This document shows, piece after piece, positions 1-64,000 of a stretch of DNA of 64,000 nucleotides. Within the stretch, counting starts at the first letter, position 1; each line of letters starts with the position of its first letter. The stretch spans positions 66,424 through 130,423 of the forward strand of contig QZJO01000011.1 of the NCBI GenBank assembly GCA_003599755.1, in the 5' to 3' direction. The translations under genes and the position numbers were made by a program. The notes beneath the pieces were generated by a model, which was given only the letters and a program-made list of their open reading frames with translations, ran no database searches and was not told the DNA's origin. Origin of the DNA: Candidatus Parcubacteria bacterium. GTDB lineage: Bacteria; Patescibacteriota; Minisyncoccia; Sungbacterales; SURF-37.

Positions 1-452
1 AGCAGATAAGCGGCCATGCGCGGCAGAAAATCGAAGCTGCGAAATTGGCTCTCCGCGATGAAGGCGGCGGCGTTAGCGCTCCCTGTTACTTCCCGCGATG
101 CGCGCTCTACGTCGAATTCATGGAGCGGGCTGCGGATATCGAATTTCTTGACAAGGGAAAGCGTGAATCCGTCGAGCGTGGCAAGCACCAGCACATTGCC
201 GTTCCAGGCGTAGCCGAATGGCGATCCGTTCGGCCGGCGCTTTGCCACCCCATTGCGAGGAGCGACATTGACGAGAATTACCCCCTCGTTACCGTCAAGC
301 GCATCAATGGCGTCGATGAGGTTGCCGCTTGCTTCGAGGTCACTGTCCACGCCGATGCACGAGATCGGACTTTGCAATAATGCCGAAGCCCGAATGCTCT
401 GGCGCCCCAAAGCATTCGGATCACGGCAATCATTGATGATGGTGACAGTCAT
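1..452 (-). CDS. partial CDS (N-terminus in window, continues past window start); DUF62 / SAM hydroxide adenosyltransferase-like protein
   Basis: Minus-strand frame is open from ATG at 452 to the window edge and is not in the ORF track because it is truncated. Translation MTVTIINDCRDPNALGRQSIRASAL...LVNVAPRNG...LVLATLDGF; the RDP..G and VNVAPRNG motifs resemble the DUF62 N-terminal core. Family assignment is tentative. Confidence 0.35.
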   Translation of the reverse strand, partial: MTVTIINDCRDPNALGRQSIRASALLQSPISCIGVDSDLEASGNLIDAIDALDGNEGVILVNVAPRNGVAKRRPNGSPFGYAWNGNVLVLATLDGFTLSLVKKFDIRSPLHEFDVERASREVTGSANAAAFIAESQFRSFDFLPRMAAYL

Positions 453-1491
453 GGCGAGTGAATAGAAAACGGCCCCGGAAAGGGCCGCCTGGCGTCCGCT
501 TTGGCGAGCGCACTTAAACGGCCCGCACAGAAGCGGCGCGCATCATACGCATCATGCCGTATTTTAGGATCGAGCCGGGCATATGAGAACCGTAACGCAT
601 GCATGCGACCATGGCAACCCAGTCGGCCCGAACTAAATAAACAGGACCCGATGTCTTTTCGGGTCCTGTGGGACGGCGTCTGGCGGCGATCGTTATTTTC
701 GAGCGGGCGTCTGGCCCTCGGCGATCTTGAGCCGTCGGCGGGCAGTCTCTGTGTCCGGGGAGCGAGCGATGATTTCTGCGATGCGGATCAGATCCGCCGG
801 ATCCCGTTTCCCGCCTTCGTAGTAGCGGTTGGTCGCTACGAGCAGCTCTTGCTCTTCCTTATCCATACACCGCCTCCTCTGCGCCGTCGCCGCTACACGT
901 GGTGCAGCGGTAACGCTTTTGTACGACGACTTTTTTGCCATTCCAGTCGGAGCGATCGGGCAGGCGCCGCAGAGGTCCGCCGCAGGTTTGGCAGGCAAAC
1001 GTCGTAACGGGTTCGGCTATCGCGTCTACTGCCTCGGTTGGTGCTGGCGCGGACATCCTTCCGTTTGGCAGACCTTCTTCTCTTTCTGGCCGCTCGCCGT
1101 CGCCACGAACATCCCTCTCCTGATCCGCACGAGCGTCAGTGGGTTGGAACAGCTGGGGCATGTGGCTTCCGTCGGGGGATTGCCATTGTTCCATGTCATG
1201 CACCGCTCCTTTCGCCCTCTTGAGTTGTACGCCGCGCAGTTAAACGAAATCCGACCTTTCGGTCGGTTCTGGCACGCACTATCTGCGATCTTGCGATTAC
1301 GCGCCATCAGCCGACCGGGAGGTCGGTAAAGGAGGCGAAATAAAAGCGGTGATCGAAGCGTGATTGCATGCAGTATTGGTATAGCGTGCATTCCGGTTTT
1401 CTGTCAATTCAAGTTGGGGAAAAGTAGTTCGACCCCGCAGGCACGTGCCTGCGGGGTCGCATTCGGAATGGAAAGGGCGCTTGCCCTGCTT

Positions 1492-1836
1492 CTAGACCGA
1501 AATTGTCGTCGACACTGCGGCCGCATCCGGGTAGCGCGCGCGGAGCGTCGCGATATCCATCTTCTCGATGCTGCCGTTCGCGACGAGGCCGTCGAAGACC
1601 GACTGCGGCAGGCCGTCATGGCGGCGGAACGCTTCGGTGACGCTGAACGTGTTCAGAATCACCGCGTCAGCGCGGAAGCGCACGATCCCTTTCTGGTCCT
1701 CGGGCAGGCGCCGCAGCAGCGCATGGGATGCGTAGAGCTTGATGAGCTCCTCGGGGTCCTTCTTGGCCGGGGCGAGCGACGACCAGTTCCCTTCTTGTAG
1801 GACGGCCAGAATGTATCGAAAGCCGTTTTCCTGCAT
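1492..1836 (-). CDS. hypothetical protein (114 aa)
   Basis: Balanced amino-acid composition; AGAGGAGA Shine-Dalgarno about 8 nt upstream of the ATG; lies immediately downstream of the 1870..2340 gene (operon-like). Confidence 0.5.
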   Translation of the reverse strand: MQENGFRYILAVLQEGNWSSLAPAKKDPEELIKLYASHALLRRLPEDQKGIVRFRADAVILNTFSVTEAFRRHDGLPQSVFDGLVANGSIEKMDIATLRARYPDAAAVSTTISV

Positions 1837-1869
1837 CCGGGGTCTCCTCTTTTTGGAGATTGGCGCTGG

Positions 1870-2340
1870 TTATAGCCAGAGGCCGATGGGCTCGTGGATC
1901 CGCCTCTTCCGGATCCGGGTCGCGGCGGGTTTCGGCGACGCTTGCTTCGGGTTATCGTCGGGCGGATCGAACACGTCGAGCGGCTGCAGGAGGCAGTCGG
2001 CGAGCGTCACCCGTTGTCCGGCGATCGTCGGGTAGTTCTCGAAGACTACGGCGGTCTGTGAGCAGGGCGTGGAATCGTATCCTCGGCGTGCCGTCCACGT
2101 GACCAGCTCGGTTCGCCAGCGGAAGTTGGGAAACCGTAGCTGGATGGCGCGGTAGATCGGCTCGTTCCTGGGGAAAAGTCCTTCCGTCGCTTCGACCGGA
2201 GCTCCGCGAACGATGCCCGTGCGCAGGAGATTCTTACTCCAGCGCTCGCCGGACGGCTTGACGCCGCCGGGCTGATACCCATGCTGCACGCGAACTGCCT
2301 GCAAGCGTTGAAATGCCAGCGACGCATCCTCTCGCCTCAT
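1870..2340 (-). CDS. hypothetical protein (156 aa)
   Basis: Internal ATG at 2340 preceded by AAGGAGGAG; the longer ORF-track start at 2451 has no RBS. Confidence 0.5.
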   Translation of the reverse strand: MRREDASLAFQRLQAVRVQHGYQPGGVKPSGERWSKNLLRTGIVRGAPVEATEGLFPRNEPIYRAIQLRFPNFRWRTELVTWTARRGYDSTPCSQTAVVFENYPTIAGQRVTLADCLLQPLDVFDPPDDNPKQASPKPAATRIRKRRIHEPIGLWL

Positions 2341-2702
2341 AGCTCCTCCTTGTGGTCCGTGCTGGGTACGTTTGTTGCCGGATGCGCGACCAGACCATCG
2401 CGCACCGTCTCGGAAAGAACGTTCAAGGTCTGGGCGTAGCAGGCGAGCCATGGATCATCCGCTGCGCTCAGATCTCGAGTATGAAAGAGCCGGCCTCTTT
2501 GCGAGGCCGGCTCGGTTTGCAGGTTCAGCGTTCGTTACGCGCGCAAACGGCGATCGGCCCCTTCGGGAAAGAGGATAAACAGGCAGCCAATAAGCATCCA
2601 ATAGGCCGATTGCGGGCGCGATTGCATATCGGTTGTAGCGTAGCTCATGCCGAAGCTAGCGTCAAGAAATTATCCCCACACCCGCAAAGGAGCGGCGATA
2701 TA

Positions 2703-2731
2703 TTGACATTTATCATCTTTTAGTGTATGTA
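2703..2731 (+). promoter_or_regulatory. sigma70-like promoter (TTGACA-17nt-TATGTA) in an AT-rich island
   Basis: TTGACA at 2703-2708, 17-nt spacer, TATGTA at 2726-2731, 32 nt upstream of the 2764 ATG; the local AT-rich stretch stands out from the approximately 65% GC background. Confidence 0.45.
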
Positions 2732-2763
2732 TAAATGTAGAAACGCCAGCAAGGAGGCCCCGG

Positions 2764-3093
2764 ATGAAGAAGGTGTGGCTGGTCGCCGCGGTTCTCGGGT
2801 GCGCTTCCCTATTCATGCTCATTCTGCTGCAGCTCTCGGTTCAGCCGGCCGCTGCCTACAGTCGATCGTTCGGCAGCGGGAGTTCCAGCTTCCGCGCCGA
2901 GTTCTCGGTGCGTAGCGGCGGCGGAGGTTCGTTCGGGCGGTCGTACGGGTACGGACGGACGTACGGCTATGACCGGCGGCATGGTTTTGCGCCGAACTGC
3001 CGGCCGTACTGGGTCCAGAGCTCGCTGTTCTTCAGCAACACGTTCGGCGTGTGGGTGTATCAACCCGGCAAGTGGGTGTTCATATGCCGGTGA
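2764..3093 (+). CDS. small secreted Gly/Ser/Tyr/Arg-rich protein with signal peptide
   Basis: MKKVWLVAAVLGCASLFMLILLQL signal-like N-terminus; AAGGAGG RBS; followed by a hairpin terminator. Confidence 0.55.
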   Translation: MKKVWLVAAVLGCASLFMLILLQLSVQPAAAYSRSFGSGSSSFRAEFSVRSGGGGSFGRSYGYGRTYGYDRRHGFAPNCRPYWVQSSLFFSNTFGVWVYQPGKWVFICR

Positions 3094-3118
3094 TGCGGGC
3101 AGTGCGTCCGCCGCCGAA

Positions 3119-3153
3119 GCGCCTCGCATAGCATGTGCGAGGCGCTTTTCTTA
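3119..3153 (+). terminator. rho-independent terminator (gcgcctcgca / tgcgaggcgc stem plus T-run)
   Basis: 10-bp perfect stem with 7-nt loop followed by ttttctt; directly downstream of the 2764..3093 CDS. Confidence 0.5.
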
Positions 3154-3160
3154 CTTATTA

Positions 3161-3195
3161 AAAAGTTCTCACCCGCGACCCCGAGGTCGCGGGTG
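3161..3195 (-). terminator. rho-independent terminator for minus-strand gene 3209..3460
   Basis: Stem cacccgcgacc / ggtcgcgggtg with loop ccga; on the minus strand followed by a TTTTT run. Confidence 0.5.
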
Positions 3196-3208
3196 ATGTC
3201 TTGGCGGA

Positions 3209-3460
3209 TTATTTCCGAGGATGGGGCGAAAGAAAGATCCGGTACAGCAGGGTACCGACGATTGCGCCGCCGACGACGGTGATGAACGTCGCCGCACTCC
3301 GCAGCTCGAATCCGATGAGGTACCCGATCGAGCCGAATATCACCCCTACGATGACGCCGAATACGATGAGTGAGAGCAGCGGCTCGTTGGGCCAGGTGAT
3401 CAGCTTCATGAGGAACCCGATGACCGCCCCGAAGACGATCCATAGCAGCACGTCAACCAT
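3209..3460 (-). CDS. GlsB/YeaQ/YmgE family (transglycosylase-associated) small membrane stress protein
   Basis: MVDVLLWIVFGAVIGFLMKLI... with Gly-zipper TM helices typical of the family; GGAGGGGG RBS. Confidence 0.7.
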   Translation of the reverse strand: MVDVLLWIVFGAVIGFLMKLITWPNEPLLSLIVFGVIVGVIFGSIGYLIGFELRSAATFITVVGGAIVGTLLYRIFLSPHPRK

Positions 3461-3512
3461 CGCTCACCCCCTCCGGGCATGTGGAGAACTGACGAATTCT
3501 ATTATGCAATTT

Positions 3513-4037
3513 TTACACCTGTGTGTAAAGGAAAACGGTCCCTTCTGTTTTTAATGGCTGCCAATGCGGGAACGGAAATGCGTTGGAAACGACCCGGCTG
3601 CCCGGCTTCAATTCTCTTCGCAGTTTCACCTCGAGATCCGGCATGATGGACGGCAGCCCGTAGACCGTGACGATATCGAACGGCGCGAATGACTGATGCC
3701 AGAAATTGCTTCGGTTGACGGTCGCCCGATTGCCGAGCCCTGCGAGCCGAATGCGCAGGCGCGCGAACCAAACCAAGAGCGGGTTTATTTCAAAGCCGGT
3801 TGCGATCGCACCCGCGCGAGCAAGCGCGATCACGATCCTGCCGTCCCCTGCTCCGATGTCCGCAGCGCGTTGGCCCGGCCGGATATCAGCGAGCGCCACC
3901 ATGCAGCGGATGCGGGCGCGGCTGGACGGCACGAATGGCGCGCCGCGCGCAAACCAGAACAGCGGCACTGCTGCGGCGATCGCCAATGCCACGGCAACCA
4001 ACGTGCCGGCGTATATTGCCAAGACAAGAATCGGCAT
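3513..4037 (-). CDS. class I SAM-dependent methyltransferase with N-terminal TM anchor
   Basis: DIGAGDGRIVIALARAG glycine-rich SAM-binding motif; start taken at internal ATG (MPILVLAIYAG...). Confidence 0.55.
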   Translation of the reverse strand: MPILVLAIYAGTLVAVALAIAAAVPLFWFARGAPFVPSSRARIRCMVALADIRPGQRAADIGAGDGRIVIALARAGAIATGFEINPLLVWFARLRIRLAGLGNRATVNRSNFWHQSFAPFDIVTVYGLPSIMPDLEVKLRRELKPGSRVVSNAFPFPHWQPLKTEGTVFLYTQV

Positions 4038-4117
4038 GGCCGCATGATAGCAGCGTGTGCCCCAAAGAAGAACCGTCCCGATGTACATCGGGACGGTTCT
4101 TCTTTGCGTTGCTGCAT

Positions 4118-4318
4118 TTAGGCCGCCGGCTGCAGATTCTGCTCGATCTGCGCGTGGGCATCCGTGAGCGTGAGCGTCATGTTCGGATGCTTGTCGGCTA
4201 CGTGCTTGTCGAGCGCGGCCTGGTCCATCGTTCCCTTCAGCTTCGCTACTGCTTCATCGCGGCTTTCCGCCTCTACGGACATCACGTCGCCGCAGGAGCA
4301 GGTCATGGAATAAGTCAT
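4118..4318 (-). CDS. DUF1059 family small protein
   Basis: MTYSMTCSCGDVMSVEAESRDEAVAKLK...HVADKHP matches the DUF1059 N-terminal Cys/Asp pattern; second copy at 42387..42608. Confidence 0.6.
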   Translation of the reverse strand: MTYSMTCSCGDVMSVEAESRDEAVAKLKGTMDQAALDKHVADKHPNMTLTLTDAHAQIEQNLQPAA

Positions 4319-4500
4319 GGGAATAGGTTCGCGAATTAAATGCCCGACCTTTTGAGTATTCGCGGCTCATTCAATACTGCCACGGAATCGTGGCGTGCGT
4401 ACAGGAATGCTGACGGTTGCGGGGCATTATCTTTTCGCGTAGTGTGGATTCCAACTTCTCGTATCTCAGGCGCAGTGCACTCACCAGGAGGAGAGAGCGG

Positions 4501-6072
4501 ATGATGGAACAGGATGCGCATGTGCAGGCCCCGGCTCGAGATGCGTTCTTTGATTGTATACGGGCGGAGCGCTTGGCGCTCACGTTCGACGACGTGCGGA
4601 TCAAGCAGGGCTGGGCGTGCGTTCCGTCCGAGGGCGATGTCATGCTCGACACGTGGTTCTCGCGGCGTGTGCCGCTGAAGAGTAACGTCATCGTCACCGC
4701 CGCAATGGATACGGTGACTGAGTCCGAGATGGCCATTGCCATGGCCAAGATCGGCGGGCTCGGTATCGTCTGGGCCATGGAAGCGGAGCGCCAGGCCGAC
4801 GAAGTTCGACGCGTGAAGTACCTGCTACAGGGCCGGCTGGACAACCCTCGTACGGTCATGCCGACGGAAACGCTCGAAGAGGTGCTCAATCGCTGTAGGC
4901 GGCGCAAAAAGCCCTGGAAGTTCCGGAGCTTTCCAGTCGTCGATGCGGAGAGCCGGCTCATCGGGCTCATCACCAAGGCACACTTCGATTTCCGGCAGAA
5001 TTGGTCCAAGCGCGTCGCCGAAGTCATGATCCCCGCCAAGGAGGTGATGGTCGCTGCGGCCGACGTCGATGGCGACACTGCCTACGAGATGATGATCCGC
5101 GAGCAGAAGAAATTTCTGCCGCTGCTGGACCGCCAGACCGGGCGGCTCGTCGGCATGTACACGCACAAGGATCTCGACGGCCTTCGATCCGAGCGCTGGC
5201 GGGCGTTCAATCTCGATGAACAAGGCCGCCTGCGCGTCGGCGCTGCCATCGGCTTGAAGGAGGACGCGCACAAGCGGATGGAGCTGCTTCACGGCTATGT
5301 GGACGTCGTAGTCGTGGATCAGATGAACGGCGCCACGTCGCTCGTCGAGGAGACGGTGCGCGAGTTGAAACTCGCCTACCCGGACGTGGATATCGTGGCC
5401 GGCAACGTAGTGCGCGGCATCCATGCCCAGCGACTCATGGATACCGGAGCTGACGGCATCAAGGTCGGCCTCGGCGGCGGCTCAATCTGCAACACGCGGG
5501 ATAAATCTGGAGCCGGCACGCCTCAGGTCTCGGCAATCGAGGATGTCGCGCGGGCCTTGCGCGGGTCTGGCGTGCCGATCATCTCTGACGGCGCCATGGT
5601 CGAATCCGGCGACGTGGCGATTGCCCTGGCCGCCGGGGCTGACTGCGTGATGTCGGGGCATATCCCGGCTGCCACGGATGAGACGCCGGGCAAGCGATGG
5701 CGGATCCGGGGCGTTCCGGTGAAAGTTTACCGCGGCATGGGTTCGAAGGAGGCCATGCGGGATAACGCCGGCAAGCGCCTGGGAGGCGTGCGCGGATATC
5801 GCATTCCGCAAGGCGTGAGTACGGTTATGATCTCTAAAGGACCGGTCGCCGACGTCATGAAGGAGGTGCTCGCCGGCGTGCGCCTGGGCATCTGGATCGC
5901 GGGCGGGCGCACTATCCCCGAGTTCCATCGGTGCGTGGACTTCGACCGCATAACCGCTGCCGGCAGGCGCGAGTCGCACCCGCACAACATCGTCGCAGTT
6001 TCGGGCGACGATGTGCATCGCCTGCTCCGGGCGTCTGACGGCGATCTTTCAACACTGCTTCGGGCCGTGTAG
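4501..6072 (+). CDS. guaB: inosine-5-prime-monophosphate dehydrogenase (IMPDH) with CBS pair
   Basis: Catalytic loop GLGGGSICNTR, IISDGAM and VTAAMDTVTE motifs; AGGAGG RBS before ATG at 4501. Confidence 0.9.
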   Translation: MMEQDAHVQAPARDAFFDCIRAERLALTFDDVRIKQGWACVPSEGDVMLDTWFSRRVPLKSNVIVTAAMDTVTESEMAIAMAKIGGLGIVWAMEAERQADEVRRVKYLLQGRLDNPRTVMPTETLEEVLNRCRRRKKPWKFRSFPVVDAESRLIGLITKAHFDFRQNWSKRVAEVMIPAKEVMVAAADVDGDTAYEMMIREQKKFLPLLDRQTGRLVGMYTHKDLDGLRSERWRAFNLDEQGRLRVGAAIGLKEDAHKRMELLHGYVDVVVVDQMNGATSLVEETVRELKLAYPDVDIVAGNVVRGIHAQRLMDTGADGIKVGLGGGSICNTRDKSGAGTPQVSAIEDVARALRGSGVPIISDGAMVESGDVAIALAAGADCVMSGHIPAATDETPGKRWRIRGVPVKVYRGMGSKEAMRDNAGKRLGGVRGYRIPQGVSTVMISKGPVADVMKEVLAGVRLGIWIAGGRTIPEFHRCVDFDRITAAGRRESHPHNIVAVSGDDVHRLLRASDGDLSTLLRAV

Positions 6073-6112
6073 CGGCGTCAGAATCGTACGAAGTAAACAA
6101 GCAGCCGAAAAC

Positions 6113-6150
6113 CCGGCCGCGGACAGAGTCCGCGGCCGGTGTTCCTTTAT
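6113..6150 (+). terminator. hairpin terminator downstream of guaB
   Basis: 12-bp inverted repeat ccggccgcggac / gtccgcggccgg followed by T-rich tgttcctttatat. Confidence 0.45.
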
Positions 6151-6172
6151 ATAGTATATGGTGTGGCGCTCG

Positions 6173-6700
6173 TTAGCGTGATCGGCCGCCGGTCCGGCGC
6201 CGCGATCCGGCGCGTCGGAGACGAATTAAGCGCGCGGTTGCTCCCCTGCCGGTCGGCACTTCGCTCGCTTCGGCCGCCACGGCGGCCTGGCGTTCGCGCT
6301 CAGCCGCGTCCAATTTTTCCGCAACGCGCTGGCGTAGATCCGCCAAGCTCCAGCGCGTGCGCATGGTCAATTCGAATACGCCCTGATCCACGGCTTGGAT
6401 GGCTTTGGGCGCCTCGTGCTCGGCATTGGCCAGCATCACGACTGGCGTCTGGCGCCCCCAGGCATCCTGGCGGAGCTTTTGCAGCATGGCAAAACCCTCC
6501 ATGCGCGCCATGAGCGGATCGAGGATGATAAGATCCGGCCGTTCGCGCTGGGCGCTTGCCAGCCCTTCGCCGCCGGTCCGGGCGCCGAAGACGCGGTAGC
6601 CCGCACCCGCGAATTCCTCCAATAAAATGCGGAGGAGCGACGGCTCGTCCTCCACCACAAGAATTTTTTGCTGAACCCGGGTTGGTGTTGCTACTTCCAT
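6173..6700 (-). CDS. response regulator receiver-domain protein (no DNA-binding output domain)
   Basis: KILVVEDEPSL...DLIILD...PVVMLAN receiver motifs; C-terminal coiled/Arg-rich tail; start at ATG 6700 (MEVATP...). Confidence 0.7.
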   Translation of the reverse strand: MEVATPTRVQQKILVVEDEPSLLRILLEEFAGAGYRVFGARTGGEGLASAQRERPDLIILDPLMARMEGFAMLQKLRQDAWGRQTPVVMLANAEHEAPKAIQAVDQGVFELTMRTRWSLADLRQRVAEKLDAAERERQAAVAAEASEVPTGRGATARLIRLRRAGSRRRTGGRSR

Positions 6701-6915
6701 AGGTAATGCCCTGTAAGAATGACGCCCAAAGCGGTCGCGTCTTTCGCCGATACATATTCGGCAGTACAACGCCATAGATTATGAACGGCCTCCCCGTTTC
6801 GCATGCCGCTCTTTCAACCCCAGGGGGCCGGCGTCTTCGCCGTTGTAGTATCGGGCATACGCGAACCGAGGCCCGCGGATGCGGGCCTCGGTCTCGATTC
6901 GCTATTCGGTTGGAT

Positions 6916-8664
6916 TTAGAGCCTGATCGCCTGGTAATCGTCGAACTCGACGTCCATGAAGTCGGTGCGGATGCCGGCGTAGGCGCCTTGAGTGAACGCG
7001 CCGCCGCCGAATTGCCCGGTATCCGTGGTGTCTAAGACGAGCGTCCAGTTGCCCGTTCGCCCCACGTCGGTCCAGAGTTTCAGGTTTACGCCAGAACCGG
7101 CGTTGACCGTTTCCAGGCGCATGCCGACCCACGTGTTTTTGGGTAGGAGGTTCGGATTGGATGCGGCGTTATACGATCCGGTGAAGATTTTTTTCGACGC
7201 CATCGTGAAGTACCGGCTGCCGATTTTCTTTTTGAAGACCGCCGCCCCGTCTACGCGGAGTCCGGCGTAGTACAAGTTCTGCCCGTCGGCGTAGCGGCTG
7301 AAGAAGAGTACGCCGTTGGATGCGTTGCGGTTCGAACTCTGCGAGAGATTGTCGGCCGTGATGCGGAAGTACATCTCCTGGCGGGCGTTTTGGAACACCT
7401 GCTTGGTCAGAAGGCGGAAGATGTTTTGCGGGTGCAGGCCGTTATCGGTGTCATAGGCGTTTGCCGCCGCGTAGATTTTTTGCCATTTCGAGCCGAGCGG
7501 CAGGGCGCCTTGGATCGTTTTGCCGATGCCGTTGGCCACGGTCATGAGCGCGCCCGAGTTGACCCACCAATAGGGACTCGATGATTCGCCCATGGATCCG
7601 GTCTCTTCGATCGTCGCGTTGGTTGCCAGGCCATATCCGCTGCCTGATCCCGGACTGGCTGCCGGCGGCGGAGGCGTGGGCGTGGGTGCCGGAGCCGGCG
7701 CGGGTGCTGGCGCAAGTGCGGGCGTTGGCGTCGGCGCGGGGGCGGGTGCGGGAGCGGGGGCCGGCGCGGGCGGCGGCGTTTTGGCGAGCGTCGCGACCGC
7801 GGCGGGCGCCGCCGATTCAACGAGGAAGTCATCGAACGAGACATCCTGGAAATCGGACCAGATGCCCGACCGCCCCGTCTCATCGATGGCGCTCGAAATG
7901 TCGCGGGCCTTCAGGACTTCGCGCCATCGGCCGGTCTTGCCGTCATCTACGGAGAGCGTGAGGACGACCGCGCTGCCGTCGTTTCGCGCGTCGAGCTTTA
8001 CGCCGATCCAGCGATGCTCCGGAATCAGGTTCGCGTCGCCCTGCGCGCTGAACGTGCCCGGGAAGTGCTTCGCGTAGCCCAGGGTCTGGTAGGCGCCGTT
8101 CAGTTTCTTTTTGATCACCACGCCGCCGTCGGCTCGGATGCCGGCAACGTAGAATGTTTGGTCATCCTGGAAGCGGGACATCACGAAGATGCCGTTCCAA
8201 GGATTTCTGTTTTGGGGATTTGCAAGATTGGTCTTGTGGGAGCGGGCGTAGAAGGACGTGGCACCGTCTTGCCAGGCGTCGCGGGAAAGCAGGCGGAAGA
8301 TGTTTTGCGGATGCGTGCCGTTGTCGGAGAGGGCGGGATATACGGATGCGTAATGCTGATGCCAGGGATCGCGTGCGGGCATTTCGCCGGCAAGCGTTTT
8401 GCCGATGCCGTCGGCCATCACGAGACGGCCGCCGGATTCGAGCCACCAGTAGCGGCTTCGGGATTTCTCGGCGCTTTCAGCTTCTTCGAGCGTGCCGGCC
8501 CAGTTGAAGTTATACAGATAGGTCGACCCAGTCGTGGCTGCAGTGACGCTCGTCATGACGGCCGGGGCAGTCAACGCCGCGGAACCGATGAGCAGTGCTG
8601 CAACAGTACGGAACGGGATGCGCCGGAATTTGATATCCGGCGATCCCTCGGAATTCGCATTCAT
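6916..8664 (-). CDS. secreted protein with two tandem ~230-aa uncharacterised beta-sandwich-like domains joined by a (PA)n linker
   Basis: Signal peptide FRRIPFRTVAALLIGSAALTAPAVM; duplicated YWW(L/V)xSGG...NGIGKT...HPQNIFRLL...NRNxxNG...YYAGLRxDG...IKKK...FDD(F/Y) module; paralog of 10461..11351. Confidence 0.65.
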   Translation of the reverse strand: MNANSEGSPDIKFRRIPFRTVAALLIGSAALTAPAVMTSVTAATTGSTYLYNFNWAGTLEEAESAEKSRSRYWWLESGGRLVMADGIGKTLAGEMPARDPWHQHYASVYPALSDNGTHPQNIFRLLSRDAWQDGATSFYARSHKTNLANPQNRNPWNGIFVMSRFQDDQTFYVAGIRADGGVVIKKKLNGAYQTLGYAKHFPGTFSAQGDANLIPEHRWIGVKLDARNDGSAVVLTLSVDDGKTGRWREVLKARDISSAIDETGRSGIWSDFQDVSFDDFLVESAAPAAVATLAKTPPPAPAPAPAPAPAPTPTPALAPAPAPAPAPTPTPPPPAASPGSGSGYGLATNATIEETGSMGESSSPYWWVNSGALMTVANGIGKTIQGALPLGSKWQKIYAAANAYDTDNGLHPQNIFRLLTKQVFQNARQEMYFRITADNLSQSSNRNASNGVLFFSRYADGQNLYYAGLRVDGAAVFKKKIGSRYFTMASKKIFTGSYNAASNPNLLPKNTWVGMRLETVNAGSGVNLKLWTDVGRTGNWTLVLDTTDTGQFGGGAFTQGAYAGIRTDFMDVEFDDYQAIRL

Positions 8665-9231
8665 GCGGGAATCCCGCGATGCAGTCCGGGGCGAGCATCC
8701 GCAGCCGTGCAGGCGATACGGTCTGGATACGGATGTCCGCTGACGGAGATGCGCGCGGGGCGAACTAACAGAAGTAACCAAGAGAACATGCGCCATCCTT
8801 CATCCCTGCGGATGCCTATTGCGGAGCAGCCGGGATGACGCGAGACGGGATGGCGGTTCAGTCCGTGGTGCGGAATAGATGCTTCGAGGAGCATGGTCGG
8901 TCCGCGCGAGGCGCTGCCGGAGGTACCACCGGTCGCGCTGATGCGCAGGAGTGCCGACGAAAACCGCGCCGCGGGCCAGCTCGATAATGCAATGCCAGCC
9001 ATTCGCGGAAACCTCGGGAGAAGAGTTCCCCTACGACCCTACGACGACAATCTCGACGGTTGTCGCGTACGGCCTCGGGGACTATACCTTCGGCCACGGT
9101 GTTCCGCCATACGAATGTGGAAAACCCCTCGGTTGACTCGGCCGCCGGTTCTCGGTTTAGCAAAACCCATTCCCGCTTTGCAGAGCGGGAATGGGTTCGA
9201 GATGCGTGCCGCGCCAGCCGTTTCGGGCGAT

Positions 9232-10455
9232 TCAGGGGCGGATGCGAGCTGCGCCCGTGGCGTTCGTTACAACGGGAACTCCCGAGGCAGTCAAGTATTC
9301 CATCATTTGCCGGAATTTGTCGGGTGTCGTGCTATAGGTAGTACCCGAGTTGTTGACCTGATGGAAGACGAGGATCAGCCAGACCCCGTCCCGGCGTGCT
9401 TGATCGATCCATCCGCGTACTTCGGCGACCGTCGTGCCGACTCCCACGTTCTGGCGGCGCAGATTATACGGATCATCGCCGAAGCGCACGAATCCGTTCC
9501 AGGTGGAGCGGCCGGCGCTGTAGCCCGCGCTTTTGACCGCAGCGATGACTTCATCATCGAACGCGCCGAAAGGATACGATATCGTTGTGGCCTGAATGCC
9601 CATGGCCGCCAAATCCTCTTTGGATCCGGCTACTTCGGCCATGAGCGCGGATCCGGAAAGCGTGGTCAGATCGGCATGGGTGCGCGTATGCGAGCCGATC
9701 TCATGGCCGGCCGCATGCGCTTCCAGAATCTGACTCTCGGTCATGTAAGCGGGCCATCCGGTGCGCCGCGTGATGATGTTCATCGTCGTGCGAACGCCGT
9801 TTGCGGCCAAGATCGGGGCAATGGTCTGGTACGTATCCCGCCATCCGTCGTCGAAATTGACCGATACCATGCCGCTCATGGGCGGCGGCGCGGGCGCTGC
9901 TTCTTCGAGCACGTAGTTGTCTACGGTCAGCGAGCCCGTGCTCTTTATGAGATGAAATACCGTTAGCGCCACCGCGCCCGCAGGTGCGCTAAACGTTCCC
10001 GATGCGTTTCGCCAGGAGCCGCCGCTCGAGGGTAGGACGGCGATGTCTTTCCACGTATGCGTTCCGTTGGAGTGGCGGTATTGGACCGTGACGTAACTTT
10101 GGGTGTTGGATTGGTAATTATCCGTGAAGCTATAGGTCTTGCCGCTGGCGGTCGGGATTTCGGCGAAATACCATTTCGCATCCCCGCTCGAATAACTCGT
10201 AATGGCGACTGCAGCGGCTTTGGACGAATTGAAACCGGCGACCGGATACGTGAATGTCGCCTGGTTCGTTCCCCAGCGGCCGCGGGCCCAGGATGCCGGA
10301 TTGCCGCCTGAGCCGGCGGTCTCGAGCGACGGGTTTTGTACGAGATTGGCTGCCGCGGCCGATATCGGCGTCCAAACCGCGATCGCGGCGAATATGGCGA
10401 GCGCAAACCACGTCGCGGCGCGCGGTCGCGGTATACAGATGGATGCGGTATGCAT
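9232..10455 (-). CDS. secreted carbohydrate-binding (CBM_4_9-like) plus NodB-type polysaccharide deacetylase
   Basis: Signal peptide; LVQNPSLE...WYFAEI CBM-like region; NodB motifs VSVNFDDGWRD and HEIGSHTRTH. Confidence 0.7.
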   Translation of the reverse strand: MHTASICIPRPRAATWFALAIFAAIAVWTPISAAAANLVQNPSLETAGSGGNPASWARGRWGTNQATFTYPVAGFNSSKAAAVAITSYSSGDAKWYFAEIPTASGKTYSFTDNYQSNTQSYVTVQYRHSNGTHTWKDIAVLPSSGGSWRNASGTFSAPAGAVALTVFHLIKSTGSLTVDNYVLEEAAPAPPPMSGMVSVNFDDGWRDTYQTIAPILAANGVRTTMNIITRRTGWPAYMTESQILEAHAAGHEIGSHTRTHADLTTLSGSALMAEVAGSKEDLAAMGIQATTISYPFGAFDDEVIAAVKSAGYSAGRSTWNGFVRFGDDPYNLRRQNVGVGTTVAEVRGWIDQARRDGVWLILVFHQVNNSGTTYSTTPDKFRQMMEYLTASGVPVVTNATGAARIRP

Positions 10456-10460
10456 AATAG

Positions 10461-11351
10461 TTAGTCGTTCGTGATGGTTAGAATACGGTATTCGTCGAAT
10501 TCGACATCGAGAAAATCGGTGCGAATGCCGCCGCGACCCGGTTCGGTGATGGCCGATCCGCCGACTCGCCCGTCGTCATGCGCTTCGGCCACGAGGCGCC
10601 AGGCGCCTTTCCGATTCCGATCGAAGAACATGCGTATGATGACGGTGCCGTCGGCCTGATCTTGCACTTCGCCGATCAGGCCGAACCATTGATCGCGCGG
10701 TATGAGCGTAGGGTTTTGTTCGCGGTCATACCGGCCGGCAAAGATGGGAGCGCTGGCAAGTTCATAGTAGGTGCCGTTGATTTTTTTCTTGATCGTCGCC
10801 TGCCCGTCTACGCGCAGGCCGACATAGTACAGCGTCTCCGAGTCCTGGTACCGGTGATAGAATCCCACTCCGTTGGATGCGTTCCGGTTGGGACTTTGAC
10901 TATGGTGTTCGCCGCGAATCCGGAAATACGCGATTTGACGTTCATTCCGCCAGCGGTCGCGGGTGAGCAGGCGGAGCAGATTCTGCGGGTGCGCGCCATC
11001 ATCGGTATCGACGGGGTTCGATGCGCGGTAGCGCGTCCGCCAGGACGATTCCTCGCCAAGGTCCCCCATCAGGCCTGCGGCCACGCCGCCGGCTATCGTG
11101 ACCGCGCCGCCCGAGTTAACCCACCAATACCGATCGGTCGATTCGTCCGGCGTCGCGGTTTCTTCGATCACGCGATCTTCGGCAAAGTGTTCATAGAGGG
11201 CTGGGGGCGGAACATCCAGCGATTCCATGGGTCGCTCGCCCGCCCCGATGATCACGGCCAATGCGATCAGCGCCGCTCCGAGCGCCCAGAGTTTGGATCG
11301 AAGCGAGTGAATCAGTTGGCTTGCGGCCTCGCGCAGCGCGGCAACGGTCAT
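10461..11351 (-). CDS. membrane-anchored single-domain paralog of the 6916..8664 tandem-domain protein
   Basis: Start at internal ATG 11351 (MTVAALREA...); N-terminal TM segment LWALGAALIALAVII; same YWWVNSGG...HPQNLLRLL...FDEY domain. The ORF-track N-terminal extension is low-complexity Ser/Arg sequence. Confidence 0.6.
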   Translation of the reverse strand: MTVAALREAASQLIHSLRSKLWALGAALIALAVIIGAGERPMESLDVPPPALYEHFAEDRVIEETATPDESTDRYWWVNSGGAVTIAGGVAAGLMGDLGEESSWRTRYRASNPVDTDDGAHPQNLLRLLTRDRWRNERQIAYFRIRGEHHSQSPNRNASNGVGFYHRYQDSETLYYVGLRVDGQATIKKKINGTYYELASAPIFAGRYDREQNPTLIPRDQWFGLIGEVQDQADGTVIIRMFFDRNRKGAWRLVAEAHDDGRVGGSAITEPGRGGIRTDFLDVEFDEYRILTITND

Positions 11352-11361
11352 AGCGAAACGG

Positions 11362-12972
11362 TCACGGAGCGGCGGCGGTTGCCGGCGAGAGCGGAATCGC
11401 TCGCACCTCGCGCAAGACCAGCTGGCTTGCGTCCGGGCGCGCATCCCAGCCCTTGATGCCCACGCCTCCGGAATCGAGCGCTCGTTCGAGAAACGGCGTC
11501 GCGACGATGACTTCGCCGTTGAGCAGGCATTCGACGCTCCGGCCCCGGACGCGGATGGCGACTTCGAAGTTTCGTTCCGGAAGACTGGCGGCACGTTCGA
11601 CGCCGCGGATGACGCGCAGATCCCCGAGGTATTTCTGCTCGACGTGGGCAACCTGCTGGCTGAAGTTGCACGCGACGAAATTGTCATCGTTCTTGAAGCG
11701 CCCCCAGAGGTAGATATTCCCGCCGGCAAGCCGATCGACCACGGCGGTGAACTGATAATCGCGCCACGCCCGCGTGCCATCCAACAGGGCCGCGCTGCCG
11801 GTATCGTTGGCGGTGGGATGGAGCGCGAGCATGCCGCCGCGATGCTCCAGTACGCCCCAGGTACGGATCCAACCCGTGTCGCGATCGAGCGTGTCGGTGA
11901 ACGGCAGGGGCTTGGCGAGCCCCGCGTCCAGGCGTTCCAGAAGTTCTTCGATCCCCCATTCCGCCCGCACCTCGATGCGCCGGATGAAAAAATGTTCGCT
12001 GGCGTTGCCGCCCGGGTGATAGTTTTGCGTGAAGCGGTTGTCGTCGGACTGCTGGTAAAAAGCCATTGCGTAGATGGACAAGGCGCTGCCGAGTACGATG
12101 TCGCGCGCTTCGGGGTGGTTGAACGTCGGTTCGCCGAAATTGCCAAACGGAAACGCGAAGCCGGTGACGCGGGTGCCGAGCGTATCTTCAAGATTGCGCT
12201 TCGACGATAGGAGATCCTCCAGTACGCGATTCATGAATTCATCATTCGTCTCGAGGCGCCCCGGGCCGGCAAGCCAGAGTTTATTCGAGAAAAAATGCCC
12301 CATGTTGCCCGCGTCATCCACCGGATAGAATTCGTGCGCGTTGTTGCCGTGCGAATGGACTTCCCAGCGGCCGCTTTGAATCATTTGCTTCAACTCCTCG
12401 CCGCTCAGATAGTATTTGCTATTTTGATTCAGCGAAAATTTCGTGATTGCGAACATGACCGCCCGATAATCCAGGGCCTTGAGTACCGGATCCACGGGGT
12501 AATAGCTGTCTTTGCGGCCGTCGTCGAATGTGAGCACGAACGATTTTTCCGGAGGCTTTTTTTCGCCGCGCAGAAATGCATAGAGTTCCGCCAGCGTGAC
12601 GGTCTCCCAGCCGGCCCGTTTGAGCGCGAACATTTGCTCCTTGAAGTGCTGGTTCGGCACGTTGATGCCGCCGGGCGCGGCAACCACGCCGTGGTACAAG
12701 AGCACCGGAATGGATTCTGCCGGCCGCGGCGGCGTGGTCGAGATCGCGCCGGCCGCGGCGCGCGACGCCTCGCCGCCGAACCGATATTCGATCGCATAGC
12801 GGATCGTGTCGGCCCAGATGCCGGCGTAGCGAAAACTCAGATACGGATTATCGCGGGCGAATGAGACGCCCGCGATAAGGCCGGCGGCTACCATCATGAT
12901 GATGCCGAAAAATACAATCTTTGACGTGGTCGGCGTGTGCGTACGGAGCATAGGGGTCAGCGCGTTCCCCAT
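11362..12972 (-). CDS. membrane-anchored NodB-type polysaccharide deacetylase (PgaB/IcaB-like) with C-terminal extra domain
   Basis: VLLYHGV...LTFDDGRKDSY...HSHG motifs; N-terminal TM segment; start choice 12972 vs 12951 unresolved. Confidence 0.7.
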   Translation of the reverse strand: MGNALTPMLRTHTPTTSKIVFFGIIMMVAAGLIAGVSFARDNPYLSFRYAGIWADTIRYAIEYRFGGEASRAAAGAISTTPPRPAESIPVLLYHGVVAAPGGINVPNQHFKEQMFALKRAGWETVTLAELYAFLRGEKKPPEKSFVLTFDDGRKDSYYPVDPVLKALDYRAVMFAITKFSLNQNSKYYLSGEELKQMIQSGRWEVHSHGNNAHEFYPVDDAGNMGHFFSNKLWLAGPGRLETNDEFMNRVLEDLLSSKRNLEDTLGTRVTGFAFPFGNFGEPTFNHPEARDIVLGSALSIYAMAFYQQSDDNRFTQNYHPGGNASEHFFIRRIEVRAEWGIEELLERLDAGLAKPLPFTDTLDRDTGWIRTWGVLEHRGGMLALHPTANDTGSAALLDGTRAWRDYQFTAVVDRLAGGNIYLWGRFKNDDNFVACNFSQQVAHVEQKYLGDLRVIRGVERAASLPERNFEVAIRVRGRSVECLLNGEVIVATPFLERALDSGGVGIKGWDARPDASQLVLREVRAIPLSPATAAAP

Positions 12973-14312
12973 CCGCGGTCGCGGATGCGCAGCAGGGCAT
13001 AGAGGATCAGGAAGGAAAAGAAGAACGTGTTGAGCGCGCCCCAGAGATATAGGTACGGCCAGTAGCGGTTTTCTGGCGCCAGGATGCGGTAGTACAGGAC
13101 GACCAGCGACGTCATGAGGATGATGCCGAGGAAATAAAACAACGGCAGTATGCCGTACGCGAGCGGCGAAAAATAGAGCGCGCGGACCGCGACGAACGGC
13201 GTGGCAATGGTGATGACCAACAGCGGGATGAAATACGTCACGGTAAAGAACGGCTGCGTCCGGTACATGAAGCGCAGCGTGAAGAGCGAATTGATGATCC
13301 AAGATTTTTTCCAGCGGATTTGCTGGCGGACGAGCTGCCGGAAGCGTTCGGGCACGATCGTATAGGCGCGGGCGCGGTCGGTGTAGACGGTGCGGTAGTT
13401 TCGCTTCAGGACCCAGCTGGTCAGCGCGCGGTCATCGCCCCAGGTTACCGGCAGACCGAGGAAACGCTCGTTGAGCCAGTCGTCGAGGATCGGCATGACC
13501 GCGTTCTTGCGATACGCGGACGAGCAGCCGCTGCAGCAGAGTACCGTGAAAAGCGAGGATTCGGCCGCCTTGAGAATGCGGAACGACATGAAATAGTACG
13601 CCGCCTGCATGCGGGTGAGGATATTGTGATCGGCGTTGTGCGGGTCGGCGTGCGCACAGACCGCGCCGATGTCTTCGTGCTGAAACGGCGCGATAAGGTT
13701 TCGGAACGTGCGCGGGATGATGTAACTGTCCGAATCGAGCTGCACGACGATCTCGCCCCGCGCCCGGCGGAACCCTTCGGCCATGGCATGGCGTTTGCCA
13801 CGATTCTGTTTCCAATGGACGATGACAAGCCGCCGGCGATCGCGCTCGCCGAGTACCCGTTTCAATTCCGCAAGCATGTGCGCCGTGCCGTCGGTGCTAC
13901 CATCGTTGATGACGATGACTTCGAGTTTATCCTTGGGGTACTGCGCGCCGAGCGACTGCAGAACCGTACGCACGATTGCGCCTTCCTCGTTTTTGCACGG
14001 TATGACGATCGAAACCGTCGGTTCGTAGCGGCGGTCATCCGGTTCAATCACGCGGGCATTCGCGCGCCGGTAGAGCATTGCCGCGCCCACGCGCGAAAGC
14101 TGGAATGTGGTGATAAAGATCGTATAGCCGTAAAAGACCGGATGAGTGAAAAAGTCCGTCGCGGTTTTGGCCTTTACGAGAATAATGCCGACCAGTATGG
14201 TGGCGGTCAGAACCAGAATCGACGCGATTGAATTGCGGCGGGCCGTGGAGCCCGCCGCCGGCTTCGCGCGATATGCCGGGCGCTGTATCGTAATGGCAGA
14301 TGGATCGGTCAT
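12957..14312 (-). CDS. family-2 glycosyltransferase, processive polysaccharide synthase (PgaC/IcaA/cellulose-synthase-like)
   Basis: VSIVIPCKNEE, INDGSTDGT, QLDSDSYI (DxD), QQIRWKKSW (QxxRW) plus multiple TM helices. Confidence 0.8.
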   Translation of the reverse strand: MTDPSAITIQRPAYRAKPAAGSTARRNSIASILVLTATILVGIILVKAKTATDFFTHPVFYGYTIFITTFQLSRVGAAMLYRRANARVIEPDDRRYEPTVSIVIPCKNEEGAIVRTVLQSLGAQYPKDKLEVIVINDGSTDGTAHMLAELKRVLGERDRRRLVIVHWKQNRGKRHAMAEGFRRARGEIVVQLDSDSYIIPRTFRNLIAPFQHEDIGAVCAHADPHNADHNILTRMQAAYYFMSFRILKAAESSLFTVLCCSGCSSAYRKNAVMPILDDWLNERFLGLPVTWGDDRALTSWVLKRNYRTVYTDRARAYTIVPERFRQLVRQQIRWKKSWIINSLFTLRFMYRTQPFFTVTYFIPLLVITIATPFVAVRALYFSPLAYGILPLFYFLGIILMTSLVVLYYRILAPENRYWPYLYLWGALNTFFFSFLILYALLRIRDRGWGTR

Positions 14313-14363
14313 GGGTACGTATGGGGTATGCGCATCGCATGGGAACGGAGCGCACGTGAAGCG

Positions 14364-15233
14364 TTACGTCGGCCGGGCGCCGAGCGCCGAAGGAATGGTT
14401 GAGACGGCCGGGCTCGGCTCGGCGACGCCGCCCGCGCGGAGTTCTTCATTGATCGCCAAGAGCGCGGCAAGCAGGGGTGAAGCGGTCAGATGCGCGAGCG
14501 CGGTCACGTCTTTGGGCAGGCATTTGCCGCCGAAGCCCCGATACCCTTTGTGCCAGATGATCGAATGGCTGTCCCCGATCCACGGATGCTGGACAAGTAC
14601 TTCTCGCACCGCTTCATAATCGGCACTGAGAAGCGCACAGGCGTTGTAGATCTCGTTGAAAAAGACGACTTTCGTCGCGAAAAAAGAATTCATGGCGTGT
14701 TTGAGCACCTCGGCATCGCGCGCGGACATAACGCGCCGTATCGGGGCATCGGGCAGCAGGGCGAACAAATCATCCCGCAGCGGATGAAACACGTCGGCCA
14801 GGCCGAGAATCTGGAACTGGGGTTTTGCGAAATCATCCCAGGCGGTCGCTTCGGTCAAAAACTCCGGGTTATAGCAGAACGTAAGGTCGCGATGCACTTC
14901 TTGGAAATAATCCGTGGTGCCGGGCGCGAAGGTGGATTTAATGATGACGACGGTTCCGGGCGCCATGCGCGTAAAATACGCGCTCATAATGCGGCGGTGC
15001 TCGGCGCTCGTGCAGTTGTCGGGAAAATTAACCGCGACGAAGATGATTTCCTGCGATACGGTTTCTTCGATCGAATCCCAATTCCCGGGCTTGATGTCAT
15101 ACCATTTGGCCTCTGGGTAATAGCGTTTCAGTATGTCGCCGACAAAACCCGCGCCGATGATGCCGATGTTCGCCGGCTTGGCGCTGCCGCGGGCGGGTCG
15201 GCTCGTGCGCGACGATGGTTGCGGGTGATGCAT
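14364..15233 (-). CDS. UDP-glucose/GDP-mannose dehydrogenase family protein (short, lacks C-terminal UDP-binding domain)
   Basis: NIGIIGAGFVG Rossmann motif and catalytic GFGGKCLPKD; only 289 aa. Confidence 0.65.
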   Translation of the reverse strand: MHHPQPSSRTSRPARGSAKPANIGIIGAGFVGDILKRYYPEAKWYDIKPGNWDSIEETVSQEIIFVAVNFPDNCTSAEHRRIMSAYFTRMAPGTVVIIKSTFAPGTTDYFQEVHRDLTFCYNPEFLTEATAWDDFAKPQFQILGLADVFHPLRDDLFALLPDAPIRRVMSARDAEVLKHAMNSFFATKVVFFNEIYNACALLSADYEAVREVLVQHPWIGDSHSIIWHKGYRGFGGKCLPKDVTALAHLTASPLLAALLAINEELRAGGVAEPSPAVSTIPSALGARPT

Positions 15234-15345
15234 AGGATTTCGGTTAAGCGGTGATTGCAGAATATGTGCGGTTTGAGGATAACCGCACGAACCGTTGCGA
15301 AGAGAACGGCGCCTGCGCGGCGCGTTGATGTTGAATAGATGGCTA

Positions 15346-15576
15346 CTAGGCCGCGATCGATGCCGCCTCCGGTTCGATCGAAGACACGTATGGCGCTCCC
15401 GGAACGCCGAGCCGCTGGCGGGACGGGCAGTAGTAGCTGTAGGCGATGAGCTTCGCGTTCGGGTAGCTTTGGCGGACCTTGTCCTCCCATGCGCGGTAGG
15501 TTTTCTCGACCACCGCTTGCGTGGGGCACTCGGCTACCTCCCAGATACCGTTCACCTGCATGATGAGAAGGAACAT
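15346..15576 (-). CDS. hypothetical small protein (76 aa)
   Basis: AAAGGAGAG RBS 7 nt upstream of ATG 15576; no family recognised. Confidence 0.4.
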   Translation of the reverse strand: MFLLIMQVNGIWEVAECPTQAVVEKTYRAWEDKVRQSYPNAKLIAYSYYCPSRQRLGVPGAPYVSSIEPEAASIAA

Positions 15577-15713
15577 TGATGCTCTCCTTTCTTTTCTTCT
15601 CTGCGCTACGACTGCACGCGGCAATGGAGCGGCCGCGTCATGGGTGAGACGAACGGTTTTTACGGCTCTTACACCGGATGCCGCAGGAATCGCGCGTCTG
15701 CGCGCGGGGAGAT

Positions 15714-16547
15714 TTATGACGTGGTTGCAGGCGGAGTAGTGGTAGCAGCCGGCGGCGTTGTGGTGGCACCGGATGGCGGGGCGGGCGGAGTTGTGGTTCC
15801 GCTCGCGGGTGGAGGTGCGGGCGGCGTAGTGGTTGCCGGAGGAGGAGCGGGGGCAGGTGCCGGAGCGGGCGCTGGCGTGCCGCCAGGACGGATTACCGCG
15901 AGTGAAGCGCCATAGATGGCGATCAATCGCTGCAGCGTGATATCGTCCACCGTGCCGCTCATGACAAGGCCATGGCGTCCCTGGAAGCGTTTAATTGCGG
16001 CTTCGGTCAATGGTCCGAAATAGCCCGTGATCAGACCCTCAGGGTAGATCGCGCGATCGGTGGCAAGAGCCGACTGCAGTGCGGTGACGCCGGCTCCCCG
16101 ATCGCCTCGATCGAGATATGCGCCCGTCGCACCCGGCTGTATGGCGTTGAGTTCAGCTATGATGGAGGAAAGCTGCGTGAGGGCATGAGCGGCAAATGCC
16201 GATTTTTCTTGGGGCGTAGTCGTAGCGGAAAACCGCGCAAGTTCGGCGGTCGTGCTTGCGACAAATGCGCTCGCTCGTTCGAGAACATCCTCGCGTCGGG
16301 CGATGGTAAGCTGATTCGTGATCGTGGCGAGCCGGTTCGCGGCGGCGGTCGCGATCGCGGTGCGTTCGGCCGGAGTCGAGGTGGCGGTGATGCGGGCGAT
16401 ATCCGATTGCACGGCAGCAAGATCGAGCGCGATCTGGCCGAGCAGCGCTTCGACGTGCGAAGCCGCGGCCGGAATGGCACCGGCAAGTATGGCGGCCAGG
16501 CCGATGCCTACGGCAATACTGCGGCGAGAATGAAGAAAGTTTTTCAT
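15714..16547 (-). CDS. secreted peptidoglycan-binding (PG_binding_1) domain protein with Pro/Thr-rich C-terminal tail
   Basis: Signal peptide; GDRGAGVTALQSALA...GYFGPLTEAAIKRFQ PG-binding motif; PAPAPAPAPP/TTTPP tail. Confidence 0.65.
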   Translation of the reverse strand: MKNFLHSRRSIAVGIGLAAILAGAIPAAASHVEALLGQIALDLAAVQSDIARITATSTPAERTAIATAAANRLATITNQLTIARREDVLERASAFVASTTAELARFSATTTPQEKSAFAAHALTQLSSIIAELNAIQPGATGAYLDRGDRGAGVTALQSALATDRAIYPEGLITGYFGPLTEAAIKRFQGRHGLVMSGTVDDITLQRLIAIYGASLAVIRPGGTPAPAPAPAPAPPPATTTPPAPPPASGTTTPPAPPSGATTTPPAATTTPPATTS

Positions 16548-16649
16548 AGGCGAGGTGTCCGGGATGACGGTTTTTCGCGGTAGCCATTACATGCGGGAAT
16601 GCAAAAACCGCCCGCCTCAACGGACGGTTTTTGCATGCGAAAAGACGAA

Positions 16650-17930
16650 TCAGATCTTGGTGCGTACCATGGCCAGCACCGCGGCCGCAGACCATGCTTG
16701 CTGCCGGCAGCCGATCTGGCCGCTTGGCGAGCAGTACTCAAAATACGTCGTTTTATCGCGCATATAGAGTTCGATCGGACCGCCGAAGAATCGGATTGGC
16801 CGAAGCGAGGCGCGCTTGAGCCGCCGGGCTTGGGCGAAATAGCCGTAGTGCATGAGCCCTTCGAATATGAGGCCGTTGAGCATCGGCCAAAAACTGCCGT
16901 TGTGATACGAATCGCTGCCGGGATTGTACGTTGGCGAGCGCTTGGACATGGTGCGGATGCCGGCACGCGGGTCATACAGATCCCGGGCGAATGCGCGGCG
17001 TACGAAATCCGGCACATAGCGGTCATCCACGATCGAATGTACGCGCTCCTCTCGGTCCCGTTCAGCGGCCCAGAGGCAGATCAGCGGGTTCGCGGTGATG
17101 GTGCGGATTTGCCGCTTCTTGCCGTCCAGGGCCTGGGCGGCAAACCAGAGACCGTGCGTGCGAAATAAAAATTTCTCGTGGAATGCGGAACGAATGGCGT
17201 CGGCCTTGGCTCTCAGGCGGGCGGCAAAGTCCGGCGCCCGAGCGCTAAACTCGCCGGCCCACAATCGAAGCGCCAGCCACGCGAAGGCCTGTACTTCGAC
17301 CGGTGCGATCGGATATTCGGGCAGCATTCCGTCTGGCTGCAAGAGCGCCTCGCGCGAGTCGGTCCAAGAATGGATGGCGAGCCCGCCGAAGCGGCGGTCC
17401 GGCGGCGGCGCGTATTCTATGACGTGATCGTTGTCCGCGTCCGCATCGGTGAGCAACCAACGGAGCGCGGCCTCGGCGGCCGGCAGAACTTCGGCGAGAA
17501 ACTGATTGTCCCCGCTCGCTTGCCAATAGCGGTAGAACGCGATGAGGACGAGCGGCGTAGCGTCGATGGAATCGTAATTCCGAAGCGTCCCGTCCGGGTA
17601 TACGTACCATGGCCGCTCGCCGGTCGTGAGATGCTCGTGGCGATCGCGGCGAAATTCGTGGATGAATTTTCCCGGCTCCTCCCCGCTTTCCGGATTGCGT
17701 ACCCGGCCTTGCAGCTGAATCATGGCGCTCAGCGCTCGGCGCGACGTTGCCAATAGAAACGGATCCGGCCGCAGCGCGTAGGCAGCCAAGAGCTTCAGCA
17801 CGGTGACCGCGGTGTCCCGGCCGAAAATAGCGCCGAACGCCTCATGGCGGGCCGACGCCAAAATACCTTCCGGCGTCGCGAGCTCCGTAATCGTCGTATA
17901 CATCTTTCGTTCCAGCTCGCGCGCGGTCAT
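16650..17930 (-). CDS. GDE_C-type (amylo-alpha-1,6-glucosidase-like, (alpha/alpha)6-barrel) glycoside hydrolase
   Basis: SFWPMLNGL and CRQQAWSAAA motifs typical of the GDE_C/GH63-like fold; overlaps upstream GT4 gene by 4 nt (ATGA). Confidence 0.65.
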   Translation of the reverse strand: MTARELERKMYTTITELATPEGILASARHEAFGAIFGRDTAVTVLKLLAAYALRPDPFLLATSRRALSAMIQLQGRVRNPESGEEPGKFIHEFRRDRHEHLTTGERPWYVYPDGTLRNYDSIDATPLVLIAFYRYWQASGDNQFLAEVLPAAEAALRWLLTDADADNDHVIEYAPPPDRRFGGLAIHSWTDSREALLQPDGMLPEYPIAPVEVQAFAWLALRLWAGEFSARAPDFAARLRAKADAIRSAFHEKFLFRTHGLWFAAQALDGKKRQIRTITANPLICLWAAERDREERVHSIVDDRYVPDFVRRAFARDLYDPRAGIRTMSKRSPTYNPGSDSYHNGSFWPMLNGLIFEGLMHYGYFAQARRLKRASLRPIRFFGGPIELYMRDKTTYFEYCSPSGQIGCRQQAWSAAAVLAMVRTKI

Positions 17931-19060
17931 ATGCCAGGGCCTCCGGCCAATTGATAATACAGTCGCTCGTACCGTTCAACCATCACTTCGGCGTTGAAAT
18001 GGCGCAAGGCATGCCGCCGGCATTCGGCGCGGTTGATTTTACCTACGCGCGTCACCGCGTCGATCATGGCATCGATATTCGCCACGACATAGCCGGTGCG
18101 GCCGTGCGCAATAACTTCGCGCATCGAGCCGCGGTCGAATGCGATCACCGGCGTGCCGCATGCCATTGATTCAATGATGGTAAGGCCGAACGGTTCTTCC
18201 CACGTGATGGGATGCAGCATGGCGAGCGCCCGGCTCATCAGCCGGTTGCGCGCCGCTTCATCGACCTCGCCGATCCATTTGATCTGGTCGTTCGAGAGCT
18301 TAGGTCGAATATATTCGCGGTAGTAAGCAAGGTCAACCGTATCGAGCTTCGCCGCAATAATTAGCGGTATGTTCAAGTACTGGGCAACCTCGATAGCATG
18401 GTGCGTGCCCTTCTCCATCGAGATGCGGCCGACGAACAAGAGGTATCCGTCATGCGTCGGCGAAAACGGATACGACTCCATGGCGAGGCCGTTGTATACC
18501 GTGCCGATATGATTCGGCAGACTGTGGATATATGCGCCTTGGGAGCGGGAGATCGAGACGACGCGGGGGCGGTTCATGACCTGGTACATCCGCCGAATCA
18601 AGGTGGAAAACGGGCCATGATAAGTCGCGAGGACCGGCTTTCGGGAAAGATTCGCCGTCGGCAAACTGATATAGCCGATATGATCGTGGATCACGTCGAA
18701 CCGGCCGCCCATTTGATAGGCCGTGCCGATATTAAGCATGGTCCAGGAGTTCAAGCCGTAGATATCCGCGATGCGGGCCTCGCGCAGCGCCCGTGGGTAG
18801 ACGGAAACAAGCTTCGCGTCGGTGCGCGAATCGCCGCTGGCAAACAGGGTGACGGCGTGGCCGCGCCGAACCAGCCCTTCGGTAAGGGCGCTGACGACGC
18901 GTTCGGTTCCCCCGTACTTCTTGGGCGGTACGCTTTCGATCAGCGGTGCGATCTGGGCAATGCGGAGCGGCCTGCCTGCCGAATGGGCAGGCACTCCAGG
19001 GCGGCGGTCTTTGGGCGGCATGATGTACCGGTAACAAAAAACGGAATGGAGCTTTGTCAT
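17927..19060 (-). CDS. family-4 glycosyltransferase
   Basis: EPFGLTIIESMACGTPVIA GT4 signature and RIAQIAPL N-terminus; start 19060 or 19021 uncertain. Confidence 0.75.
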   Translation of the reverse strand: MTKLHSVFCYRYIMPPKDRRPGVPAHSAGRPLRIAQIAPLIESVPPKKYGGTERVVSALTEGLVRRGHAVTLFASGDSRTDAKLVSVYPRALREARIADIYGLNSWTMLNIGTAYQMGGRFDVIHDHIGYISLPTANLSRKPVLATYHGPFSTLIRRMYQVMNRPRVVSISRSQGAYIHSLPNHIGTVYNGLAMESYPFSPTHDGYLLFVGRISMEKGTHHAIEVAQYLNIPLIIAAKLDTVDLAYYREYIRPKLSNDQIKWIGEVDEAARNRLMSRALAMLHPITWEEPFGLTIIESMACGTPVIAFDRGSMREVIAHGRTGYVVANIDAMIDAVTRVGKINRAECRRHALRHFNAEVMVERYERLYYQLAGGPGI

Positions 19061-19156
19061 ACATGACGGTGCGCGCCGCGCGCCATTACGCGCGTAGCGG
19101 GAATCAAAAACGCCGTCCCGGCGCATGGCAGGACGGCGTCGTTGCGGCAATGGCGA

Positions 19157-19999
19157 TTAGTGGTCGTGTTCGTGGCCGTCGGCCGTTTCGTCGGCCCATA
19201 TGACGAAGGTAAATACCGTTTCGCCTCGGCCAGCATCCTTCTTATAGACCGACGTTCGTTCGCGGGCGGAGTGTTGGATGCGTTCGCCCCATTCGGCCGC
19301 GGTTTCGTCTTCCTCGCGGGCAAGGTTGAGTGTCGCAAGATTCGCAAGCGCGGGTACGTCGACGCGTGCGCGCAGCGCCGCAGCCGTCGAGCGGAGCGTC
19401 GTGGTCGTATCGGCGTGGTTGTAGATCAGTTCCAGCTGGTCATAATCATGCTGGTTCGGATGCTGGTTCGGCGTCGGGTTAGACGAATAGTCCATGCACG
19501 AGCCGAGCGGCGCATTCGAGAAGTTCTCATCCTGGTGCGCAAGGCCGAACGTATGACCGATTTCCTGGCAGAGTACCAGATTTCTCCACGCGGGCGTGTT
19601 ATATTGCACGGTCGAAAAATACGTATCGTTCATGCGCACGGCCCCCTGCGTGATATGCCCGGAAGCATTCACCCATACCGAAGCAATGCCGAGCCAACCG
19701 TTGCGGCCGTAGCGGCTGTTGCAGATCTCGACGCGGCCCGCGGTCGGCCGGCAGGTGCGCGGCGATGATCGGCCCGCGGCAATGATCGTATCGAGCACGC
19801 CGGATTGCGACCAATCGCTCGACGCGGTAGCAAGGTAGCTGTCCCATTGTGAAGAGAGATTGTCGCCAAGCTGCAGGGTGAATGGATTGGCCGTGCGCGC
19901 CCAATGGTACGTTCCCCACGCATGATCCGCCTCCGCTGATGCGGCAATCAGGCCGAGCGCGGCGACGGTAAAGAACACAATCCGGAATTTCGTAGGCAT
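19157..19999 (-). CDS. secreted metzincin-like zinc metalloprotease with variant motif QExxHxxGxxH plus Met-turn
   Basis: Signal peptide MPTKFRIVFFTVAALGLIAASAEA; CQEIGHTFGLAHQDEN followed by SCMDY. Confidence 0.55.
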   Translation of the reverse strand: MPTKFRIVFFTVAALGLIAASAEADHAWGTYHWARTANPFTLQLGDNLSSQWDSYLATASSDWSQSGVLDTIIAAGRSSPRTCRPTAGRVEICNSRYGRNGWLGIASVWVNASGHITQGAVRMNDTYFSTVQYNTPAWRNLVLCQEIGHTFGLAHQDENFSNAPLGSCMDYSSNPTPNQHPNQHDYDQLELIYNHADTTTTLRSTAAALRARVDVPALANLATLNLAREEDETAAEWGERIQHSARERTSVYKKDAGRGETVFTFVIWADETADGHEHDH

Positions 20000-20160
20000 A
20001 GTTCCCCGGTTACCAATGACGCTTGTAGTATCTCCGGCCCGCCGAAGCAGGTCAATTTCGGCTGTGGATAGGATATGCGCGCCCACGGAGCGCGCGCAGT
20101 AAGCGCGTGCGCTCTTGCGCGTCTTATACCACTACCAATGATTCGTCCGTTCACTCTTTT

Positions 20161-20619
20161 ATGGCGCAGAATCCCATCGACATGATCGTTGCGGACCATC
20201 GGACCGTCGAGCGGCTGTTTGCGGAATATCAGCATGCCGCCGCGGCCGAGCGGCGCTCCATTGCCGAGCGCCTGTTCGGAGCGTTGGAAGCGCACGCGCG
20301 TATGGAGGAGCAAGTGTTTTATCCTGCGGTTGCCGATCAAAAGGAGCGCGCAGCGACCGATAGGGTGGCCGAAGCCCAGCGGGAACACGGTGACATAAAA
20401 TTAATGATTGCCGAGCTGCGAAACCGAGCGCCCGGTGCGGCGTTTGATGAACGCATGGCCAATCTCAAAGAGGCGGTAGAGCACCACGTCAAAGAAGAAG
20501 AGACCGAGCTTTTACCCTACGCGGCAGAGCGGTTGTCGGGCCATGAGAACGCGATTGCCAGAGAGATGGAGCGGGTCAAAATGAGTATCGCGCATGCGGA
20601 TGAGCGCGGCATCGCATAG
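20161..20619 (+). CDS. hemerythrin-like (HHE cation-binding) domain protein
   Basis: Paired H..E...H helices (DHRTVERLF, EAHARMEEQVFYP, REHGDIK, VEHHVKEEE). Confidence 0.6.
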   Translation: MAQNPIDMIVADHRTVERLFAEYQHAAAAERRSIAERLFGALEAHARMEEQVFYPAVADQKERAATDRVAEAQREHGDIKLMIAELRNRAPGAAFDERMANLKEAVEHHVKEEETELLPYAAERLSGHENAIAREMERVKMSIAHADERGIA

Positions 20620-20633
20620 GCATCAGCTGGAGC

Positions 20634-20666
20634 AAAAACCGTCCGCCATTGAAGCGGACGGTTTTT
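20634..20666. terminator. bidirectional rho-independent terminator
   Basis: aaaaaccgtccgc / gcggacggttttt 13-bp stem with A-run and T-run flanks, between convergent genes ending at 20619 and 20687. Confidence 0.55.
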
Positions 20667-20686
20667 GTTCGGTTCGGTGGAACGAC

Positions 20687-22264
20687 CTATCGGTCTGGGG
20701 CGGGCAGCGGCTGCGTTACCGCTTCGGGCGGCGACATTTTTTCCAACGGCATAATCACCGGAGGCGGCGGCGCTTGATCAAGAATTTCTTTGACCAGCGG
20801 CACCATCACCGCGCGCGGCGCCCATGCGTTCTGGGGAGCTTTTGCGGCTTCGAAGCGGAGCGCCGGAATGAGGAGCTCTTCGCCTCGGAAATTCGTGTAC
20901 CGCCAGAAGCGCATGAGGACGAATTCGGGCGTTCCGAGCGCTACGGTTTCTGCGTTACCGTTCTCGGCCGGCAACATGCCGCCGTACAGGCCTCCGCGAA
21001 GCGCGAATTCTTTGAGGCGTTCGACGTTTTGTTCGAGCGCGTAGGATGATTTTTGGAAGTCGAGCGTATTGATGTTGCCGACGTTCATAGCTTTTCTCTC
21101 GCGCGCATCCACGGTGACCACGATGCCATAGGGCATGCCGCCTTCTTCGTAGACCTCCAGATCCCCGATTTTCAAGGGATAGATGACCGAGATCATGTCC
21201 GGGATGTAGCGGGCCGGACGCGTGCCGTCTTCTAGGAGCGGCTGCGGATACCAGCGCCAGCCGTCATCCACGACGGGCGCGCCGTAGTGGGACGTATCGA
21301 TGCGGTGCTCGGAGAGGAACGCGTCGGCGATGCTGATGAGCGTTTCGGATGCGGGAACTTCGGACTCGGCGAGCGGTTGGTACTCCTTGCCTTCGCGGTG
21401 CCAGCGCTCCCAATCGGCATTGATCGTAATCATGCCTTCGGGCACGTTGACGTTGATCGCGTAGCCGTAGTCGCGATTCTCCACGACCTCGAGGTTGCGT
21501 ACTGTAAGCGCGGAGAATGTGTCGAGCGCGATATCGAAGTTCATGCGGCGAAGCGCGGGCACCAGGTCCGCGGCGGAGCGGCTCGATTTGATGCGTTTGT
21601 AGACGCTTCCGTCGGCAGGTGTTTCGAACGCGTCGCCCGCGTAGCGGTATTCCCAGGGCGTATACGGCCAAGGCGCGATTGTCATGCCCGCCGTTCCTCC
21701 GCCGCCGCTTTGGGAGCGCCCCTCGATCGTGCTCGGGGCAAGCGCGCCGTCTCCGCCCATGCCGAATGCCATCATCGGGGCCGGCGATGCATCGCTGGGA
21801 GCGGTCGCGTCGGCGCCCAGTTCCTGGCCGCTGCCGGTATCGCTTCCTTTCGGCGTCGCGCTCGCGCCAACGAGGTCGCCGAATGCGCGCGCTCCTGCCT
21901 CTTCTATATTCAGGGCGAGTACGCCGCTTTGGCCGCCGGATCCGCCGTAGTCCAGATAGGTGACGCCGGCAAGCGCGACGATAACAAGCGCCAGTGCGCC
22001 GTACGCGAACCCGCTTCGCCGAAGCTCCAGCGAGGCGAGTCGCCAGATTGCGAATGATCCCCCGTTCGGCGCGGCACTGCGCATCGGCAAGGGCCGCTTC
22101 TTGAGCTCTGCGCGCAAGCGGGTGACGAATGCGGTATCAAGCTTGGTATCCGGCTTCATGAGCGAAAATTCGCGAATGATGATTTTGATGCGGTCTTCCT
22201 CGGCGCGGAGCGTTGGATCTATCTCGTAGAGCTCCGCGAGGATTTGGTCGATGGATTTATTCAT
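20687..22264 (-). CDS. anti-sigma factor: cytoplasmic N-domain, one TM, large extracytoplasmic domain
   Basis: Start ATG 22264 overlaps the sigma-factor stop by 4 nt; MNKSIDQILAELYEIDP anti-sigma-like N-terminus; TM FAYGALALVIVALAGVTYL. Confidence 0.55.
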   Translation of the reverse strand: MNKSIDQILAELYEIDPTLRAEEDRIKIIIREFSLMKPDTKLDTAFVTRLRAELKKRPLPMRSAAPNGGSFAIWRLASLELRRSGFAYGALALVIVALAGVTYLDYGGSGGQSGVLALNIEEAGARAFGDLVGASATPKGSDTGSGQELGADATAPSDASPAPMMAFGMGGDGALAPSTIEGRSQSGGGGTAGMTIAPWPYTPWEYRYAGDAFETPADGSVYKRIKSSRSAADLVPALRRMNFDIALDTFSALTVRNLEVVENRDYGYAINVNVPEGMITINADWERWHREGKEYQPLAESEVPASETLISIADAFLSEHRIDTSHYGAPVVDDGWRWYPQPLLEDGTRPARYIPDMISVIYPLKIGDLEVYEEGGMPYGIVVTVDARERKAMNVGNINTLDFQKSSYALEQNVERLKEFALRGGLYGGMLPAENGNAETVALGTPEFVLMRFWRYTNFRGEELLIPALRFEAAKAPQNAWAPRAVMVPLVKEILDQAPPPPVIMPLEKMSPPEAVTQPLPAPDR

Positions 22265-22821
22265 ATTGAGTGCGTGGCATAAAGGATAATCAGGAACGCG
22301 GCCAAGGCATTCGCGGCGCGCAGCTGCCGGATAGCCCGGGAGAAGATGACTTTGCAATGGCCCTCGCTTTTCTGGACGATCTGGGCGATTTCCTGGTACG
22401 AGAGCCCTTCCCACAAGCGCAGCATGAGGATGTCGCGCTGGACGCTGGGCAGGGCCTGCACCTCGGCGCGTACGGCCGCGAGGCGCTGGCGCGCATCGGC
22501 ATCCCGTGCGATGTCCGAGGTATCCGGAATATCCCAGGCATCGTCGATCTCGAGCGCCGGCCGAGCCGTGCGGTAGTGATCGATGACGGTATTGCGGGCG
22601 ATGCGGTACAGCCACGCGCCGAAACGCTGATCGGGATCGCACGAATCGATGTGCTCGAGCGCCTTGATAAACGTTTTGGCGGTGAGGTCTTCGGCGGTCT
22701 CTTTGTGGTGCGTCTTGTAGTAGACGTAGGTATATATCTTCTTGATATACCGATCATAGAGAGCGCTGAACGCTTCTCGGTCTCCCGTTTGGCACGCTCG
22801 AACGAGCGATTCGTCAGTCAT
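22261..22821 (-). CDS. ECF (sigma-70 family group 4) RNA polymerase sigma factor
   Basis: Region 2 (YIKKIYTYVYYKT...AEDLTAKTFIKA) and region 4 (LSYQEIAQIVQKSEGHCKV). Confidence 0.8.
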   Translation of the reverse strand: MTDESLVRACQTGDREAFSALYDRYIKKIYTYVYYKTHHKETAEDLTAKTFIKALEHIDSCDPDQRFGAWLYRIARNTVIDHYRTARPALEIDDAWDIPDTSDIARDADARQRLAAVRAEVQALPSVQRDILMLRLWEGLSYQEIAQIVQKSEGHCKVIFSRAIRQLRAANALAAFLIILYATHSI

Positions 22822-23121
22822 GGTTCGACACGCTCACCACGAGCGCACGATAGGGCGGGTAATGAGGCAGAGCGGCCTTTCGTATACTCGCCCCGCATTC
22901 GTCTCGAGTTTAGGCGAGGATAACTCTGTCGAAAGGTCATGATGCGTTTGGAATGCGTCGGACGGTCCTATAAATACATACGAGGGTCTCGCCGTCGCGT
23001 AACAATAGTATCTATACTAGCGAAAAGCGGCCGCCGATTCTACCGCGCGGCAAGCGGCGTTGCCGGCCGCGGTCAGGCGTATTACACTAGAACCGTTTTA
23101 TTAAAGAATTCATTTCCTCGC

Positions 23122-23577
23122 ATGGCGGGAACCGCGACAAAACTCATCGGTGCGGTGCTGTCCGTGGCAATCATCGGTTCGGCGATCGCGTGGCTTTCGC
23201 GCGCCGAGGACGCCGCGCCGGTTTCGCCTGCCGCGGGGATGCACGGCGGGCCGCCGCCGGGCATGCCGGGGCACATGCGCCGCTATGCTGACGGCACGTA
23301 TGCGGCAACCGGGAATTATATTTCACCCGCTGGCCGGGAGGAGATCGAGATTATGCTGACGGTCGCTGACGATATCGTCGTTGACGCGCATTTTACCGGC
23401 AAGGCGACGCATGCTACGAGTCGGACCATGCAGGGCCGGTTCGGCGCCGGCTTTCGAGAACACGTCGTGGGAAAACCGATCGACCAGATCGTGCTGGACG
23501 TCGTCAACGGCTCGTCGCTCACGCCCAAAGGATTCATGGAGGCGCTCGCGAAGATAAAAGCCGAGGCCTCGTCTTAG
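23122..23577 (+). CDS. secreted/lipoprotein-like protein, candidate FMN-binding domain (possible ApbE substrate)
   Basis: Signal/TM MAGTATKLIGAVLSVAIIGSAIAWL; ...FTGKATHATSRT... weakly resembles the FMN_bind flavinylation motif; convergent with the ApbE gene and overlaps it by 4 nt. Confidence 0.4.
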   Translation: MAGTATKLIGAVLSVAIIGSAIAWLSRAEDAAPVSPAAGMHGGPPPGMPGHMRRYADGTYAATGNYISPAGREEIEIMLTVADDIVVDAHFTGKATHATSRTMQGRFGAGFREHVVGKPIDQIVLDVVNGSSLTPKGFMEALAKIKAEASS

Positions 23578-24443
23578 AACAACTCGGCCGCGAATCCCGC
23601 CGAGCGCCGCACGCGGCGCTCGGCATTGAGCATGCAGTATTCGAAATCAAACGCGGCGAATCGCTCCGGCGCCGCGAAAAAGAGACCGGTCGCAAGCGCG
23701 TCGGCGAGTACCGCGCGGTCCGCGATGACCCAGGTTGCGAGAATTTCGCGGGGCGAGCGGAGTGTGGCCGGATCAATGATATGATGCCAGTCGCGCCAAG
23801 TCCGGCGGTTCCCGCTGGAGCTCGCCATCGCCCCCTCGGACATCGCGATCGCACCGATGATCTTGGACGGGTCGTCCGGATCCTCGAGTCCGACGCGGAG
23901 CGGCTCGCTGCCCGCGTGGAATATGTCGCCGCTGCCGTCGACCACAAATCGCCGCAATCCGGCCTTCTGCAGATAGGCGGCGACGTTATCGATGAAATAC
24001 CCCTTGCCGAGCGCCCCGAAATCAAAGAGCACGGGCTCAGCAATGCGGATATGGCGCTCGTCCAGAATCGTTACCGTCGCATCCAAGTCCGGCGTGGAGC
24101 GGATCGTCCTGTGCGGCGTGAGCGTGTAATCCGCGTCGTAGCCCAAATCCGAAATTGAGAATCCGACGAGCGGGTTCAGTTTTTTATTCGAGGGGTGCCA
24201 GAGCCTCCGGTACCAGTCGAGCATGGCCGTGAAATCGGCCGGCACTTCGGCCTCGCCCGCATGCGTCGCGAGCCGCCGCACGAGCGAGGTCGCGATAAAG
24301 CGCGAATACGTCTGGTCGAATTCGTCGGCCATGCGCGTTATCGTTTTTTGAATCGCGTCCCATGCCGCATCGCCCATGCCGTCCCCGACGCTGATGCGCC
24401 AGCGCGTGCCCATGGATTCGTAGACCCACTCGCGTTTCGGCAT
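23574..24443 (-). CDS. apbE: FAD:protein FMN transferase (ApbE/Ftp family)
   Basis: SSGNRRTWRDWHHIIDPATLRSP (TSG...HHIIDP motif) and DGSGDIFHAGS; start overlaps the upstream gene stop by 1 nt. Confidence 0.75.
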   Translation of the reverse strand: MPKREWVYESMGTRWRISVGDGMGDAAWDAIQKTITRMADEFDQTYSRFIATSLVRRLATHAGEAEVPADFTAMLDWYRRLWHPSNKKLNPLVGFSISDLGYDADYTLTPHRTIRSTPDLDATVTILDERHIRIAEPVLFDFGALGKGYFIDNVAAYLQKAGLRRFVVDGSGDIFHAGSEPLRVGLEDPDDPSKIIGAIAMSEGAMASSSGNRRTWRDWHHIIDPATLRSPREILATWVIADRAVLADALATGLFFAAPERFAAFDFEYCMLNAERRVRRSAGFAAELF

Positions 24444-25954
24444 CAGTATCCCGGAAAATAATCGGTGGCGATCCGGCCTGCGGCAACGCCCATGCCGCGA
24501 AGCAGCCGTTTGTAGGATTCCACCATTGCATTGGGTCCGGAAAGGTAGAACGTCCGCTCCTTCCAGTCCGAGACATGAGTTCGTATCATCGCCGGAGTCA
24601 AAAAGCCGCGCTCGCGGATCCACGCGATCCCCTCCCCGCCCTCGTTGACCAGATATACGGTTCGCAGGCCGATTGCGCGCTCCGCCGCGCCGAGGAAATC
24701 GCGGTACGCGATATCCGCGGGGGTCCGATTCGAGTAGAACAACACGATGTCCCGGCGCTCGGCCCGGTCCATGCAATATTTGATCATGCTGCGAAACGGC
24801 GTGATGCCGATGCCGCCGGCAACGAATGCCAGTTTTTCGCGCGCGGCCGCCGGCAGCGTAAAATCGCCGGCCAACTGTCCCGCCCAAATCCGATCTCCCG
24901 GCTCGAGCGAGACGAGTTTTTGCTTAAAGGTGCTCGGTTTGGGGCCGAAGCGCACGCCGATGCGGAGGTCGGATTCCGTCGGCGAAGCCGCGATGGTGAA
25001 GTACCGGCGGATGCCCCGCACATCCGATCGTGCGTGCGGCAGGGTCCACTCCAGGTATTGCCCGGGTCGGAATGCGAGCGGCGCATCGGGTTTGAAGACG
25101 AATTCAAACGTGTCGCGGGCGGTCTCGATTTTTTCCGCAAGCACGAGCGTCAGCCGACGTTTGAGCCCGACCGCGTAGGAAAACAAATTGCCGATGACAA
25201 GCGCGAGTTCGGGTGATGACGATATGGGGCCGAACGCGAATGGGATACTCGAGAGCAGTCCCACGCCCGCGCCATACGCCAGCTGTAGCCGCCGCGTCGG
25301 CGGCATGGTCTGCGGCTCGGTCATCATGATGGCGGCGAAGAATACGATCGGCCACGAAAGGAAGTGCTGGCCGAGGAGATCATATATATCGGACTCGGCG
25401 AGGATCCCGAGCGCGAGCACGCCGACTACGCTTGCCGTGATGCCGGCAAGAACGAGCGAGAACCGCCTGATTTTTTTGACGATGAGCAATCCTACGAGCG
25501 CCGTGGCCGGCAGCATGACCGCCGATCCGATCCACCAAATCGCGCCGCCGCCCGCGGTAAAGCCGAGCGCGACTGCCGCGAACGCCGCCGGATTGAACAG
25601 ATGCCGGTTCCGCGTGGCGATGACGTATTTGGCGGCGACCGCGATCACGGCCGCAAGCGCGAGCCATGCGGCATCGCGGGACGAAAACGGCGGCGACATG
25701 ATGAAAAACAGGATGAGCGCGGTAATGAGCGTGGATTCGATGTTCGCCGGCGCGGCATAGAATTTCGCCCAAGCATAGTGCGCAAAAAGCGCCGCGGCAA
25801 CGAGTACGCCGAGCGACAGCAGCAATTGCAAACCGGAATATGAAAGCATTCCGGCAAACCCGAAAAGCACTGCCACGAGAGCGGGCCCGCCCAGGCCCCA
25901 AATCAGGAGGCGGTACATGGTGATCGAGTCGATCAATCGGTTCAGGGCGTTCAT
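24443..25954 (-). CDS. integral-membrane oxidoreductase: N-terminal polytopic domain fused to FNR-like FAD/NAD(P)-binding reductase domain
   Basis: About 8 predicted TM helices, then RRYFTIAS (RxY[ST] FAD motif) and FVAGGIGITPFRS (NAD(P) motif). Confidence 0.65.
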   Translation of the reverse strand: MNALNRLIDSITMYRLLIWGLGGPALVAVLFGFAGMLSYSGLQLLLSLGVLVAAALFAHYAWAKFYAAPANIESTLITALILFFIMSPPFSSRDAAWLALAAVIAVAAKYVIATRNRHLFNPAAFAAVALGFTAGGGAIWWIGSAVMLPATALVGLLIVKKIRRFSLVLAGITASVVGVLALGILAESDIYDLLGQHFLSWPIVFFAAIMMTEPQTMPPTRRLQLAYGAGVGLLSSIPFAFGPISSSPELALVIGNLFSYAVGLKRRLTLVLAEKIETARDTFEFVFKPDAPLAFRPGQYLEWTLPHARSDVRGIRRYFTIAASPTESDLRIGVRFGPKPSTFKQKLVSLEPGDRIWAGQLAGDFTLPAAAREKLAFVAGGIGITPFRSMIKYCMDRAERRDIVLFYSNRTPADIAYRDFLGAAERAIGLRTVYLVNEGGEGIAWIRERGFLTPAMIRTHVSDWKERTFYLSGPNAMVESYKRLLRGMGVAAGRIATDYFPGY

Positions 25955-26134
25955 GGGAGGTGCTGGTATTGATGATATTGAAGCAGGTGCGGGGCGGATT
26001 GGCAAAGCAGAGGCATGCTTCCCCGTAGTCCGGTTGCGGCGTATCTTTTTCGCAATTACAGCGGCCGGTAGCGCCGGGAAAAGGAAATCCGCCCGAGCAT
26101 CTGTGCAGGGGCGGATTGGTGCGACGGACTCGCG

Positions 26135-27397
26135 TCACTCGGGGTGCTGCCGCAATCCGGCAAGAGCCAACAGCCGGAACGCGGTTTTGTAGGTGATCTT
26201 CAGTTTCTTCGCTACCTCCCGTCGGTTGCCCCGGCATTCGACCCAAAGATCCCGCACCAGTTTGATCCGCTGTTCTTCGGTCGTCCTTCTTTTGAGCTCT
26301 GTCCAGCTCAGCTGGATCAGCGAGCTGGGCAGCGGCGCGCTGGCGGGGGCGACGTCGGTGGGTTCCGGATCTTCCGCGGTGCTCTCCCAGGCGCTGCCCT
26401 GGGCCAAGTAGTACTGGATATCGCGTTCCGACACGGTGTCGCCGGGAAAGAGATGCCGTATCCGCGTGACTAGATGCTTGAGTTCGCGAACGTTCCCGGG
26501 CCAGGCGTACGCCTCCATGGCGCGGATCGCATCCGCTGAGAATTTTTTTTCCGGAGCTGCAGCTTGGAGGAACCGGGTGGCGAGCCCGGCGATGTCATCG
26601 ACGCGCTCCGCGAGACGGGGTACGTGGATCCGGATGACGGTAAGCCGATGGAAGAGATCGGCTCGGAAGAGCCCGCGCTTGACGAGCGCGGGCAAATCCC
26701 GGTTCGTTGCGGCGAGGATGCGCACGTTTACGACTCGAGATTCCACGCCTCCCACGCGCCATATCACCTGATCATCCAGGAACCGCAGCAGTTTTATCTG
26801 GAGGCCGAATGGGAGATCGCCGATCTCGTCCAGGAGGACCGTGCCGCCGTTGGCGGCAAGGAATAGTCCCGAGCTTTCGCGCACGGCTCCGGTAAACGCT
26901 CCGCGGACATGCCCGAAGAGCAGGCTCTCGGCGAGCTCCGGCGCGAGGAGGCCACAGTTCACCGGGATGAAGGGCTTGTTTTTACGGTCGCTGAGCCGAT
27001 GGAATGCCCGAGCAACGAGCTCCTTGCCGACGCCGCTGGCGCCGGTAATGAGTATCGAAGCGTCGGTTGCGGCGACTTTTCTGATGTCTGCGGCAAGTCG
27101 CTGCATGATCGGGCTGAACAAGAGGAAGCCGGGAACTAGCTCCGGATCTTCGGCGAATGCGGGGAATGCGGCGGCGGGCGGTATGACCGCCGCCGGCGCA
27201 GGCCTTCGCGAAGCGCGCCACGGATGCTGCCGGCAGAATTCCTCGAACGATATGAGCGGCAGGTTCGCTGTGCGCAGCCGGGTTTCGTGCGCATAGAATG
27301 CGCTTCTGCAGGCATTGCAGGAGCCGAACCGCCGGTATGTAGCCGGGCGGATGCCGCAGCGTTTGCATAGCGGCGCGGTCGCAGATGGCGTCACCAT
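26135..27397 (-). CDS. sigma-54-dependent transcriptional activator with N-terminal zinc ribbon instead of a receiver domain
   Basis: Walker A ITGASGVGKE; arginine finger/GAFTGA region HVRGAFTGA; C-terminal Fis-type HTH; N-terminal CKRCG...CNAC. Confidence 0.8.
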   Translation of the reverse strand: MVTPSATAPLCKRCGIRPATYRRFGSCNACRSAFYAHETRLRTANLPLISFEEFCRQHPWRASRRPAPAAVIPPAAAFPAFAEDPELVPGFLLFSPIMQRLAADIRKVAATDASILITGASGVGKELVARAFHRLSDRKNKPFIPVNCGLLAPELAESLLFGHVRGAFTGAVRESSGLFLAANGGTVLLDEIGDLPFGLQIKLLRFLDDQVIWRVGGVESRVVNVRILAATNRDLPALVKRGLFRADLFHRLTVIRIHVPRLAERVDDIAGLATRFLQAAAPEKKFSADAIRAMEAYAWPGNVRELKHLVTRIRHLFPGDTVSERDIQYYLAQGSAWESTAEDPEPTDVAPASAPLPSSLIQLSWTELKRRTTEEQRIKLVRDLWVECRGNRREVAKKLKITYKTAFRLLALAGLRQHPE

Positions 27398-27544
27398 CGG
27401 TTCTCACCTCGTTTCTCATCTCAACGTGCTGATGCCTCACCTATCCGTAATATCTACGACACCGCGCGTCAATTCGCGGTTTCCCATGCACGTGAGCCCT
27501 CCTTAAATGGCTGCGCCCCGACAATCTTCGTCGGGGCGCTTCAG

Positions 27545-27823
27545 CTATGCGGTGGCACGCCGCAGCTCCTCTCTCATTCTCTTGCGTTCCGATCCATGGA
27601 CCAACTCACACCATCTGCGGTTGTCTTCGCCGCCGCACTCTCCGGATCCGGCGGGCAGGGCGCGTGCCGGCACCAGAAGATCATCCTTGCCGTCCCAGCT
27701 CGGCGCGTGCGGCGGACACCAGCGCAACTCGACGAGCTCTCGAGTCGGGTCGGTGTCCGGTTCGCAGGACGGGCAGTAGGGACGCGTGGTTACTTTCCCC
27801 TGCGGTTCGATGTAGTCGCTCAT
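27545..27823 (-). CDS. small zinc-ribbon-like protein (92 aa)
   Basis: GGGAGG RBS; YCPSC...WCPPH...C..C cysteine pattern; last gene of the small-protein operon upstream of the sigma-54 activator. Confidence 0.45.
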   Translation of the reverse strand: MSDYIEPQGKVTTRPYCPSCEPDTDPTRELVELRWCPPHAPSWDGKDDLLVPARALPAGSGECGGEDNRRWCELVHGSERKRMREELRRATA

Positions 27824-27863
27824 CGGACCTCCCGTGGCGCGAGGATGCGGTCTTGCGCGGTTC

Positions 27864-28064
27864 TCATGCCGATTCCCCGACATGCGCCCAGAAATCGTCA
27901 TCCCGCTCCGTAGGCGGAAGCCGCACCAGGATCTTTTTCCGATGGAGGAAATCGCACATGATGCGATTCCCGTCTGCCCACTGATCGCCGTGCGACGTGT
28001 GATGATGACGGCAGAGCCGCTCATCATTCGGCAAAACCGATCCGCACGCTGCGCACAGTGCCAT
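27864..28064 (-). CDS. mini HNH-like endonuclease-fold protein (66 aa), paralog 1
   Basis: GAGGAGG RBS; CAAC...C.HHH..H.D.W..GNRIMCDFLHRKK matches HNH architecture (CxxC, catalytic His, Asn, second C...H pair). Confidence 0.5.
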   Translation of the reverse strand: MALCAACGSVLPNDERLCRHHHTSHGDQWADGNRIMCDFLHRKKILVRLPPTERDDDFWAHVGESA

Positions 28065-28074
28065 GATTACCTCC

Positions 28075-28401
28075 TCAGGTCGTGCGGACCTCGCGGGCCC
28101 ACACGCTCATTTCGGCCGCGAGTTCGTCGGGCGTAATGCCCGCGACTGCGGCAAGCCGCAGGGTGTTGGCGAGGAAGTTCCGCGTGGCTAGGTGCAGGCG
28201 AAAGTCATCGATGGGCGCGCCGTGCGCGAGCGGTTCCACGACTTCGGCAAGTTTCCCGCAGGCCTTGATCTGATGATCCAGGATATGGCCGAGCGAGAAA
28301 TGCGCGTGCTCCTCGGCGGGCAGATGCCGCAGGATCGGATAGTGTTCGGCATTGAACGGCCAGTGCCGGACGACCGTATCGGTCAACGTGCAAAGATCCA
28401 T
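28075..28401 (-). CDS. hypothetical His-rich 108-aa protein
   Basis: GGGAGGAG RBS before internal ATG 28401; H..H motifs (EEHAHFSLGHILDH); family not assigned. Confidence 0.5.
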   Translation of the reverse strand: MDLCTLTDTVVRHWPFNAEHYPILRHLPAEEHAHFSLGHILDHQIKACGKLAEVVEPLAHGAPIDDFRLHLATRNFLANTLRLAAVAGITPDELAAEMSVWAREVRTT

Positions 28402-28514
28402 GGGTCTCCTCCCTTCTACTGCGACCGTAGCAAACTTGAGGGCAAATAAAAAGCGCGCCTCGGCATCGATGCCGAGGCGCTTCACGATAGGCACATCCGT
28501 GCCAGCTTCTACAG

Positions 28515-28832
28515 CTACGAGATGGTTCTCCACCGGTGGGCCACGAGTCGCTGGTCCTGGCGCACGCGGGGCAGCGGGATGGGCGGAAGGTTATAACGCT
28601 GCGGGATGCTGGATTGCCTTGGCTCTCGGGGCAGATCATGCCGCCAATCTTCGCGGTGTGCCCCGGCGTCGTCCCGCTCCGCCATTGCAAGGCGCGGCGG
28701 CAGCTTCTTGCGGTGGAGGAAGTCGCACATGATGCGGTTGCCCTCCGCCCAGTCGCGGCTGGCACAGTCGATGTGGTGAGGGCAGATATCTGCGCCTTGG
28801 AGCCGATTGTCGCACATCACGCACTGCGGCAT
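28515..28832 (-). CDS. mini HNH-like endonuclease-fold protein (105 aa), paralog 2
   Basis: AAGGAGGAG RBS; MPQCVMCDN...CPHHIDCASRDWAEGNRIMCDFLHRKK; the GNRIMCDFLHRKK core is identical to paralog 1. Confidence 0.5.
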   Translation of the reverse strand: MPQCVMCDNRLQGADICPHHIDCASRDWAEGNRIMCDFLHRKKLPPRLAMAERDDAGAHREDWRHDLPREPRQSSIPQRYNLPPIPLPRVRQDQRLVAHRWRTIS

Positions 28833-29008
28833 GATCTCCTCCTTGAGGAAGTGCTCGACAGCGTTTGTCGTAGATCGCAAGCAGTTCGCCGTGGTTGCTC
28901 GCGAAGAAATCGTCTCGACCGCGCCACTGGGGCATTTATAAAGAAGCATAATAAATACATTTTGTCAATAAATGCACGCACCAACGGCCCGTATACTACG
29001 GTCAGAAT

Positions 29009-30148
29009 ATGCGGAGCATTGCAGCAATCGTACTGGTCCTTGCCGCGGCCGGAGGAGCGGCCTTTTTCTGGTATCGGCCTGCAGCTGCGCCGGCTGCGTC
29101 CGGAGCGCTCGATTTTACATTGACCACGCTTTCGCAAGCGGTCGCGGCCGCAGCGCCCGGCTCCGAGCTCCGCGATATTCCCGACACGGCGGCAGTTGGT
29201 GGCGGCTGGCGCATCGAGACGTCGCGCGATGGCCGCGCACTGCTCGAATCCCCCGATGAAACCCTGGTGACGCTCGATCAGAACACGGAACTGACCGTCG
29301 TCGCGCATGATGCCGACGCGCGCCGAAGCAAGTTCTCGCTGGCCGGCGGCCGCGCGTGGACGCGCGTGAAGAAACTATTCGATCAGGACGAATTGTACGA
29401 AATCCGTTCATCGAATGCCGTTGCCACGGTACGCGGCACATCATTTTCATTCGGGTATGCGGCGGGCGTGACGACGTTGTTGGTCGCCGAAGGAATCGTC
29501 GGCATTCTGGCTCTTGATCCGGAAACCGGCCAACCGCTTACGGCTTCGAGTACGCTCGTACACGCCGGCCAAAAGGCGATCGTGGATGATCGCCTGCCGC
29601 CGTCGGAGCGGATTCGCGTGGCCGCATTAACGACGGAAGATATGGAATCAGAATGGTACCGCTTCAATGATCCTGATGGTTCTCCCGCGCCCGCTCCGGC
29701 ACCGCCCCCTGCTCCCGCTCCGGCCCCCACACCGATGCCCGCTCCAGCGCCGACGCCGGAGCCATCGCCCGCGCCGGCTCCTCTCCCCGCGCCCAACCCT
29801 CCGCCGCCTCCGGCGCCGCTGGCGATTGATGCCGTTGCGCCGGATACGGTGACGTATAATCCGTCGGGCGCGAATGCCGTTCAGATCGCCGGCAGCGGCT
29901 TTTCGGGCGCGACGGCGGTTCTGGTCGGCGTCCTTGCGGTGAAATTCGAAATCAAGGATGACGGGGCCATTTGGCTGTTTGCCGATTCATCGATATCGCC
30001 CGGAACCTATGCGGTAAGCGTCCGCCGTGGCAGCGAAGAGGCCAAGCGCGATCGCGCGCTCACGATTCTGCCGCAGCCGGACCGATCCGACGAGTCCGGT
30101 GCCAATCCTAATCAGGATCCTCCGCCCGGTTCCGCGGCCACTAACTGA
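29009..30148 (+). CDS. FecR-domain protein with Pro-rich linker and C-terminal Ig-like (IPT/TIG-like) domain, N-terminal TM
   Basis: FecR-like block VKKLFDQDELYEIRSSNAVATVRGTSFSF; PAPAPAPPPAPAP linker. Confidence 0.7.
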   Translation: MRSIAAIVLVLAAAGGAAFFWYRPAAAPAASGALDFTLTTLSQAVAAAAPGSELRDIPDTAAVGGGWRIETSRDGRALLESPDETLVTLDQNTELTVVAHDADARRSKFSLAGGRAWTRVKKLFDQDELYEIRSSNAVATVRGTSFSFGYAAGVTTLLVAEGIVGILALDPETGQPLTASSTLVHAGQKAIVDDRLPPSERIRVAALTTEDMESEWYRFNDPDGSPAPAPAPPPAPAPAPTPMPAPAPTPEPSPAPAPLPAPNPPPPPAPLAIDAVAPDTVTYNPSGANAVQIAGSGFSGATAVLVGVLAVKFEIKDDGAIWLFADSSISPGTYAVSVRRGSEEAKRDRALTILPQPDRSDESGANPNQDPPPGSAATN

Positions 30149-30154
30149 GCGCGC

Positions 30155-32083
30155 GTGTCAGCGACTATCAGGAAAATCGTTTCGCTTGCCGCCATCGGCG
30201 CGCTGATAACGGCCGGCGCGGCTTTTGCCGTGCAGTTCGGTTTTCTCGATTCCTGGGAGGAGCTCGTGCGGGATCGGTTCTTCATCCGCCGCGCGCCGCC
30301 GGCCGAAATCGTCATCGTCGCCATTGATGACGCAAGTATTGCAACGATCGGCCAATGGCCGTGGCCACGGCGCGAGTTCGCGGTGCTTTTGGAACGGGTG
30401 CGGGGCGCTCGCGCTGTTGCGATCGACGTCACGTTCTCAGAAGCGTCGCGGCATGGGGCCGCGGATGACCGCGCATTCGCCGATGCGATCGTGGCGTTCG
30501 GCCAGCCGATTGTCCTGCCGGTTGAAATCAATGAGCGGAGCGAAGTCGTGCTTGCTCCCCTGCCTGAACTTTCGGCGGCCGCCGCCGAAGGATTTGCCGA
30601 CGTCCTCGTAGACGCAGACGGCATCACGCGTTTCGTCCGGACACGGCTTTTGGGGTACGAGAGTTTTGCCCTTGCAGCGGCGCGCCAGCTTGGTGCCGCG
30701 GCCGGCGGCGATGCGGCCGCGGCGGATCGTTTGCGCATCGATTACCGCGGGCCGGCGCGGACATTTTCGACGGTTTCGTTCCATGACGCGGCAGCGGGGC
30801 GGATTCCGGAGCGCGCGTTTGCCGACAAGCTTGTCTTGGTCGGGGCCACGGCAAGCAATCTCCATGATATTTTGGCCACGCCGTTCGGCCGCATGCCGGG
30901 CGTGGAAGTCCACGCCAATGCCATTGCCACGCTTATGGACGATCGCCCGTTTCGCGCGATTCCGTTCGGGGTCGCGGTTGGGGCATTCGCGCTCGCGAAC
31001 GCGCTTGCGGCCGGAACCGTGTATGCCGTGCGCCGGCTGCGCGTGCTGGTCGGTTTGCTGGCTGGTTTCCTCTCCTTGATTGTCGCGGCGTCATTCGCGC
31101 TGTTCGAAACACAGCTGACGTTCCCGACGGTTGCCGCCGTGCTCGGGTTTCTGGGGACCGCGGGTAGTGCGACGGCGCTGCAGTATCTTGCCGAATCCCG
31201 GGAGAAGCGCTTTATCCAAAAATCATTTCAGCATTACCTCGCGCCGGACGTCGTGCGCGAACTTATCAAAGATCCCGCGAAGTTGCGCCTGGGCGGCGAG
31301 CGCAGGACCGTGGCAATCCTCTTTTCGGACATCCGCGGCTTTACTTCGCTCTCCGAGACCATGGATCCCGAGGCGCTTGCGCATCTGGTTAATGAATATC
31401 TGACGGCCATGACCGATATCGTAATGGCGCGCCACGGTCTTGTGGATAAATACATCGGCGACGCGATCATGGCGCTGTGGGGCGCGCCGATCGAGCGCCC
31501 GGATGCGACCCAACAGGCGTGCCGCGCGGCACTCGCCATGGTGGAACGCCTGGCCGAGCTCAACGAGCAATGGGCTCGCGAGAAGCTGCCGCGCTTGGAT
31601 ATCGGCATCGGTATCAACGCCGGCGCGGTATTCGTCGGCAACATCGGCTCGCGGGAGCGGTTCAACTATACGGTTATCGGCGACGAAGTGAATTTCACGT
31701 CGCGCTTGGAGGGACTCAACAAAATCTATGGGACGCGCATCATCGTGAGCGACGCGGTGCGGGCCGCAATCGCTGATGTTCCGGATCTGTTCGTGCGTGA
31801 ACTGGACCGCGTCATGGTCAAAGGGAAAAAAGAGCCGCGCACGATTTTCGAGCTTTTGCCCGCGAAGCAGCCGGAAGGGGCAGCGGCCGAGGCGTTTGCC
31901 GCGTTCGCGCGCGGGCGCCAGCACTATGCGGCGGGCCGCTGGCGGGAGGCCGCGGCGGAATTTGGGCGCGCGCTGGAGCTGGCCGATGATCCGCCGAGCC
32001 GCTTGTTTCTCGAGCGCTGCCGCGTATTGCAGCAGCACCCGCCGGACCAATGGACGGGCGTATTCGAGTTCAAGTCGAAATAG
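30155..32083 (+). CDS. CHASE2 sensor-domain class III adenylate/guanylate cyclase
   Basis: GTG start 6 nt after the FecR gene; periplasmic CHASE2 region, then TM block, then cyclase motifs ILFSDIRGFTSLSE, YIGDAIMALWGAP, NFTSRLE. Confidence 0.8.
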   Translation: MSATIRKIVSLAAIGALITAGAAFAVQFGFLDSWEELVRDRFFIRRAPPAEIVIVAIDDASIATIGQWPWPRREFAVLLERVRGARAVAIDVTFSEASRHGAADDRAFADAIVAFGQPIVLPVEINERSEVVLAPLPELSAAAAEGFADVLVDADGITRFVRTRLLGYESFALAAARQLGAAAGGDAAAADRLRIDYRGPARTFSTVSFHDAAAGRIPERAFADKLVLVGATASNLHDILATPFGRMPGVEVHANAIATLMDDRPFRAIPFGVAVGAFALANALAAGTVYAVRRLRVLVGLLAGFLSLIVAASFALFETQLTFPTVAAVLGFLGTAGSATALQYLAESREKRFIQKSFQHYLAPDVVRELIKDPAKLRLGGERRTVAILFSDIRGFTSLSETMDPEALAHLVNEYLTAMTDIVMARHGLVDKYIGDAIMALWGAPIERPDATQQACRAALAMVERLAELNEQWAREKLPRLDIGIGINAGAVFVGNIGSRERFNYTVIGDEVNFTSRLEGLNKIYGTRIIVSDAVRAAIADVPDLFVRELDRVMVKGKKEPRTIFELLPAKQPEGAAAEAFAAFARGRQHYAAGRWREAAAEFGRALELADDPPSRLFLERCRVLQQHPPDQWTGVFEFKSK

Positions 32084-32131
32084 AGCACCACGGCCTTCCG
32101 GCCGTGGTGCTCTGCAAGAGATTATAGGACG

Positions 32132-32533
32132 CTAGCGCGCGTTCGAGTCGGGTTGGTGCACGCCGAAAATATTGCCTTCGGTATCTTTGTAGTAGGCCTG
32201 CCAGGCCATGCCCGGGATAGCTTGCTTGGGAAGCGCTAAAATTCCGCCAGCTGCCTCGATCTTCCGTATCGTTTCGTCGATGTTCTCAACCTGCACCGTA
32301 CAGACGTAGGCGTTTACGGGCTGGTTCGCTTCTGGAGCTTTGCCTCTGCGCACGAAAAGGCCGCCATTAATGCCTGGCTCCTTACTGTCTTTGTCCGCTG
32401 TCATCACTCCCCAGTATGAAAACGGCTCTTTCATCCATACGGGGAAATCCCAACCAAACACGGCCCGGTAAAAGGCAATCGCCCGCTCAGGATCTGCTGC
32501 ATGAATTTCGAAATGGACGACTCTGTTGCTCAT
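32132..32533 (-). CDS. VOC/glyoxalase-bleomycin-resistance family protein
   Basis: VVHFEIHAADPERAIAFYRAVFGW... paired beta-alpha-beta-beta-beta modules; start at ATG 32533. Confidence 0.65.
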   Translation of the reverse strand: MSNRVVHFEIHAADPERAIAFYRAVFGWDFPVWMKEPFSYWGVMTADKDSKEPGINGGLFVRRGKAPEANQPVNAYVCTVQVENIDETIRKIEAAGGILALPKQAIPGMAWQAYYKDTEGNIFGVHQPDSNAR

Positions 32534-32626
32534 ATCGTCATGGTATCTCGCCGCAGCGGTATTGCGCAATTGAAGAAGCCCCGCACGGTGAAGCTGTGCT
32601 TGGCTTCTTCGTGCGGGGCGTGCGGC

Positions 32627-32734
32627 CTACTTCTGCTTTCCGCCCTGCTTCTGGCGGACGCGCAACTTCTCGATCGCGAAGGCAGCGCCGACGAGGACGA
32701 GGACGAGGATCGGAATGAACTGGTGCGGGGTCAT
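32627..32734 (-). CDS. candidate 35-aa single-TM microprotein
   Basis: MTPHQFIPILVLVLVGAAFAIEKLRVRQKQGGKQK with AGGAG about 9 nt upstream; below the ORF-track size cutoff. Coordinates derived from the frame of the overlapping plus-strand ORF. Confidence 0.3.
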   Translation of the reverse strand: MTPHQFIPILVLVLVGAAFAIEKLRVRQKQGGKQK

Positions 32735-33022
32735 TGCGTGCTCCTGGGTGTTCGGTGTTGGTTGTTCGGCTCACCGCAAGAAATTCCGCGAATGCGAACT
32801 GCGCCCGGGGCCTCCTTTCCGAGTCGGTGACTTCAAACAGAATGGATGGAAATCGGTCCTCTTTGAAGCCACCGAAGTATTGAAAGGATAATATTACATT
32901 ATCACTTTCCGCATAAAAAGTCAATAGGAGACATCCGTGCGTTTTTGAAAGTCATTATTCCGGGCTACGTCGTCTGCTTCGTCGCTGATTGCCAATTATC
33001 CGCAATAATTTTGCACTCGATT

Positions 33023-33436
33023 ATGACAACCCGGCAAAGGTTTGGTTATGCCGTGGCAGCTGGCATGACTCTTCTTGCCGTGCTTCCTTCCACGTTCGCT
33101 GTCGCGGAGACGGAAACTTCGCTCCCCCGGCATCCCATCATCGTAAACGAGACCGTCGCGTGGGAGTCAAACGCGATTCCCGTCCAGGCCGGACGGCGTT
33201 ACATTTTTTCCGACCAGTACCTTGCGAACGTGACGAATGAAATCGATATTCGATATATGTTGGCCAATGGCTCGCACTTGGATGTGCGCGTAGAACAATT
33301 CGGCAGCAGCCGAGTTTGGAATAATGCCGCGATCAGCTTCGCCGCGCCGCCGAATGCCGTATCTATGGTCATTACGCATCGGATACACGGCAGCGGCTAT
33401 ATTGTTGCGCGGAATTTCAAACTCGTGGCGGAGTAG
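33023..33436 (+). CDS. secreted hypothetical protein (137 aa)
   Basis: Signal peptide MTTRQRFGYAVAAGMTLLAVLPSTFAVAETE; no family recognised. Confidence 0.5.
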   Translation: MTTRQRFGYAVAAGMTLLAVLPSTFAVAETETSLPRHPIIVNETVAWESNAIPVQAGRRYIFSDQYLANVTNEIDIRYMLANGSHLDVRVEQFGSSRVWNNAAISFAAPPNAVSMVITHRIHGSGYIVARNFKLVAE

Positions 33437-33481
33437 TTTGCTCGAGCAAGCGGTGACTGGCGCATAACGCAAACGTCGTTC

Positions 33482-34072
33482 TTAGTACCAGCTCTCGAGC
33501 CAGCTTTGCATCATGAGAATCTCGCGCGATTGCGAGGTGATGATGGCATCAGCCAGCATTTTCATTTCTTCGCGCTCGGTCGAGGCCTGGAGCATGCGGG
33601 CCATGACGATTGCCATCTCGTGATGCGGAATCATCTGCAGCATGAATTCGCGGTCAAACTCGGCGTCAGACACGCGGCGCAGCGCCTCGGTGTCCCCTTC
33701 CATGCCGCCCATGTGCATCATGCCCATGCCGTGCCTCGCGATGGGCGCGGATCCGAACCATTCCTGGTACCAGGCGCGCATGTCGCGATTCTCCCGCTCC
33801 TGCGCTTCGATGATGCCGTTGGCGAGCGAGAGGATTTCCGGCCGGCGCGACCGTTCGAGCGCGATGCCCGCCATCGCGATCGCGCCTTCGTGATGCGGAA
33901 TCATCTGCTCGATGAAGTGCGCGTCAATCCGCCCCGCAGCGCCGACCGGCGTCGCATCGCGGTACATCATGGGTCCGCCCCAGCCGTCGGGCAAAGCAGG
34001 CAAAACCAGCGGCGCGACAATCAAGCCGAGGATCAAACTGCCGATGCCGACGACGAGGATTTCCTTGCTCAT
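33482..34072 (-). CDS. DUF305 family protein (two DUF305 repeats), membrane-anchored
   Basis: Twice-repeated FIEQMIPHHEGAIAMA / FMLQMIPHHEMAIVMA motif; adjacent to the Cu ATPase. Confidence 0.7.
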   Translation of the reverse strand: MSKEILVVGIGSLILGLIVAPLVLPALPDGWGGPMMYRDATPVGAAGRIDAHFIEQMIPHHEGAIAMAGIALERSRRPEILSLANGIIEAQERENRDMRAWYQEWFGSAPIARHGMGMMHMGGMEGDTEALRRVSDAEFDREFMLQMIPHHEMAIVMARMLQASTEREEMKMLADAIITSQSREILMMQSWLESWY

Positions 34073-34132
34073 ACGTTCCCATCGTATGCTTCGCCATCGC
34101 CGGCCGCAAGCCGGCGATGAGCGCCGTGTCGC

Positions 34133-36259
34133 TCACAGCGTACGCCGCCGCAGCGCGGCCGCGTTGATCGCGACGATTACCGTGGACAGCGACATGAAGA
34201 CCGCGGCGATCGCGGGCTGGAGCATAATGCCCCACGCGGCGAGCGCGCCGGCGGCAACCGGCAACGCGATTACGTTATAACCGGTCGCCCAGAAAAGGTT
34301 TTGGATCATTTTCGCGTACGTGAGGCGGGAGAGCGTAATGATTTTAGGAATATCGCGCGGATCGTTTCTAACGAGAATAACGCCTGCTGATTCGATCGCC
34401 ACATTGGTTCCCGCGCCGACGGCAATGCCGATGTCGGCCTGGGCAAGCGCGGGCGCGTCGTTGACGCCGTCGCCGACCATGGCGACGCGCTCGCCGCGGT
34501 CCTGGAGCTTACGGACCGTTGCCGCTTTCTGGTCCGGCAGAACGCGCGCGAAGTATTCATCGATCGAGAGCTCCTGGGCCACCCAAGCCGCTACGTCTTC
34601 GGCGTCACCCGTGATCATGGCGACTTTGATGCCCATGGTTTTGAGCGCCTGCACCGCGGCGCGGGATTCCTCGCGGATGGCGTCGGCCAGGGCAACGCTG
34701 CCGACATAGGCGCGGTTTTCAGCGATATGGACTACGGTTTTTCCTTCGCGCTCGTGGGACCGGATTGCGGCCTGGTGCTCGGGCGGAATTGCGGCCCCTT
34801 GCTCCTGGATGAGCGGCAGAGATCCGACAACCACGCGCTTTCCCTCGACATCAGCCTGCACGCCTTTACCGCGCAGATTAGCGAACGAAGTATTGCTCGG
34901 AATGACGACCCTCTGCTCCTGGGCTTCGGCAACGATGGCGCGGCCGAGCGGGTGCTCGGATTGCGCGTTCGCGGCGGCGGCCCGGGAGAGTACGGCGTCT
35001 TTCGGCCCGATGACGGCCACGACCTCGAACGAGCCCTTCGTGAGCGTGCCGGTTTTATCGAAGAGGACCGCGGTGACGCTGCGTGCGGCCTCAAGCGCGA
35101 GGCGGCGCTTCACGAGGAATCCATTTCGCGAGGCGAGCGTCGTGGAAATGGACGCGACGAGCGGTATCGCGAGCCCGAGCGCATGCGGGCAGGCGATCAC
35201 CAGGACCGCGACCAAGCGCTCGACCGCAAACCCAAATCCCGCGTCAAGGGATATCCAAGTCGCGAACGTGATGCCGCCGGCCGATACGGCCAAGTATGTC
35301 AGATACATGGCGGCGCGGTCGGATACCAATTGCAGGCGCGATTTCGACGCCTCTGCCTCGGCAACCAGGCGCATGACGCCGGCAAGAAAAGTACGCTCGC
35401 CGAGCTTGTCCACGCGGATTTGCAAACTGCCGTCTTCGTTGATAGTGCCGGCGATCACCGGGTCGCCGCGCCGCTTCGGCACCGGCCGCGATTCGCCGGT
35501 GACGAGCGACTCATTGACGGATGATTCTCCTCCGACCACGGTGCCGTCGGCAGGTACGGTGGCGCCCGGGCGGATAAGTACGACATCGCCTTCCACGAGT
35601 TCGCGGAGCGGGACCGCGGTGGGCTTGCCGTCGCGAATAACTTCGGCGGTGTCGGGAATGAGTTTTGCCAGTTCCGCGAGTGCTCCTTGAGCGCTGGCGA
35701 CCGCGCGCATTTCAATCCAGTGGCCGAGGAGCATCACGGCGATGAGCGTGGCAAGCTCCCAGAAGAGCGTCATGTCCTCCCCGAGCAAAACCGCGCCGGC
35801 GCTATACAGATACGCCGCGCTGATCGCCAGCGCGATGAGCGTCATCATGCCGGGTTGCCGGGCCTTAAGCTCCGCTAGCGCGCCGTTGAGAAATACGAGG
35901 CCGCCGTAGAAAAAAACGATTGACCCGAGAACGAGCGATACATATGCCGAGCCGGGAAACGCGGGCGCTTCCCAGGAAAGAAATAGGCGCGGAAGGTCCG
36001 AGTACAGGATAATCGGAATAGTCAAAACGGCCGTGACCCAAAACTTTTTCAGGAAATCCTCGGTATGGTGCCCGGCGTGCTTGTCGTGAGCGGCATGGTG
36101 CATTTGCTGCTCGGCTGGCGACCGAGCCGCATCGGCGGGCACTAAGTCCATGCTGCATTTCGGGCACCGGCCCGGACCTGCCTGCCGGATATCCGGGTGC
36201 ATGGGACAGATGTATTCTGCTTGGTCGTGCGCGTGATTCATGGCAGTCAAGACCATCAT
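34133..36259 (-). CDS. heavy-metal (copper) translocating P1B-type ATPase, CopB-like (CPH motif) with His-rich N-terminus and TRASH/YHS-like CPxHPxI...CPKCxM metal-binding domain
   Basis: DKTGTLT, ACPHALGLAIP (CPH), MVGDGVNDAPAL, TGES; N-terminal YICPMHPDIRQAGPGRCPKCSMDL. Confidence 0.85.
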   Translation of the reverse strand: MMVLTAMNHAHDQAEYICPMHPDIRQAGPGRCPKCSMDLVPADAARSPAEQQMHHAAHDKHAGHHTEDFLKKFWVTAVLTIPIILYSDLPRLFLSWEAPAFPGSAYVSLVLGSIVFFYGGLVFLNGALAELKARQPGMMTLIALAISAAYLYSAGAVLLGEDMTLFWELATLIAVMLLGHWIEMRAVASAQGALAELAKLIPDTAEVIRDGKPTAVPLRELVEGDVVLIRPGATVPADGTVVGGESSVNESLVTGESRPVPKRRGDPVIAGTINEDGSLQIRVDKLGERTFLAGVMRLVAEAEASKSRLQLVSDRAAMYLTYLAVSAGGITFATWISLDAGFGFAVERLVAVLVIACPHALGLAIPLVASISTTLASRNGFLVKRRLALEAARSVTAVLFDKTGTLTKGSFEVVAVIGPKDAVLSRAAAANAQSEHPLGRAIVAEAQEQRVVIPSNTSFANLRGKGVQADVEGKRVVVGSLPLIQEQGAAIPPEHQAAIRSHEREGKTVVHIAENRAYVGSVALADAIREESRAAVQALKTMGIKVAMITGDAEDVAAWVAQELSIDEYFARVLPDQKAATVRKLQDRGERVAMVGDGVNDAPALAQADIGIAVGAGTNVAIESAGVILVRNDPRDIPKIITLSRLTYAKMIQNLFWATGYNVIALPVAAGALAAWGIMLQPAIAAVFMSLSTVIVAINAAALRRRTL

Positions 36260-36367
36260 ATACTGATCGGATGCATTCAGCAGGCGCTATGAACGAAAAC
36301 CGTCTCGCGCGCTCGGCGCGCGAGACGGTGGTAGAGGTTCGGCGCTCGCGCCGATCGAAGGGCCGGG

Positions 36368-36724
36368 CTATCTCGTCGCCGCGGCGACGGCTGGCACCGC
36401 GGCGGCCGCCTGGGCCGTGCGGGACTGCAGGTTCGTGATGACCTCGTCGGCGAGCTCCAGCACGACCCTGAGATATACCCGGTGGTGCCGGCCGTGCGCC
36501 TGGGGCATCGCGACCATCAGGGTTTGCCGGGCTGTCGTACAGACGGCGAGCATGCGCTCGACATCCTCTGCCGGAATCTCGACTTCGCTGATCAGGGTGA
36601 GGACGGCCTCGACGGCACCCTGCTTGTAGGGATCGGCTTGGATGCCGACCAGGCGTATGGGGCTGAGCATCTCGCGGACTACTTCGGGGAAGGGCTTGAT
36701 TCTTGGGGGTTCGGTTTCGTCCAT
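36368..36724 (-). CDS. hypothetical protein (118 aa) downstream of copB-like gene
   Basis: GGAGG RBS before ATG 36724; no family match. Confidence 0.45.
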   Translation of the reverse strand: MDETEPPRIKPFPEVVREMLSPIRLVGIQADPYKQGAVEAVLTLISEVEIPAEDVERMLAVCTTARQTLMVAMPQAHGRHHRVYLRVVLELADEVITNLQSRTAQAAAAVPAVAAATR

Positions 36725-36874
36725 ACATGCCTCCGCCCCAATTGGGGAACTTCTGGCATTCAGCATGAACGCTTTTTTTGATTCGTCAATGCGTGCGGCT
36801 CGGAGTCAAGGGGCGCGCGTATGAAGAAGGCCGCCGATGCGCGGGCGACCTTCGCTCGGTCGGCGCGTCGGCGG

Positions 36875-37177
36875 CTAGTTGCCGGTTCGGCTGAATCCGG
36901 CCGCAGAAAACCGCACGCGCGATCCCTGCGACGTAATCCGTTCCTCGGTGATTTCGATGAAGCGCTCCCAGCGCGCCTTGAGCGCGCGCAGCTCGTCCAG
37001 CTCCGTTGACCGGATGAACTTGAGCGCGGCACCGTCGCGTAACAGCAGTTCGACGACCCCGCCAAGCTCCAGGCCGAGCTTTGGTCCCGCATCGGCGAGC
37101 AACGCCTCTTTCAGCTCGGCTCGCTGCCGCAGCTCCTCGTTGATCTCCTTCGCGAATCGCTCCGCGATGCGGTTCAT
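36875..37177 (-). CDS. hypothetical helical protein (100 aa)
   Basis: Internal ATG with weak GGGGAG RBS; coiled-coil-like composition. Confidence 0.35.
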   Translation of the reverse strand: MNRIAERFAKEINEELRQRAELKEALLADAGPKLGLELGGVVELLLRDGAALKFIRSTELDELRALKARWERFIEITEERITSQGSRVRFSAAGFSRTGN

Positions 37178-37362
37178 CTTCGCGATGCGGCTCCCCACGC
37201 AGCCGGGAAGCAGGAGCGGTCGTTTTTGGCCAGCGCGCATGCGGACCTCCTATGCGAGATAGTGATCTTCCGATAACATGCTGCGCACAAGAAGCCAATA
37301 GAAGAAACCCCGCACGGCGAAGCCATGCGGAGCTTCTTCCTGCGGGGTCTGGATCCGGATGT

Positions 37363-38307
37363 TTACTGCGTGGATTGCCGCTCTCCGACGCGCGATCCGC
37401 GGCCGGTCTGCTGGCGAATGTGGCGCGTTGCCGCGCTGAACGACATGCCGAGAACTTCCCCGGCTAACTTTTCCTGCAGCGCGTGGTCGAATTGGACAAG
37501 CTGCAGCGCGGTCGCGAACCCGAGGCGCTGGCCGCGGGGACGCATGAGAGACAGTAAGGCGGCCACGTTCGGAGACAGCCGCCGGAGCGCAAGGTGCTGG
37601 TTGACCCAGCCGATCGAGGCGTTGCGGTCCTCGGCGATCTTCATGCAGCTGTGCCCCTGCGCGCGCAGCTGAAGAATCGCGCGCATGACGGCAATCGCGT
37701 CGTGATCGCGCGTGCCTCGTCGGGACGGGGTGATGGGAGCAACGGTATCGCCGTGCGATGTCTCAGGTGCTGCCGGTGCCTGGGGAGCGTGGGCGGTGCC
37801 GCTCGAGTGCGCGTTCGGCTCGGGCGGCGGGATTGCGGCCGGGGGCTGGGAACCGTTGCCGTTCGCTGGAAGATCGGCCGTTACGGCGGGCGGCACCGGC
37901 GGACCAGTTGGGGCAGGCGCGCTTCGGCCGTTCTGATGCGCCGGTTTCGGAGTCGGATCCGCGTTCGGCATCGCAAGCCGCCGGCGCGCATTGGCGATGA
38001 TCACGACGCCGGTGGCCATGTGCGGGCCACAGAAACCGGAGATGCGATCCGACGCGATACGCGGATGCTCGGCTCGATCGCCGACGCAGGCGATGCAGGG
38101 CCGCCAGGGCGAGCCGCACCGATTCTTGGCGCAGCCGTTGAGGTTGGTCGCGAAGTCGCTTGCCATTCGCAGGCAGCCGTCACGATCCACGCCGCCCCCG
38201 CCCAGAAGTGGGCATGCATAGAGTTTCTCCGGAAGGCGTTCGCGTCGCACGGTCGGGACGGGTCCGCGCGCCAGAAGCCGGTGATCACCTGCCCGGAACT
38301 GGGTCAT
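37363..38307 (-). CDS. DNA-binding protein: N-terminal Cys-rich region plus Pro-rich linker plus C-terminal ParB/KorB-like HTH
   Basis: GAAAGGAGAA RBS; C-terminus SCMKIAEDRNASIGWVNQHLALRRLSPNVAALL resembles the ParB/Spo0J HTH; N-terminus has 9 Cys (CPLLGG...GCLRM...GCAKNRCGSPWRPCIACVG...FCGPH). Confidence 0.5.
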   Translation of the reverse strand: MTQFRAGDHRLLARGPVPTVRRERLPEKLYACPLLGGGGVDRDGCLRMASDFATNLNGCAKNRCGSPWRPCIACVGDRAEHPRIASDRISGFCGPHMATGVVIIANARRRLAMPNADPTPKPAHQNGRSAPAPTGPPVPPAVTADLPANGNGSQPPAAIPPPEPNAHSSGTAHAPQAPAAPETSHGDTVAPITPSRRGTRDHDAIAVMRAILQLRAQGHSCMKIAEDRNASIGWVNQHLALRRLSPNVAALLSLMRPRGQRLGFATALQLVQFDHALQEKLAGEVLGMSFSAATRHIRQQTGRGSRVGERQSTQ

Positions 38308-38437
38308 GGGCGTTCTCCTTTCGTGGTGTTGAGAGCTCGGCACTTCTGGCTTCGTTGTAGCATGAGAGTGGCCAAAACCAATACCGCGCCGTACACAATG
38401 TACGCGCGGCACTGATAATAACTCTACCGAGAATTTC

Positions 38438-39772
38438 TTATTGGAGGAACATGCCGAGAAAGATGGAAAGCAGCGCGGCTGCTCCTTCGGCAGGCGAATA
38501 GGGCATCGGCTTGCCGGCTTCCGTGGAGCTCGGCTCGGGCGTCACTTCTATTTCCATTTGAGGCGCTGGATGAATTCGACCCTCTGCACCCTGGGGCGGA
38601 AACGGCGGCATTGCTTCGCGCGGAAACTCTGCGCTCTCGGGGGGAAATGGAAATTCTCTACCTTCAGAGGGAAATGGAGGCATTCCCTCATGCGGGGGCC
38701 GCATGAAATTCGCATCTGAAGGAGGCGGAAACCCTTCTCCTTCGGGCGGCCTCATCGTCGCAAAGCATGCGCCCATGTTCGCCTGGGCCTCTTGCGAAGG
38801 AGGATTGCCCGCCAGCATGCGGTCCAATTCTTCTCCGAGCGAATCTCTGAGGCATTGCTGGACTTCGGCCGGCATCATCTGGAAATCGTTTTTGAAGCGA
38901 TCGCGCCCTTCCCGCATTTGCTGAAAGTCCTGCGGCGGGATATCGCCGCGTTCCACGGAAAAATTGAAGCAGGCCTCTTCATTGGCCGGATCGTTGCAAA
39001 ATGTCTCGCAGGCCTCCCCGAGGCATCCGCCGGGGCCTCTGCCGCCCGTCTTTCTCAGAAATGCCGCATCTTCTTCCGTCATCATGCCGGAAGCAAGTCC
39101 GAAAGCGATGCATTCTTCCACGTGGTCCGCGCAATAGAGCGCGCATTCCTCGTCGCCGCGGCAGCGCGGCGGCGCAATACCCTGCTCGAGCGCGCCGAGT
39201 ATTTTATCTACCTCGCGCAGTTCTTCTTCGGACATCAATCCGGCGGTTTTCGCGAATGCGATGCATTCTTTCATCTGGGCGGGGTTGGAGCCGCTGCAGT
39301 ACGCGTCGCATGATGCTTTATCGGTGCAGCCGCCGGGGAGGGTGGCGCCCGATTCGAGCGCCCGCATGACTTTGCGCGCCTCGTCGAGCTCTCGGCCCGA
39401 CATCATGCCCGTTTGCTCGGCAAAGACGATGCATTCGCGCATGTTTCGCGTGTCGTTGCAGAACGCCTCGCACGAATTTTTCGACGTGCATCCGCCCGGC
39501 CCTTTGCTTCCCGCTTCGAGGAACTTGCGCGCCTTCGAAACTTCTTCCGGCGTCATGAGCCCGTTTCGTTCCGCAAACGCCAGGCAGGCATTCTGGTTGG
39601 CCGGCTCATCGCAATACGCATGGCATTCCTCTTTTGACCCGCATCCGCCAAGCTCGCTCACCGGGAATTGAATAATCGGTTCCGCGAATGCTCCCATCGC
39701 GAGAAGTATCAATACGCCGCTTCCGACAAGTGCGCCTGCCACCCTGCTCATAGCCGCGACAGAGCTTTGCAT
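38438..39772 (-). CDS. secreted protein with five tandem ~45-aa four-cysteine repeats and hydrophobic C-terminal tail
   Basis: Signal peptide; repeat GGCxSKxxCxAYCxxPxNxxxCxxFAExxGLMxxEE x5; C-terminal Pro/Glu-rich stretch and terminal AAALLSIFLGMFLQ. Confidence 0.6.
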   Translation of the reverse strand: MQSSVAAMSRVAGALVGSGVLILLAMGAFAEPIIQFPVSELGGCGSKEECHAYCDEPANQNACLAFAERNGLMTPEEVSKARKFLEAGSKGPGGCTSKNSCEAFCNDTRNMRECIVFAEQTGMMSGRELDEARKVMRALESGATLPGGCTDKASCDAYCSGSNPAQMKECIAFAKTAGLMSEEELREVDKILGALEQGIAPPRCRGDEECALYCADHVEECIAFGLASGMMTEEDAAFLRKTGGRGPGGCLGEACETFCNDPANEEACFNFSVERGDIPPQDFQQMREGRDRFKNDFQMMPAEVQQCLRDSLGEELDRMLAGNPPSQEAQANMGACFATMRPPEGEGFPPPSDANFMRPPHEGMPPFPSEGREFPFPPESAEFPREAMPPFPPQGAEGRIHPAPQMEIEVTPEPSSTEAGKPMPYSPAEGAAALLSIFLGMFLQ

Positions 39773-39773
39773 G

Positions 39774-40013
39774 TTACTCGAACGGATTGGTTTTTACGTC
39801 GCTGAACGGGTTTGTTTCGCGTACGGGGTTCACGTCGGGAACGCTAACGGTGCCGGACACGGAATTGGTCTGGGTAGATGGCTGCTCTTCGGCTGGCGCG
39901 GGAGCTTGGAGATCAGCGGGGTAGAAGGAGAAATAGAATAGCGCCGCAAGAATGGCAACAAGAACGACAGCCCCGATCCAGATTGGCTTCGGCATACGTT
40001 TATTATAGCCCAC
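39774..40013 (-). CDS. small single-TM membrane protein
   Basis: PKPIWIGAVVLVAILAALFYFSFY TM segment; stop is 1 nt from the start of the 38438..39772 gene; alternative ATG start at 39995. Confidence 0.4.
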   Translation of the reverse strand: MGYNKRMPKPIWIGAVVLVAILAALFYFSFYPADLQAPAPAEEQPSTQTNSVSGTVSVPDVNPVRETNPFSDVKTNPFE

Positions 40014-40059
40014 GCGAAAGGGCTGCTATGCACAGGACGTCTCGTATGGGCGGCACTCT

Positions 40060-41829
40060 TTAGCGCAATTCGTACTGGCTCAAGAGTTTCTTGTTGCCTT
40101 CGATCTGATAGTGCAAGAGCTCGGCATAGAGGCCTTTGCGCCGCGCAAGCTCCTGCGGGCTTCCTGCGTCGGCGATGGTCCCGTTATCGATAACCACCAC
40201 GCGATCCACGTTCTGGATGGTCGAGAACCGGTGCGCGATGATGATTACGAGGCGGTTTTTAAACAGTTTCTGCAATGCATCCTGCACCAAATGCTCGGAC
40301 CGCGAATCCAAGCTCGACGTCGCCTCGTCGAGAATCAAAATGGGCTTGTCATGCAAAATCGCCCGCGCGATCTGGATCCGCTGCTTTTGCCCGCCGGACA
40401 GCTTCACGCCCCGCTCGCCGATCTGGGCATCGAGTCCGTCCTTGAGCTTGGACACGAATTCGTACGCGTTGGCCTGCTCCAGGGCGCGGATGATTTGTTC
40501 GTCCGTGGCGCCGGGTACGCCGTAGCCGACGTTTTCCCGGATCGTCGAGGAAAATAATTCGTTGTCCTGGAATACGAGCGCGATGTGGCTCCGAACCCAG
40601 GAATGGTCCGCCTCAGCGTAGCTTTTGCCCGAAAGCAGCAAGCGGCCGCGCGTCGGCTCATACAGTTTGAGAATCAGGTTGATGAGCGTGGTTTTTCCGG
40701 CGCCCGAATGCCCCACGAGAGCCACGGTTTCGCGGTTCGAGAATGTGATCGTTACGTCGGTCAGGACCGGTGATCCATCCTCATAGGCGAAGCTGACGCG
40801 GTCGAACGAAATTTCCGGCTCTGCAACCGGGGGCCGCGCCGCCGATGTTTGAAAATCCTCGCGCTCAGGCAGGTTGAGTACTTCAAAGAATGCCTTGGAA
40901 TCCGCGTCGGCCTGCTGCACCTGCTCGAGAATAAAACTCATGCCATACAGCGGCCACCGCAGCTGGGCTAACAGCTGGATTACCAGGACCATTTCGCCGA
41001 GCGACAAATCGCCCAGATACGTCTTCCGGAAAATGATAAAAAGCACCGCGACAAAGATGATCTCGAGCCCGAATTCGCGGATGAAGTTCAGGATATGGTA
41101 TTGGGTCGATTGGCGATCATAGATTGTATTGATCGTTCTATAGGTGTCCGAGACCCGTTTCCATTCCTGCCGTTGGGCATTGTAGGTTCTGACTAGTTTG
41201 ATGTTGGCGATGACCTCGGCGATTCTCCCCCGCGCTGCGTCCTCATGCGTGTTTTTTTTCACTTGTCGCTCGCCCCACTTTTTTGTCGAATACCGCGTAA
41301 TGGCGATGTAGACGGGAAATACGGAAAGCGCGAGAAGTCCGATAGTCCAGTCGAAATACGAAAGCACGGCAATGCCGAACGCCGCCTGGAGAATGCCGGG
41401 GATGATCCAGTTGGTCGCCTGTCCGATGAAATCGCGGATCGAACCGATGCCGCGATTCAGCTGGTTGATGACTTTTCCCGAAATCTCACCGTCGAAGTGC
41501 CGCTGCTCGAGCGTGAAAATTTTCCGATAGTAGAGCTCCGTGAGGAACCTTCCCAGGCGCGAGGCGATATGATCCCCCACGCGCTGCCCGGCGGTGTTCA
41601 CCACCACCATCGCGATATTGATGCCGAGAATCAGCAGGAAGAAAAAGACGAGGCGGTCGTAGTCCCCGGCTCCGGCCGTGATCTGGGCGGAAAGTTCGTC
41701 CACGACGAATTTCAAGGTAACCGGGGTCGCCTGCTGCAGCACCGCCAAAACGGTGATGAGGATGCAGGCCAAAACAATCCACGGGTGCAGCGGTTTGGCC
41801 AGGCGAATGATATTGAGGATGTTCGTCAT
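40060..41829 (-). CDS. ABC exporter, fused permease plus ATPase (MsbA/type I exporter-like)
   Basis: Six-TM domain followed by Walker A GHSGAGKTT, signature LSGGQKQR, Walker B ILILDEATS; start at internal ATG 41829 because the upstream extension overlaps the real gene at 41949..42302. Confidence 0.8.
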   Translation of the reverse strand: MTNILNIIRLAKPLHPWIVLACILITVLAVLQQATPVTLKFVVDELSAQITAGAGDYDRLVFFFLLILGINIAMVVVNTAGQRVGDHIASRLGRFLTELYYRKIFTLEQRHFDGEISGKVINQLNRGIGSIRDFIGQATNWIIPGILQAAFGIAVLSYFDWTIGLLALSVFPVYIAITRYSTKKWGERQVKKNTHEDAARGRIAEVIANIKLVRTYNAQRQEWKRVSDTYRTINTIYDRQSTQYHILNFIREFGLEIIFVAVLFIIFRKTYLGDLSLGEMVLVIQLLAQLRWPLYGMSFILEQVQQADADSKAFFEVLNLPEREDFQTSAARPPVAEPEISFDRVSFAYEDGSPVLTDVTITFSNRETVALVGHSGAGKTTLINLILKLYEPTRGRLLLSGKSYAEADHSWVRSHIALVFQDNELFSSTIRENVGYGVPGATDEQIIRALEQANAYEFVSKLKDGLDAQIGERGVKLSGGQKQRIQIARAILHDKPILILDEATSSLDSRSEHLVQDALQKLFKNRLVIIIAHRFSTIQNVDRVVVIDNGTIADAGSPQELARRKGLYAELLHYQIEGNKKLLSQYELR

Positions 41830-41948
41830 GCCGCGTTTTTTTTGCTTCGGGATTGCGTATGCAGCGTAGCGGTTTTGCGCCGGAAATGAAATGAGTGAGC
41901 CGCCCGGATGGTGTCCGGGCGGCTGGCGGCTTCGACAGGAACGTTCGT

Positions 41949-42302
41949 TCAGGAACTGGTCAGCGCCTCGGCGCAACTGCGCGCGAGATCCGAGTTCGGC
42001 TTCTTGGCGCCGACGGGGGTTGCCCAGCCGCCCTTCTCGATCAGGTCGGGCTGGGTCCAGGAGCTCTCCGCCTTGAGCGCGGCGACCTTGGCTGCCGCAT
42101 CGGGCTGCTGCTTGAACCGCTCGACGCAGATCGGGGTGAGCGCCGCGATGACGGCCGCTTCGGTCTGGTCGCGCGCCATCTTCTTGGCCGTGCTCTCGAG
42201 CGTCCATCCGAGCCCCGTGAAGCCGATGATCATGATCGCAACGGCGCCGATCACGACCCCCTGCAGCGTGTGCACCAGACGATCCTTCGCCGGCTGCTTC
42301 AT
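41949..42302 (-). CDS. small membrane protein (117 aa)
   Basis: CAAGGAGGCAG RBS; TM segment VVIGAVAIMIIGFTGLGW. Confidence 0.5.
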   Translation of the reverse strand: MKQPAKDRLVHTLQGVVIGAVAIMIIGFTGLGWTLESTAKKMARDQTEAAVIAALTPICVERFKQQPDAAAKVAALKAESSWTQPDLIEKGGWATPVGAKKPNSDLARSCAEALTSS

Positions 42303-42386
42303 AACTGCCTCCTTGGAAGGTCAATGCCTTCCCGATATATTCAGCATACCCCGAAAAACCGCCGAACGGTAGCCGTGACGCGCCGG

Positions 42387-42608
42387 CTATTCGTTTTCGG
42401 CCCGAGCATCGAACTCGCGCTGCATGCGCGCCATCCATTGCTCTTTATTTTCGCCGGTGCGCTTTTCCATATCCATGATGCTCGCCTTGTGTGCATCGTC
42501 GGCCATCATGTGCCGGGCGCCGTTTTGCATGATCTGGTCAAACGTATTGCCGGAGAATGTTTCGTCGCATACGCCTCCCAATTCGCGGCACGAAAATGTT
42601 TTGCTCAT
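42387..42608 (-). CDS. DUF1059 family small protein
   Basis: MSKTFSCRELGGVCDETFSG... canonical DUF1059 N-terminus. Confidence 0.65.
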   Translation of the reverse strand: MSKTFSCRELGGVCDETFSGNTFDQIMQNGARHMMADDAHKASIMDMEKRTGENKEQWMARMQREFDARAENE

Positions 42609-42627
42609 ATAAATGTATTAATGCCAT

Positions 42628-42885
42628 TCACCGATGCGGGCAGCCGGCCCAGCAGCACGGCCGGCGCATGCCTTCGATAAGTTCAGCGCGCGTCCGCGCG
42701 ATCCGGCGGCTTCTCGTCTCCGGCTGCTTTGCGGACTCGACCCAGCAGATCCATTCGTTGCGCGCGAGCGGCGTGATATCCTCCCATGCCGCAAGCGCCT
42801 TCGGGGAAGCAGTAAGGACTTTTCGGAAGTCCGCTGGGACTTGATGGACTACGCCGGCGGCGAATTTATGGCGAGTTTTTGCCAT
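42628..42885 (-). CDS. YdeI/OmpD-associated family protein
   Basis: LARNEWICWVESAKQPETRSRRIART motif typical of the family. Confidence 0.6.
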   Translation of the reverse strand: MAKTRHKFAAGVVHQVPADFRKVLTASPKALAAWEDITPLARNEWICWVESAKQPETRSRRIARTRAELIEGMRRPCCWAGCPHR

Positions 42886-43038
42886 ATAATGATACTACAT
42901 CGGGCAATGGTTCTTCCCCTATTCTTGACGTTTCATTTTGGTATTGCTTAGCTAGGCGCAGCCCGGCTCTTTTTCATTCCTCCTCGTTAGCTCGAAGCAT
43001 CCCATGTGCGGATTCTTCGACCCTGATGAGGAGGCCCC

Positions 43039-43353
43039 ATGAATAAGGTTCGAGCGCACGTTCGGCAGTGCTGGAGAATTTACCTCGGCGTCCTGATAGC
43101 CGGGCTACTCATTCTCTCCGCGATCGCCGAAGTTCATTGGTTCTCGATTCTTGTCTGGGCAGCCGCGAGTATCGGCCTTCTTTCACTCGTGGCGGCAGCC
43201 CTGTGGTCTGCGGCGACGAGCGGCCAACGGTATGCCATGGCATTAGCCATGCTCATCACTATAGCGATGATGGGGATCTTCGCGTTTACCGTGGCGCCCC
43301 CGGCGGTACAGAAGGCGGTTCGGTTCTTCATAACGGTACTCTTCACCGACTAG
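43039..43353 (+). CDS. hypothetical 3-TM membrane protein
   Basis: GAGGAGG RBS; hydrophobic helices; putative promoter TTGACG-17-TTAGCT about 110 nt upstream. Confidence 0.5.
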   Translation: MNKVRAHVRQCWRIYLGVLIAGLLILSAIAEVHWFSILVWAAASIGLLSLVAAALWSAATSGQRYAMALAMLITIAMMGIFAFTVAPPAVQKAVRFFITVLFTD

Positions 43354-43384
43354 ACGGGCGATTCCCGCCCTGAGGAGGAGTGTC

Positions 43385-43885
43385 ATGCGTGATGCGAATG
43401 ACCGTGACTGGAACCTGCACCGAAACATCCTACCCGTCGTCATCGGTGCTGTGCGGGACGTCATCGTGAAGCTTCCCACGGACGAGCCGGAGCGAAGCGG
43501 CGGCTACTTCTGCCTCCTCGAGCGTGATGACCTCGCGCCCACCGCGATGGTACGGGTCGGCAATCCGGCCCCCGCACGGTTGGCGGAGTATCTCTCTCGC
43601 GCGGGAGCGAAGGCGCATCGTTTGCGTGGCCATTCTGATCAGGAACCCAGTAGCTGGGTGACGCGTAATCTGCTGCTTGGTCGTCACTACGGCGGCGCGA
43701 TCAGAGCCGGTGAATACATCTTGTCGTTTTCCGGCCTGCCGGAACTCGCCGAAGAGGCCGCGATGCTCCTGGCTGCGTGGCGCCTCGGTTGGCTCACGAG
43801 GGACCAGGCAGGGGTGATTGCGACGCTGAGCAACAACCGGTTCTTCCTCGACAACACCTGGCTGATCGCCCACGCTCGTACATAG
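43385..43885 (+). CDS. hypothetical protein (166 aa)
   Basis: GGAGGAG RBS; no family recognised. Confidence 0.5.
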   Translation: MRDANDRDWNLHRNILPVVIGAVRDVIVKLPTDEPERSGGYFCLLERDDLAPTAMVRVGNPAPARLAEYLSRAGAKAHRLRGHSDQEPSSWVTRNLLLGRHYGGAIRAGEYILSFSGLPELAEEAAMLLAAWRLGWLTRDQAGVIATLSNNRFFLDNTWLIAHART

Positions 43886-43942
43886 CGGTTGCGGGTCGAG
43901 AATCTCGCGCACTGAAAAGGGCAACCCCTGAGGAGGAAGACC

Positions 43943-44392
43943 ATGATCACGGAAGCAGTTGCTGCCCGGATCAATCAGCTCTACGTCAATCCGCAAGAGC
44001 GGACGCCCAACGAAGTCGATCGCCTGCTCGACCAGATCGCGAAGATCCGGGAGTCCTGCGCGCACGACTTCCGACTGCTCGTGCCGATGAAGCCGCTGCC
44101 GCCCTCGCTGGTGCCTGACGTGCTCATTGGGGCACGGCACCCCAATAGGGCCGGCTACTATGCCGATCCCCAAGAGCTCCGGTTCTACTGTCTCAAGTGC
44201 AGCGACCAAGGACAGGCGGACGTTACGACCCGCTGTCCCCGCTGTCTGGGACGCATGATCCAGCCGCGCGAATATGAGGATCGCGCGAAATACTTCGGTA
44301 GTTGGTCTGCGAAGTATAGCGCGCGCCTCTACACCTGTAGCGACTGCGGACAGGAAGTTGTCATGGATGAATACAAGTACGGCTGCCTCTAG
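43943..44392 (+). CDS. hypothetical Cys-rich (multi CxxC zinc-ribbon) protein (149 aa)
   Basis: GAGGAGGAAG RBS; CLKCSD...CPRC...CSDCG...C. Confidence 0.5.
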   Translation: MITEAVAARINQLYVNPQERTPNEVDRLLDQIAKIRESCAHDFRLLVPMKPLPPSLVPDVLIGARHPNRAGYYADPQELRFYCLKCSDQGQADVTTRCPRCLGRMIQPREYEDRAKYFGSWSAKYSARLYTCSDCGQEVVMDEYKYGCL

Positions 44393-44510
44393 GCCCGCCG
44401 TTTGCACGAAGGCCCGCCGCTGCGCCAGCGGCGGGCCTCTTTTTGGTAAATTATGTATTCGAAACGACAACGTGCGCACTGCGGTCTAGAAATGAGGGAG
44501 GAGTGAAGCG

Positions 44511-44735
44511 ATGGAAAAATCAGAGACATCCGTCAAGTTCTATGATTTCAATGAGCAGCCGCTCATGGGCATGGATCCGATTCTCCTCGGCCGCGAGTTC
44601 GGCATCACCATCGAGATTCTTGGCGGCCGTGACGAAATTCTGGGCGCGTACCCGATTCGTATCTCGGGCTCGGGAGCCGGTGTCGATGCCTACATCGAAC
44701 GATACGGCCACACGTGGAAAGGTACGACGTTATAG
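44511..44735 (+). CDS. hypothetical small protein (74 aa)
   Basis: GGGAGGAG RBS; followed by a strong terminator. Confidence 0.45.
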   Translation: MEKSETSVKFYDFNEQPLMGMDPILLGREFGITIEILGGRDEILGAYPIRISGSGAGVDAYIERYGHTWKGTTL

Positions 44736-44882
44736 CCGTCACCGAGGGCGAGTAAAGGAGCTCGCCACTCGCGGTGGCGGCTTCTTCTACCTCTGGTCCG
44801 CTGGCCGAACGAGATCAGGATATTCTGCTGCAGGTAAGGGCGGTTTTCCATCGCTGTTTCGCATTTGCGACCCGCAGGGAAA

Positions 44883-44912
44883 CAAAAAACTCCCCGCGGC
44901 GGGGAGTTTTTT
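44883..44912. terminator. bidirectional rho-independent terminator
   Basis: aaaaaactcccc gcggc ggggagtttttt; between convergent genes ending at 44735 and 44942. Confidence 0.6.
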
Positions 44913-44941
44913 GTCGCGCGGGCCGCTCGCGGTTCGTATCG

Positions 44942-45841
44942 CTACCTCACGTTCACCCACGCCATGCCCCGATCCGCGCTCTTGTAGATGGCGTTCTTGT
45001 TCGTTAGCGCATAAACAACGTCCGGTTCGGTCTTGCTGAACGCAAGATACAGGACGGTTCCGCCGGCAAAGGTTTCGTTCACTTTCTCCCACGAAACGCC
45101 GCCGTCGGCGCTTTTGCCGAGCCCGCCGAGGCGTTCGGAGAACGCAAGCGCGTAGTCATTGTCCTGCGGATGGGACGCAAAGACGCTTACCGCCCCGCCC
45201 GAAAGTTCTTCGGAAAGGTTTGCCCATGCATCGCCCTTGTCCTTGCTGATTTGTACGCCGTTTTGAGTTGCGGCATAGAGGGTATGTTTATCCGTATGAT
45301 CGACCGAGAGCGAGTACGGGGCAATTGAGCCACGCGCATATTCCCATGATCTGCCGCCATCCTGGCTTCTTTGGAGTTTACCGCCGAAAAATCCATAGAT
45401 GACATCTGGATTTGCCGCGCTCACCGCCATGGCATGGAAGTCCACCGGACCGCCGAGTCCTGCGGATATGCGTTCCCACGAGAGGCCGCCGTCCGTCGTT
45501 TTTTGAAGGCCGATATTGCCGCCGCGTGCGGGATGCCCGCTACTGAAGAACACGTTTGCTTCCGTCGGATGCGAATTGAAACCCATCAAGTCGTCGCGCG
45601 TCTCGCCGATGCGATAGAGGTCTTTGTCGTCCTTGAGGAGATATAACCCCTCGTGCGTGGCGATGTAGACCTTGCTCGCGTCCGTGACATCAACCGCAAT
45701 CCCGTGCGAATGGCTGAACGATGATACGGGAATAAGCGGTTCGCCGCCGCGGGCCGCGCCGGGGGCGTCTTCCTTAACCAGGAGAAAGCCGAGCGCGAGC
45801 AGGAGGATGGCGCCCCCCGCGATTAGATAGTTTTTCTGCAT
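44942..45841 (-). CDS. secreted BNR/Asp-box repeat beta-propeller protein (Ycf48/sialidase-like fold)
   Basis: Signal peptide; repeated S/TxDGGxSW boxes (TTDGGLSW, SQDGGRSW, SKDKGDAW, SADGGVSW). Confidence 0.65.
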   Translation of the reverse strand: MQKNYLIAGGAILLLALGFLLVKEDAPGAARGGEPLIPVSSFSHSHGIAVDVTDASKVYIATHEGLYLLKDDKDLYRIGETRDDLMGFNSHPTEANVFFSSGHPARGGNIGLQKTTDGGLSWERISAGLGGPVDFHAMAVSAANPDVIYGFFGGKLQRSQDGGRSWEYARGSIAPYSLSVDHTDKHTLYAATQNGVQISKDKGDAWANLSEELSGGAVSVFASHPQDNDYALAFSERLGGLGKSADGGVSWEKVNETFAGGTVLYLAFSKTEPDVVYALTNKNAIYKSADRGMAWVNVR

Positions 45842-45858
45842 AAAGTTTACTCGTTAAA

Positions 45859-46218
45859 TCAATTTCGGCGCCACTGCCGCATCATATCGATCTCGTTCGC
45901 CTGCGCGGCGATGATGTCGTTGGCGAGTTTGATGAATTCGGGGCGCTTCGTGCCGGCAAGAAGCGTGCGCGCCATTTCAACCGCGCCTTCGTGATGTACG
46001 ATCATCCCGTCGAGGAAGGCTCGTTCCAGGGCCGCTCCCGTTCTGCCGTCGAGGTCCGCCATCATCCCGCTCATCGCGCCATGCATGCCGCTCGGGATAC
46101 TCGCGGACGGATACGGCACGTTCTTCGCGGCTGCCGTCGTGCCCGCAACGTATCCGATGACGAGGCCGAGAATGAGGGTCAGCAAGCCGATGACCAAACC
46201 GTTGTTGATAGGTTCCAT
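45859..46218 (-). CDS. DUF305 family protein (single repeat), membrane-anchored
   Basis: LDGMIVHHEGAVEMA motif; TM N-terminus. Confidence 0.65.
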   Translation of the reverse strand: MEPINNGLVIGLLTLILGLVIGYVAGTTAAAKNVPYPSASIPSGMHGAMSGMMADLDGRTGAALERAFLDGMIVHHEGAVEMARTLLAGTKRPEFIKLANDIIAAQANEIDMMRQWRRN

Positions 46219-46258
46219 AAGTCGTTGTTGTTATGGGCGGATACAGAATGCAACAACG

Positions 46259-46648
46259 CTACGGCGCGCGCGGACTGGTTGCGGTCTCCAGAAGGAGCGT
46301 GGAAAAAAGCGAATCACGTAAAAATCCTTCGGGAACGAATATGCGCGGCCGAGGCGGATCAGGCGGGTCGCAGGTGCGGCGCAAAAACAGGCGTGCAGCG
46401 GCAAATGCGAGAAGCGCTAAAACGGGTATCCCCGGCGGTATCGCGGTCATCAGTGCTTGCCACAAGGAGATGTGTTCAAACGCGGGCATCGTACATATCG
46501 CTTTTTCCCCAAACATAAACGGACAATTGATCATCGGCGCCCCGTCGTGAGCCATGCCCATCACCCCGACAGGCAATACGAGCATCGGGCCGATGCATAC
46601 CGCGAGCGCGACAATCGAGACAGACGATTTTATGAGCGTATGTTCCAT
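46259..46648 (-). CDS. hypothetical membrane protein, possibly degenerate
   Basis: Hydrophobic N-terminus but odd Pro/Asp-rich C-terminus; lies at the GC transition before the lower-GC block. Confidence 0.3.
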   Translation of the reverse strand: MEHTLIKSSVSIVALAVCIGPMLVLPVGVMGMAHDGAPMINCPFMFGEKAICTMPAFEHISLWQALMTAIPPGIPVLALLAFAAARLFLRRTCDPPDPPRPRIFVPEGFLRDSLFSTLLLETATSPRAP

Positions 46649-46755
46649 AGTAGGGTCGGCAGCATCAGGGCACGAACCATGCAACTCAGCAGTAAAGCGA
46701 AGTTCGCTTTATGGTAAGCAGCGAGCCGCGGCATTTACCCCGCACCAATTCCTTT

Positions 46756-46962
46756 CTCCGAAAGCGAGACGACGTTCGAACCTTAACGATCAAATTAGTC
46801 CGCGACGTTTATGAAAGCATACGCGAGTTCGGTCTCGCGCTCAATCTGCCGAAGTTCGCTTTTGTTCCGGGTCGACGTGACGACGCCTCGCGGTGGCGTC
46901 CCTCTCAATTTATGAATTCAGAGCAGGCCGCCAAGTGGGAGAAACCGGCCGCATGAGGCCGG
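46756..46962 (+). repeat. 207-bp direct repeat, copy 1 (about 97% identical to copy 2)
   Basis: ctccgaaagcgagacgacgttcgaacc...gagaaaccggccgcatgaggccgg repeated at 48864..49070; contains several short hairpins. Confidence 0.85.
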
Positions 46963-47067
46963 GTCGCATGGCTCTTGACGAGATAACATATAAGTGCTTT
47001 TGTTATTTGGCTCCTCCCAATCAGCTCTTCTCGATCACTTGATAAATCGCGCATTCAGGAGGGGCTC

Positions 47068-47319
47068 GTGTCAGCTCATAACGAGAGACAGCTAGACTCA
47101 GAGTCGCATCATGACCTTCACATGAAGTTGGTCGCGGCTATCCAGGAGGCGCAAGAGGAAGCTTCCCGCGCGTGGGAAAAATGGGAGGCTGAACTCCGTG
47201 ATTGGCACCTCGAGAATCCTGGGAGGCGCACGCGGCGTGGTGTGCATGGGAGGCGGAGATGGAAACGGAAAGGAGGAGGGGATGATGCAAATCAGCATCT
47301 ACCAACATCACGGAGGTGA
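47068..47319 (+). CDS. hypothetical small helical protein (GTG start)
   Basis: AGGAGGGG RBS before GTG 47068; overlaps the next gene by 38 nt in a different frame. Confidence 0.35.
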   Translation: MSAHNERQLDSESHHDLHMKLVAAIQEAQEEASRAWEKWEAELRDWHLENPGRRTRRGVHGRRRWKRKGGGDDANQHLPTSRR

Positions 47320-47641
47320 CTTCAAGGTCGCCTGGACCGACGGCGATGGAGGAGAGCGCCACTTCATGTACGATCTGGGCGGGGCCATCAGCTTTGCCCT
47401 CGGACTGAAGATCGGCGCGCTCGCGCGAGGCGAGGAGGCCGAACTCATCGTCAACGTCCGACATCCGGCGATGAATCGGGGCTTCCGCGACGGATTCCTG
47501 ATGGGTCGTGGCGACCCAACCGGACAGGAGTGGCTGTTTGCCGGCGGTTATACTGCCGATAGACGCTCTCCGCCGGACGATGGACGCTACGCAGCTCATC
47601 TGCCGTTCATGCGCGAGCGACTGGCGGAGTTCCTCCGCTAG
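47282..47641 (+). CDS. hypothetical protein (119 aa)
   Basis: AAAGGAGGAGGGG RBS before ATGATG 47282; no family match. Confidence 0.45.
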   Translation: MMQISIYQHHGGDFKVAWTDGDGGERHFMYDLGGAISFALGLKIGALARGEEAELIVNVRHPAMNRGFRDGFLMGRGDPTGQEWLFAGGYTADRRSPPDDGRYAAHLPFMRERLAEFLR

Positions 47642-47777
47642 CACTCGGGTCACTTCACCGGACCTTACTCGGTGGACGCGACGATTGGCTGCGCAATGCC
47701 GATCATCACAGGCACCGATGCATAGAGAGCATCGGGCCTTTTGTTTTCGCTCAATCGGTGATGTACGGCATAACTAA

Positions 47778-48608
47778 TTAGATACCGAGCAGCTGAACGA
47801 TGACGCTTGGCTTCCAGACCTGCCCTAAATTTGATAGTTCGCTTAACTCCTCATCTTGGACCCGACCAGAGTATATACCCATGAATTTCGTTCGCGGTGG
47901 TACACCAAGCTGGAAACCCTCTGACGAATGAATGAGACCCGATCTATATGCGATCACAGGAGAACCCGACATACCTTTTTTTGTTGACGCGTCAATTAGA
48001 AAGATTGGCCTCTTCGCATAGTCGATATCGATATCCGAGGCGACGTGACCCGTCTTCCAAATTGGAAATTTACCAAAAGCCGATTGATTGTACGGGAATC
48101 CGATTATTGAAACGGGATCCGATGGCAAGATTATAAGATCTGTATTCGCAAGGGTGATATCCAGTGGGTGCACATCGATATCGTTCGTGACCTCGATCGG
48201 TAGAGCGATGACATCTGCTTTTCCATCTGCCGTGTCTATCTCCTTCCACGTGAGTTTGCCATTTCCATCTTGTAGGGAAACATCCTTCGGAATCCATTTA
48301 CCGAGCAAGTCTTTTCGGTGATGCCAGATTCGAATCGTGTTAGGTATTGCAGCTAGCCCCGAAAGTGGATTATCTGTTTTAGGATCTCGTCCAGATACGA
48401 CATGCCAGTTCGTTATCAAGAAATGCTCTCCATCTCTGGCAACAATAAATCCGGTACCGGAGCCCAGTTGTTGGGCATTAAAAAAGATTTCCAGATGGAG
48501 CGAAATTGCCGTAAGGGGATGCACGATTGGCATAGTTGTTTCTCGAAGATATTGCGGCCAGGACATGGCCTGAGTCATCGTTATGTTCGAACCTCTAATT
48601 CTTCGCAT
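47778..48608 (-). CDS. trypsin-like (S1/chymotrypsin-fold) serine peptidase
   Basis: GSGTGFIV...HFLITNWHVV (His), D, and TKKGMSGSPV (Ser) catalytic triad context; about 48% GC vs about 65% flanks; start 48608/48578/48533 uncertain. Confidence 0.7.
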   Translation of the reverse strand: MRRIRGSNITMTQAMSWPQYLRETTMPIVHPLTAISLHLEIFFNAQQLGSGTGFIVARDGEHFLITNWHVVSGRDPKTDNPLSGLAAIPNTIRIWHHRKDLLGKWIPKDVSLQDGNGKLTWKEIDTADGKADVIALPIEVTNDIDVHPLDITLANTDLIILPSDPVSIIGFPYNQSAFGKFPIWKTGHVASDIDIDYAKRPIFLIDASTKKGMSGSPVIAYRSGLIHSSEGFQLGVPPRTKFMGIYSGRVQDEELSELSNLGQVWKPSVIVQLLGI

Positions 48609-48863
48609 CAAACCGATTCAATTTTGAACTTTTGGCCTTCCATTTTTGACAATGCTCGGGCGGCAGGATCCCGGCGCTCTGCGCCTAGAACCGTCGCGGC
48701 ACGCGCACTGCATGCGCTAACGCCGCTCTTTGAAACCTTGCGGTTTCAATACTTCCACCACGGGGAAACTCCCGTTTCCCCGACCTCCCTTCTCTGGTTC
48801 GAATCCTACGCGCCTCGTGCATCAAAATCAAAACCCCTCGCAAGGAGAGGTTTTGATTTCGAA

Positions 48864-49070
48864 CTCCGAAAGCGAGACGACGTTCGAACCTTAACGATCA
48901 AATTAGTCCGCGACGTTTATGAAAGCATACGCGAGTTCGGTCTCGCGCTCAATCTGCCGACGTTCGCTTTTGTTCCGGGTCGCCGTGACGACGCCTCGCG
49001 GTGGCGTCCTTCTCACATTATGAATTCGGAGCAGGCCGCCAAGTGGGAGAAACCGGCCGCATGAGGCCGG
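48864..49070 (+). repeat. 207-bp direct repeat, copy 2
   Basis: See copy 1; the two copies bracket the 1.9-kb protease cassette. Confidence 0.85.
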
Positions 49071-49120
49071 TCCGCGTTCGAGCGTTTCATGGTAGAAGCT
49101 AGATAACGAATCAGCAGTAG

Positions 49121-51004
49121 CTATTCGCCCATCTCTCCGAGGAAGCGGGATCTCTCCTTTCCAACGATCCTTCCACCATGCCGATGCGTTTCTCTGCCTG
49201 TTCGCTGAGAGGCCCATGACATCAGTAACGACTGTTTCGAGCGGGTAACCGAGACGAAGAAAAGGCGCCGGCGCTCCTCGATGTTCGGCATCTCCCCCGG
49301 CATGAGATCGTCCTCCAGCGCGGGAATAAAAACGATTGGCGCCTCGAGGCCTTTGGCGCTGTGCATGGTAAGAATCCGTACCTTATCCGGGAGTTCCGCA
49401 TCCTTTCCCTCGAGCTTGCCAGCTTCTCGCTCCTGCTCGAAATTCTGCAGGAGCTCGCTTAGTTTCATCACATTCTCCTTCCCCGCCTGCCTTGCAAAGT
49501 ATTCCTGTGCGATCCCTATTCCCTTATCATCAGCGCATTGTGGTGCATCTCGGATAATGGTCGGGATGATTGTTTCGAAATTCCTTTCAGCAGCACGTTC
49601 GGACATCTTCCGATGAAATTCTCCTACGAGACGTCGGTGCCGAATATCGGGATAGCGACTGGGGTCCTTTGCGACATTTTGAGTTGCCGCCCAAAGTGAC
49701 TGCCCGTTTGCCTGAGCCAGATCACGAAGATGTTTAATGGTCTCTGCCCCAATGCCATCGTGCGCGCCAAGACATTGGCGTGCAGCCAGATTATCTGACT
49801 GATCAGCCAGGAGTCCGAGTACCGCGAGGAGTTGAGCGAAACATTCAGAGTCGAATGGACCAGCTATTCTCAATTGAACATCGGTCGGAATATTGGCTAC
49901 CCGAAGCGCTGAGATGTAATCATCCGCAACTCCACCATCGCCAAAGAGAATCATCATCTCACGGTACTGAGCGCCACGTTCGTGAAGTTCCTCGACCTTA
50001 GCGACCAGCCATTGGATTTCTGCTTTTTTGCTTCGCAACCAGAAGGTTGCGACTGTGCCCCCATTCTGCGCGGCAACAAGGTTGGCCTTTCCTGGAATTC
50101 TTATCCTGTTGTTGCGAATCAAGGCATTTGCTTTATCGATTATGGCGGACGGGCAGCGATGGCATTTTGTTAGAAGGAGCGTCGTGGTGCCAGCGACGCG
50201 GTCGTGGAAATCAACCAGTCCATTGGGTCGAGCGAAGCGCTGGGTCTCATAGATGCTTTGGTCCTCATCGCCCACTACACAAAGACCACGAGGGTTACCT
50301 ATCAGAAGACGTACCAGCTCTTGATCGCTATGATTCAGGTCCTGGTATTCATCGACGAGTAGATAATGAATCCTCGCCTGCTCTCTTTCGCGAATGTTGG
50401 GATGGGCTTCAAAGATGCGCAACACAGCGTGAACAACTCGAAACCAATCGACACCACCATAGAATCCCTGAATCGCCTCGTACGCTTCGGTGAACCTATG
50501 ATAGGTCTCCGTTGCTTGGGGGCTCCTGCGAATCCAGTTCGGGATACCAGCGCCGCTCAATTCGGCCCTGTACGCGTTTAGATATGTTTTTATATTGCCC
50601 TGTCCTCTGAAAGGCAGTCGTAGACCGATCGCATTTAGATCGACCATCACATCTTGGATAAGGATTCTTGTTTCATGCTCACTTAAGGGTCGAACCGTTT
50701 GTTTCATTCCAACTAGGTCAGCGTGCTGTTTTAGAATCCCCATCGCTTTCGAGTGAAGCGTCCGGACATCAGGCATTCGATCCGGAGCGATGCCCTCGCG
50801 TTCGAGACGCTGCCGCATCTCTTTCGCCGCCGCACGCGTAAACGTCACCGCGAGCATCGTTTTTGGATCAATTTTGTCCTTAGTGAGCAGATCAACTATT
50901 CGAGCGACCAGACACATGGTCTTTCCAGTTCCAGGACCAGCAACAACGCGGAGAGGGCTATCCCTGTGATCCACGACTTGCTGCTGCTCGTCGCTCAGAT
51001 TCAT
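49121..51004 (-). CDS. UvrD/PcrA-like superfamily-1 DNA helicase (627 aa, lower GC)
   Basis: Motif I AGPGTGKT, motif II LLVDEYQD, motif V TMHSAKGLE, motif VI VSVTRSK. Confidence 0.8.
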   Translation of the reverse strand: MNLSDEQQQVVDHRDSPLRVVAGPGTGKTMCLVARIVDLLTKDKIDPKTMLAVTFTRAAAKEMRQRLEREGIAPDRMPDVRTLHSKAMGILKQHADLVGMKQTVRPLSEHETRILIQDVMVDLNAIGLRLPFRGQGNIKTYLNAYRAELSGAGIPNWIRRSPQATETYHRFTEAYEAIQGFYGGVDWFRVVHAVLRIFEAHPNIREREQARIHYLLVDEYQDLNHSDQELVRLLIGNPRGLCVVGDEDQSIYETQRFARPNGLVDFHDRVAGTTTLLLTKCHRCPSAIIDKANALIRNNRIRIPGKANLVAAQNGGTVATFWLRSKKAEIQWLVAKVEELHERGAQYREMMILFGDGGVADDYISALRVANIPTDVQLRIAGPFDSECFAQLLAVLGLLADQSDNLAARQCLGAHDGIGAETIKHLRDLAQANGQSLWAATQNVAKDPSRYPDIRHRRLVGEFHRKMSERAAERNFETIIPTIIRDAPQCADDKGIGIAQEYFARQAGKENVMKLSELLQNFEQEREAGKLEGKDAELPDKVRILTMHSAKGLEAPIVFIPALEDDLMPGEMPNIEERRRLFFVSVTRSKQSLLMSWASQRTGRETHRHGGRIVGKERSRFLGEMGE

Positions 51005-51209
51005 AATCCCGGATATGTTCGAACTTTTCTTTGAGAGGTCATGCGATTACTTTAAAACGTTGTTGTTTCTGGGTGTTTAGGACATAACCTCTCCGGAGTA
51101 TCGCCGCCTCAGAAACCGGCCTACTTCGGCCGGTTTCTCCGTCTAGTCGCCATCCTGCGGGGTCGTAAAGTGAGCACAGGTTCGATCAGAACTGCCGGCT
51201 CCTTGCGAA

Positions 51210-51401
51210 ATGAACATGAACGAAACCGCAGGGTATCGAGCGTTCCAGGCACGCGTCCGTGCCTGGGGCGATCTCTTCGCATCAATGGGTCTCCCCATGA
51301 AGGCGGACGATGTCGAGACTGTCGCGACGTATGCAGCGGCAATCGAAGAAGTGATTCGGAAAAGTCGTCGGAATTCGCGTAAGCGTATTAGTCGAAAGTA
51401 G
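51210..51401 (+). CDS. possible small helical protein (63 aa) next to tRNA
   Basis: ORF only; no RBS; speculative. Confidence 0.15.
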   Translation: MNMNETAGYRAFQARVRAWGDLFASMGLPMKADDVETVATYAAAIEEVIRKSRRNSRKRISRK

Positions 51402-51514
51402 CTAGATAACTGCGGGGACGTCGGCGAGAGGATCGAACCGTGGGGATGAGTCCAGGTTCGAATCCCACGCCTGGGTGAGGTTGAAACGCGCGCATTTATG
51501 CGCAAAATGACCGA

Positions 51515-51586
51515 CTCCGGCGGCAGGATTCGAACCTGCGACCATCTCGTTAACAGCGAGCCGCTCTACCACTGAGCTACGCCGGA
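51515..51586 (-). tRNA. tRNA-Asn (anticodon GUU)
   Basis: Cloverleaf readable on minus strand: acceptor TCCGGCG/CGCCGGA, D-arm GCTC-AGTGGTA-GAGC, anticodon stem-loop GCTCG-CTGTTAA-CGAGA, T-arm GCAGG-TTCGAAT-CCTGC; CCA not encoded. Confidence 0.7.
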
Positions 51587-51589
51587 ATA
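51569..51589. repeat. 21-bp direct repeat ccactgagctacgccggaata (copy A, overlaps tRNA 5-prime end)
   Basis: Identical 21-mer recurs at about 51871..51891, bracketing the GIY-YIG ORF. Confidence 0.6.
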
Positions 51590-51825
51590 AGGTTATGCTT
51601 TCGAATGTACTTTCTGCCTGCTGCACTCTTCAGATATCGCTCACGTTCTCGCGCTTCCTCAATCGTATTGCATTCTTCTGTATATATCACTTTCCACGGA
51701 GCATACCGGCTAGAGAAGGTTCCTTGCCCATTATTATGCTCATGAAGTCTGCGGTCTAGATCCGTAGTGCTGCCGGTATATGTCTTTTTCGCCGTTTTAC
51801 TTTTGAGGATGTACACTATCGCCAT
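51577..51825 (-). CDS. GIY-YIG nuclease family small protein
   Basis: IVYILKSKTAKKTYTGSTTDLDRRLHEHNNG...WKVIYTEECNTIEEARERERYLK; 3-prime end overlaps the tRNA-Asn 5-prime end. Confidence 0.65.
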   Translation of the reverse strand: MAIVYILKSKTAKKTYTGSTTDLDRRLHEHNNGQGTFSSRYAPWKVIYTEECNTIEEARERERYLKSAAGRKYIRKHNLIPA

Positions 51826-51870
51826 ACCGCTCTACCCGCCTCGCGTCGACTCGCCGCGAGTCGAGGCGGG

Positions 51871-51891
51871 CCACTGAGCTACGCCGGAATA
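51871..51891. repeat. 21-bp direct repeat copy B (tRNA-Asn 5-prime fragment) preceded by a GC hairpin
   Basis: ccactgagctacgccggaata preceded by gtcgactcgccgcgagtcgag palindrome; approximate coordinates. Confidence 0.55.
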
Positions 51892-51996
51892 TGTATCCGC
51901 CCCTTTAATAAGAACTTCCATCTGAAATCTCCGCGGGCCGCTGAGCTTCCGATGTGCGACTGAACATCGCAAGGATACGCCAAAATCGATCAGAAA

Positions 51997-52344
51997 TCAA
52001 TACGGATAAAAGATCGAAGCCACCCGCTTGGGTGGCTTCGCATAACGGCGGCACCAGGAAAGAATCCGGTCGGCCGATGGATCGGCGATGCCGGTCGTCC
52101 CCCAGCGGAAGATGCCGTTGCAGAACCGCTGGCCCGCCGGCGTGTTCGGCCGAATGCAGTGCTCGATTGCGTACGGCCGCTCCTCGATCATGAGTCCGTC
52201 CGCGCGCCGGCAAGCATAGGCGAGTAGGACATCGGGCTCGATGAGCAGGGTGCCGAGCAGCATGGCAAGAAACACGGCAACAAAGGTCAGGGCGATCACC
52301 GCCCCGTACAGCATGAAGCGCGTGCGATCGAATGCGCCTCGCAT
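51997..52344 (-). CDS. hypothetical membrane-anchored protein
   Basis: ORF with TM segment LYGAVIALTFVAVFLAMLLGTLLI; no RBS found. Confidence 0.25.
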   Translation of the reverse strand: MRGAFDRTRFMLYGAVIALTFVAVFLAMLLGTLLIEPDVLLAYACRRADGLMIEERPYAIEHCIRPNTPAGQRFCNGIFRWGTTGIADPSADRILSWCRRYAKPPKRVASIFYPY

Positions 52345-52491
52345 GCTACACCCCTTTCCCGCATGGTCGCGGACGATTTTATGAACCTAGGGCATTCTCT
52401 ATTATATAGCAATCCGCTATAAGGAAAGGCCTCACCCGAGAGAGCCGTGCTTGGCTTCCCCGGGTGAGGCCTATGCTCTGTGAAGACGCGT

Positions 52492-52785
52492 TCACGGCGC
52501 CGCTGCCAACGTATATCCCCTCGCACGGAGGAAGCATTCGATGTACTCGCGGCACTCATCGCTGATCAGCTCGGCGCACTGCGGCGGGAAGAACGTGACC
52601 TCCGTTGATCCGATCGGACGCAGGAGTTCGAAGGTCGTGTGTCCCAGCCCATCCTTGAGCCCGGCATGACCGATGAACCATACGTCGCCGCGTTCTGTGA
52701 CCGGCACCACGCGGATGTTCTCTGCGGCCTTCTTGGGCGCTTTCTGGAACAGTCGGGAAGCCAGTGCTTTGATCCCCGCTAGCAT
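52492..52785 (-). CDS. hypothetical protein (97 aa)
   Basis: GAGGAGG RBS before internal ATG 52785. Confidence 0.45.
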   Translation of the reverse strand: MLAGIKALASRLFQKAPKKAAENIRVVPVTERGDVWFIGHAGLKDGLGHTTFELLRPIGSTEVTFFPPQCAELISDECREYIECFLRARGYTLAAAP

Positions 52786-52892
52786 GGCGCACCTCCTCGA
52801 TGCGGGTATGCTAACAGGAACGGTATTTTTCGCAATGCCGAAAAACACTCCTCCTTTGAAGAGGTTGGGGATATTCGGTTAACAATGATGGC

Positions 52893-54218
52893 CTAGATCT
52901 CGCACGAGACCGATACCTCCTCGTCGATGCAGGTGTCGGTTCCCCCGCCGCCGTGTACGGTATCCGTGCCCGGGCCGCCGTCGAGGAGATCGTCCCCGTT
53001 GCCGCCCTGCAGCTGGTCATTGCCGTCTTCGCCGTAGAGCTCATCGTCGTCATTGCTGCCGGTCGCGTTGTCATTTCCGCCGCCGAGGCGGATGACGTCA
53101 TTCCCGTTTCCGCCGCTGACCGTGTCATTGCCGCTGCCGGTCACGATTTCGTCATTCCCGTTTCCACCGGAAACCGTGTTGTTTCCTTCGCCGCCGAAAA
53201 TATCATCGTCCCCATTACCGCCCGTAATAACGTCATCGCCGTTGCCGCCGTAGATCGTGTCATTCCCCGCGCCGGCATTTACTTCGTCGTTGCCATCGCC
53301 CAAATCAATCCAGTCATCGCCGTCGCCGGTCTGGACTTCGTCGTTGCCGCCGTAGGCATACACGGTCGCGGGGCCATCGGATTGGATGATGAGGTCGCGG
53401 CCGGGCGTTCCGCAGATGATGTCGGTTCCATCCTCGGCTTTGGCCATGTCCGTGCCATTGCCGTCGTACATGACGATCACGTCATCAACGCCGTCGAACG
53501 CGCGCAAGATCCCGTTATAAGAGCTTCCGTCATCGCGGCCGCCGTGGATGATTTCGTTGGCATCCACCCAAATGGTCGCCGGGTGGCCCTCGCAAAACGG
53601 CGCATCGGTCGGGACGCTCTGGACCTCCACTACTAAATCGCAGCCGAACGTTTCGCCGGCAAGCGCGGGATCGAGCTGGTATTCGGACGCGACGCCCGAA
53701 TCCTGGGAGCACTGTCCCATGAAGCAGGGCACATGCAAGTCAATAATCCATTGATCCGCGGTGTCGCTTTCGGATTTCGCGAGCGTTCCGACGGCGATGC
53801 TGGAGGTTGCACTCGGATCATGGAATGCGGGCACGCCGGTGTCGTTGGCCGGCGCGTTGTCCGGGGTTTTGGAAAGATACGGGCAGAGCGACCGATAACA
53901 GCGGGCATAGTCGGTCGGGTTTTCCCGGCAATACGCGCGTTCCTCTTCGCTGTCGGTGCGGGGCTTGGGCCGCTGGACGATGCGATATTCGACTTCATCG
54001 AGGTTCGGGTTGGCGATGAACGCCGATGAAAGGTCGATGTTGATGGGCTCGAGATGCACTTCGCCCGGAAATACGGTCGAGAACGAAATGATATTGGGCG
54101 TGACGGAGAGGTTCGCGTTGATGGTGACGTGGTTTGCGCTGACGCCAAGCGTGCCGAACGCGGCAATTGCCAAAAAGCCGGCCGCAGCTACAAGCAGGCG
54201 CACGACGTATGAATTCAT
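52893..54218 (-). CDS. secreted protein: SipW-cognate-like signal plus conserved ~230-aa N-domain plus C-terminal RTX-type Ca-binding nonapeptide repeats
   Basis: N-domain shares VEYRIVQRPKP...CFMGQCSQD...FGCDLVVEV blocks with the 58526, 60375 and 61756 paralogs; C-terminus GGNGNDxIxGGxGND repeats. Confidence 0.65.
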   Translation of the reverse strand: MNSYVVRLLVAAAGFLAIAAFGTLGVSANHVTINANLSVTPNIISFSTVFPGEVHLEPINIDLSSAFIANPNLDEVEYRIVQRPKPRTDSEEERAYCRENPTDYARCYRSLCPYLSKTPDNAPANDTGVPAFHDPSATSSIAVGTLAKSESDTADQWIIDLHVPCFMGQCSQDSGVASEYQLDPALAGETFGCDLVVEVQSVPTDAPFCEGHPATIWVDANEIIHGGRDDGSSYNGILRAFDGVDDVIVMYDGNGTDMAKAEDGTDIICGTPGRDLIIQSDGPATVYAYGGNDEVQTGDGDDWIDLGDGNDEVNAGAGNDTIYGGNGDDVITGGNGDDDIFGGEGNNTVSGGNGNDEIVTGSGNDTVSGGNGNDVIRLGGGNDNATGSNDDDELYGEDGNDQLQGGNGDDLLDGGPGTDTVHGGGGTDTCIDEEVSVSCEI

Positions 54219-54235
54219 TCCCGGAATATGACTAG

Positions 54236-57025
54236 TCATTCCGTTGCTGGCGCATCAGACGGCGGAGGGGTCGGAACTGGCTCGGGAACAGGTGCTTCGG
54301 GCGAGGGGTCGGCTGGAGCCGGATCCATCGGCGGAGGCGGAGCTTCGGCAGGATCAGGCACCGGCGCTTCGGCCGGCTCTTCGGGCTCAGCCACGGGCGT
54401 CTCCGATGGCGTCTCCGTAGTCGAGGAATCGGGCGTGGCATCAGATTGTTCTTCCGGCGTCGGAGCAGGGGTCTGGGCTGCTGGTTCCGGCTCGCTGCTC
54501 GCCTCCGGTTCATCAGCAACCCCGCCATCTACCGCGGGCTCCTCGGAAGCGTCAGTATTCGTCGCTTGTGAGTCATTTTCGTCTGCCGGCGCGGCCGGAT
54601 CTTCGTCTGCAGGCGCGCTTTCGCTTGCGGGCGCAGGGGTTTCAATGGCTTCCTCTTCGGGTTCCGGCTCCGGCCGGCGGACTTCTAACGGCAGCGGTTC
54701 TTCCACGGGGATATCAACCGCATCCACGAGTACGGGCTGTACGATGGTAGTCAGTTTTTCGCCGCTGGGCTGGAACGGCGTCTGCCACGGCTGCATGACT
54801 TCGAGCGGCCGGTAGAAATAATTGTTGGCAGCGCCCGGCGTCGGGTCGGGGTCCACCCAGTTGGCCGCGCCATCCGGAATGCGCGCGAACGATTTGTTCT
54901 CGGGCGCATCCTGGGTGTAGGCGTGGCTGTCGATCAACAAGCCGCCCGCGCCGATTTCATTCGAGAACAGGCGCACGGTGTCGCCGCCGGTATTTTCCAG
55001 TTCAAAATCGTCGTCCCCGTCGCGGTAGACCACGAGGAATCCGTGCGATGGGATGATCGTGCTGCCGGTATCGGTGATCGCGCCCGAGATCACGAGCTCG
55101 TTGTCGTTCGAGCTGTCGTAGAGCACGTAGCCCGCCACGTCCACGCTGAAGCCCGTGGGATTGAAGAGCTCCACCCATTCGCCGTCGAGCGCCCCGCCGC
55201 CCGTTCCCTGGTCGTCCCCGGTGGGGTTGGGGACGAATTCGTTGATCAATACATGGGTTGTCGAATCATACGGCTGCACTTCGCCGCAAGCGATTTGGTT
55301 GGGCAGGGCGCGGTAGTTGACCGTCACGCCCGAATCGAAGCGGATCGCGGTATTGGCATCCAGATCGTTGCCGGTTCCGGCTTTCGCGAACGCGGCCAAA
55401 AGCGTCCGGCTGCCGTTGATGTGAATGTCGCCTTCGGACGCGAAGAGCACGGCCTCGCCGATATCCGACGCATCGGCCGCGGCCTCGATGGCCGCGTCGT
55501 CGCCGGTAATCGCGCCGCTTGTGGATACGAGCAAGATCGCGCCGACGACGCCCGAGCCCGAAAAGCTTGCGCCCGCGGCGATATCGATCGCGCCGTCCAC
55601 GATGATGGTTACGAAACTGTCGCCGAATGCCGGGTCCTGGGCAATGACGGTGTTGGAACCGATCGCGAGATTGCCGTGGATGTAGAGCGGCCCGTCGATG
55701 ACGGCGCTGTTGTTCGCGCCGAACTCCACGTTGCCCATGATTTCGGCCGGTCCGAGCTCGAGGCCGACGGTATTGTCCGGGAAGATGAGATGGCCGTTGA
55801 TAGTGCCGCCGTCTTGCGCGCGGGCTTTCCAGAAAGGAATAGAAATATTCGGAAGCGTCGTAGCCGGGATATTCGTAAGCGTCGTACCGGACACGGTGAT
55901 GCTCGGATCAATCGTGTTCTTGGCAAACGCGCTGCCGTTGATTTCGCGGCCGGATCCCCCGCCGAACGCTTCGATCTCATCGTTGGAGCGGACGTTGCCG
56001 TTGACTACCACGCTCGGGCCGAACGTTACGTCATCGTTGCCGTTGGTCACGCCGGCCGCCTGCACCGCGAGTTGATCCGGAAACGCGGCGAAATTTGCCG
56101 CGCAGGCAAAGCCGGTGTCGAAGTTCAAAAAGTCCACGACTTCGGTCTCGATGTCGTCGATCGTCACCGCGACGCTTTCGGGCGTGAGGTGCTGCCAGCC
56201 GATGCGCGTTTCCTCTTTGACGATATAACCGGCCGGGTCGAGGCCCGTGAATTGGTAGTAGCCGTTGGCGTCGGTGACCGTAACGGCGATCACGTCGAGT
56301 GTATCGCCATCGAGCAATTGGATCTGCCAGCCCTCGACGCCGAAGTCGCCCGGCGTAAAGGATTCGGACTGGTCGAGGTCATGGTATTTGTAGCCCTGGA
56401 TTTTTCCCTTGGTCTGGGCAAAGTCGTAAATCTCGGTCGTGATCAAACTCTCGTGCGCGCCGGGCAGGCCGGAGTCGCAGGCAATGGCTTTGACCACCGC
56501 GTCGTCCGAAAGCGGAATGGGCCCCACGGGTTTGGGTCCGCCGGCCGAGATGCCGCAGACCGGATCGGGCGCGATGTTCGGGTCCAGCCCCGGGGTGACC
56601 GTATAAAACACATGCGTGGCGTCCGGATCGTCGTCATCAATCGTGAGATTGATCGGGTCGGTGTAATTGCCGCCCGGCGGCGTGATGACCGGCGGCTCGA
56701 TCATGATGATCGTCGCGGTGACGTTGACCACGTGGCCCTCGAACGCCGTGATAAGCGGCAGCGAGGCCACGCTCAGGGCGACCGCGATCGCGGTCAGGCG
56801 CGTGAAGGTCTTGCGGCTCGAGAGCCGCCGCTGCACCCGTTGCAGCATCCGCGCCACCGGAGAGATCCGCCGCGGTATGATCACGGCCGGAGTGCTCGTC
56901 TTCGCAGTGAGGTTGATGACGTAGCGGCTCAACGGCGCAGTCCGCTTGCGCTGGACACGCGTAACACCGCCTTTGGCAAGGCGTTTTATTTCGGAAATTT
57001 GTTTCTTCGAGCGGGATTCGTTCAT
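54236..57025 (-). CDS. large secreted surface protein: SipW-cognate-like signal, Cna-B/SdrD-B-like domain, beta-helix (bactofilin-like) region, lamin-tail domain, acidic Pro/Glu-rich C-terminus
   Basis: LPLITAFEGHVVNVTATI signal-processing region as in paralogs; GYKYHDLD...DANGYYQF Cna-B-like; HVLINEFVPNPTGDD...GEWVELFNPTG LTD; start 57025 vs 56848 uncertain. Confidence 0.65.
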   Translation of the reverse strand: MNESRSKKQISEIKRLAKGGVTRVQRKRTAPLSRYVINLTAKTSTPAVIIPRRISPVARMLQRVQRRLSSRKTFTRLTAIAVALSVASLPLITAFEGHVVNVTATIIMIEPPVITPPGGNYTDPINLTIDDDDPDATHVFYTVTPGLDPNIAPDPVCGISAGGPKPVGPIPLSDDAVVKAIACDSGLPGAHESLITTEIYDFAQTKGKIQGYKYHDLDQSESFTPGDFGVEGWQIQLLDGDTLDVIAVTVTDANGYYQFTGLDPAGYIVKEETRIGWQHLTPESVAVTIDDIETEVVDFLNFDTGFACAANFAAFPDQLAVQAAGVTNGNDDVTFGPSVVVNGNVRSNDEIEAFGGGSGREINGSAFAKNTIDPSITVSGTTLTNIPATTLPNISIPFWKARAQDGGTINGHLIFPDNTVGLELGPAEIMGNVEFGANNSAVIDGPLYIHGNLAIGSNTVIAQDPAFGDSFVTIIVDGAIDIAAGASFSGSGVVGAILLVSTSGAITGDDAAIEAAADASDIGEAVLFASEGDIHINGSRTLLAAFAKAGTGNDLDANTAIRFDSGVTVNYRALPNQIACGEVQPYDSTTHVLINEFVPNPTGDDQGTGGGALDGEWVELFNPTGFSVDVAGYVLYDSSNDNELVISGAITDTGSTIIPSHGFLVVYRDGDDDFELENTGGDTVRLFSNEIGAGGLLIDSHAYTQDAPENKSFARIPDGAANWVDPDPTPGAANNYFYRPLEVMQPWQTPFQPSGEKLTTIVQPVLVDAVDIPVEEPLPLEVRRPEPEPEEEAIETPAPASESAPADEDPAAPADENDSQATNTDASEEPAVDGGVADEPEASSEPEPAAQTPAPTPEEQSDATPDSSTTETPSETPVAEPEEPAEAPVPDPAEAPPPPMDPAPADPSPEAPVPEPVPTPPPSDAPATE

Positions 57026-57057
57026 GTGAGTCGAGTCCCCGGCCCGGTTGTAGAATT

Positions 57058-57318
57058 TCAGCTGGCGCGCCGCTTGAACAAATAGTCCTTCAGCCGACGC
57101 TTCAGCAGTCTGCGACCGTGCGTTGTTTTGAGATGTTTCTCTCTGCGGCGCGCATCGGAGCCTTCGAGCATGGCCTCGTAGTAGATGCAGCGCCACTGGC
57201 TTCTCTTGGTGGAGAAATTCTTCCCGCTGTTGTGTTCGGCGAGTCGCTTTCGGAGATCAACGGTATATCCGATGTAATGCTCTCCGCTTGGGTTCTCGAG
57301 AACGTAGACGTAGAACAC
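57058..57318 (-). CDS. GIY-YIG nuclease family small protein (GTG start proposed)
   Basis: FYVYVLENPSGEHYIGYTVDLRKRLAEHNSG...WRCIYYEA...RRREKHLK; placed 11 nt downstream of the signal-peptidase gene stop. Confidence 0.55.
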   Translation of the reverse strand: MFYVYVLENPSGEHYIGYTVDLRKRLAEHNSGKNFSTKRSQWRCIYYEAMLEGSDARRREKHLKTTHGRRLLKRRLKDYLFKRRAS

Positions 57319-57328
57319 AGCTGAAATT

Positions 57329-57829
57329 TCACAACCGGGAGGCCCAGATCGAGATGTAACCGATGTACGGTATGCGAAACGGTTGTTCGGGGCGGAATTC
57401 CACCGCTTCCCCGACCACGTCTTCATAGGTGACGGGCGGGTCCTCGGAAAAATTCGCGTCCCCTTTCGTGACTAGCGTCGTCGCGTTGGTTCGCACCACC
57501 CGGTGGATGGTGAAGCCCTCGGCGTTCCGCCAGACCACGATGTCGCCCTCGGCGATGTCGGGTTTGGACACCGCGCGAATCAAAATCATGTCCCCGGTTT
57601 TGAGCGCGGGCCACATGGAGCCGGACGTGATCGCGGCAATGGGAACGTCGGTCCCGAATTTCCAGATCAGGAATTTGGGCACGCCCCAGAGAATGCCAAC
57701 GACGATCGCGGCGTAGATCGCCACGTTCAAGACGATTTTGAGAACGGTGCGGGTCACAGCCACAGGCGTGCAGGCATCGCGCTCAGAGCACCGAGCCGTC
57801 GGGAGCGAGGCCGCGCCGATACGTGTCAT
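57329..57829 (-). CDS. signal peptidase I, SipW-type (S26B, archaeal/eukaryal-like)
   Basis: SGSMWP catalytic Ser motif and FTIHRVV His motif; N-terminal TM; start possibly at internal GTG 57757. Confidence 0.7.
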   Translation of the reverse strand: MTRIGAASLPTARCSERDACTPVAVTRTVLKIVLNVAIYAAIVVGILWGVPKFLIWKFGTDVPIAAITSGSMWPALKTGDMILIRAVSKPDIAEGDIVVWRNAEGFTIHRVVRTNATTLVTKGDANFSEDPPVTYEDVVGEAVEFRPEQPFRIPYIGYISIWASRL

Positions 57830-58235
57830 CGCCCTGCCACGGGCCCGGAATCTTGAAGAGGAATACCCGGCCGGTCATGGTCTCGCCGATGCGGGCGGAA
57901 GCCGGCATGTAGACCGAAAACTCGATCTTGGTCTGGGCGTTGGCCGGCAGGATGAAGAAGTTCTTGTCGAGCTTCATGAGCTCGCTGACCGAGCCGAAGC
58001 GCACCACGGCGACATACAGCGGAATCGCGGTGCGATTCTGGATGTCTACCCGGCGCACGGTCTGGGTTCCCGGCGAGAGGTCGCCGAAGTCGAGGCGCTC
58101 GGTCGTGGGATTCACCCCGACCCGGCCCCGGCCTTCGATGACGTGCACCTGTGCGCGATATTTGTTCGCGTCGAGGGTGATGTAAAAGATCGCCAAGAAA
58201 ACGACGGCGAGGATGACAAACAGGATTTTTTCCAT
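57783..58235 (-). CDS. membrane-anchored hypothetical protein upstream of SipW-type peptidase
   Basis: TM MEKILFVILAVVFLAIFYITL then a beta-rich domain; operon position; no family recognised. Confidence 0.45.
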   Translation of the reverse strand: MEKILFVILAVVFLAIFYITLDANKYRAQVHVIEGRGRVGVNPTTERLDFGDLSPGTQTVRRVDIQNRTAIPLYVAVVRFGSVSELMKLDKNFFILPANAQTKIEFSVYMPASARIGETMTGRVFLFKIPGPWQGDDTYRRGLAPDGSVL

Positions 58236-58525
58236 CCGCGACAGCGATGAAAGCCATCGGCGGAAGCTCAGCTTGCCTGATCCGCCTTGGGCGGATCCGA
58301 CTTGTGGGATTTGAGTAGTAGGTTCCATACCACCCACTTGTACCCCATTTTGATCTGTTTGTCAGCCCCACGAGCTGCCCGAGTCGCCGCCTAGATTTCG
58401 CCGAAGCAGAACCTAGGCGGTACACTCGGATTTCCATCTGAATCTCACAAGGACTCAGGCGAAGCTTGCCGCCTAAGTTTCGCAACGCGAAAGTGAGGCG
58501 GGGTTTGGACAGCTAAGCGTGGTGC

Positions 58526-60211
58526 TTAGTTTTCGGGATATGCAGAAGATTCTGCCGGCTCGGTATCAACTTCGGTGATGTCATTCGTGCGAGCCGCCTC
58601 GGCTTCGCCATCCCACCAGTTGTCCTCGGCATTCACGTCTGCGCCGCCGGATACGGACGGACCGTACCAATTGACATTGTTCCCAAGACCTGCGGGAGCA
58701 AAGTTGTTGGTATTTACGGTCAGGACGCCGTTGTTACTCGTCCCATTCGCAGCGGCCGGAGCTACGCCGACGGCCTCAAGAACGTTGCTTTCGAAATCAT
58801 TGTGGTGAATCGAGGAAGCATCCGGGCCGTCGTTCGCCACGCCCACGTCATTGTTCAGGATGTCGTTGAACGCCACTTCATAATTTGAAGCGGTGTTGAA
58901 GAACATGGCCTGGCGCCAACCATCAAAGACATTGTGAAGAATGTCGATGTTGGTCGCGACAGGCGTTGATCCGGAACCGATCTCAGTAATCACAGCCTTT
59001 GCGTCAGCGCCCTTGGCACCCCCCGGAGCCGTGAACAGGTTGTGGCTGATTACGGTGTTATCAAGCGACGAGTTGCTGCCTTGTCCGGTTTCGTTGTGGA
59101 TGTAGATCGCGGCATTCGCGCTTGCTTGGATGAAGCTGTAGTTGGTGAATTCAAGGCCGGTGATAGTCACGTTATCAGCGTCGATGAACATGCCGCCGGG
59201 GATGTTTGCATCACCAGCCGCTCCAAGCCCCGCAATCGTCACGCTCTCATCGACGTTGATGGGGAAGGTATCGGTGCCGTTGTACGTGGAATCAACACAG
59301 ATTGTCGCTCCGGGAGCGGCTGCATCAATGGCGGCCTGTAGAGATTCGCTACCCGATACCGTATCAGTGCAATCAGCCGGATCATCATAGGAAGCGACTG
59401 CAGCCCCTACGAGGGGGCGTACTTCTTCGCTGACATCCGACACTTCGACCCAGAGGTCGCAGCCGAAGATTTTGTGTTCGTTCGCGATCGGCTGGGTGAA
59501 GGCATCGGCATCGATCGTGGAGCTCGCGCTCACACGCTCGACGAATTCCTGCCAGTCCTGGGCGCAATAGTTGCCAAAGCAAGGTACTGCAAGATCGATA
59601 ACCCAGTTGTCGACAGTATCACCGGGGAGCTCATCCTCGGTGTCCACATCCGATTTTGCCAAGCGGCCGAACGTGTCGAGATATTGAACAGTCGAGGTTG
59701 GACCGTTGGTGTCAACCCAGAATGGAATGTGGAACGAATTGGTATTGCCGTCGTTCTCATCCGGTCCGTGTTTCGAGATGTATTCGCAGAGCGACGGAAG
59801 GACGCCCCATGTTTCGCCCGTGGTAAGCTGCCGTGGAGCCTCGCCACAATCAACGCTGTAAGAGCCATCTTGGTTCGCCACGAGATGACCGGTTGTTGCG
59901 AGCGGCTCGTCCATCAGAACGGTGCCATTTTCGGCCGTGATCGCGCATTTTGGCTTCTGGCGGATGAAGTATGCGACGTCATCCACGCGACCCTCTTCCA
60001 AAAACGAGTTGGAAAGTTGAACGGTCAGCGGCTGATCCAGATGCTCCTGCGGAAAGACCGTGCCGAAGTCGATCCACTCGGTACCTACGGAAAGCGCATT
60101 CTCGATTTTTGCCGTCACGTTGACCACGTGCGCCTCGAACGCCGCGAAGAGCGGCAAGAGCGCGACCGCGGTTCCCGCGACAACGATCCCCAATGCTAGT
60201 TTCTTTTTCAT
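58526..60211 (-). CDS. secreted protein: SipW-cognate-like signal plus conserved N-domain plus right-handed beta-helix-like C-terminal region
   Basis: MKKKLALGIVVAGTAVALLPLFAAFEAHVVNVTAKIENAL; C-terminal NxxIxxN parallel beta-helix-type repeats. Confidence 0.65.
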   Translation of the reverse strand: MKKKLALGIVVAGTAVALLPLFAAFEAHVVNVTAKIENALSVGTEWIDFGTVFPQEHLDQPLTVQLSNSFLEEGRVDDVAYFIRQKPKCAITAENGTVLMDEPLATTGHLVANQDGSYSVDCGEAPRQLTTGETWGVLPSLCEYISKHGPDENDGNTNSFHIPFWVDTNGPTSTVQYLDTFGRLAKSDVDTEDELPGDTVDNWVIDLAVPCFGNYCAQDWQEFVERVSASSTIDADAFTQPIANEHKIFGCDLWVEVSDVSEEVRPLVGAAVASYDDPADCTDTVSGSESLQAAIDAAAPGATICVDSTYNGTDTFPINVDESVTIAGLGAAGDANIPGGMFIDADNVTITGLEFTNYSFIQASANAAIYIHNETGQGSNSSLDNTVISHNLFTAPGGAKGADAKAVITEIGSGSTPVATNIDILHNVFDGWRQAMFFNTASNYEVAFNDILNNDVGVANDGPDASSIHHNDFESNVLEAVGVAPAAANGTSNNGVLTVNTNNFAPAGLGNNVNWYGPSVSGGADVNAEDNWWDGEAEAARTNDITEVDTEPAESSAYPEN

Positions 60212-60374
60212 TTGTTTGGTTTGAATTAGTTCTGCTCGACTCGACCTTTTGTACGTTCCCCTTTGCAGCAACCGCTGTATCAGAGCATTTCGGATACAGG
60301 AGTTGCTGCAGGGTTTTTGGCCTTCCGGCCAAAGCATAGTCCCCGCTTCCGCAGGAACTATGTTTGGGCGCAAG

Positions 60375-61655
60375 TTACTCCACCGGCTCCACGCACTCCT
60401 TGCTGTTGTAGCTCAGCTTGTAGAGGAGTCCCGCGGGGTTGGTTTCGGGCGTGCCGCCGGGCATCCCCTCGTTCGTGACCTCAATTTTTAGCGTATTGAG
60501 GCCGGGTGCGAGGTTCGTGACCGCGTACGCATCCTGCGTGGCGGCTTGGAAGTTGTTCGGGTTGACCAATTCTTGGCCGACGAGGATGTCGTTTACGAAC
60601 GCGCGGTACGTATTGTCGGTCGCGATGTTGAGAAACGCGCTCGTCACCGTGCCGCTGACCGTGAACGTCCGCTCGAACGTGAACGTCTCGGTGAGGGTCG
60701 GGTTATCAACCGGGTCGCTTTCCCAGATCCAGGACGCGAACGGAATACTTGCCGTCCATGCCGGATGGATTGAGGTCACGAGCTCGGCCGGCGCGTCGCC
60801 GTTTTCGGCGACCGTGGTATTCGTGTCGCTGCCGATCTGCGTGAGCGTTTCTTCGCCGAGCGCGCAGCTGACTTCGGATACTTCGACCCAAAGATCGCAG
60901 CCGAAGATTTTGTGCTCGTTTTCTTTTGGCTGGGTGTACTCGTCGGCGTTGATCGTCGAGCTGCCGCTGACGGCGGCCACGAAGTCGGCCCAGTCCTGGG
61001 CGCAGAATCCGCCGAAGCACGGCACGGCCAGGTCAATGATCCAGTTGTCTACGGTGTCGCCGTCGATCTCGTCTTCCAGATCAGTGTCGGATTTGGCGAG
61101 GCGGCCGTGCGTGTCGTTCCACGCGATGCCAAACGGCGTCTCGGCGCCGTCACCGACAATCGTCCACGGCTGGTGGAACGACGTGAGGGTCTCGTCGTTT
61201 TCATCCGGCCCTTCTTTGGAGATGTATTCGCATAGCGACGGCAACATGCCCCAGCTTTCGCCCTCAACGAGCGCGCGGGGCGCGGGGCCGCAGTCCACGG
61301 TTACCTCGCCCTCCTGATCGAGCACCAAGTGGCCGGTCGCGGCGAGCGGCTCGTCCACCAGAACGGTGCCGTTCTCGCGCGTGATGGCGCATTTGGGTTT
61401 TTGGCGGAGGAAATATTCAACGTCGTCCACGCGATCTTCGTCGAGGAATGATTGCGACAAGGCAACGCGCAGCGGCTGGTCCAGGTGCTCCTGCGGAAAG
61501 ACCGTGCCGAAGTCGATCCAGTCGGTGCTTACCTGGAGGGCATTTTCGATTTTTGCCGTCACGTTGACCACGTGCGCCTCGAACGCCGCAAACAGCGGCA
61601 AAAGCGCGATGGCGAGACCGACGGCGGCAATTCCGATGCCGATTCGTTTAGTCAT
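60375..61655 (-). CDS. secreted protein: SipW-cognate-like signal plus conserved N-domain plus C-terminal beta-sandwich
   Basis: MTKRIGIGIAAVGLAIALLPLFAAFEAHVVNVTAKIENAL; N-domain about 70% identical to the 58526 paralog. Confidence 0.65.
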   Translation of the reverse strand: MTKRIGIGIAAVGLAIALLPLFAAFEAHVVNVTAKIENALQVSTDWIDFGTVFPQEHLDQPLRVALSQSFLDEDRVDDVEYFLRQKPKCAITRENGTVLVDEPLAATGHLVLDQEGEVTVDCGPAPRALVEGESWGMLPSLCEYISKEGPDENDETLTSFHQPWTIVGDGAETPFGIAWNDTHGRLAKSDTDLEDEIDGDTVDNWIIDLAVPCFGGFCAQDWADFVAAVSGSSTINADEYTQPKENEHKIFGCDLWVEVSEVSCALGEETLTQIGSDTNTTVAENGDAPAELVTSIHPAWTASIPFASWIWESDPVDNPTLTETFTFERTFTVSGTVTSAFLNIATDNTYRAFVNDILVGQELVNPNNFQAATQDAYAVTNLAPGLNTLKIEVTNEGMPGGTPETNPAGLLYKLSYNSKECVEPVE

Positions 61656-61755
61656 GCGTCTGATTGCCGAACCGTTCCCCGAGTCCGGAAAGTCACGCGA
61701 GTGAAGCGATAACCCCAAACCCCGCGGATTGCGGGGTTTGGGGGAGTTTCAGCGA

Positions 61756-63207
61756 TTACTCTTCGCAAACCGTAAGTTCGACCAAGATCGATTCAAGGTC
61801 ATCGAAATCGCTTGCGAGGAAGTATTGGCTCGGAGCATCGGCAATCTCATTCATGAGGAATGCCTCGGTGGTCGATGTGACGCCGATCCCGATGGCGAAT
61901 ACGTCGATACCGGCAGCGCGCGCCGCATCAGCTGCAGCCGCTGCGTCTATCGCGCCTTGCGCTTCGTCCGGCTGATTGGGCGCACCGTCCGAGATAACGA
62001 CCATGACGTCCTGCACCGATGGCCGCTCATGGGCATGCGCGTTATCGAGTTCGGCAATGGCAAGCGTGATGCCGGCTTCCATATCCGTGGTCCCGCCGCT
62101 TACCAAGCCATTGATAGCGGCCTGAATGGTCGCTTTGACGTCCGTGAGGTGCGAATCCAATGTTGCGCCACTGGAGAAACTCGTCTGGCCGATATGGTTC
62201 TCATTACCCGATGCCGAAGGCATGAGCGCATCAACGAACGCGAGCAATCCCGTCTTTACGGTGTTCATGTCCGTCCCGCCGATGCTGCCGGAGCGATCAA
62301 CCACAAGCATGAGGTCGATCTCTTCTTCGCAGCCAAGACCCGGCAAGCTGATGTTGAATACTTCGAACCAAAGATCGCAGCCGAAGATCTTGTGCTGATT
62401 CTCGATCGGCTGGGTCCAGTCGTCGGCATTCTCCTGCTCGTTCGCGTTATGCGTGCCGACGAATGTCGCCCAGTCCTGGGCGCAGAATCCGCCGAAGCAC
62501 GGCACGGCCAAGTCGATCAGCCAGTTATCCTCGAAGTCCTGGACGCTTTTGGCCAGGCGGCCCTGGGCTTCCAGCCAGGAGATGCTTTCACCGTTTACGG
62601 TAAACGGCGCGTGGAATGCGTCTACATCGTCATCGTTCTCCTGCTCGGTGCCGTCTTCCGTGTCTTCGTGCTTCGAAAGATACGGGCAGAGCATGGGCAG
62701 TACGCCCCAGGTCTCTTCCGGAACGGTTTGAAGCTCGCGGGGCGCGGGGCCGCAATCTACGTAGTAGCCGTCGAATTGAGTTACGCCTTCGAATGTATCG
62801 CCGGGATCCAACGGCAGCGGATCAGCTACGTCATTCGGATCATACGCGCCGGGGAATACGTGGCCGGTCCGAGTATACAGATGCGTGCCATCTTCGCCCG
62901 TGGCGGCGTCGAATTCCGTGCCGTCATTCCAGGTGATGGCGCATTTGGGCTTTTGGCGGATTACGTACTCCACGTCGTCCACCCGGTCTTCATCTTGGAA
63001 CGATTGCGACAGGGCGATGGGGATGTTCTTTACGAGATACTCCTGCGGGAAGACGGTGCCGAAGTCCAAGGGATTTACGGGAACCGTCAAAGCGTTTTCG
63101 ATCTTGGCCGTGACGTTGACCACGTGTGCCTCGAACGCCGCGAACAGCGGCAGAAGGGCAACGGTGGCGCCGGCAACGGCAAGACCGAATAGAACCTTTC
63201 TTTTCAT
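61756..63207 (-). CDS. secreted protein: SipW-cognate-like signal plus conserved N-domain plus C-terminal von Willebrand factor A (MIDAS) domain
   Basis: MKRKVLFGLAVAGATVALLPLFAAFEAHVVNVTAKIENAL; LMLVVDRSGSIGG...TDMEAGI...VVISDGAPN VWA motifs. Confidence 0.7.
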   Translation of the reverse strand: MKRKVLFGLAVAGATVALLPLFAAFEAHVVNVTAKIENALTVPVNPLDFGTVFPQEYLVKNIPIALSQSFQDEDRVDDVEYVIRQKPKCAITWNDGTEFDAATGEDGTHLYTRTGHVFPGAYDPNDVADPLPLDPGDTFEGVTQFDGYYVDCGPAPRELQTVPEETWGVLPMLCPYLSKHEDTEDGTEQENDDDVDAFHAPFTVNGESISWLEAQGRLAKSVQDFEDNWLIDLAVPCFGGFCAQDWATFVGTHNANEQENADDWTQPIENQHKIFGCDLWFEVFNISLPGLGCEEEIDLMLVVDRSGSIGGTDMNTVKTGLLAFVDALMPSASGNENHIGQTSFSSGATLDSHLTDVKATIQAAINGLVSGGTTDMEAGITLAIAELDNAHAHERPSVQDVMVVISDGAPNQPDEAQGAIDAAAAADAARAAGIDVFAIGIGVTSTTEAFLMNEIADAPSQYFLASDFDDLESILVELTVCEE

Positions 63208-63495
63208 ATAGTTATGCAGTTAGTCGGTTAATCGGTTGAGCGACCTGCCGATGCCGGCAGGACGGAACAATGGCTCGACCTTGAAGTGCCCCGCACCGCG
63301 CGGGGTGCCGGGGTAAACAAAACAGAGCCGCCGCTTGCGCGGGGCTCTGCTTGAATAACGAAAAATTCCATCTCCCCAAAGGAGAGACAGCCGCGGAGCC
63401 ATGAACCGGAACACAGGGTTTTTATCATTCGGGCTCGACGGTAGTTCGGCGACCAGAGCCATCCGCCTGTTGCGCGTGCAATCGGCGGGACGGTT

Positions 63496-63624
63496 CTGCC
63501 CACCGCAGGGCCGGCGCGCCATCTCGTCCCGCGGTGAAGCGGGTAGACAGCAGCCCGTCGCTATGTCCGCGGTCGGCGGAAGGAAGGACGGGTTGAGCGC
63601 AGATGCCAGCCCTGCGCTGGGCAA
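63496..63624 (+). ncRNA. candidate SRP RNA (4.5S/ffs-like) domain IV hairpin
   Basis: GGCGGAAGGAAGGACGGG...GCGCAGATGCC resembles the conserved SRP RNA GGAAGGAAGCAGCC...GGCAGAUGA core; flanking arms ctgcccaccgcagggccggc and gccagccctgcgctgggc are 16/18 complementary. Not verified by covariance model. Confidence 0.3.
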
Positions 63625-64000
63625 AACGTTTGAACGGGAAATCTATCGGCTGCGGGAACGATGCAAACGTTCACCGGAGCCGTTAGCGTACCAGCAGTGA
63701 AAATATCCGGTCAATTTTCGGCACGCCGTTTTATGCACAGGTTATTCAACGCGGGGCCATTTTGGTCCAGCGCGACGGGCGGTTGACACGCCAAGCGAGA
63801 TGTCGCTACGAATGCATTGCAAAAACAGCATCGGTTTTCGGTGAGGCGAGATCGCATATGGGGGTCTTACTGCTCGTGTTCCCCAAGGTAAGACCCCCGT
63901 ATGCGAACTCGATGCTGAATTTCCCTTCGGTCCGACGCGCATTATTTAATGCGCGCCGGTCTTATTTAATTTCCCAGCGCAAAAAACATTAATCGCCGCT

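What the first reader, a model, noticed from the sequence alone, without database searches (positions are those of the whole stretch)
52893..63207. SipW-type signal peptidase locus with five secreted proteins sharing a conserved N-domain
A SipW-type (S26B, SGSMWP) signal peptidase lies among five secreted proteins. Four share an almost identical signal-processing region (LLPLFAAFEAHVVNVTAKIENAL) and a conserved ~230-aa six-Cys N-domain. The fifth (54236..57025) shares only the signal-processing motif (AFEGHVVNVTATI) and has different downstream domains. Each is fused to a different C-terminal module: RTX Ca-binding repeats, a beta-helix region, a beta-sandwich, a VWA/MIDAS domain, and in the giant protein Cna-B, beta-helix and lamin-tail domains. 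In Bacillus and archaea SipW processes TasA-like or camelysin-like subunits that polymerise into matrix fibres by donor-strand exchange. Here the shared N-domain could be the polymerising pilin-like unit with variable tip adhesins. A membrane protein (57783..58235) and a GIY-YIG gene are interleaved. Tandem paralogs with about 70% identity suggest recent diversification.
Basis: partly seen in the sequence, partly recalled or inferred. Interest (0 to 1): 0.7.

Follow-up and report, generated by a model that had tools for sequence, protein, structure and literature searches.

The report
Patescibacterial SipW-linked surface protein operon
An ultra-small (CPR/Patescibacteria) bacterium carries a conserved, undescribed operon: a dedicated archaeal-type signal peptidase, a small membrane-anchored Ig-like protein, and several secreted adhesin-like proteins that share a 13-residue N-terminal tag, most likely parts of a TasA-style surface fibre or adhesin complex.

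Summary
The locus is real, on the minus strand, roughly 52.8-63.4 kb. It encodes three proteins with an identical tag (AFEAHVVNVTAKI) plus a six-Cys N-domain, fused to VWA, beta-sandwich or beta-helix modules. Then come a single-pass membrane protein ("TM184"), a Sec11/SipW-type peptidase, an inserted GIY-YIG gene, a 929-aa protein with the tag only, and an RTX protein with the N-domain but no tag.

The N-domain matches no Pfam or NCBIfam model. It has 1174 homologues, and those named are all Patescibacteria. In 58 of 61 informative genomes the order N-domain genes, TM184, peptidase is kept. In 40 loci a tag-only protein was found, each time just downstream of the peptidase.

AlphaFold models are confident. 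The N-domain is a beta-sandwich whose tag stays unpacked. TM184 has a PapD/ASH/MSP-like Ig fold.

Tag-plus-domain, tag-only and domain-only proteins are what a donor-strand polymer with defined ends needs. I favour that reading at about 0.45, but polymerisation is inferred, not shown.

The parts
63368..63390 (-). Terminator-like hairpin upstream of the first gene; probable end of the preceding transcription unit
   Evidence: Pattern scan. The scan as a whole is not enriched over shuffles, so only the position is suggestive.
61756..63207 (-). Class I protein 1 (483 aa): signal peptide, tag, six-Cys N-domain (aa 24-290, nt 62338-63138), and VWA/MIDAS domain (aa 298-474, nt 61786-62316)
   Evidence: ORF. 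Pfam VWA 91 bits. MIDAS DRSGS at aa 304. The N-domain is 51% identical to the other two class I proteins.
63100..63138 (-). Tag AFEAHVVNVTAKI in protein 1
   Evidence: Translation. The tag residues are invariant in 56 homologues.
60375..61655 (-). Class I protein 2 (426 aa, identical to the NCBI Candidatus Parcubacteria bacterium protein C4552_04145): signal peptide, tag (nt 61548-61586), N-domain, and a C-terminal beta-sandwich (aa 265-426)
   Evidence: There is a weak NCBIfam match to the N-terminal sandwich of an alpha-L-rhamnosidase, E 5.8e-6. AlphaFold model of aa 1-264 has pLDDT 90.4.
58526..60211 (-). Class I protein 3 (561 aa): signal peptide, tag (nt 60104-60142), N-domain (aa 24-262), and a NosD-like right-handed beta-helix
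   Evidence: TIGR04247 NosD family E 6.4e-9 over aa 345-447. The N-domain is 71% identical to that of protein 2.
57783..58235 (-). TM184: type II single-pass membrane protein. It has an N-terminal TM helix, an invariant LDANKY, and a roughly 110-aa Ig-like (PapD/ASH/MSP-type) ectodomain. The start could be as far upstream as 58337.
57329..57829 (-). Sec11/SipW-type (S26B) signal peptidase I. The true start is probably GTG near 57763.
   Evidence: TIGR02228 scores 76.3 bits against a cutoff of 51.85. The Bacillus SipW equivalog scores 47.6, below its cutoff of 190. TS.SMWP, IHR and GDAN...D.P are at least 90% conserved in 54 orthologues. A candidate start lies within -10 to +15 nt of the TM184 stop in about 26 of 39 loci, though the nearest in-frame start was chosen each time.
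57058..57318 (-). Small GIY-YIG nuclease gene, inserted between the peptidase and the tag-only gene; not part of the system
   Evidence: Pfam GIY-YIG 53.8 bits. GTG start. In other loci, such as L007, L013 and L076, the peptidase and tag-only genes directly abut.
54236..57025 (-). Tag-only protein (929 aa). It has a long basic N-region, a hydrophobic segment, the tag AFEGHVVNVTATI (nt 56708-56746), then a CHB_HEX_C_1-like Ig region (weak match), an SdrD_B/Cna-B domain, an unassigned region, a lamin-tail domain and an acidic Pro-rich tail. It has no N-domain.
   Evidence: Pfam LTD 47 bits and SdrD_B 34 bits. The core N-domain HMM does not hit it. An equivalent tag-only gene was found in 40 related loci, each time starting within a few hundred bases of the end of the peptidase gene.
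52893..54239 (-). Class II protein (448 aa): ordinary signal peptide (VSA|N), N-domain without the tag (aa 36-215 or so), and RTX Ca-binding repeats (aa 300-445 or so)
   Evidence: HemolysinCabind 102.5 bits. The N-domain is 31-37% identical to class I. The same tag-less class sits at the distal end of the cluster in about 19 other loci.
52823..52864 (-). Two terminator-like hairpins just after the RTX gene stop; probable end of the operon
   Evidence: Pattern scan; position only.

Best explanation
This is a Patescibacteria-specific operon for a cell-surface assembly that depends on a dedicated signal peptidase.

Proposed steps:
1. All substrates are exported by Sec.
2. Those carrying the signature '...(F/L)(A/S)-AFEAHVxNVTAxI' are cut at or next to AFEA by the operon's own Sec11/SipW-type peptidase. 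By analogy with TasA (TWA|AFND), the cut would fall just before AFEA.
3. The cut leaves HVxNVTAxI(ENAL) as a free N-terminal beta-strand.
4. That strand is proposed to complete the beta-sandwich of another subunit's N-domain, by donor-strand complementation. This would link subunits head to tail into a short fibre or complex that displays swappable modules (VWA, beta-helix, lectin-like sandwich, SpaA-like, LTD and others).

The three protein classes would then have separate roles. Tag plus N-domain proteins are the chain subunits. The tag-only protein encoded next to the peptidase caps or nucleates one end, as TapA is proposed to do for TasA. The tag-less N-domain-RTX protein is the acceptor-only subunit at the other end. 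The membrane-anchored PapD-like Ig protein TM184 is tightly linked to the peptidase gene. It is proposed to bind the tag by beta-augmentation, acting as peptidase specificity partner, holding chaperone or membrane anchor.

Shown: gene content, conservation, synteny, peptidase family, folds, tag distribution.
Inferred: cleavage site, strand exchange, polarity, role of TM184, adhesion function.
For: - Peptidase: above the TIGR02228 cutoff, with Ser/His/Asp motifs conserved.
- Synteny: N-domain genes (one to five per locus), then TM184, then the peptidase, in 58 of 61 informative loci from many CPR lineages. A typical called operon is shown.
- Tag conservation: AFEAHV.NV.A.IENAL is invariant in 56 homologues, while the rest of the domain averages about 51% column identity. 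Conservation is at protein level, because the three window copies differ at synonymous sites.
- Tag on unrelated proteins: the same 13-residue tag sits on 48 tag-only ORFs that lack the N-domain, in 40 loci plus the window, each just downstream of the peptidase. Sequence similarity between the two groups ends after ...NVTAxI.
- Complementary class: an N-domain class with a canonical VSA| signal peptide and no tag lies at the far end of the cluster in the window and about 19 loci.
- Model: in the AlphaFold monomer the tag is unpacked and of lower confidence (pLDDT 59-74 against over 90 for the sandwich).
- Signal junction: it aligns with TasA's (pmFAAFEAHV against GGGTWAAFND). In TasA the first 11 mature residues are the donor strand, and TapA shares that strand (PMC9674648).
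- TM184: it has the PapD/ASH/MSP Ig fold used for strand complementation by pilus chaperones. Its post-TM strand aligns weakly with the tag. A candidate peptidase start abuts or overlaps its stop in most loci, with the caveat that the nearest start was picked.
- C-terminal modules across the family are typical adhesin or pilus modules: SpaA_2 in 19, VWA in 12, LTD in 6 of 101 members, plus others.
- Weak sub-threshold structural hits include donor-strand fibre subunits: CanA, TLP-1a, DUF1102 tube, AbpA, CanX.
Against: - No experiment exists, so strand exchange is untested.
- The N-domain has no significant structural or sequence relative among known fibre subunits.
- The N-domain is unusually conserved for a pilin (50-65% identity across deep CPR lineages), with many invariant polar residues (H, D, E, K, Q, W) and six Cys. 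This hints at binding or catalysis rather than pure structure.
- In this window every class I protein carries a bulky C-terminal module, and there is no stand-alone 'shaft' subunit, unlike most other loci.
- The cleavage site is ambiguous. None of the three candidate sites fits the -3/-1 rule cleanly in both protein classes.
- In the TM184 model its first strand is part of its own sandwich.
Confidence: 0.45

Rival explanations
1. Non-polymeric surface display. After cleavage by the operon peptidase, the tag docks as a beta-strand onto the membrane-anchored Ig protein TM184. Each tagged protein is thereby tethered individually to the cell surface. This would be a sortase-free anchoring system for interchangeable adhesin heads rather than a fibre.
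Against: It does not explain why a conserved N-domain is needed. It does not explain why stand-alone N-domains without any head are the commonest form. It does not explain why a tag-less N-domain class is kept in the cluster. One TM184 gene serves up to five or more substrates. In the model TM184's sandwich is already complete.
Confidence: 0.2
2. Ordinary secreted proteins with a private signal peptidase. The tag is only a recognition or quality-control element for the dedicated peptidase, possibly with TM184 as an Spc3-like accessory subunit. The N-domain is a functional ligand-, metal- or glycan-binding or catalytic module that acts as a monomer, for example on the host cell envelope.
For: The N-domain is highly conserved, with many invariant polar and aromatic residues and six Cys. 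There is an invariant His close to the possible cleavage site; N-terminal His proteins are often metal binders (PMC12537917). TM184 and the peptidase genes are tightly spaced in most loci, which suggests a complex. There is no significant similarity to fibre subunits.
Confidence: 0.2
3. The N-domain is a true, highly diverged homologue of the TasA/camelysin (PF12389) or archaeal AbpA jelly-roll, and the locus is simply the CPR ortholog of tapA-sipW-tasA.
Confidence: 0.1

Closest known systems
Bacillus subtilis tapA-sipW-tasA (TasA biofilm fibres, donor-strand exchange)
   Same: A dedicated ER/archaeal-type signal peptidase is encoded in the operon with its substrates. The substrates share a conserved segment straddling the cleavage site (WA|AFND against FA?AFEAHV). 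An accessory protein carries the strand but not the subunit fold (TapA against the tag-only protein). There is no sortase and no usher.
   Different: The subunit belongs to a different sequence family: no PF12389, no TIGR04088, and no significant fold match. It has six Cys, and usually carries C-terminal or inserted adhesin modules. There is an extra universal membrane-anchored Ig protein and an extra tag-less subunit class. Named members are all Patescibacteria. Fibre formation is not shown.
Archaeal donor-strand fibres (AbpA bundling pili, cannulae CanA/CanX, TasA-like TLPs, DUF1102 tubes)
   Different: The hits are below any confident threshold. The ABP operon has no dedicated peptidase (PMC9245690). 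Those subunits have no modular adhesin fusions.
Chaperone-usher pili (Pap/Fim)
   Different: CPR cells are reported to lack a Gram-negative envelope (PMC6744442), and this cluster contains no usher gene. TM184 has one domain, not two, and is membrane anchored. There is no sequence relationship.
Sortase-assembled Gram-positive pili and MSCRAMM adhesins
   Same: They use the same accessory modules: VWA tip domain with MIDAS, SpaA-like prealbumin folds, Cna-B/SdrD_B.
   Different: There is no LPXTG, no sortase and no pilin motif. Processing is at the N-terminus by a signal peptidase.
Enterococcal/Listeria WxL clusters (WxLIP = DUF916/DUF3324)
   Different: There are no WxL domains here. The topology and domain count differ, and the similarity is at fold level only (16% identity).

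Membership tests
ER/archaeal-type signal peptidase I (MEROPS S26B; TIGR02228), the subfamily that contains SipW | Score above the curated cutoff of the family model | tested here: met
   TIGR02228 scores 76.3 bits against a cutoff of 51.85, over aa 29-162.
ER/archaeal-type signal peptidase I (S26B) | Catalytic Ser in an SxSMxP box, and His (not Lys) as the general base, plus a GDxN...D box | tested here: met
   The window protein has TSGSMWP, TIHRVV and KGDANFSEDP. TS.SMWP, IHR and GDAN...D.P are at least 90% conserved in 54 orthologues.
Bacillus SipW equivalog (NF046067) | Score above the equivalog cutoff | tested here: not met
   47.6 bits against a cutoff of 190. It belongs to the same subfamily but is not an ortholog-level match.
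TasA/camelysin family (Pfam PF12389; NF046066) | Sequence match to the family models | tested here: not met
   No hit for any of the five proteins. A TasA-family HMM built from 111 sequences found 0 of 3981 ORFs in the window plus 75 loci. HHalign probability is 47%, confined to the signal region.
TasA/camelysin family | Jelly-roll beta-sandwich fold superposable on TasA, AbpA or similar | tested here: inconclusive
TasA/camelysin family | Polymerisation through the N-terminal donor strand | not testable with these tools
   Only monomer prediction is offered.
SipW-dependent-type signal peptide (TIGR04088) | HMM score of at least 19 bits over the signal peptide and junction | tested here: not met
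   No hit at E up to 10 for the four N-termini tried: those of the VWA, beta-helix, RTX and giant proteins. The positive control, TasA, scores 38-41.6 bits. The only similarity is a local FAAF/WAAF alignment.
PapD-like / ASH / MSP Ig-fold superfamily (for TM184) | Seven- to eight-strand Ig-like sandwich superposable on MSP/PapD domain 1 | tested here: met
Chaperone-usher periplasmic chaperones | Two Ig domains with a G1 donor strand, soluble in the periplasm, and a cognate usher gene | tested here: not met
   TM184 has a single Ig domain behind an N-terminal TM helix. The operon contains no usher-like gene.
Type IV pilins | Class III signal peptide: a short basic leader, G|F/M-xxxE, then a hydrophobic helix; and a prepilin peptidase | tested here: not met
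   The hydrophobic segment comes before, not after, the conserved motif. The operon peptidase is S26, not A24.
Sortase-dependent pilins and adhesins | C-terminal LPXTG-type sorting signal and a sortase gene | tested here: not met
   None of the seven proteins has an LPxTG-like motif or a C-terminal hydrophobic anchor. The only TLxTC matches in the window are antisense artefacts.
VWA/MIDAS domain (C-terminal module of protein 1) | Pfam VWA above cutoff and a DxSxS motif | tested here: met
   PF00092 scores 91.1 bits. DRSGS is at aa 304.
RTX Ca-binding repeats (C-terminal module of the class II protein) | Tandem GGxGxD nonapeptides above the Pfam cutoff | tested here: met
   PF00353 scores 102.5 bits, in 6 stretches.

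The most novel reading that the evidence does not exclude
The operon builds a previously unrecognised kind of bacterial surface fibre found in the Candidate Phyla Radiation. It would be a Sec- and Sec11-like-peptidase-dependent donor-strand polymer with a new subunit fold and defined tag-only and tag-less end subunits. A membrane-anchored PapD-like protein would take the place of both chaperone and anchor. The fibre would carry the interchangeable adhesin heads (VWA, lectin-like, beta-helix, RTX) with which these episymbionts grip their hosts, making it a second attachment organelle besides type IV pili.
Probability: 0.3. Interest if true: 0.85.

Novelty: new variant of a known kind. Interest (0 to 1): 0.62.

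Why it matters
CPR/Patescibacteria are a large share of bacterial diversity, and the cultivated ones live attached to other microbes. So far only type IV pili have been tied to that attachment (PMC6744442, PMC12206443).

This locus defines three uncharacterised protein families: the N-domain, TM184, and the tag-only proteins. All named members are annotated as hypothetical proteins. Together with a dedicated peptidase they form one of the more conserved surface-protein operons in these reduced genomes.

If the tag is a donor strand, TasA-like assembly extends to a new fold and a new phylum-level group. The cluster would then give concrete candidates for host-binding adhesins.

Even if it is not a fibre, the 13-residue tag is a simple, searchable marker for the substrates of a specialised signal peptidase. 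It makes the question 'what do CPR cells put on their surface?' directly testable by proteomics and heterologous expression.

Tried and rejected
- AlphaFold of a glycine-linked tandem dimer of mature N-domains, to test strand exchange.
- Foldseek against afdb50. The library is not installed.
- Looking up the window's own contig to see genes beyond 64 kb. Neither protein tried is on record.
- A sequence-profile search of the PDB with the N-domain found only a chance hit at E 2.4.
- TIGR04088 and other NCBIfam models on the isolated N-termini found nothing.
- Type IV pilin reading: rejected on signal-peptide architecture and peptidase class.
- Sortase pilus reading: rejected, no LPXTG or sortase.
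- Histidine-brace or N-terminal-His metalloprotein idea, prompted by PMC12537917: kept only as a minor possibility. The TasA-like alignment puts the cut before AFEA, and the RTX paralogue has Asn-His.
- RNA-level explanation of tag conservation: rejected, because the three window copies differ at synonymous sites.
- Literature searches found no description of this cluster. Terms tried were SipW with Patescibacteria, donor strand with Patescibacteria, the motif strings, CPR with signal peptidase, and Parcubacteria with signal peptidase, von Willebrand and adhesin.
Full report
**What is in the window.** Between about 52.8 and 63.4 kb all real genes lie on the minus strand. In order of transcription they are:
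- a 483-aa protein with a VWA/MIDAS domain (61756-63207);
- a 426-aa protein with a C-terminal beta-sandwich (60375-61655);
- a 561-aa protein with a NosD-like beta-helix (58526-60211);
- a 150-184-aa single-pass membrane protein, here called TM184 (57783-58235);
- a signal peptidase (57329-57829);
- a small GIY-YIG gene (57058-57318);
- a 929-aa protein with SdrD_B/Cna-B and lamin-tail domains and an acidic Pro-rich tail (54236-57025);
- a 448-aa protein with RTX repeats (52893-54239).

These assignments rest. Terminator-like hairpins sit just upstream of the first gene and just downstream of the last one. That scan is not enriched over shuffles, so only the positions are suggestive. The second protein is identical to a hypothetical protein of a Candidatus Parcubacteria bacterium MAG.

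**Check of the observation.** The peptidase has SGSMWP. It passes the curated cutoff of TIGR02228, the archaeal/ER-type signal peptidase I family that includes SipW (76.3 against 51.85 bits). It fails the Bacillus SipW equivalog (47.6 against 190). Four proteins share a 180-270-aa N-domain with six Cys at equivalent positions.

Only three of them share LLPLFAAFEAHVVNVTAKIENAL. The RTX protein has an ordinary signal peptide ending VSA|N and then HVTINANLSV, so it lacks AFEAHVVNVTA. The 929-aa protein has AFEGHVVNVTATI after its hydrophobic segment but no N-domain. Identity between N-domains is 71% for one pair, about 51% for VWA against those two, and 31-37% for the RTX copy. At nucleotide level the closest pair is 72% identical, so 'recent' diversification is not supported.

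**The N-domain family.** The N-domain matches no Pfam or NCBIfam model. It has 1174 homologues at E<=1e-3 in the 5.8-billion-protein collection. Of the best 120, every one that carries a source name is from Patescibacteria, and nearly all of those are named 'hypothetical protein'. It has 601 representatives in the 50%-clustered library. Many members are stand-alone proteins of about 260 aa. Others carry C-terminal or inserted modules. Among 101 representatives, 19 have SpaA_2, 12 VWA, 7 MopE, 6 LTD and 5 DUF642. Beta-helix/NosD, PA14, LamG, ice-binding-like and other modules also occur. In 56 stand-alone homologues A24 F25 E26 A27 H28 V29 N31 V32 A34 I36 E37 N38 A39 L40 V42 are invariant, against 51% mean column identity overall.

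**Synteny.** A scan of one genome per species returned 75 loci. All are in CPR MAGs (Vogel-, Ryan-, Doudna-, Uhr-, Wildermuth-, Giovannoni-, Azam-, Harrisonbacteria, Paceibacterota and others) or in unclassified bins, except three bins labelled Gammaproteobacteria. Of 61 loci with enough flanking DNA, 58 have both TM184 and the peptidase downstream of one to five N-domain genes, 60 have TM184, and only one has neither.

A typical gene-called example reads: VWA-fused N-domain, two stand-alone N-domains, a shorter diverged N-domain, TM184, peptidase, and a 401-aa protein. In about 26 of 39 loci a candidate peptidase start lies within -10 to +15 nt of the TM184 stop. This count is biased upward, because the in-frame start nearest the stop was chosen each time. 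The GIY-YIG gene in the window is an insertion. In other loci the peptidase and the next gene directly abut.

**Three classes of tag and domain.** I built HMMs of the N-domain core, TM184, the peptidase and TasA. I then searched 3981 ORFs from the window plus the 75 loci.
- 181 ORFs have the N-domain core, and most of them carry the tag.
- Tag-only ORFs with no N-domain core occur in 40 loci plus the window, each just downstream of the peptidase gene. A slightly wider motif counts 48 such ORFs. They fall into two kinds. One is 800-950 aa and continues ...IDPPVITPPGG, as in the window. The other is 350-400 aa, continues ...RRPxQCDALSxGYWRNH, and has no Pfam match.
- Similarity between class I and tag-only proteins begins at the invariant Ala before F and ends after NVTAxI, which gives a 13-residue tag.
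- A second N-domain class, with a canonical VSA| signal peptide and no tag, lies at the distal end of the cluster in the window and about 19 loci.

The cluster therefore encodes tag plus domain, tag only, and domain only.

**Structure models.** AlphaFold with the 56-sequence alignment gives the N-domain a mean pLDDT of 90.4 and pTM 0.80. Residues 5-23 form the signal helix. The tag (24-39) has no secondary structure and lower confidence (59-74). The rest is a beta-sandwich with insertions and two short helices.
- Foldseek finds nothing significant. Its first two hits are the cannula subunit CanA (E 0.02) and the TasA-like TLP-1a. The TasA fibre scores E 0.71 and TM 0.25.
- HHalign of the two families aligns only their N-termini, at 39% probability: TM segment, then LDANKYRAQVHVIEG against FAA--FEAHVVNVTAKIEN, then xLDFGDL against xIDFGTV.

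**Comparison with TasA.** A TasA-family alignment of 111 sequences aligns with the N-domain family only across the signal peptide junction (pmFAAFEAHV against GGGTWAAFND). Overall probability is 47%. TIGR04088, the SipW-cognate signal model, is not matched by the window proteins at E up to 10. TasA, as a positive control, scores 38-42 bits.

Mature TasA starts at A28. Its residues 28-38 are the donor strand that completes the next subunit. TapA shares that N-terminal sequence and is proposed to supply the first strand (PMC9674648). By analogy the cut here would fall just before AFEA. However, none of the three candidate sites fits the -3/-1 rule cleanly in both classes. The locus therefore works like tapA-sipW-tasA in its logic, but it fails the sequence and fold tests for membership in the TasA family.

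**Most likely mechanism (confidence about 0.45).** Sec export is followed by cleavage of tagged precursors by the operon peptidase. The freed strand HVxNVTAxI(ENAL) has alternating hydrophobic residues and inserts into the N-domain of another subunit. Class I proteins would form the chain. The tag-only protein would fill the last open acceptor site, or nucleate assembly as proposed for TapA. The tag-less RTX protein would be the acceptor-only end, like FimH or PapG in chaperone-usher pili. TM184 would bind the tag by beta-augmentation, as specificity partner of the peptidase, holding chaperone or membrane anchor. The VWA, beta-helix, sandwich and RTX modules would be adhesive heads. The steps shown are gene content, conservation, synteny, peptidase class, folds and tag distribution. 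Everything about cleavage position, strand insertion, polarity and adhesion is inferred.

**Rivals.**
- (a) Individual tethering of tagged proteins to TM184 without polymerisation (0.2).
- (b) Ordinary secreted monomers with a private peptidase, in which the N-domain is a functional binding or catalytic module (0.2). The unusually strong conservation of polar residues and the six Cys favour this. CPR genomes are enriched in MdbA-like oxidoreductases and VKOR, which would support extracellular disulfides (PMC6744442).
- (c) True, very diverged TasA homology (0.1).

A caveat specific to this window is that it has no stand-alone N-domain and no copy of the short '...ENAL(F/Y)VHP' paralogue that most loci place before TM184.

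**Novelty.** None of the literature searches found a description of this cluster or motif. The CPR protein-family survey discusses only type IV pili. The ABP paper notes only that PF12389 members occur in Patescibacteria. I classify the finding as a new variant of a known kind. It is a SipW-type peptidase with cognate secreted substrates, but with new substrate families, a new universal membrane partner, and a three-class architecture not described for TasA systems.

**Limits.** No oligomer modelling was possible. The window's contig beyond 64 kb could not be fetched. The signal-peptide cleavage site was judged by eye, because no predictor was available.

Noticed in passing
window 57058-57318 (-) and 51577-51825 (-): There are two small (82-86 aa) stand-alone GIY-YIG nuclease genes. 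The first is inserted between the peptidase and the tag-only gene, which directly abut in other genomes. It looks like a mobile or selfish insertion.
   Followed up: partly
window 51513-51587 (-): tRNA-Asn (GTT), the only RNA gene found in the window (ARAGORN and Rfam). It overlaps the 3' end of the second GIY-YIG ORF by about 10 nt.
   Followed up: no
window 48000-52000: GC content drops to 0.52, against about 0.60 elsewhere. The stretch holds a UvrD-type helicase (49121-51004) and a trypsin-like peptidase (47778-48611) next to the tRNA and GIY-YIG gene. It may be a foreign insert.
   Followed up: no
window 44942-45841 (-), 40060-42438 (-): A BNR/sortilin-repeat protein and an ABC exporter (fused TMD-NBD) lie upstream of the locus. 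Any relation to the operon is unknown.
   Followed up: no
L001 9500-10696, L008 2812-4014, L076 12569-13774 and about 25 other loci: A second kind of tag-only protein (350-400 aa) continues '...NVTATIERRPxQCDALSxGYWRNH' after the tag. It has no Pfam or NCBIfam match and takes the place of the giant protein right after the peptidase.
   Followed up: partly
L001 7355-8065, L017 10866-11582, L076 10848-11588 and many others: Most loci have a short, diverged tagged N-domain paralogue (about 215-225 aa after the tag, '...IENAL(F/Y)VHP(E/Q)S') directly upstream of TM184. They also have a stand-alone major copy. Both are missing from this window.
   Followed up: partly
proteins P0289, P0304, P0338, P0350 (family members): Some family members have an insertion of about 170 aa inside the N-domain: the tag is at about aa 25 but the FGCDLW motif is at about aa 400. 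Variable modules can therefore be inserted as well as appended.
   Followed up: no
tag in all classes, e.g. window 63100-63138: The invariant N-V-T in the tag is an N-x-T glycosylation sequon. A minority of homologues break it (NVK, NVE, NVI), so it is probably not essential. This was not examined further.
   Followed up: no
window 56800-57025 (N-terminus of the giant protein); TM184 homologues (alignment A4): Both the tag-only proteins and TM184 have long, variable, very basic cytoplasmic extensions (up to about 70 aa) before their hydrophobic segment. This is unusual for cleaved signal peptides.
   Followed up: no
L044, L050, L073: Three loci with the full CPR-type cluster come from MAGs labelled 'uncultured Gammaproteobacteria bacterium'. 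Mis-binning or mislabelling is likely.
   Followed up: no
L023 1699-4002: This is the only informative locus without TM184 or the peptidase downstream. Here a tag-less class II gene comes before a class I gene near a contig end. The cluster may be permuted or split.
   Followed up: no
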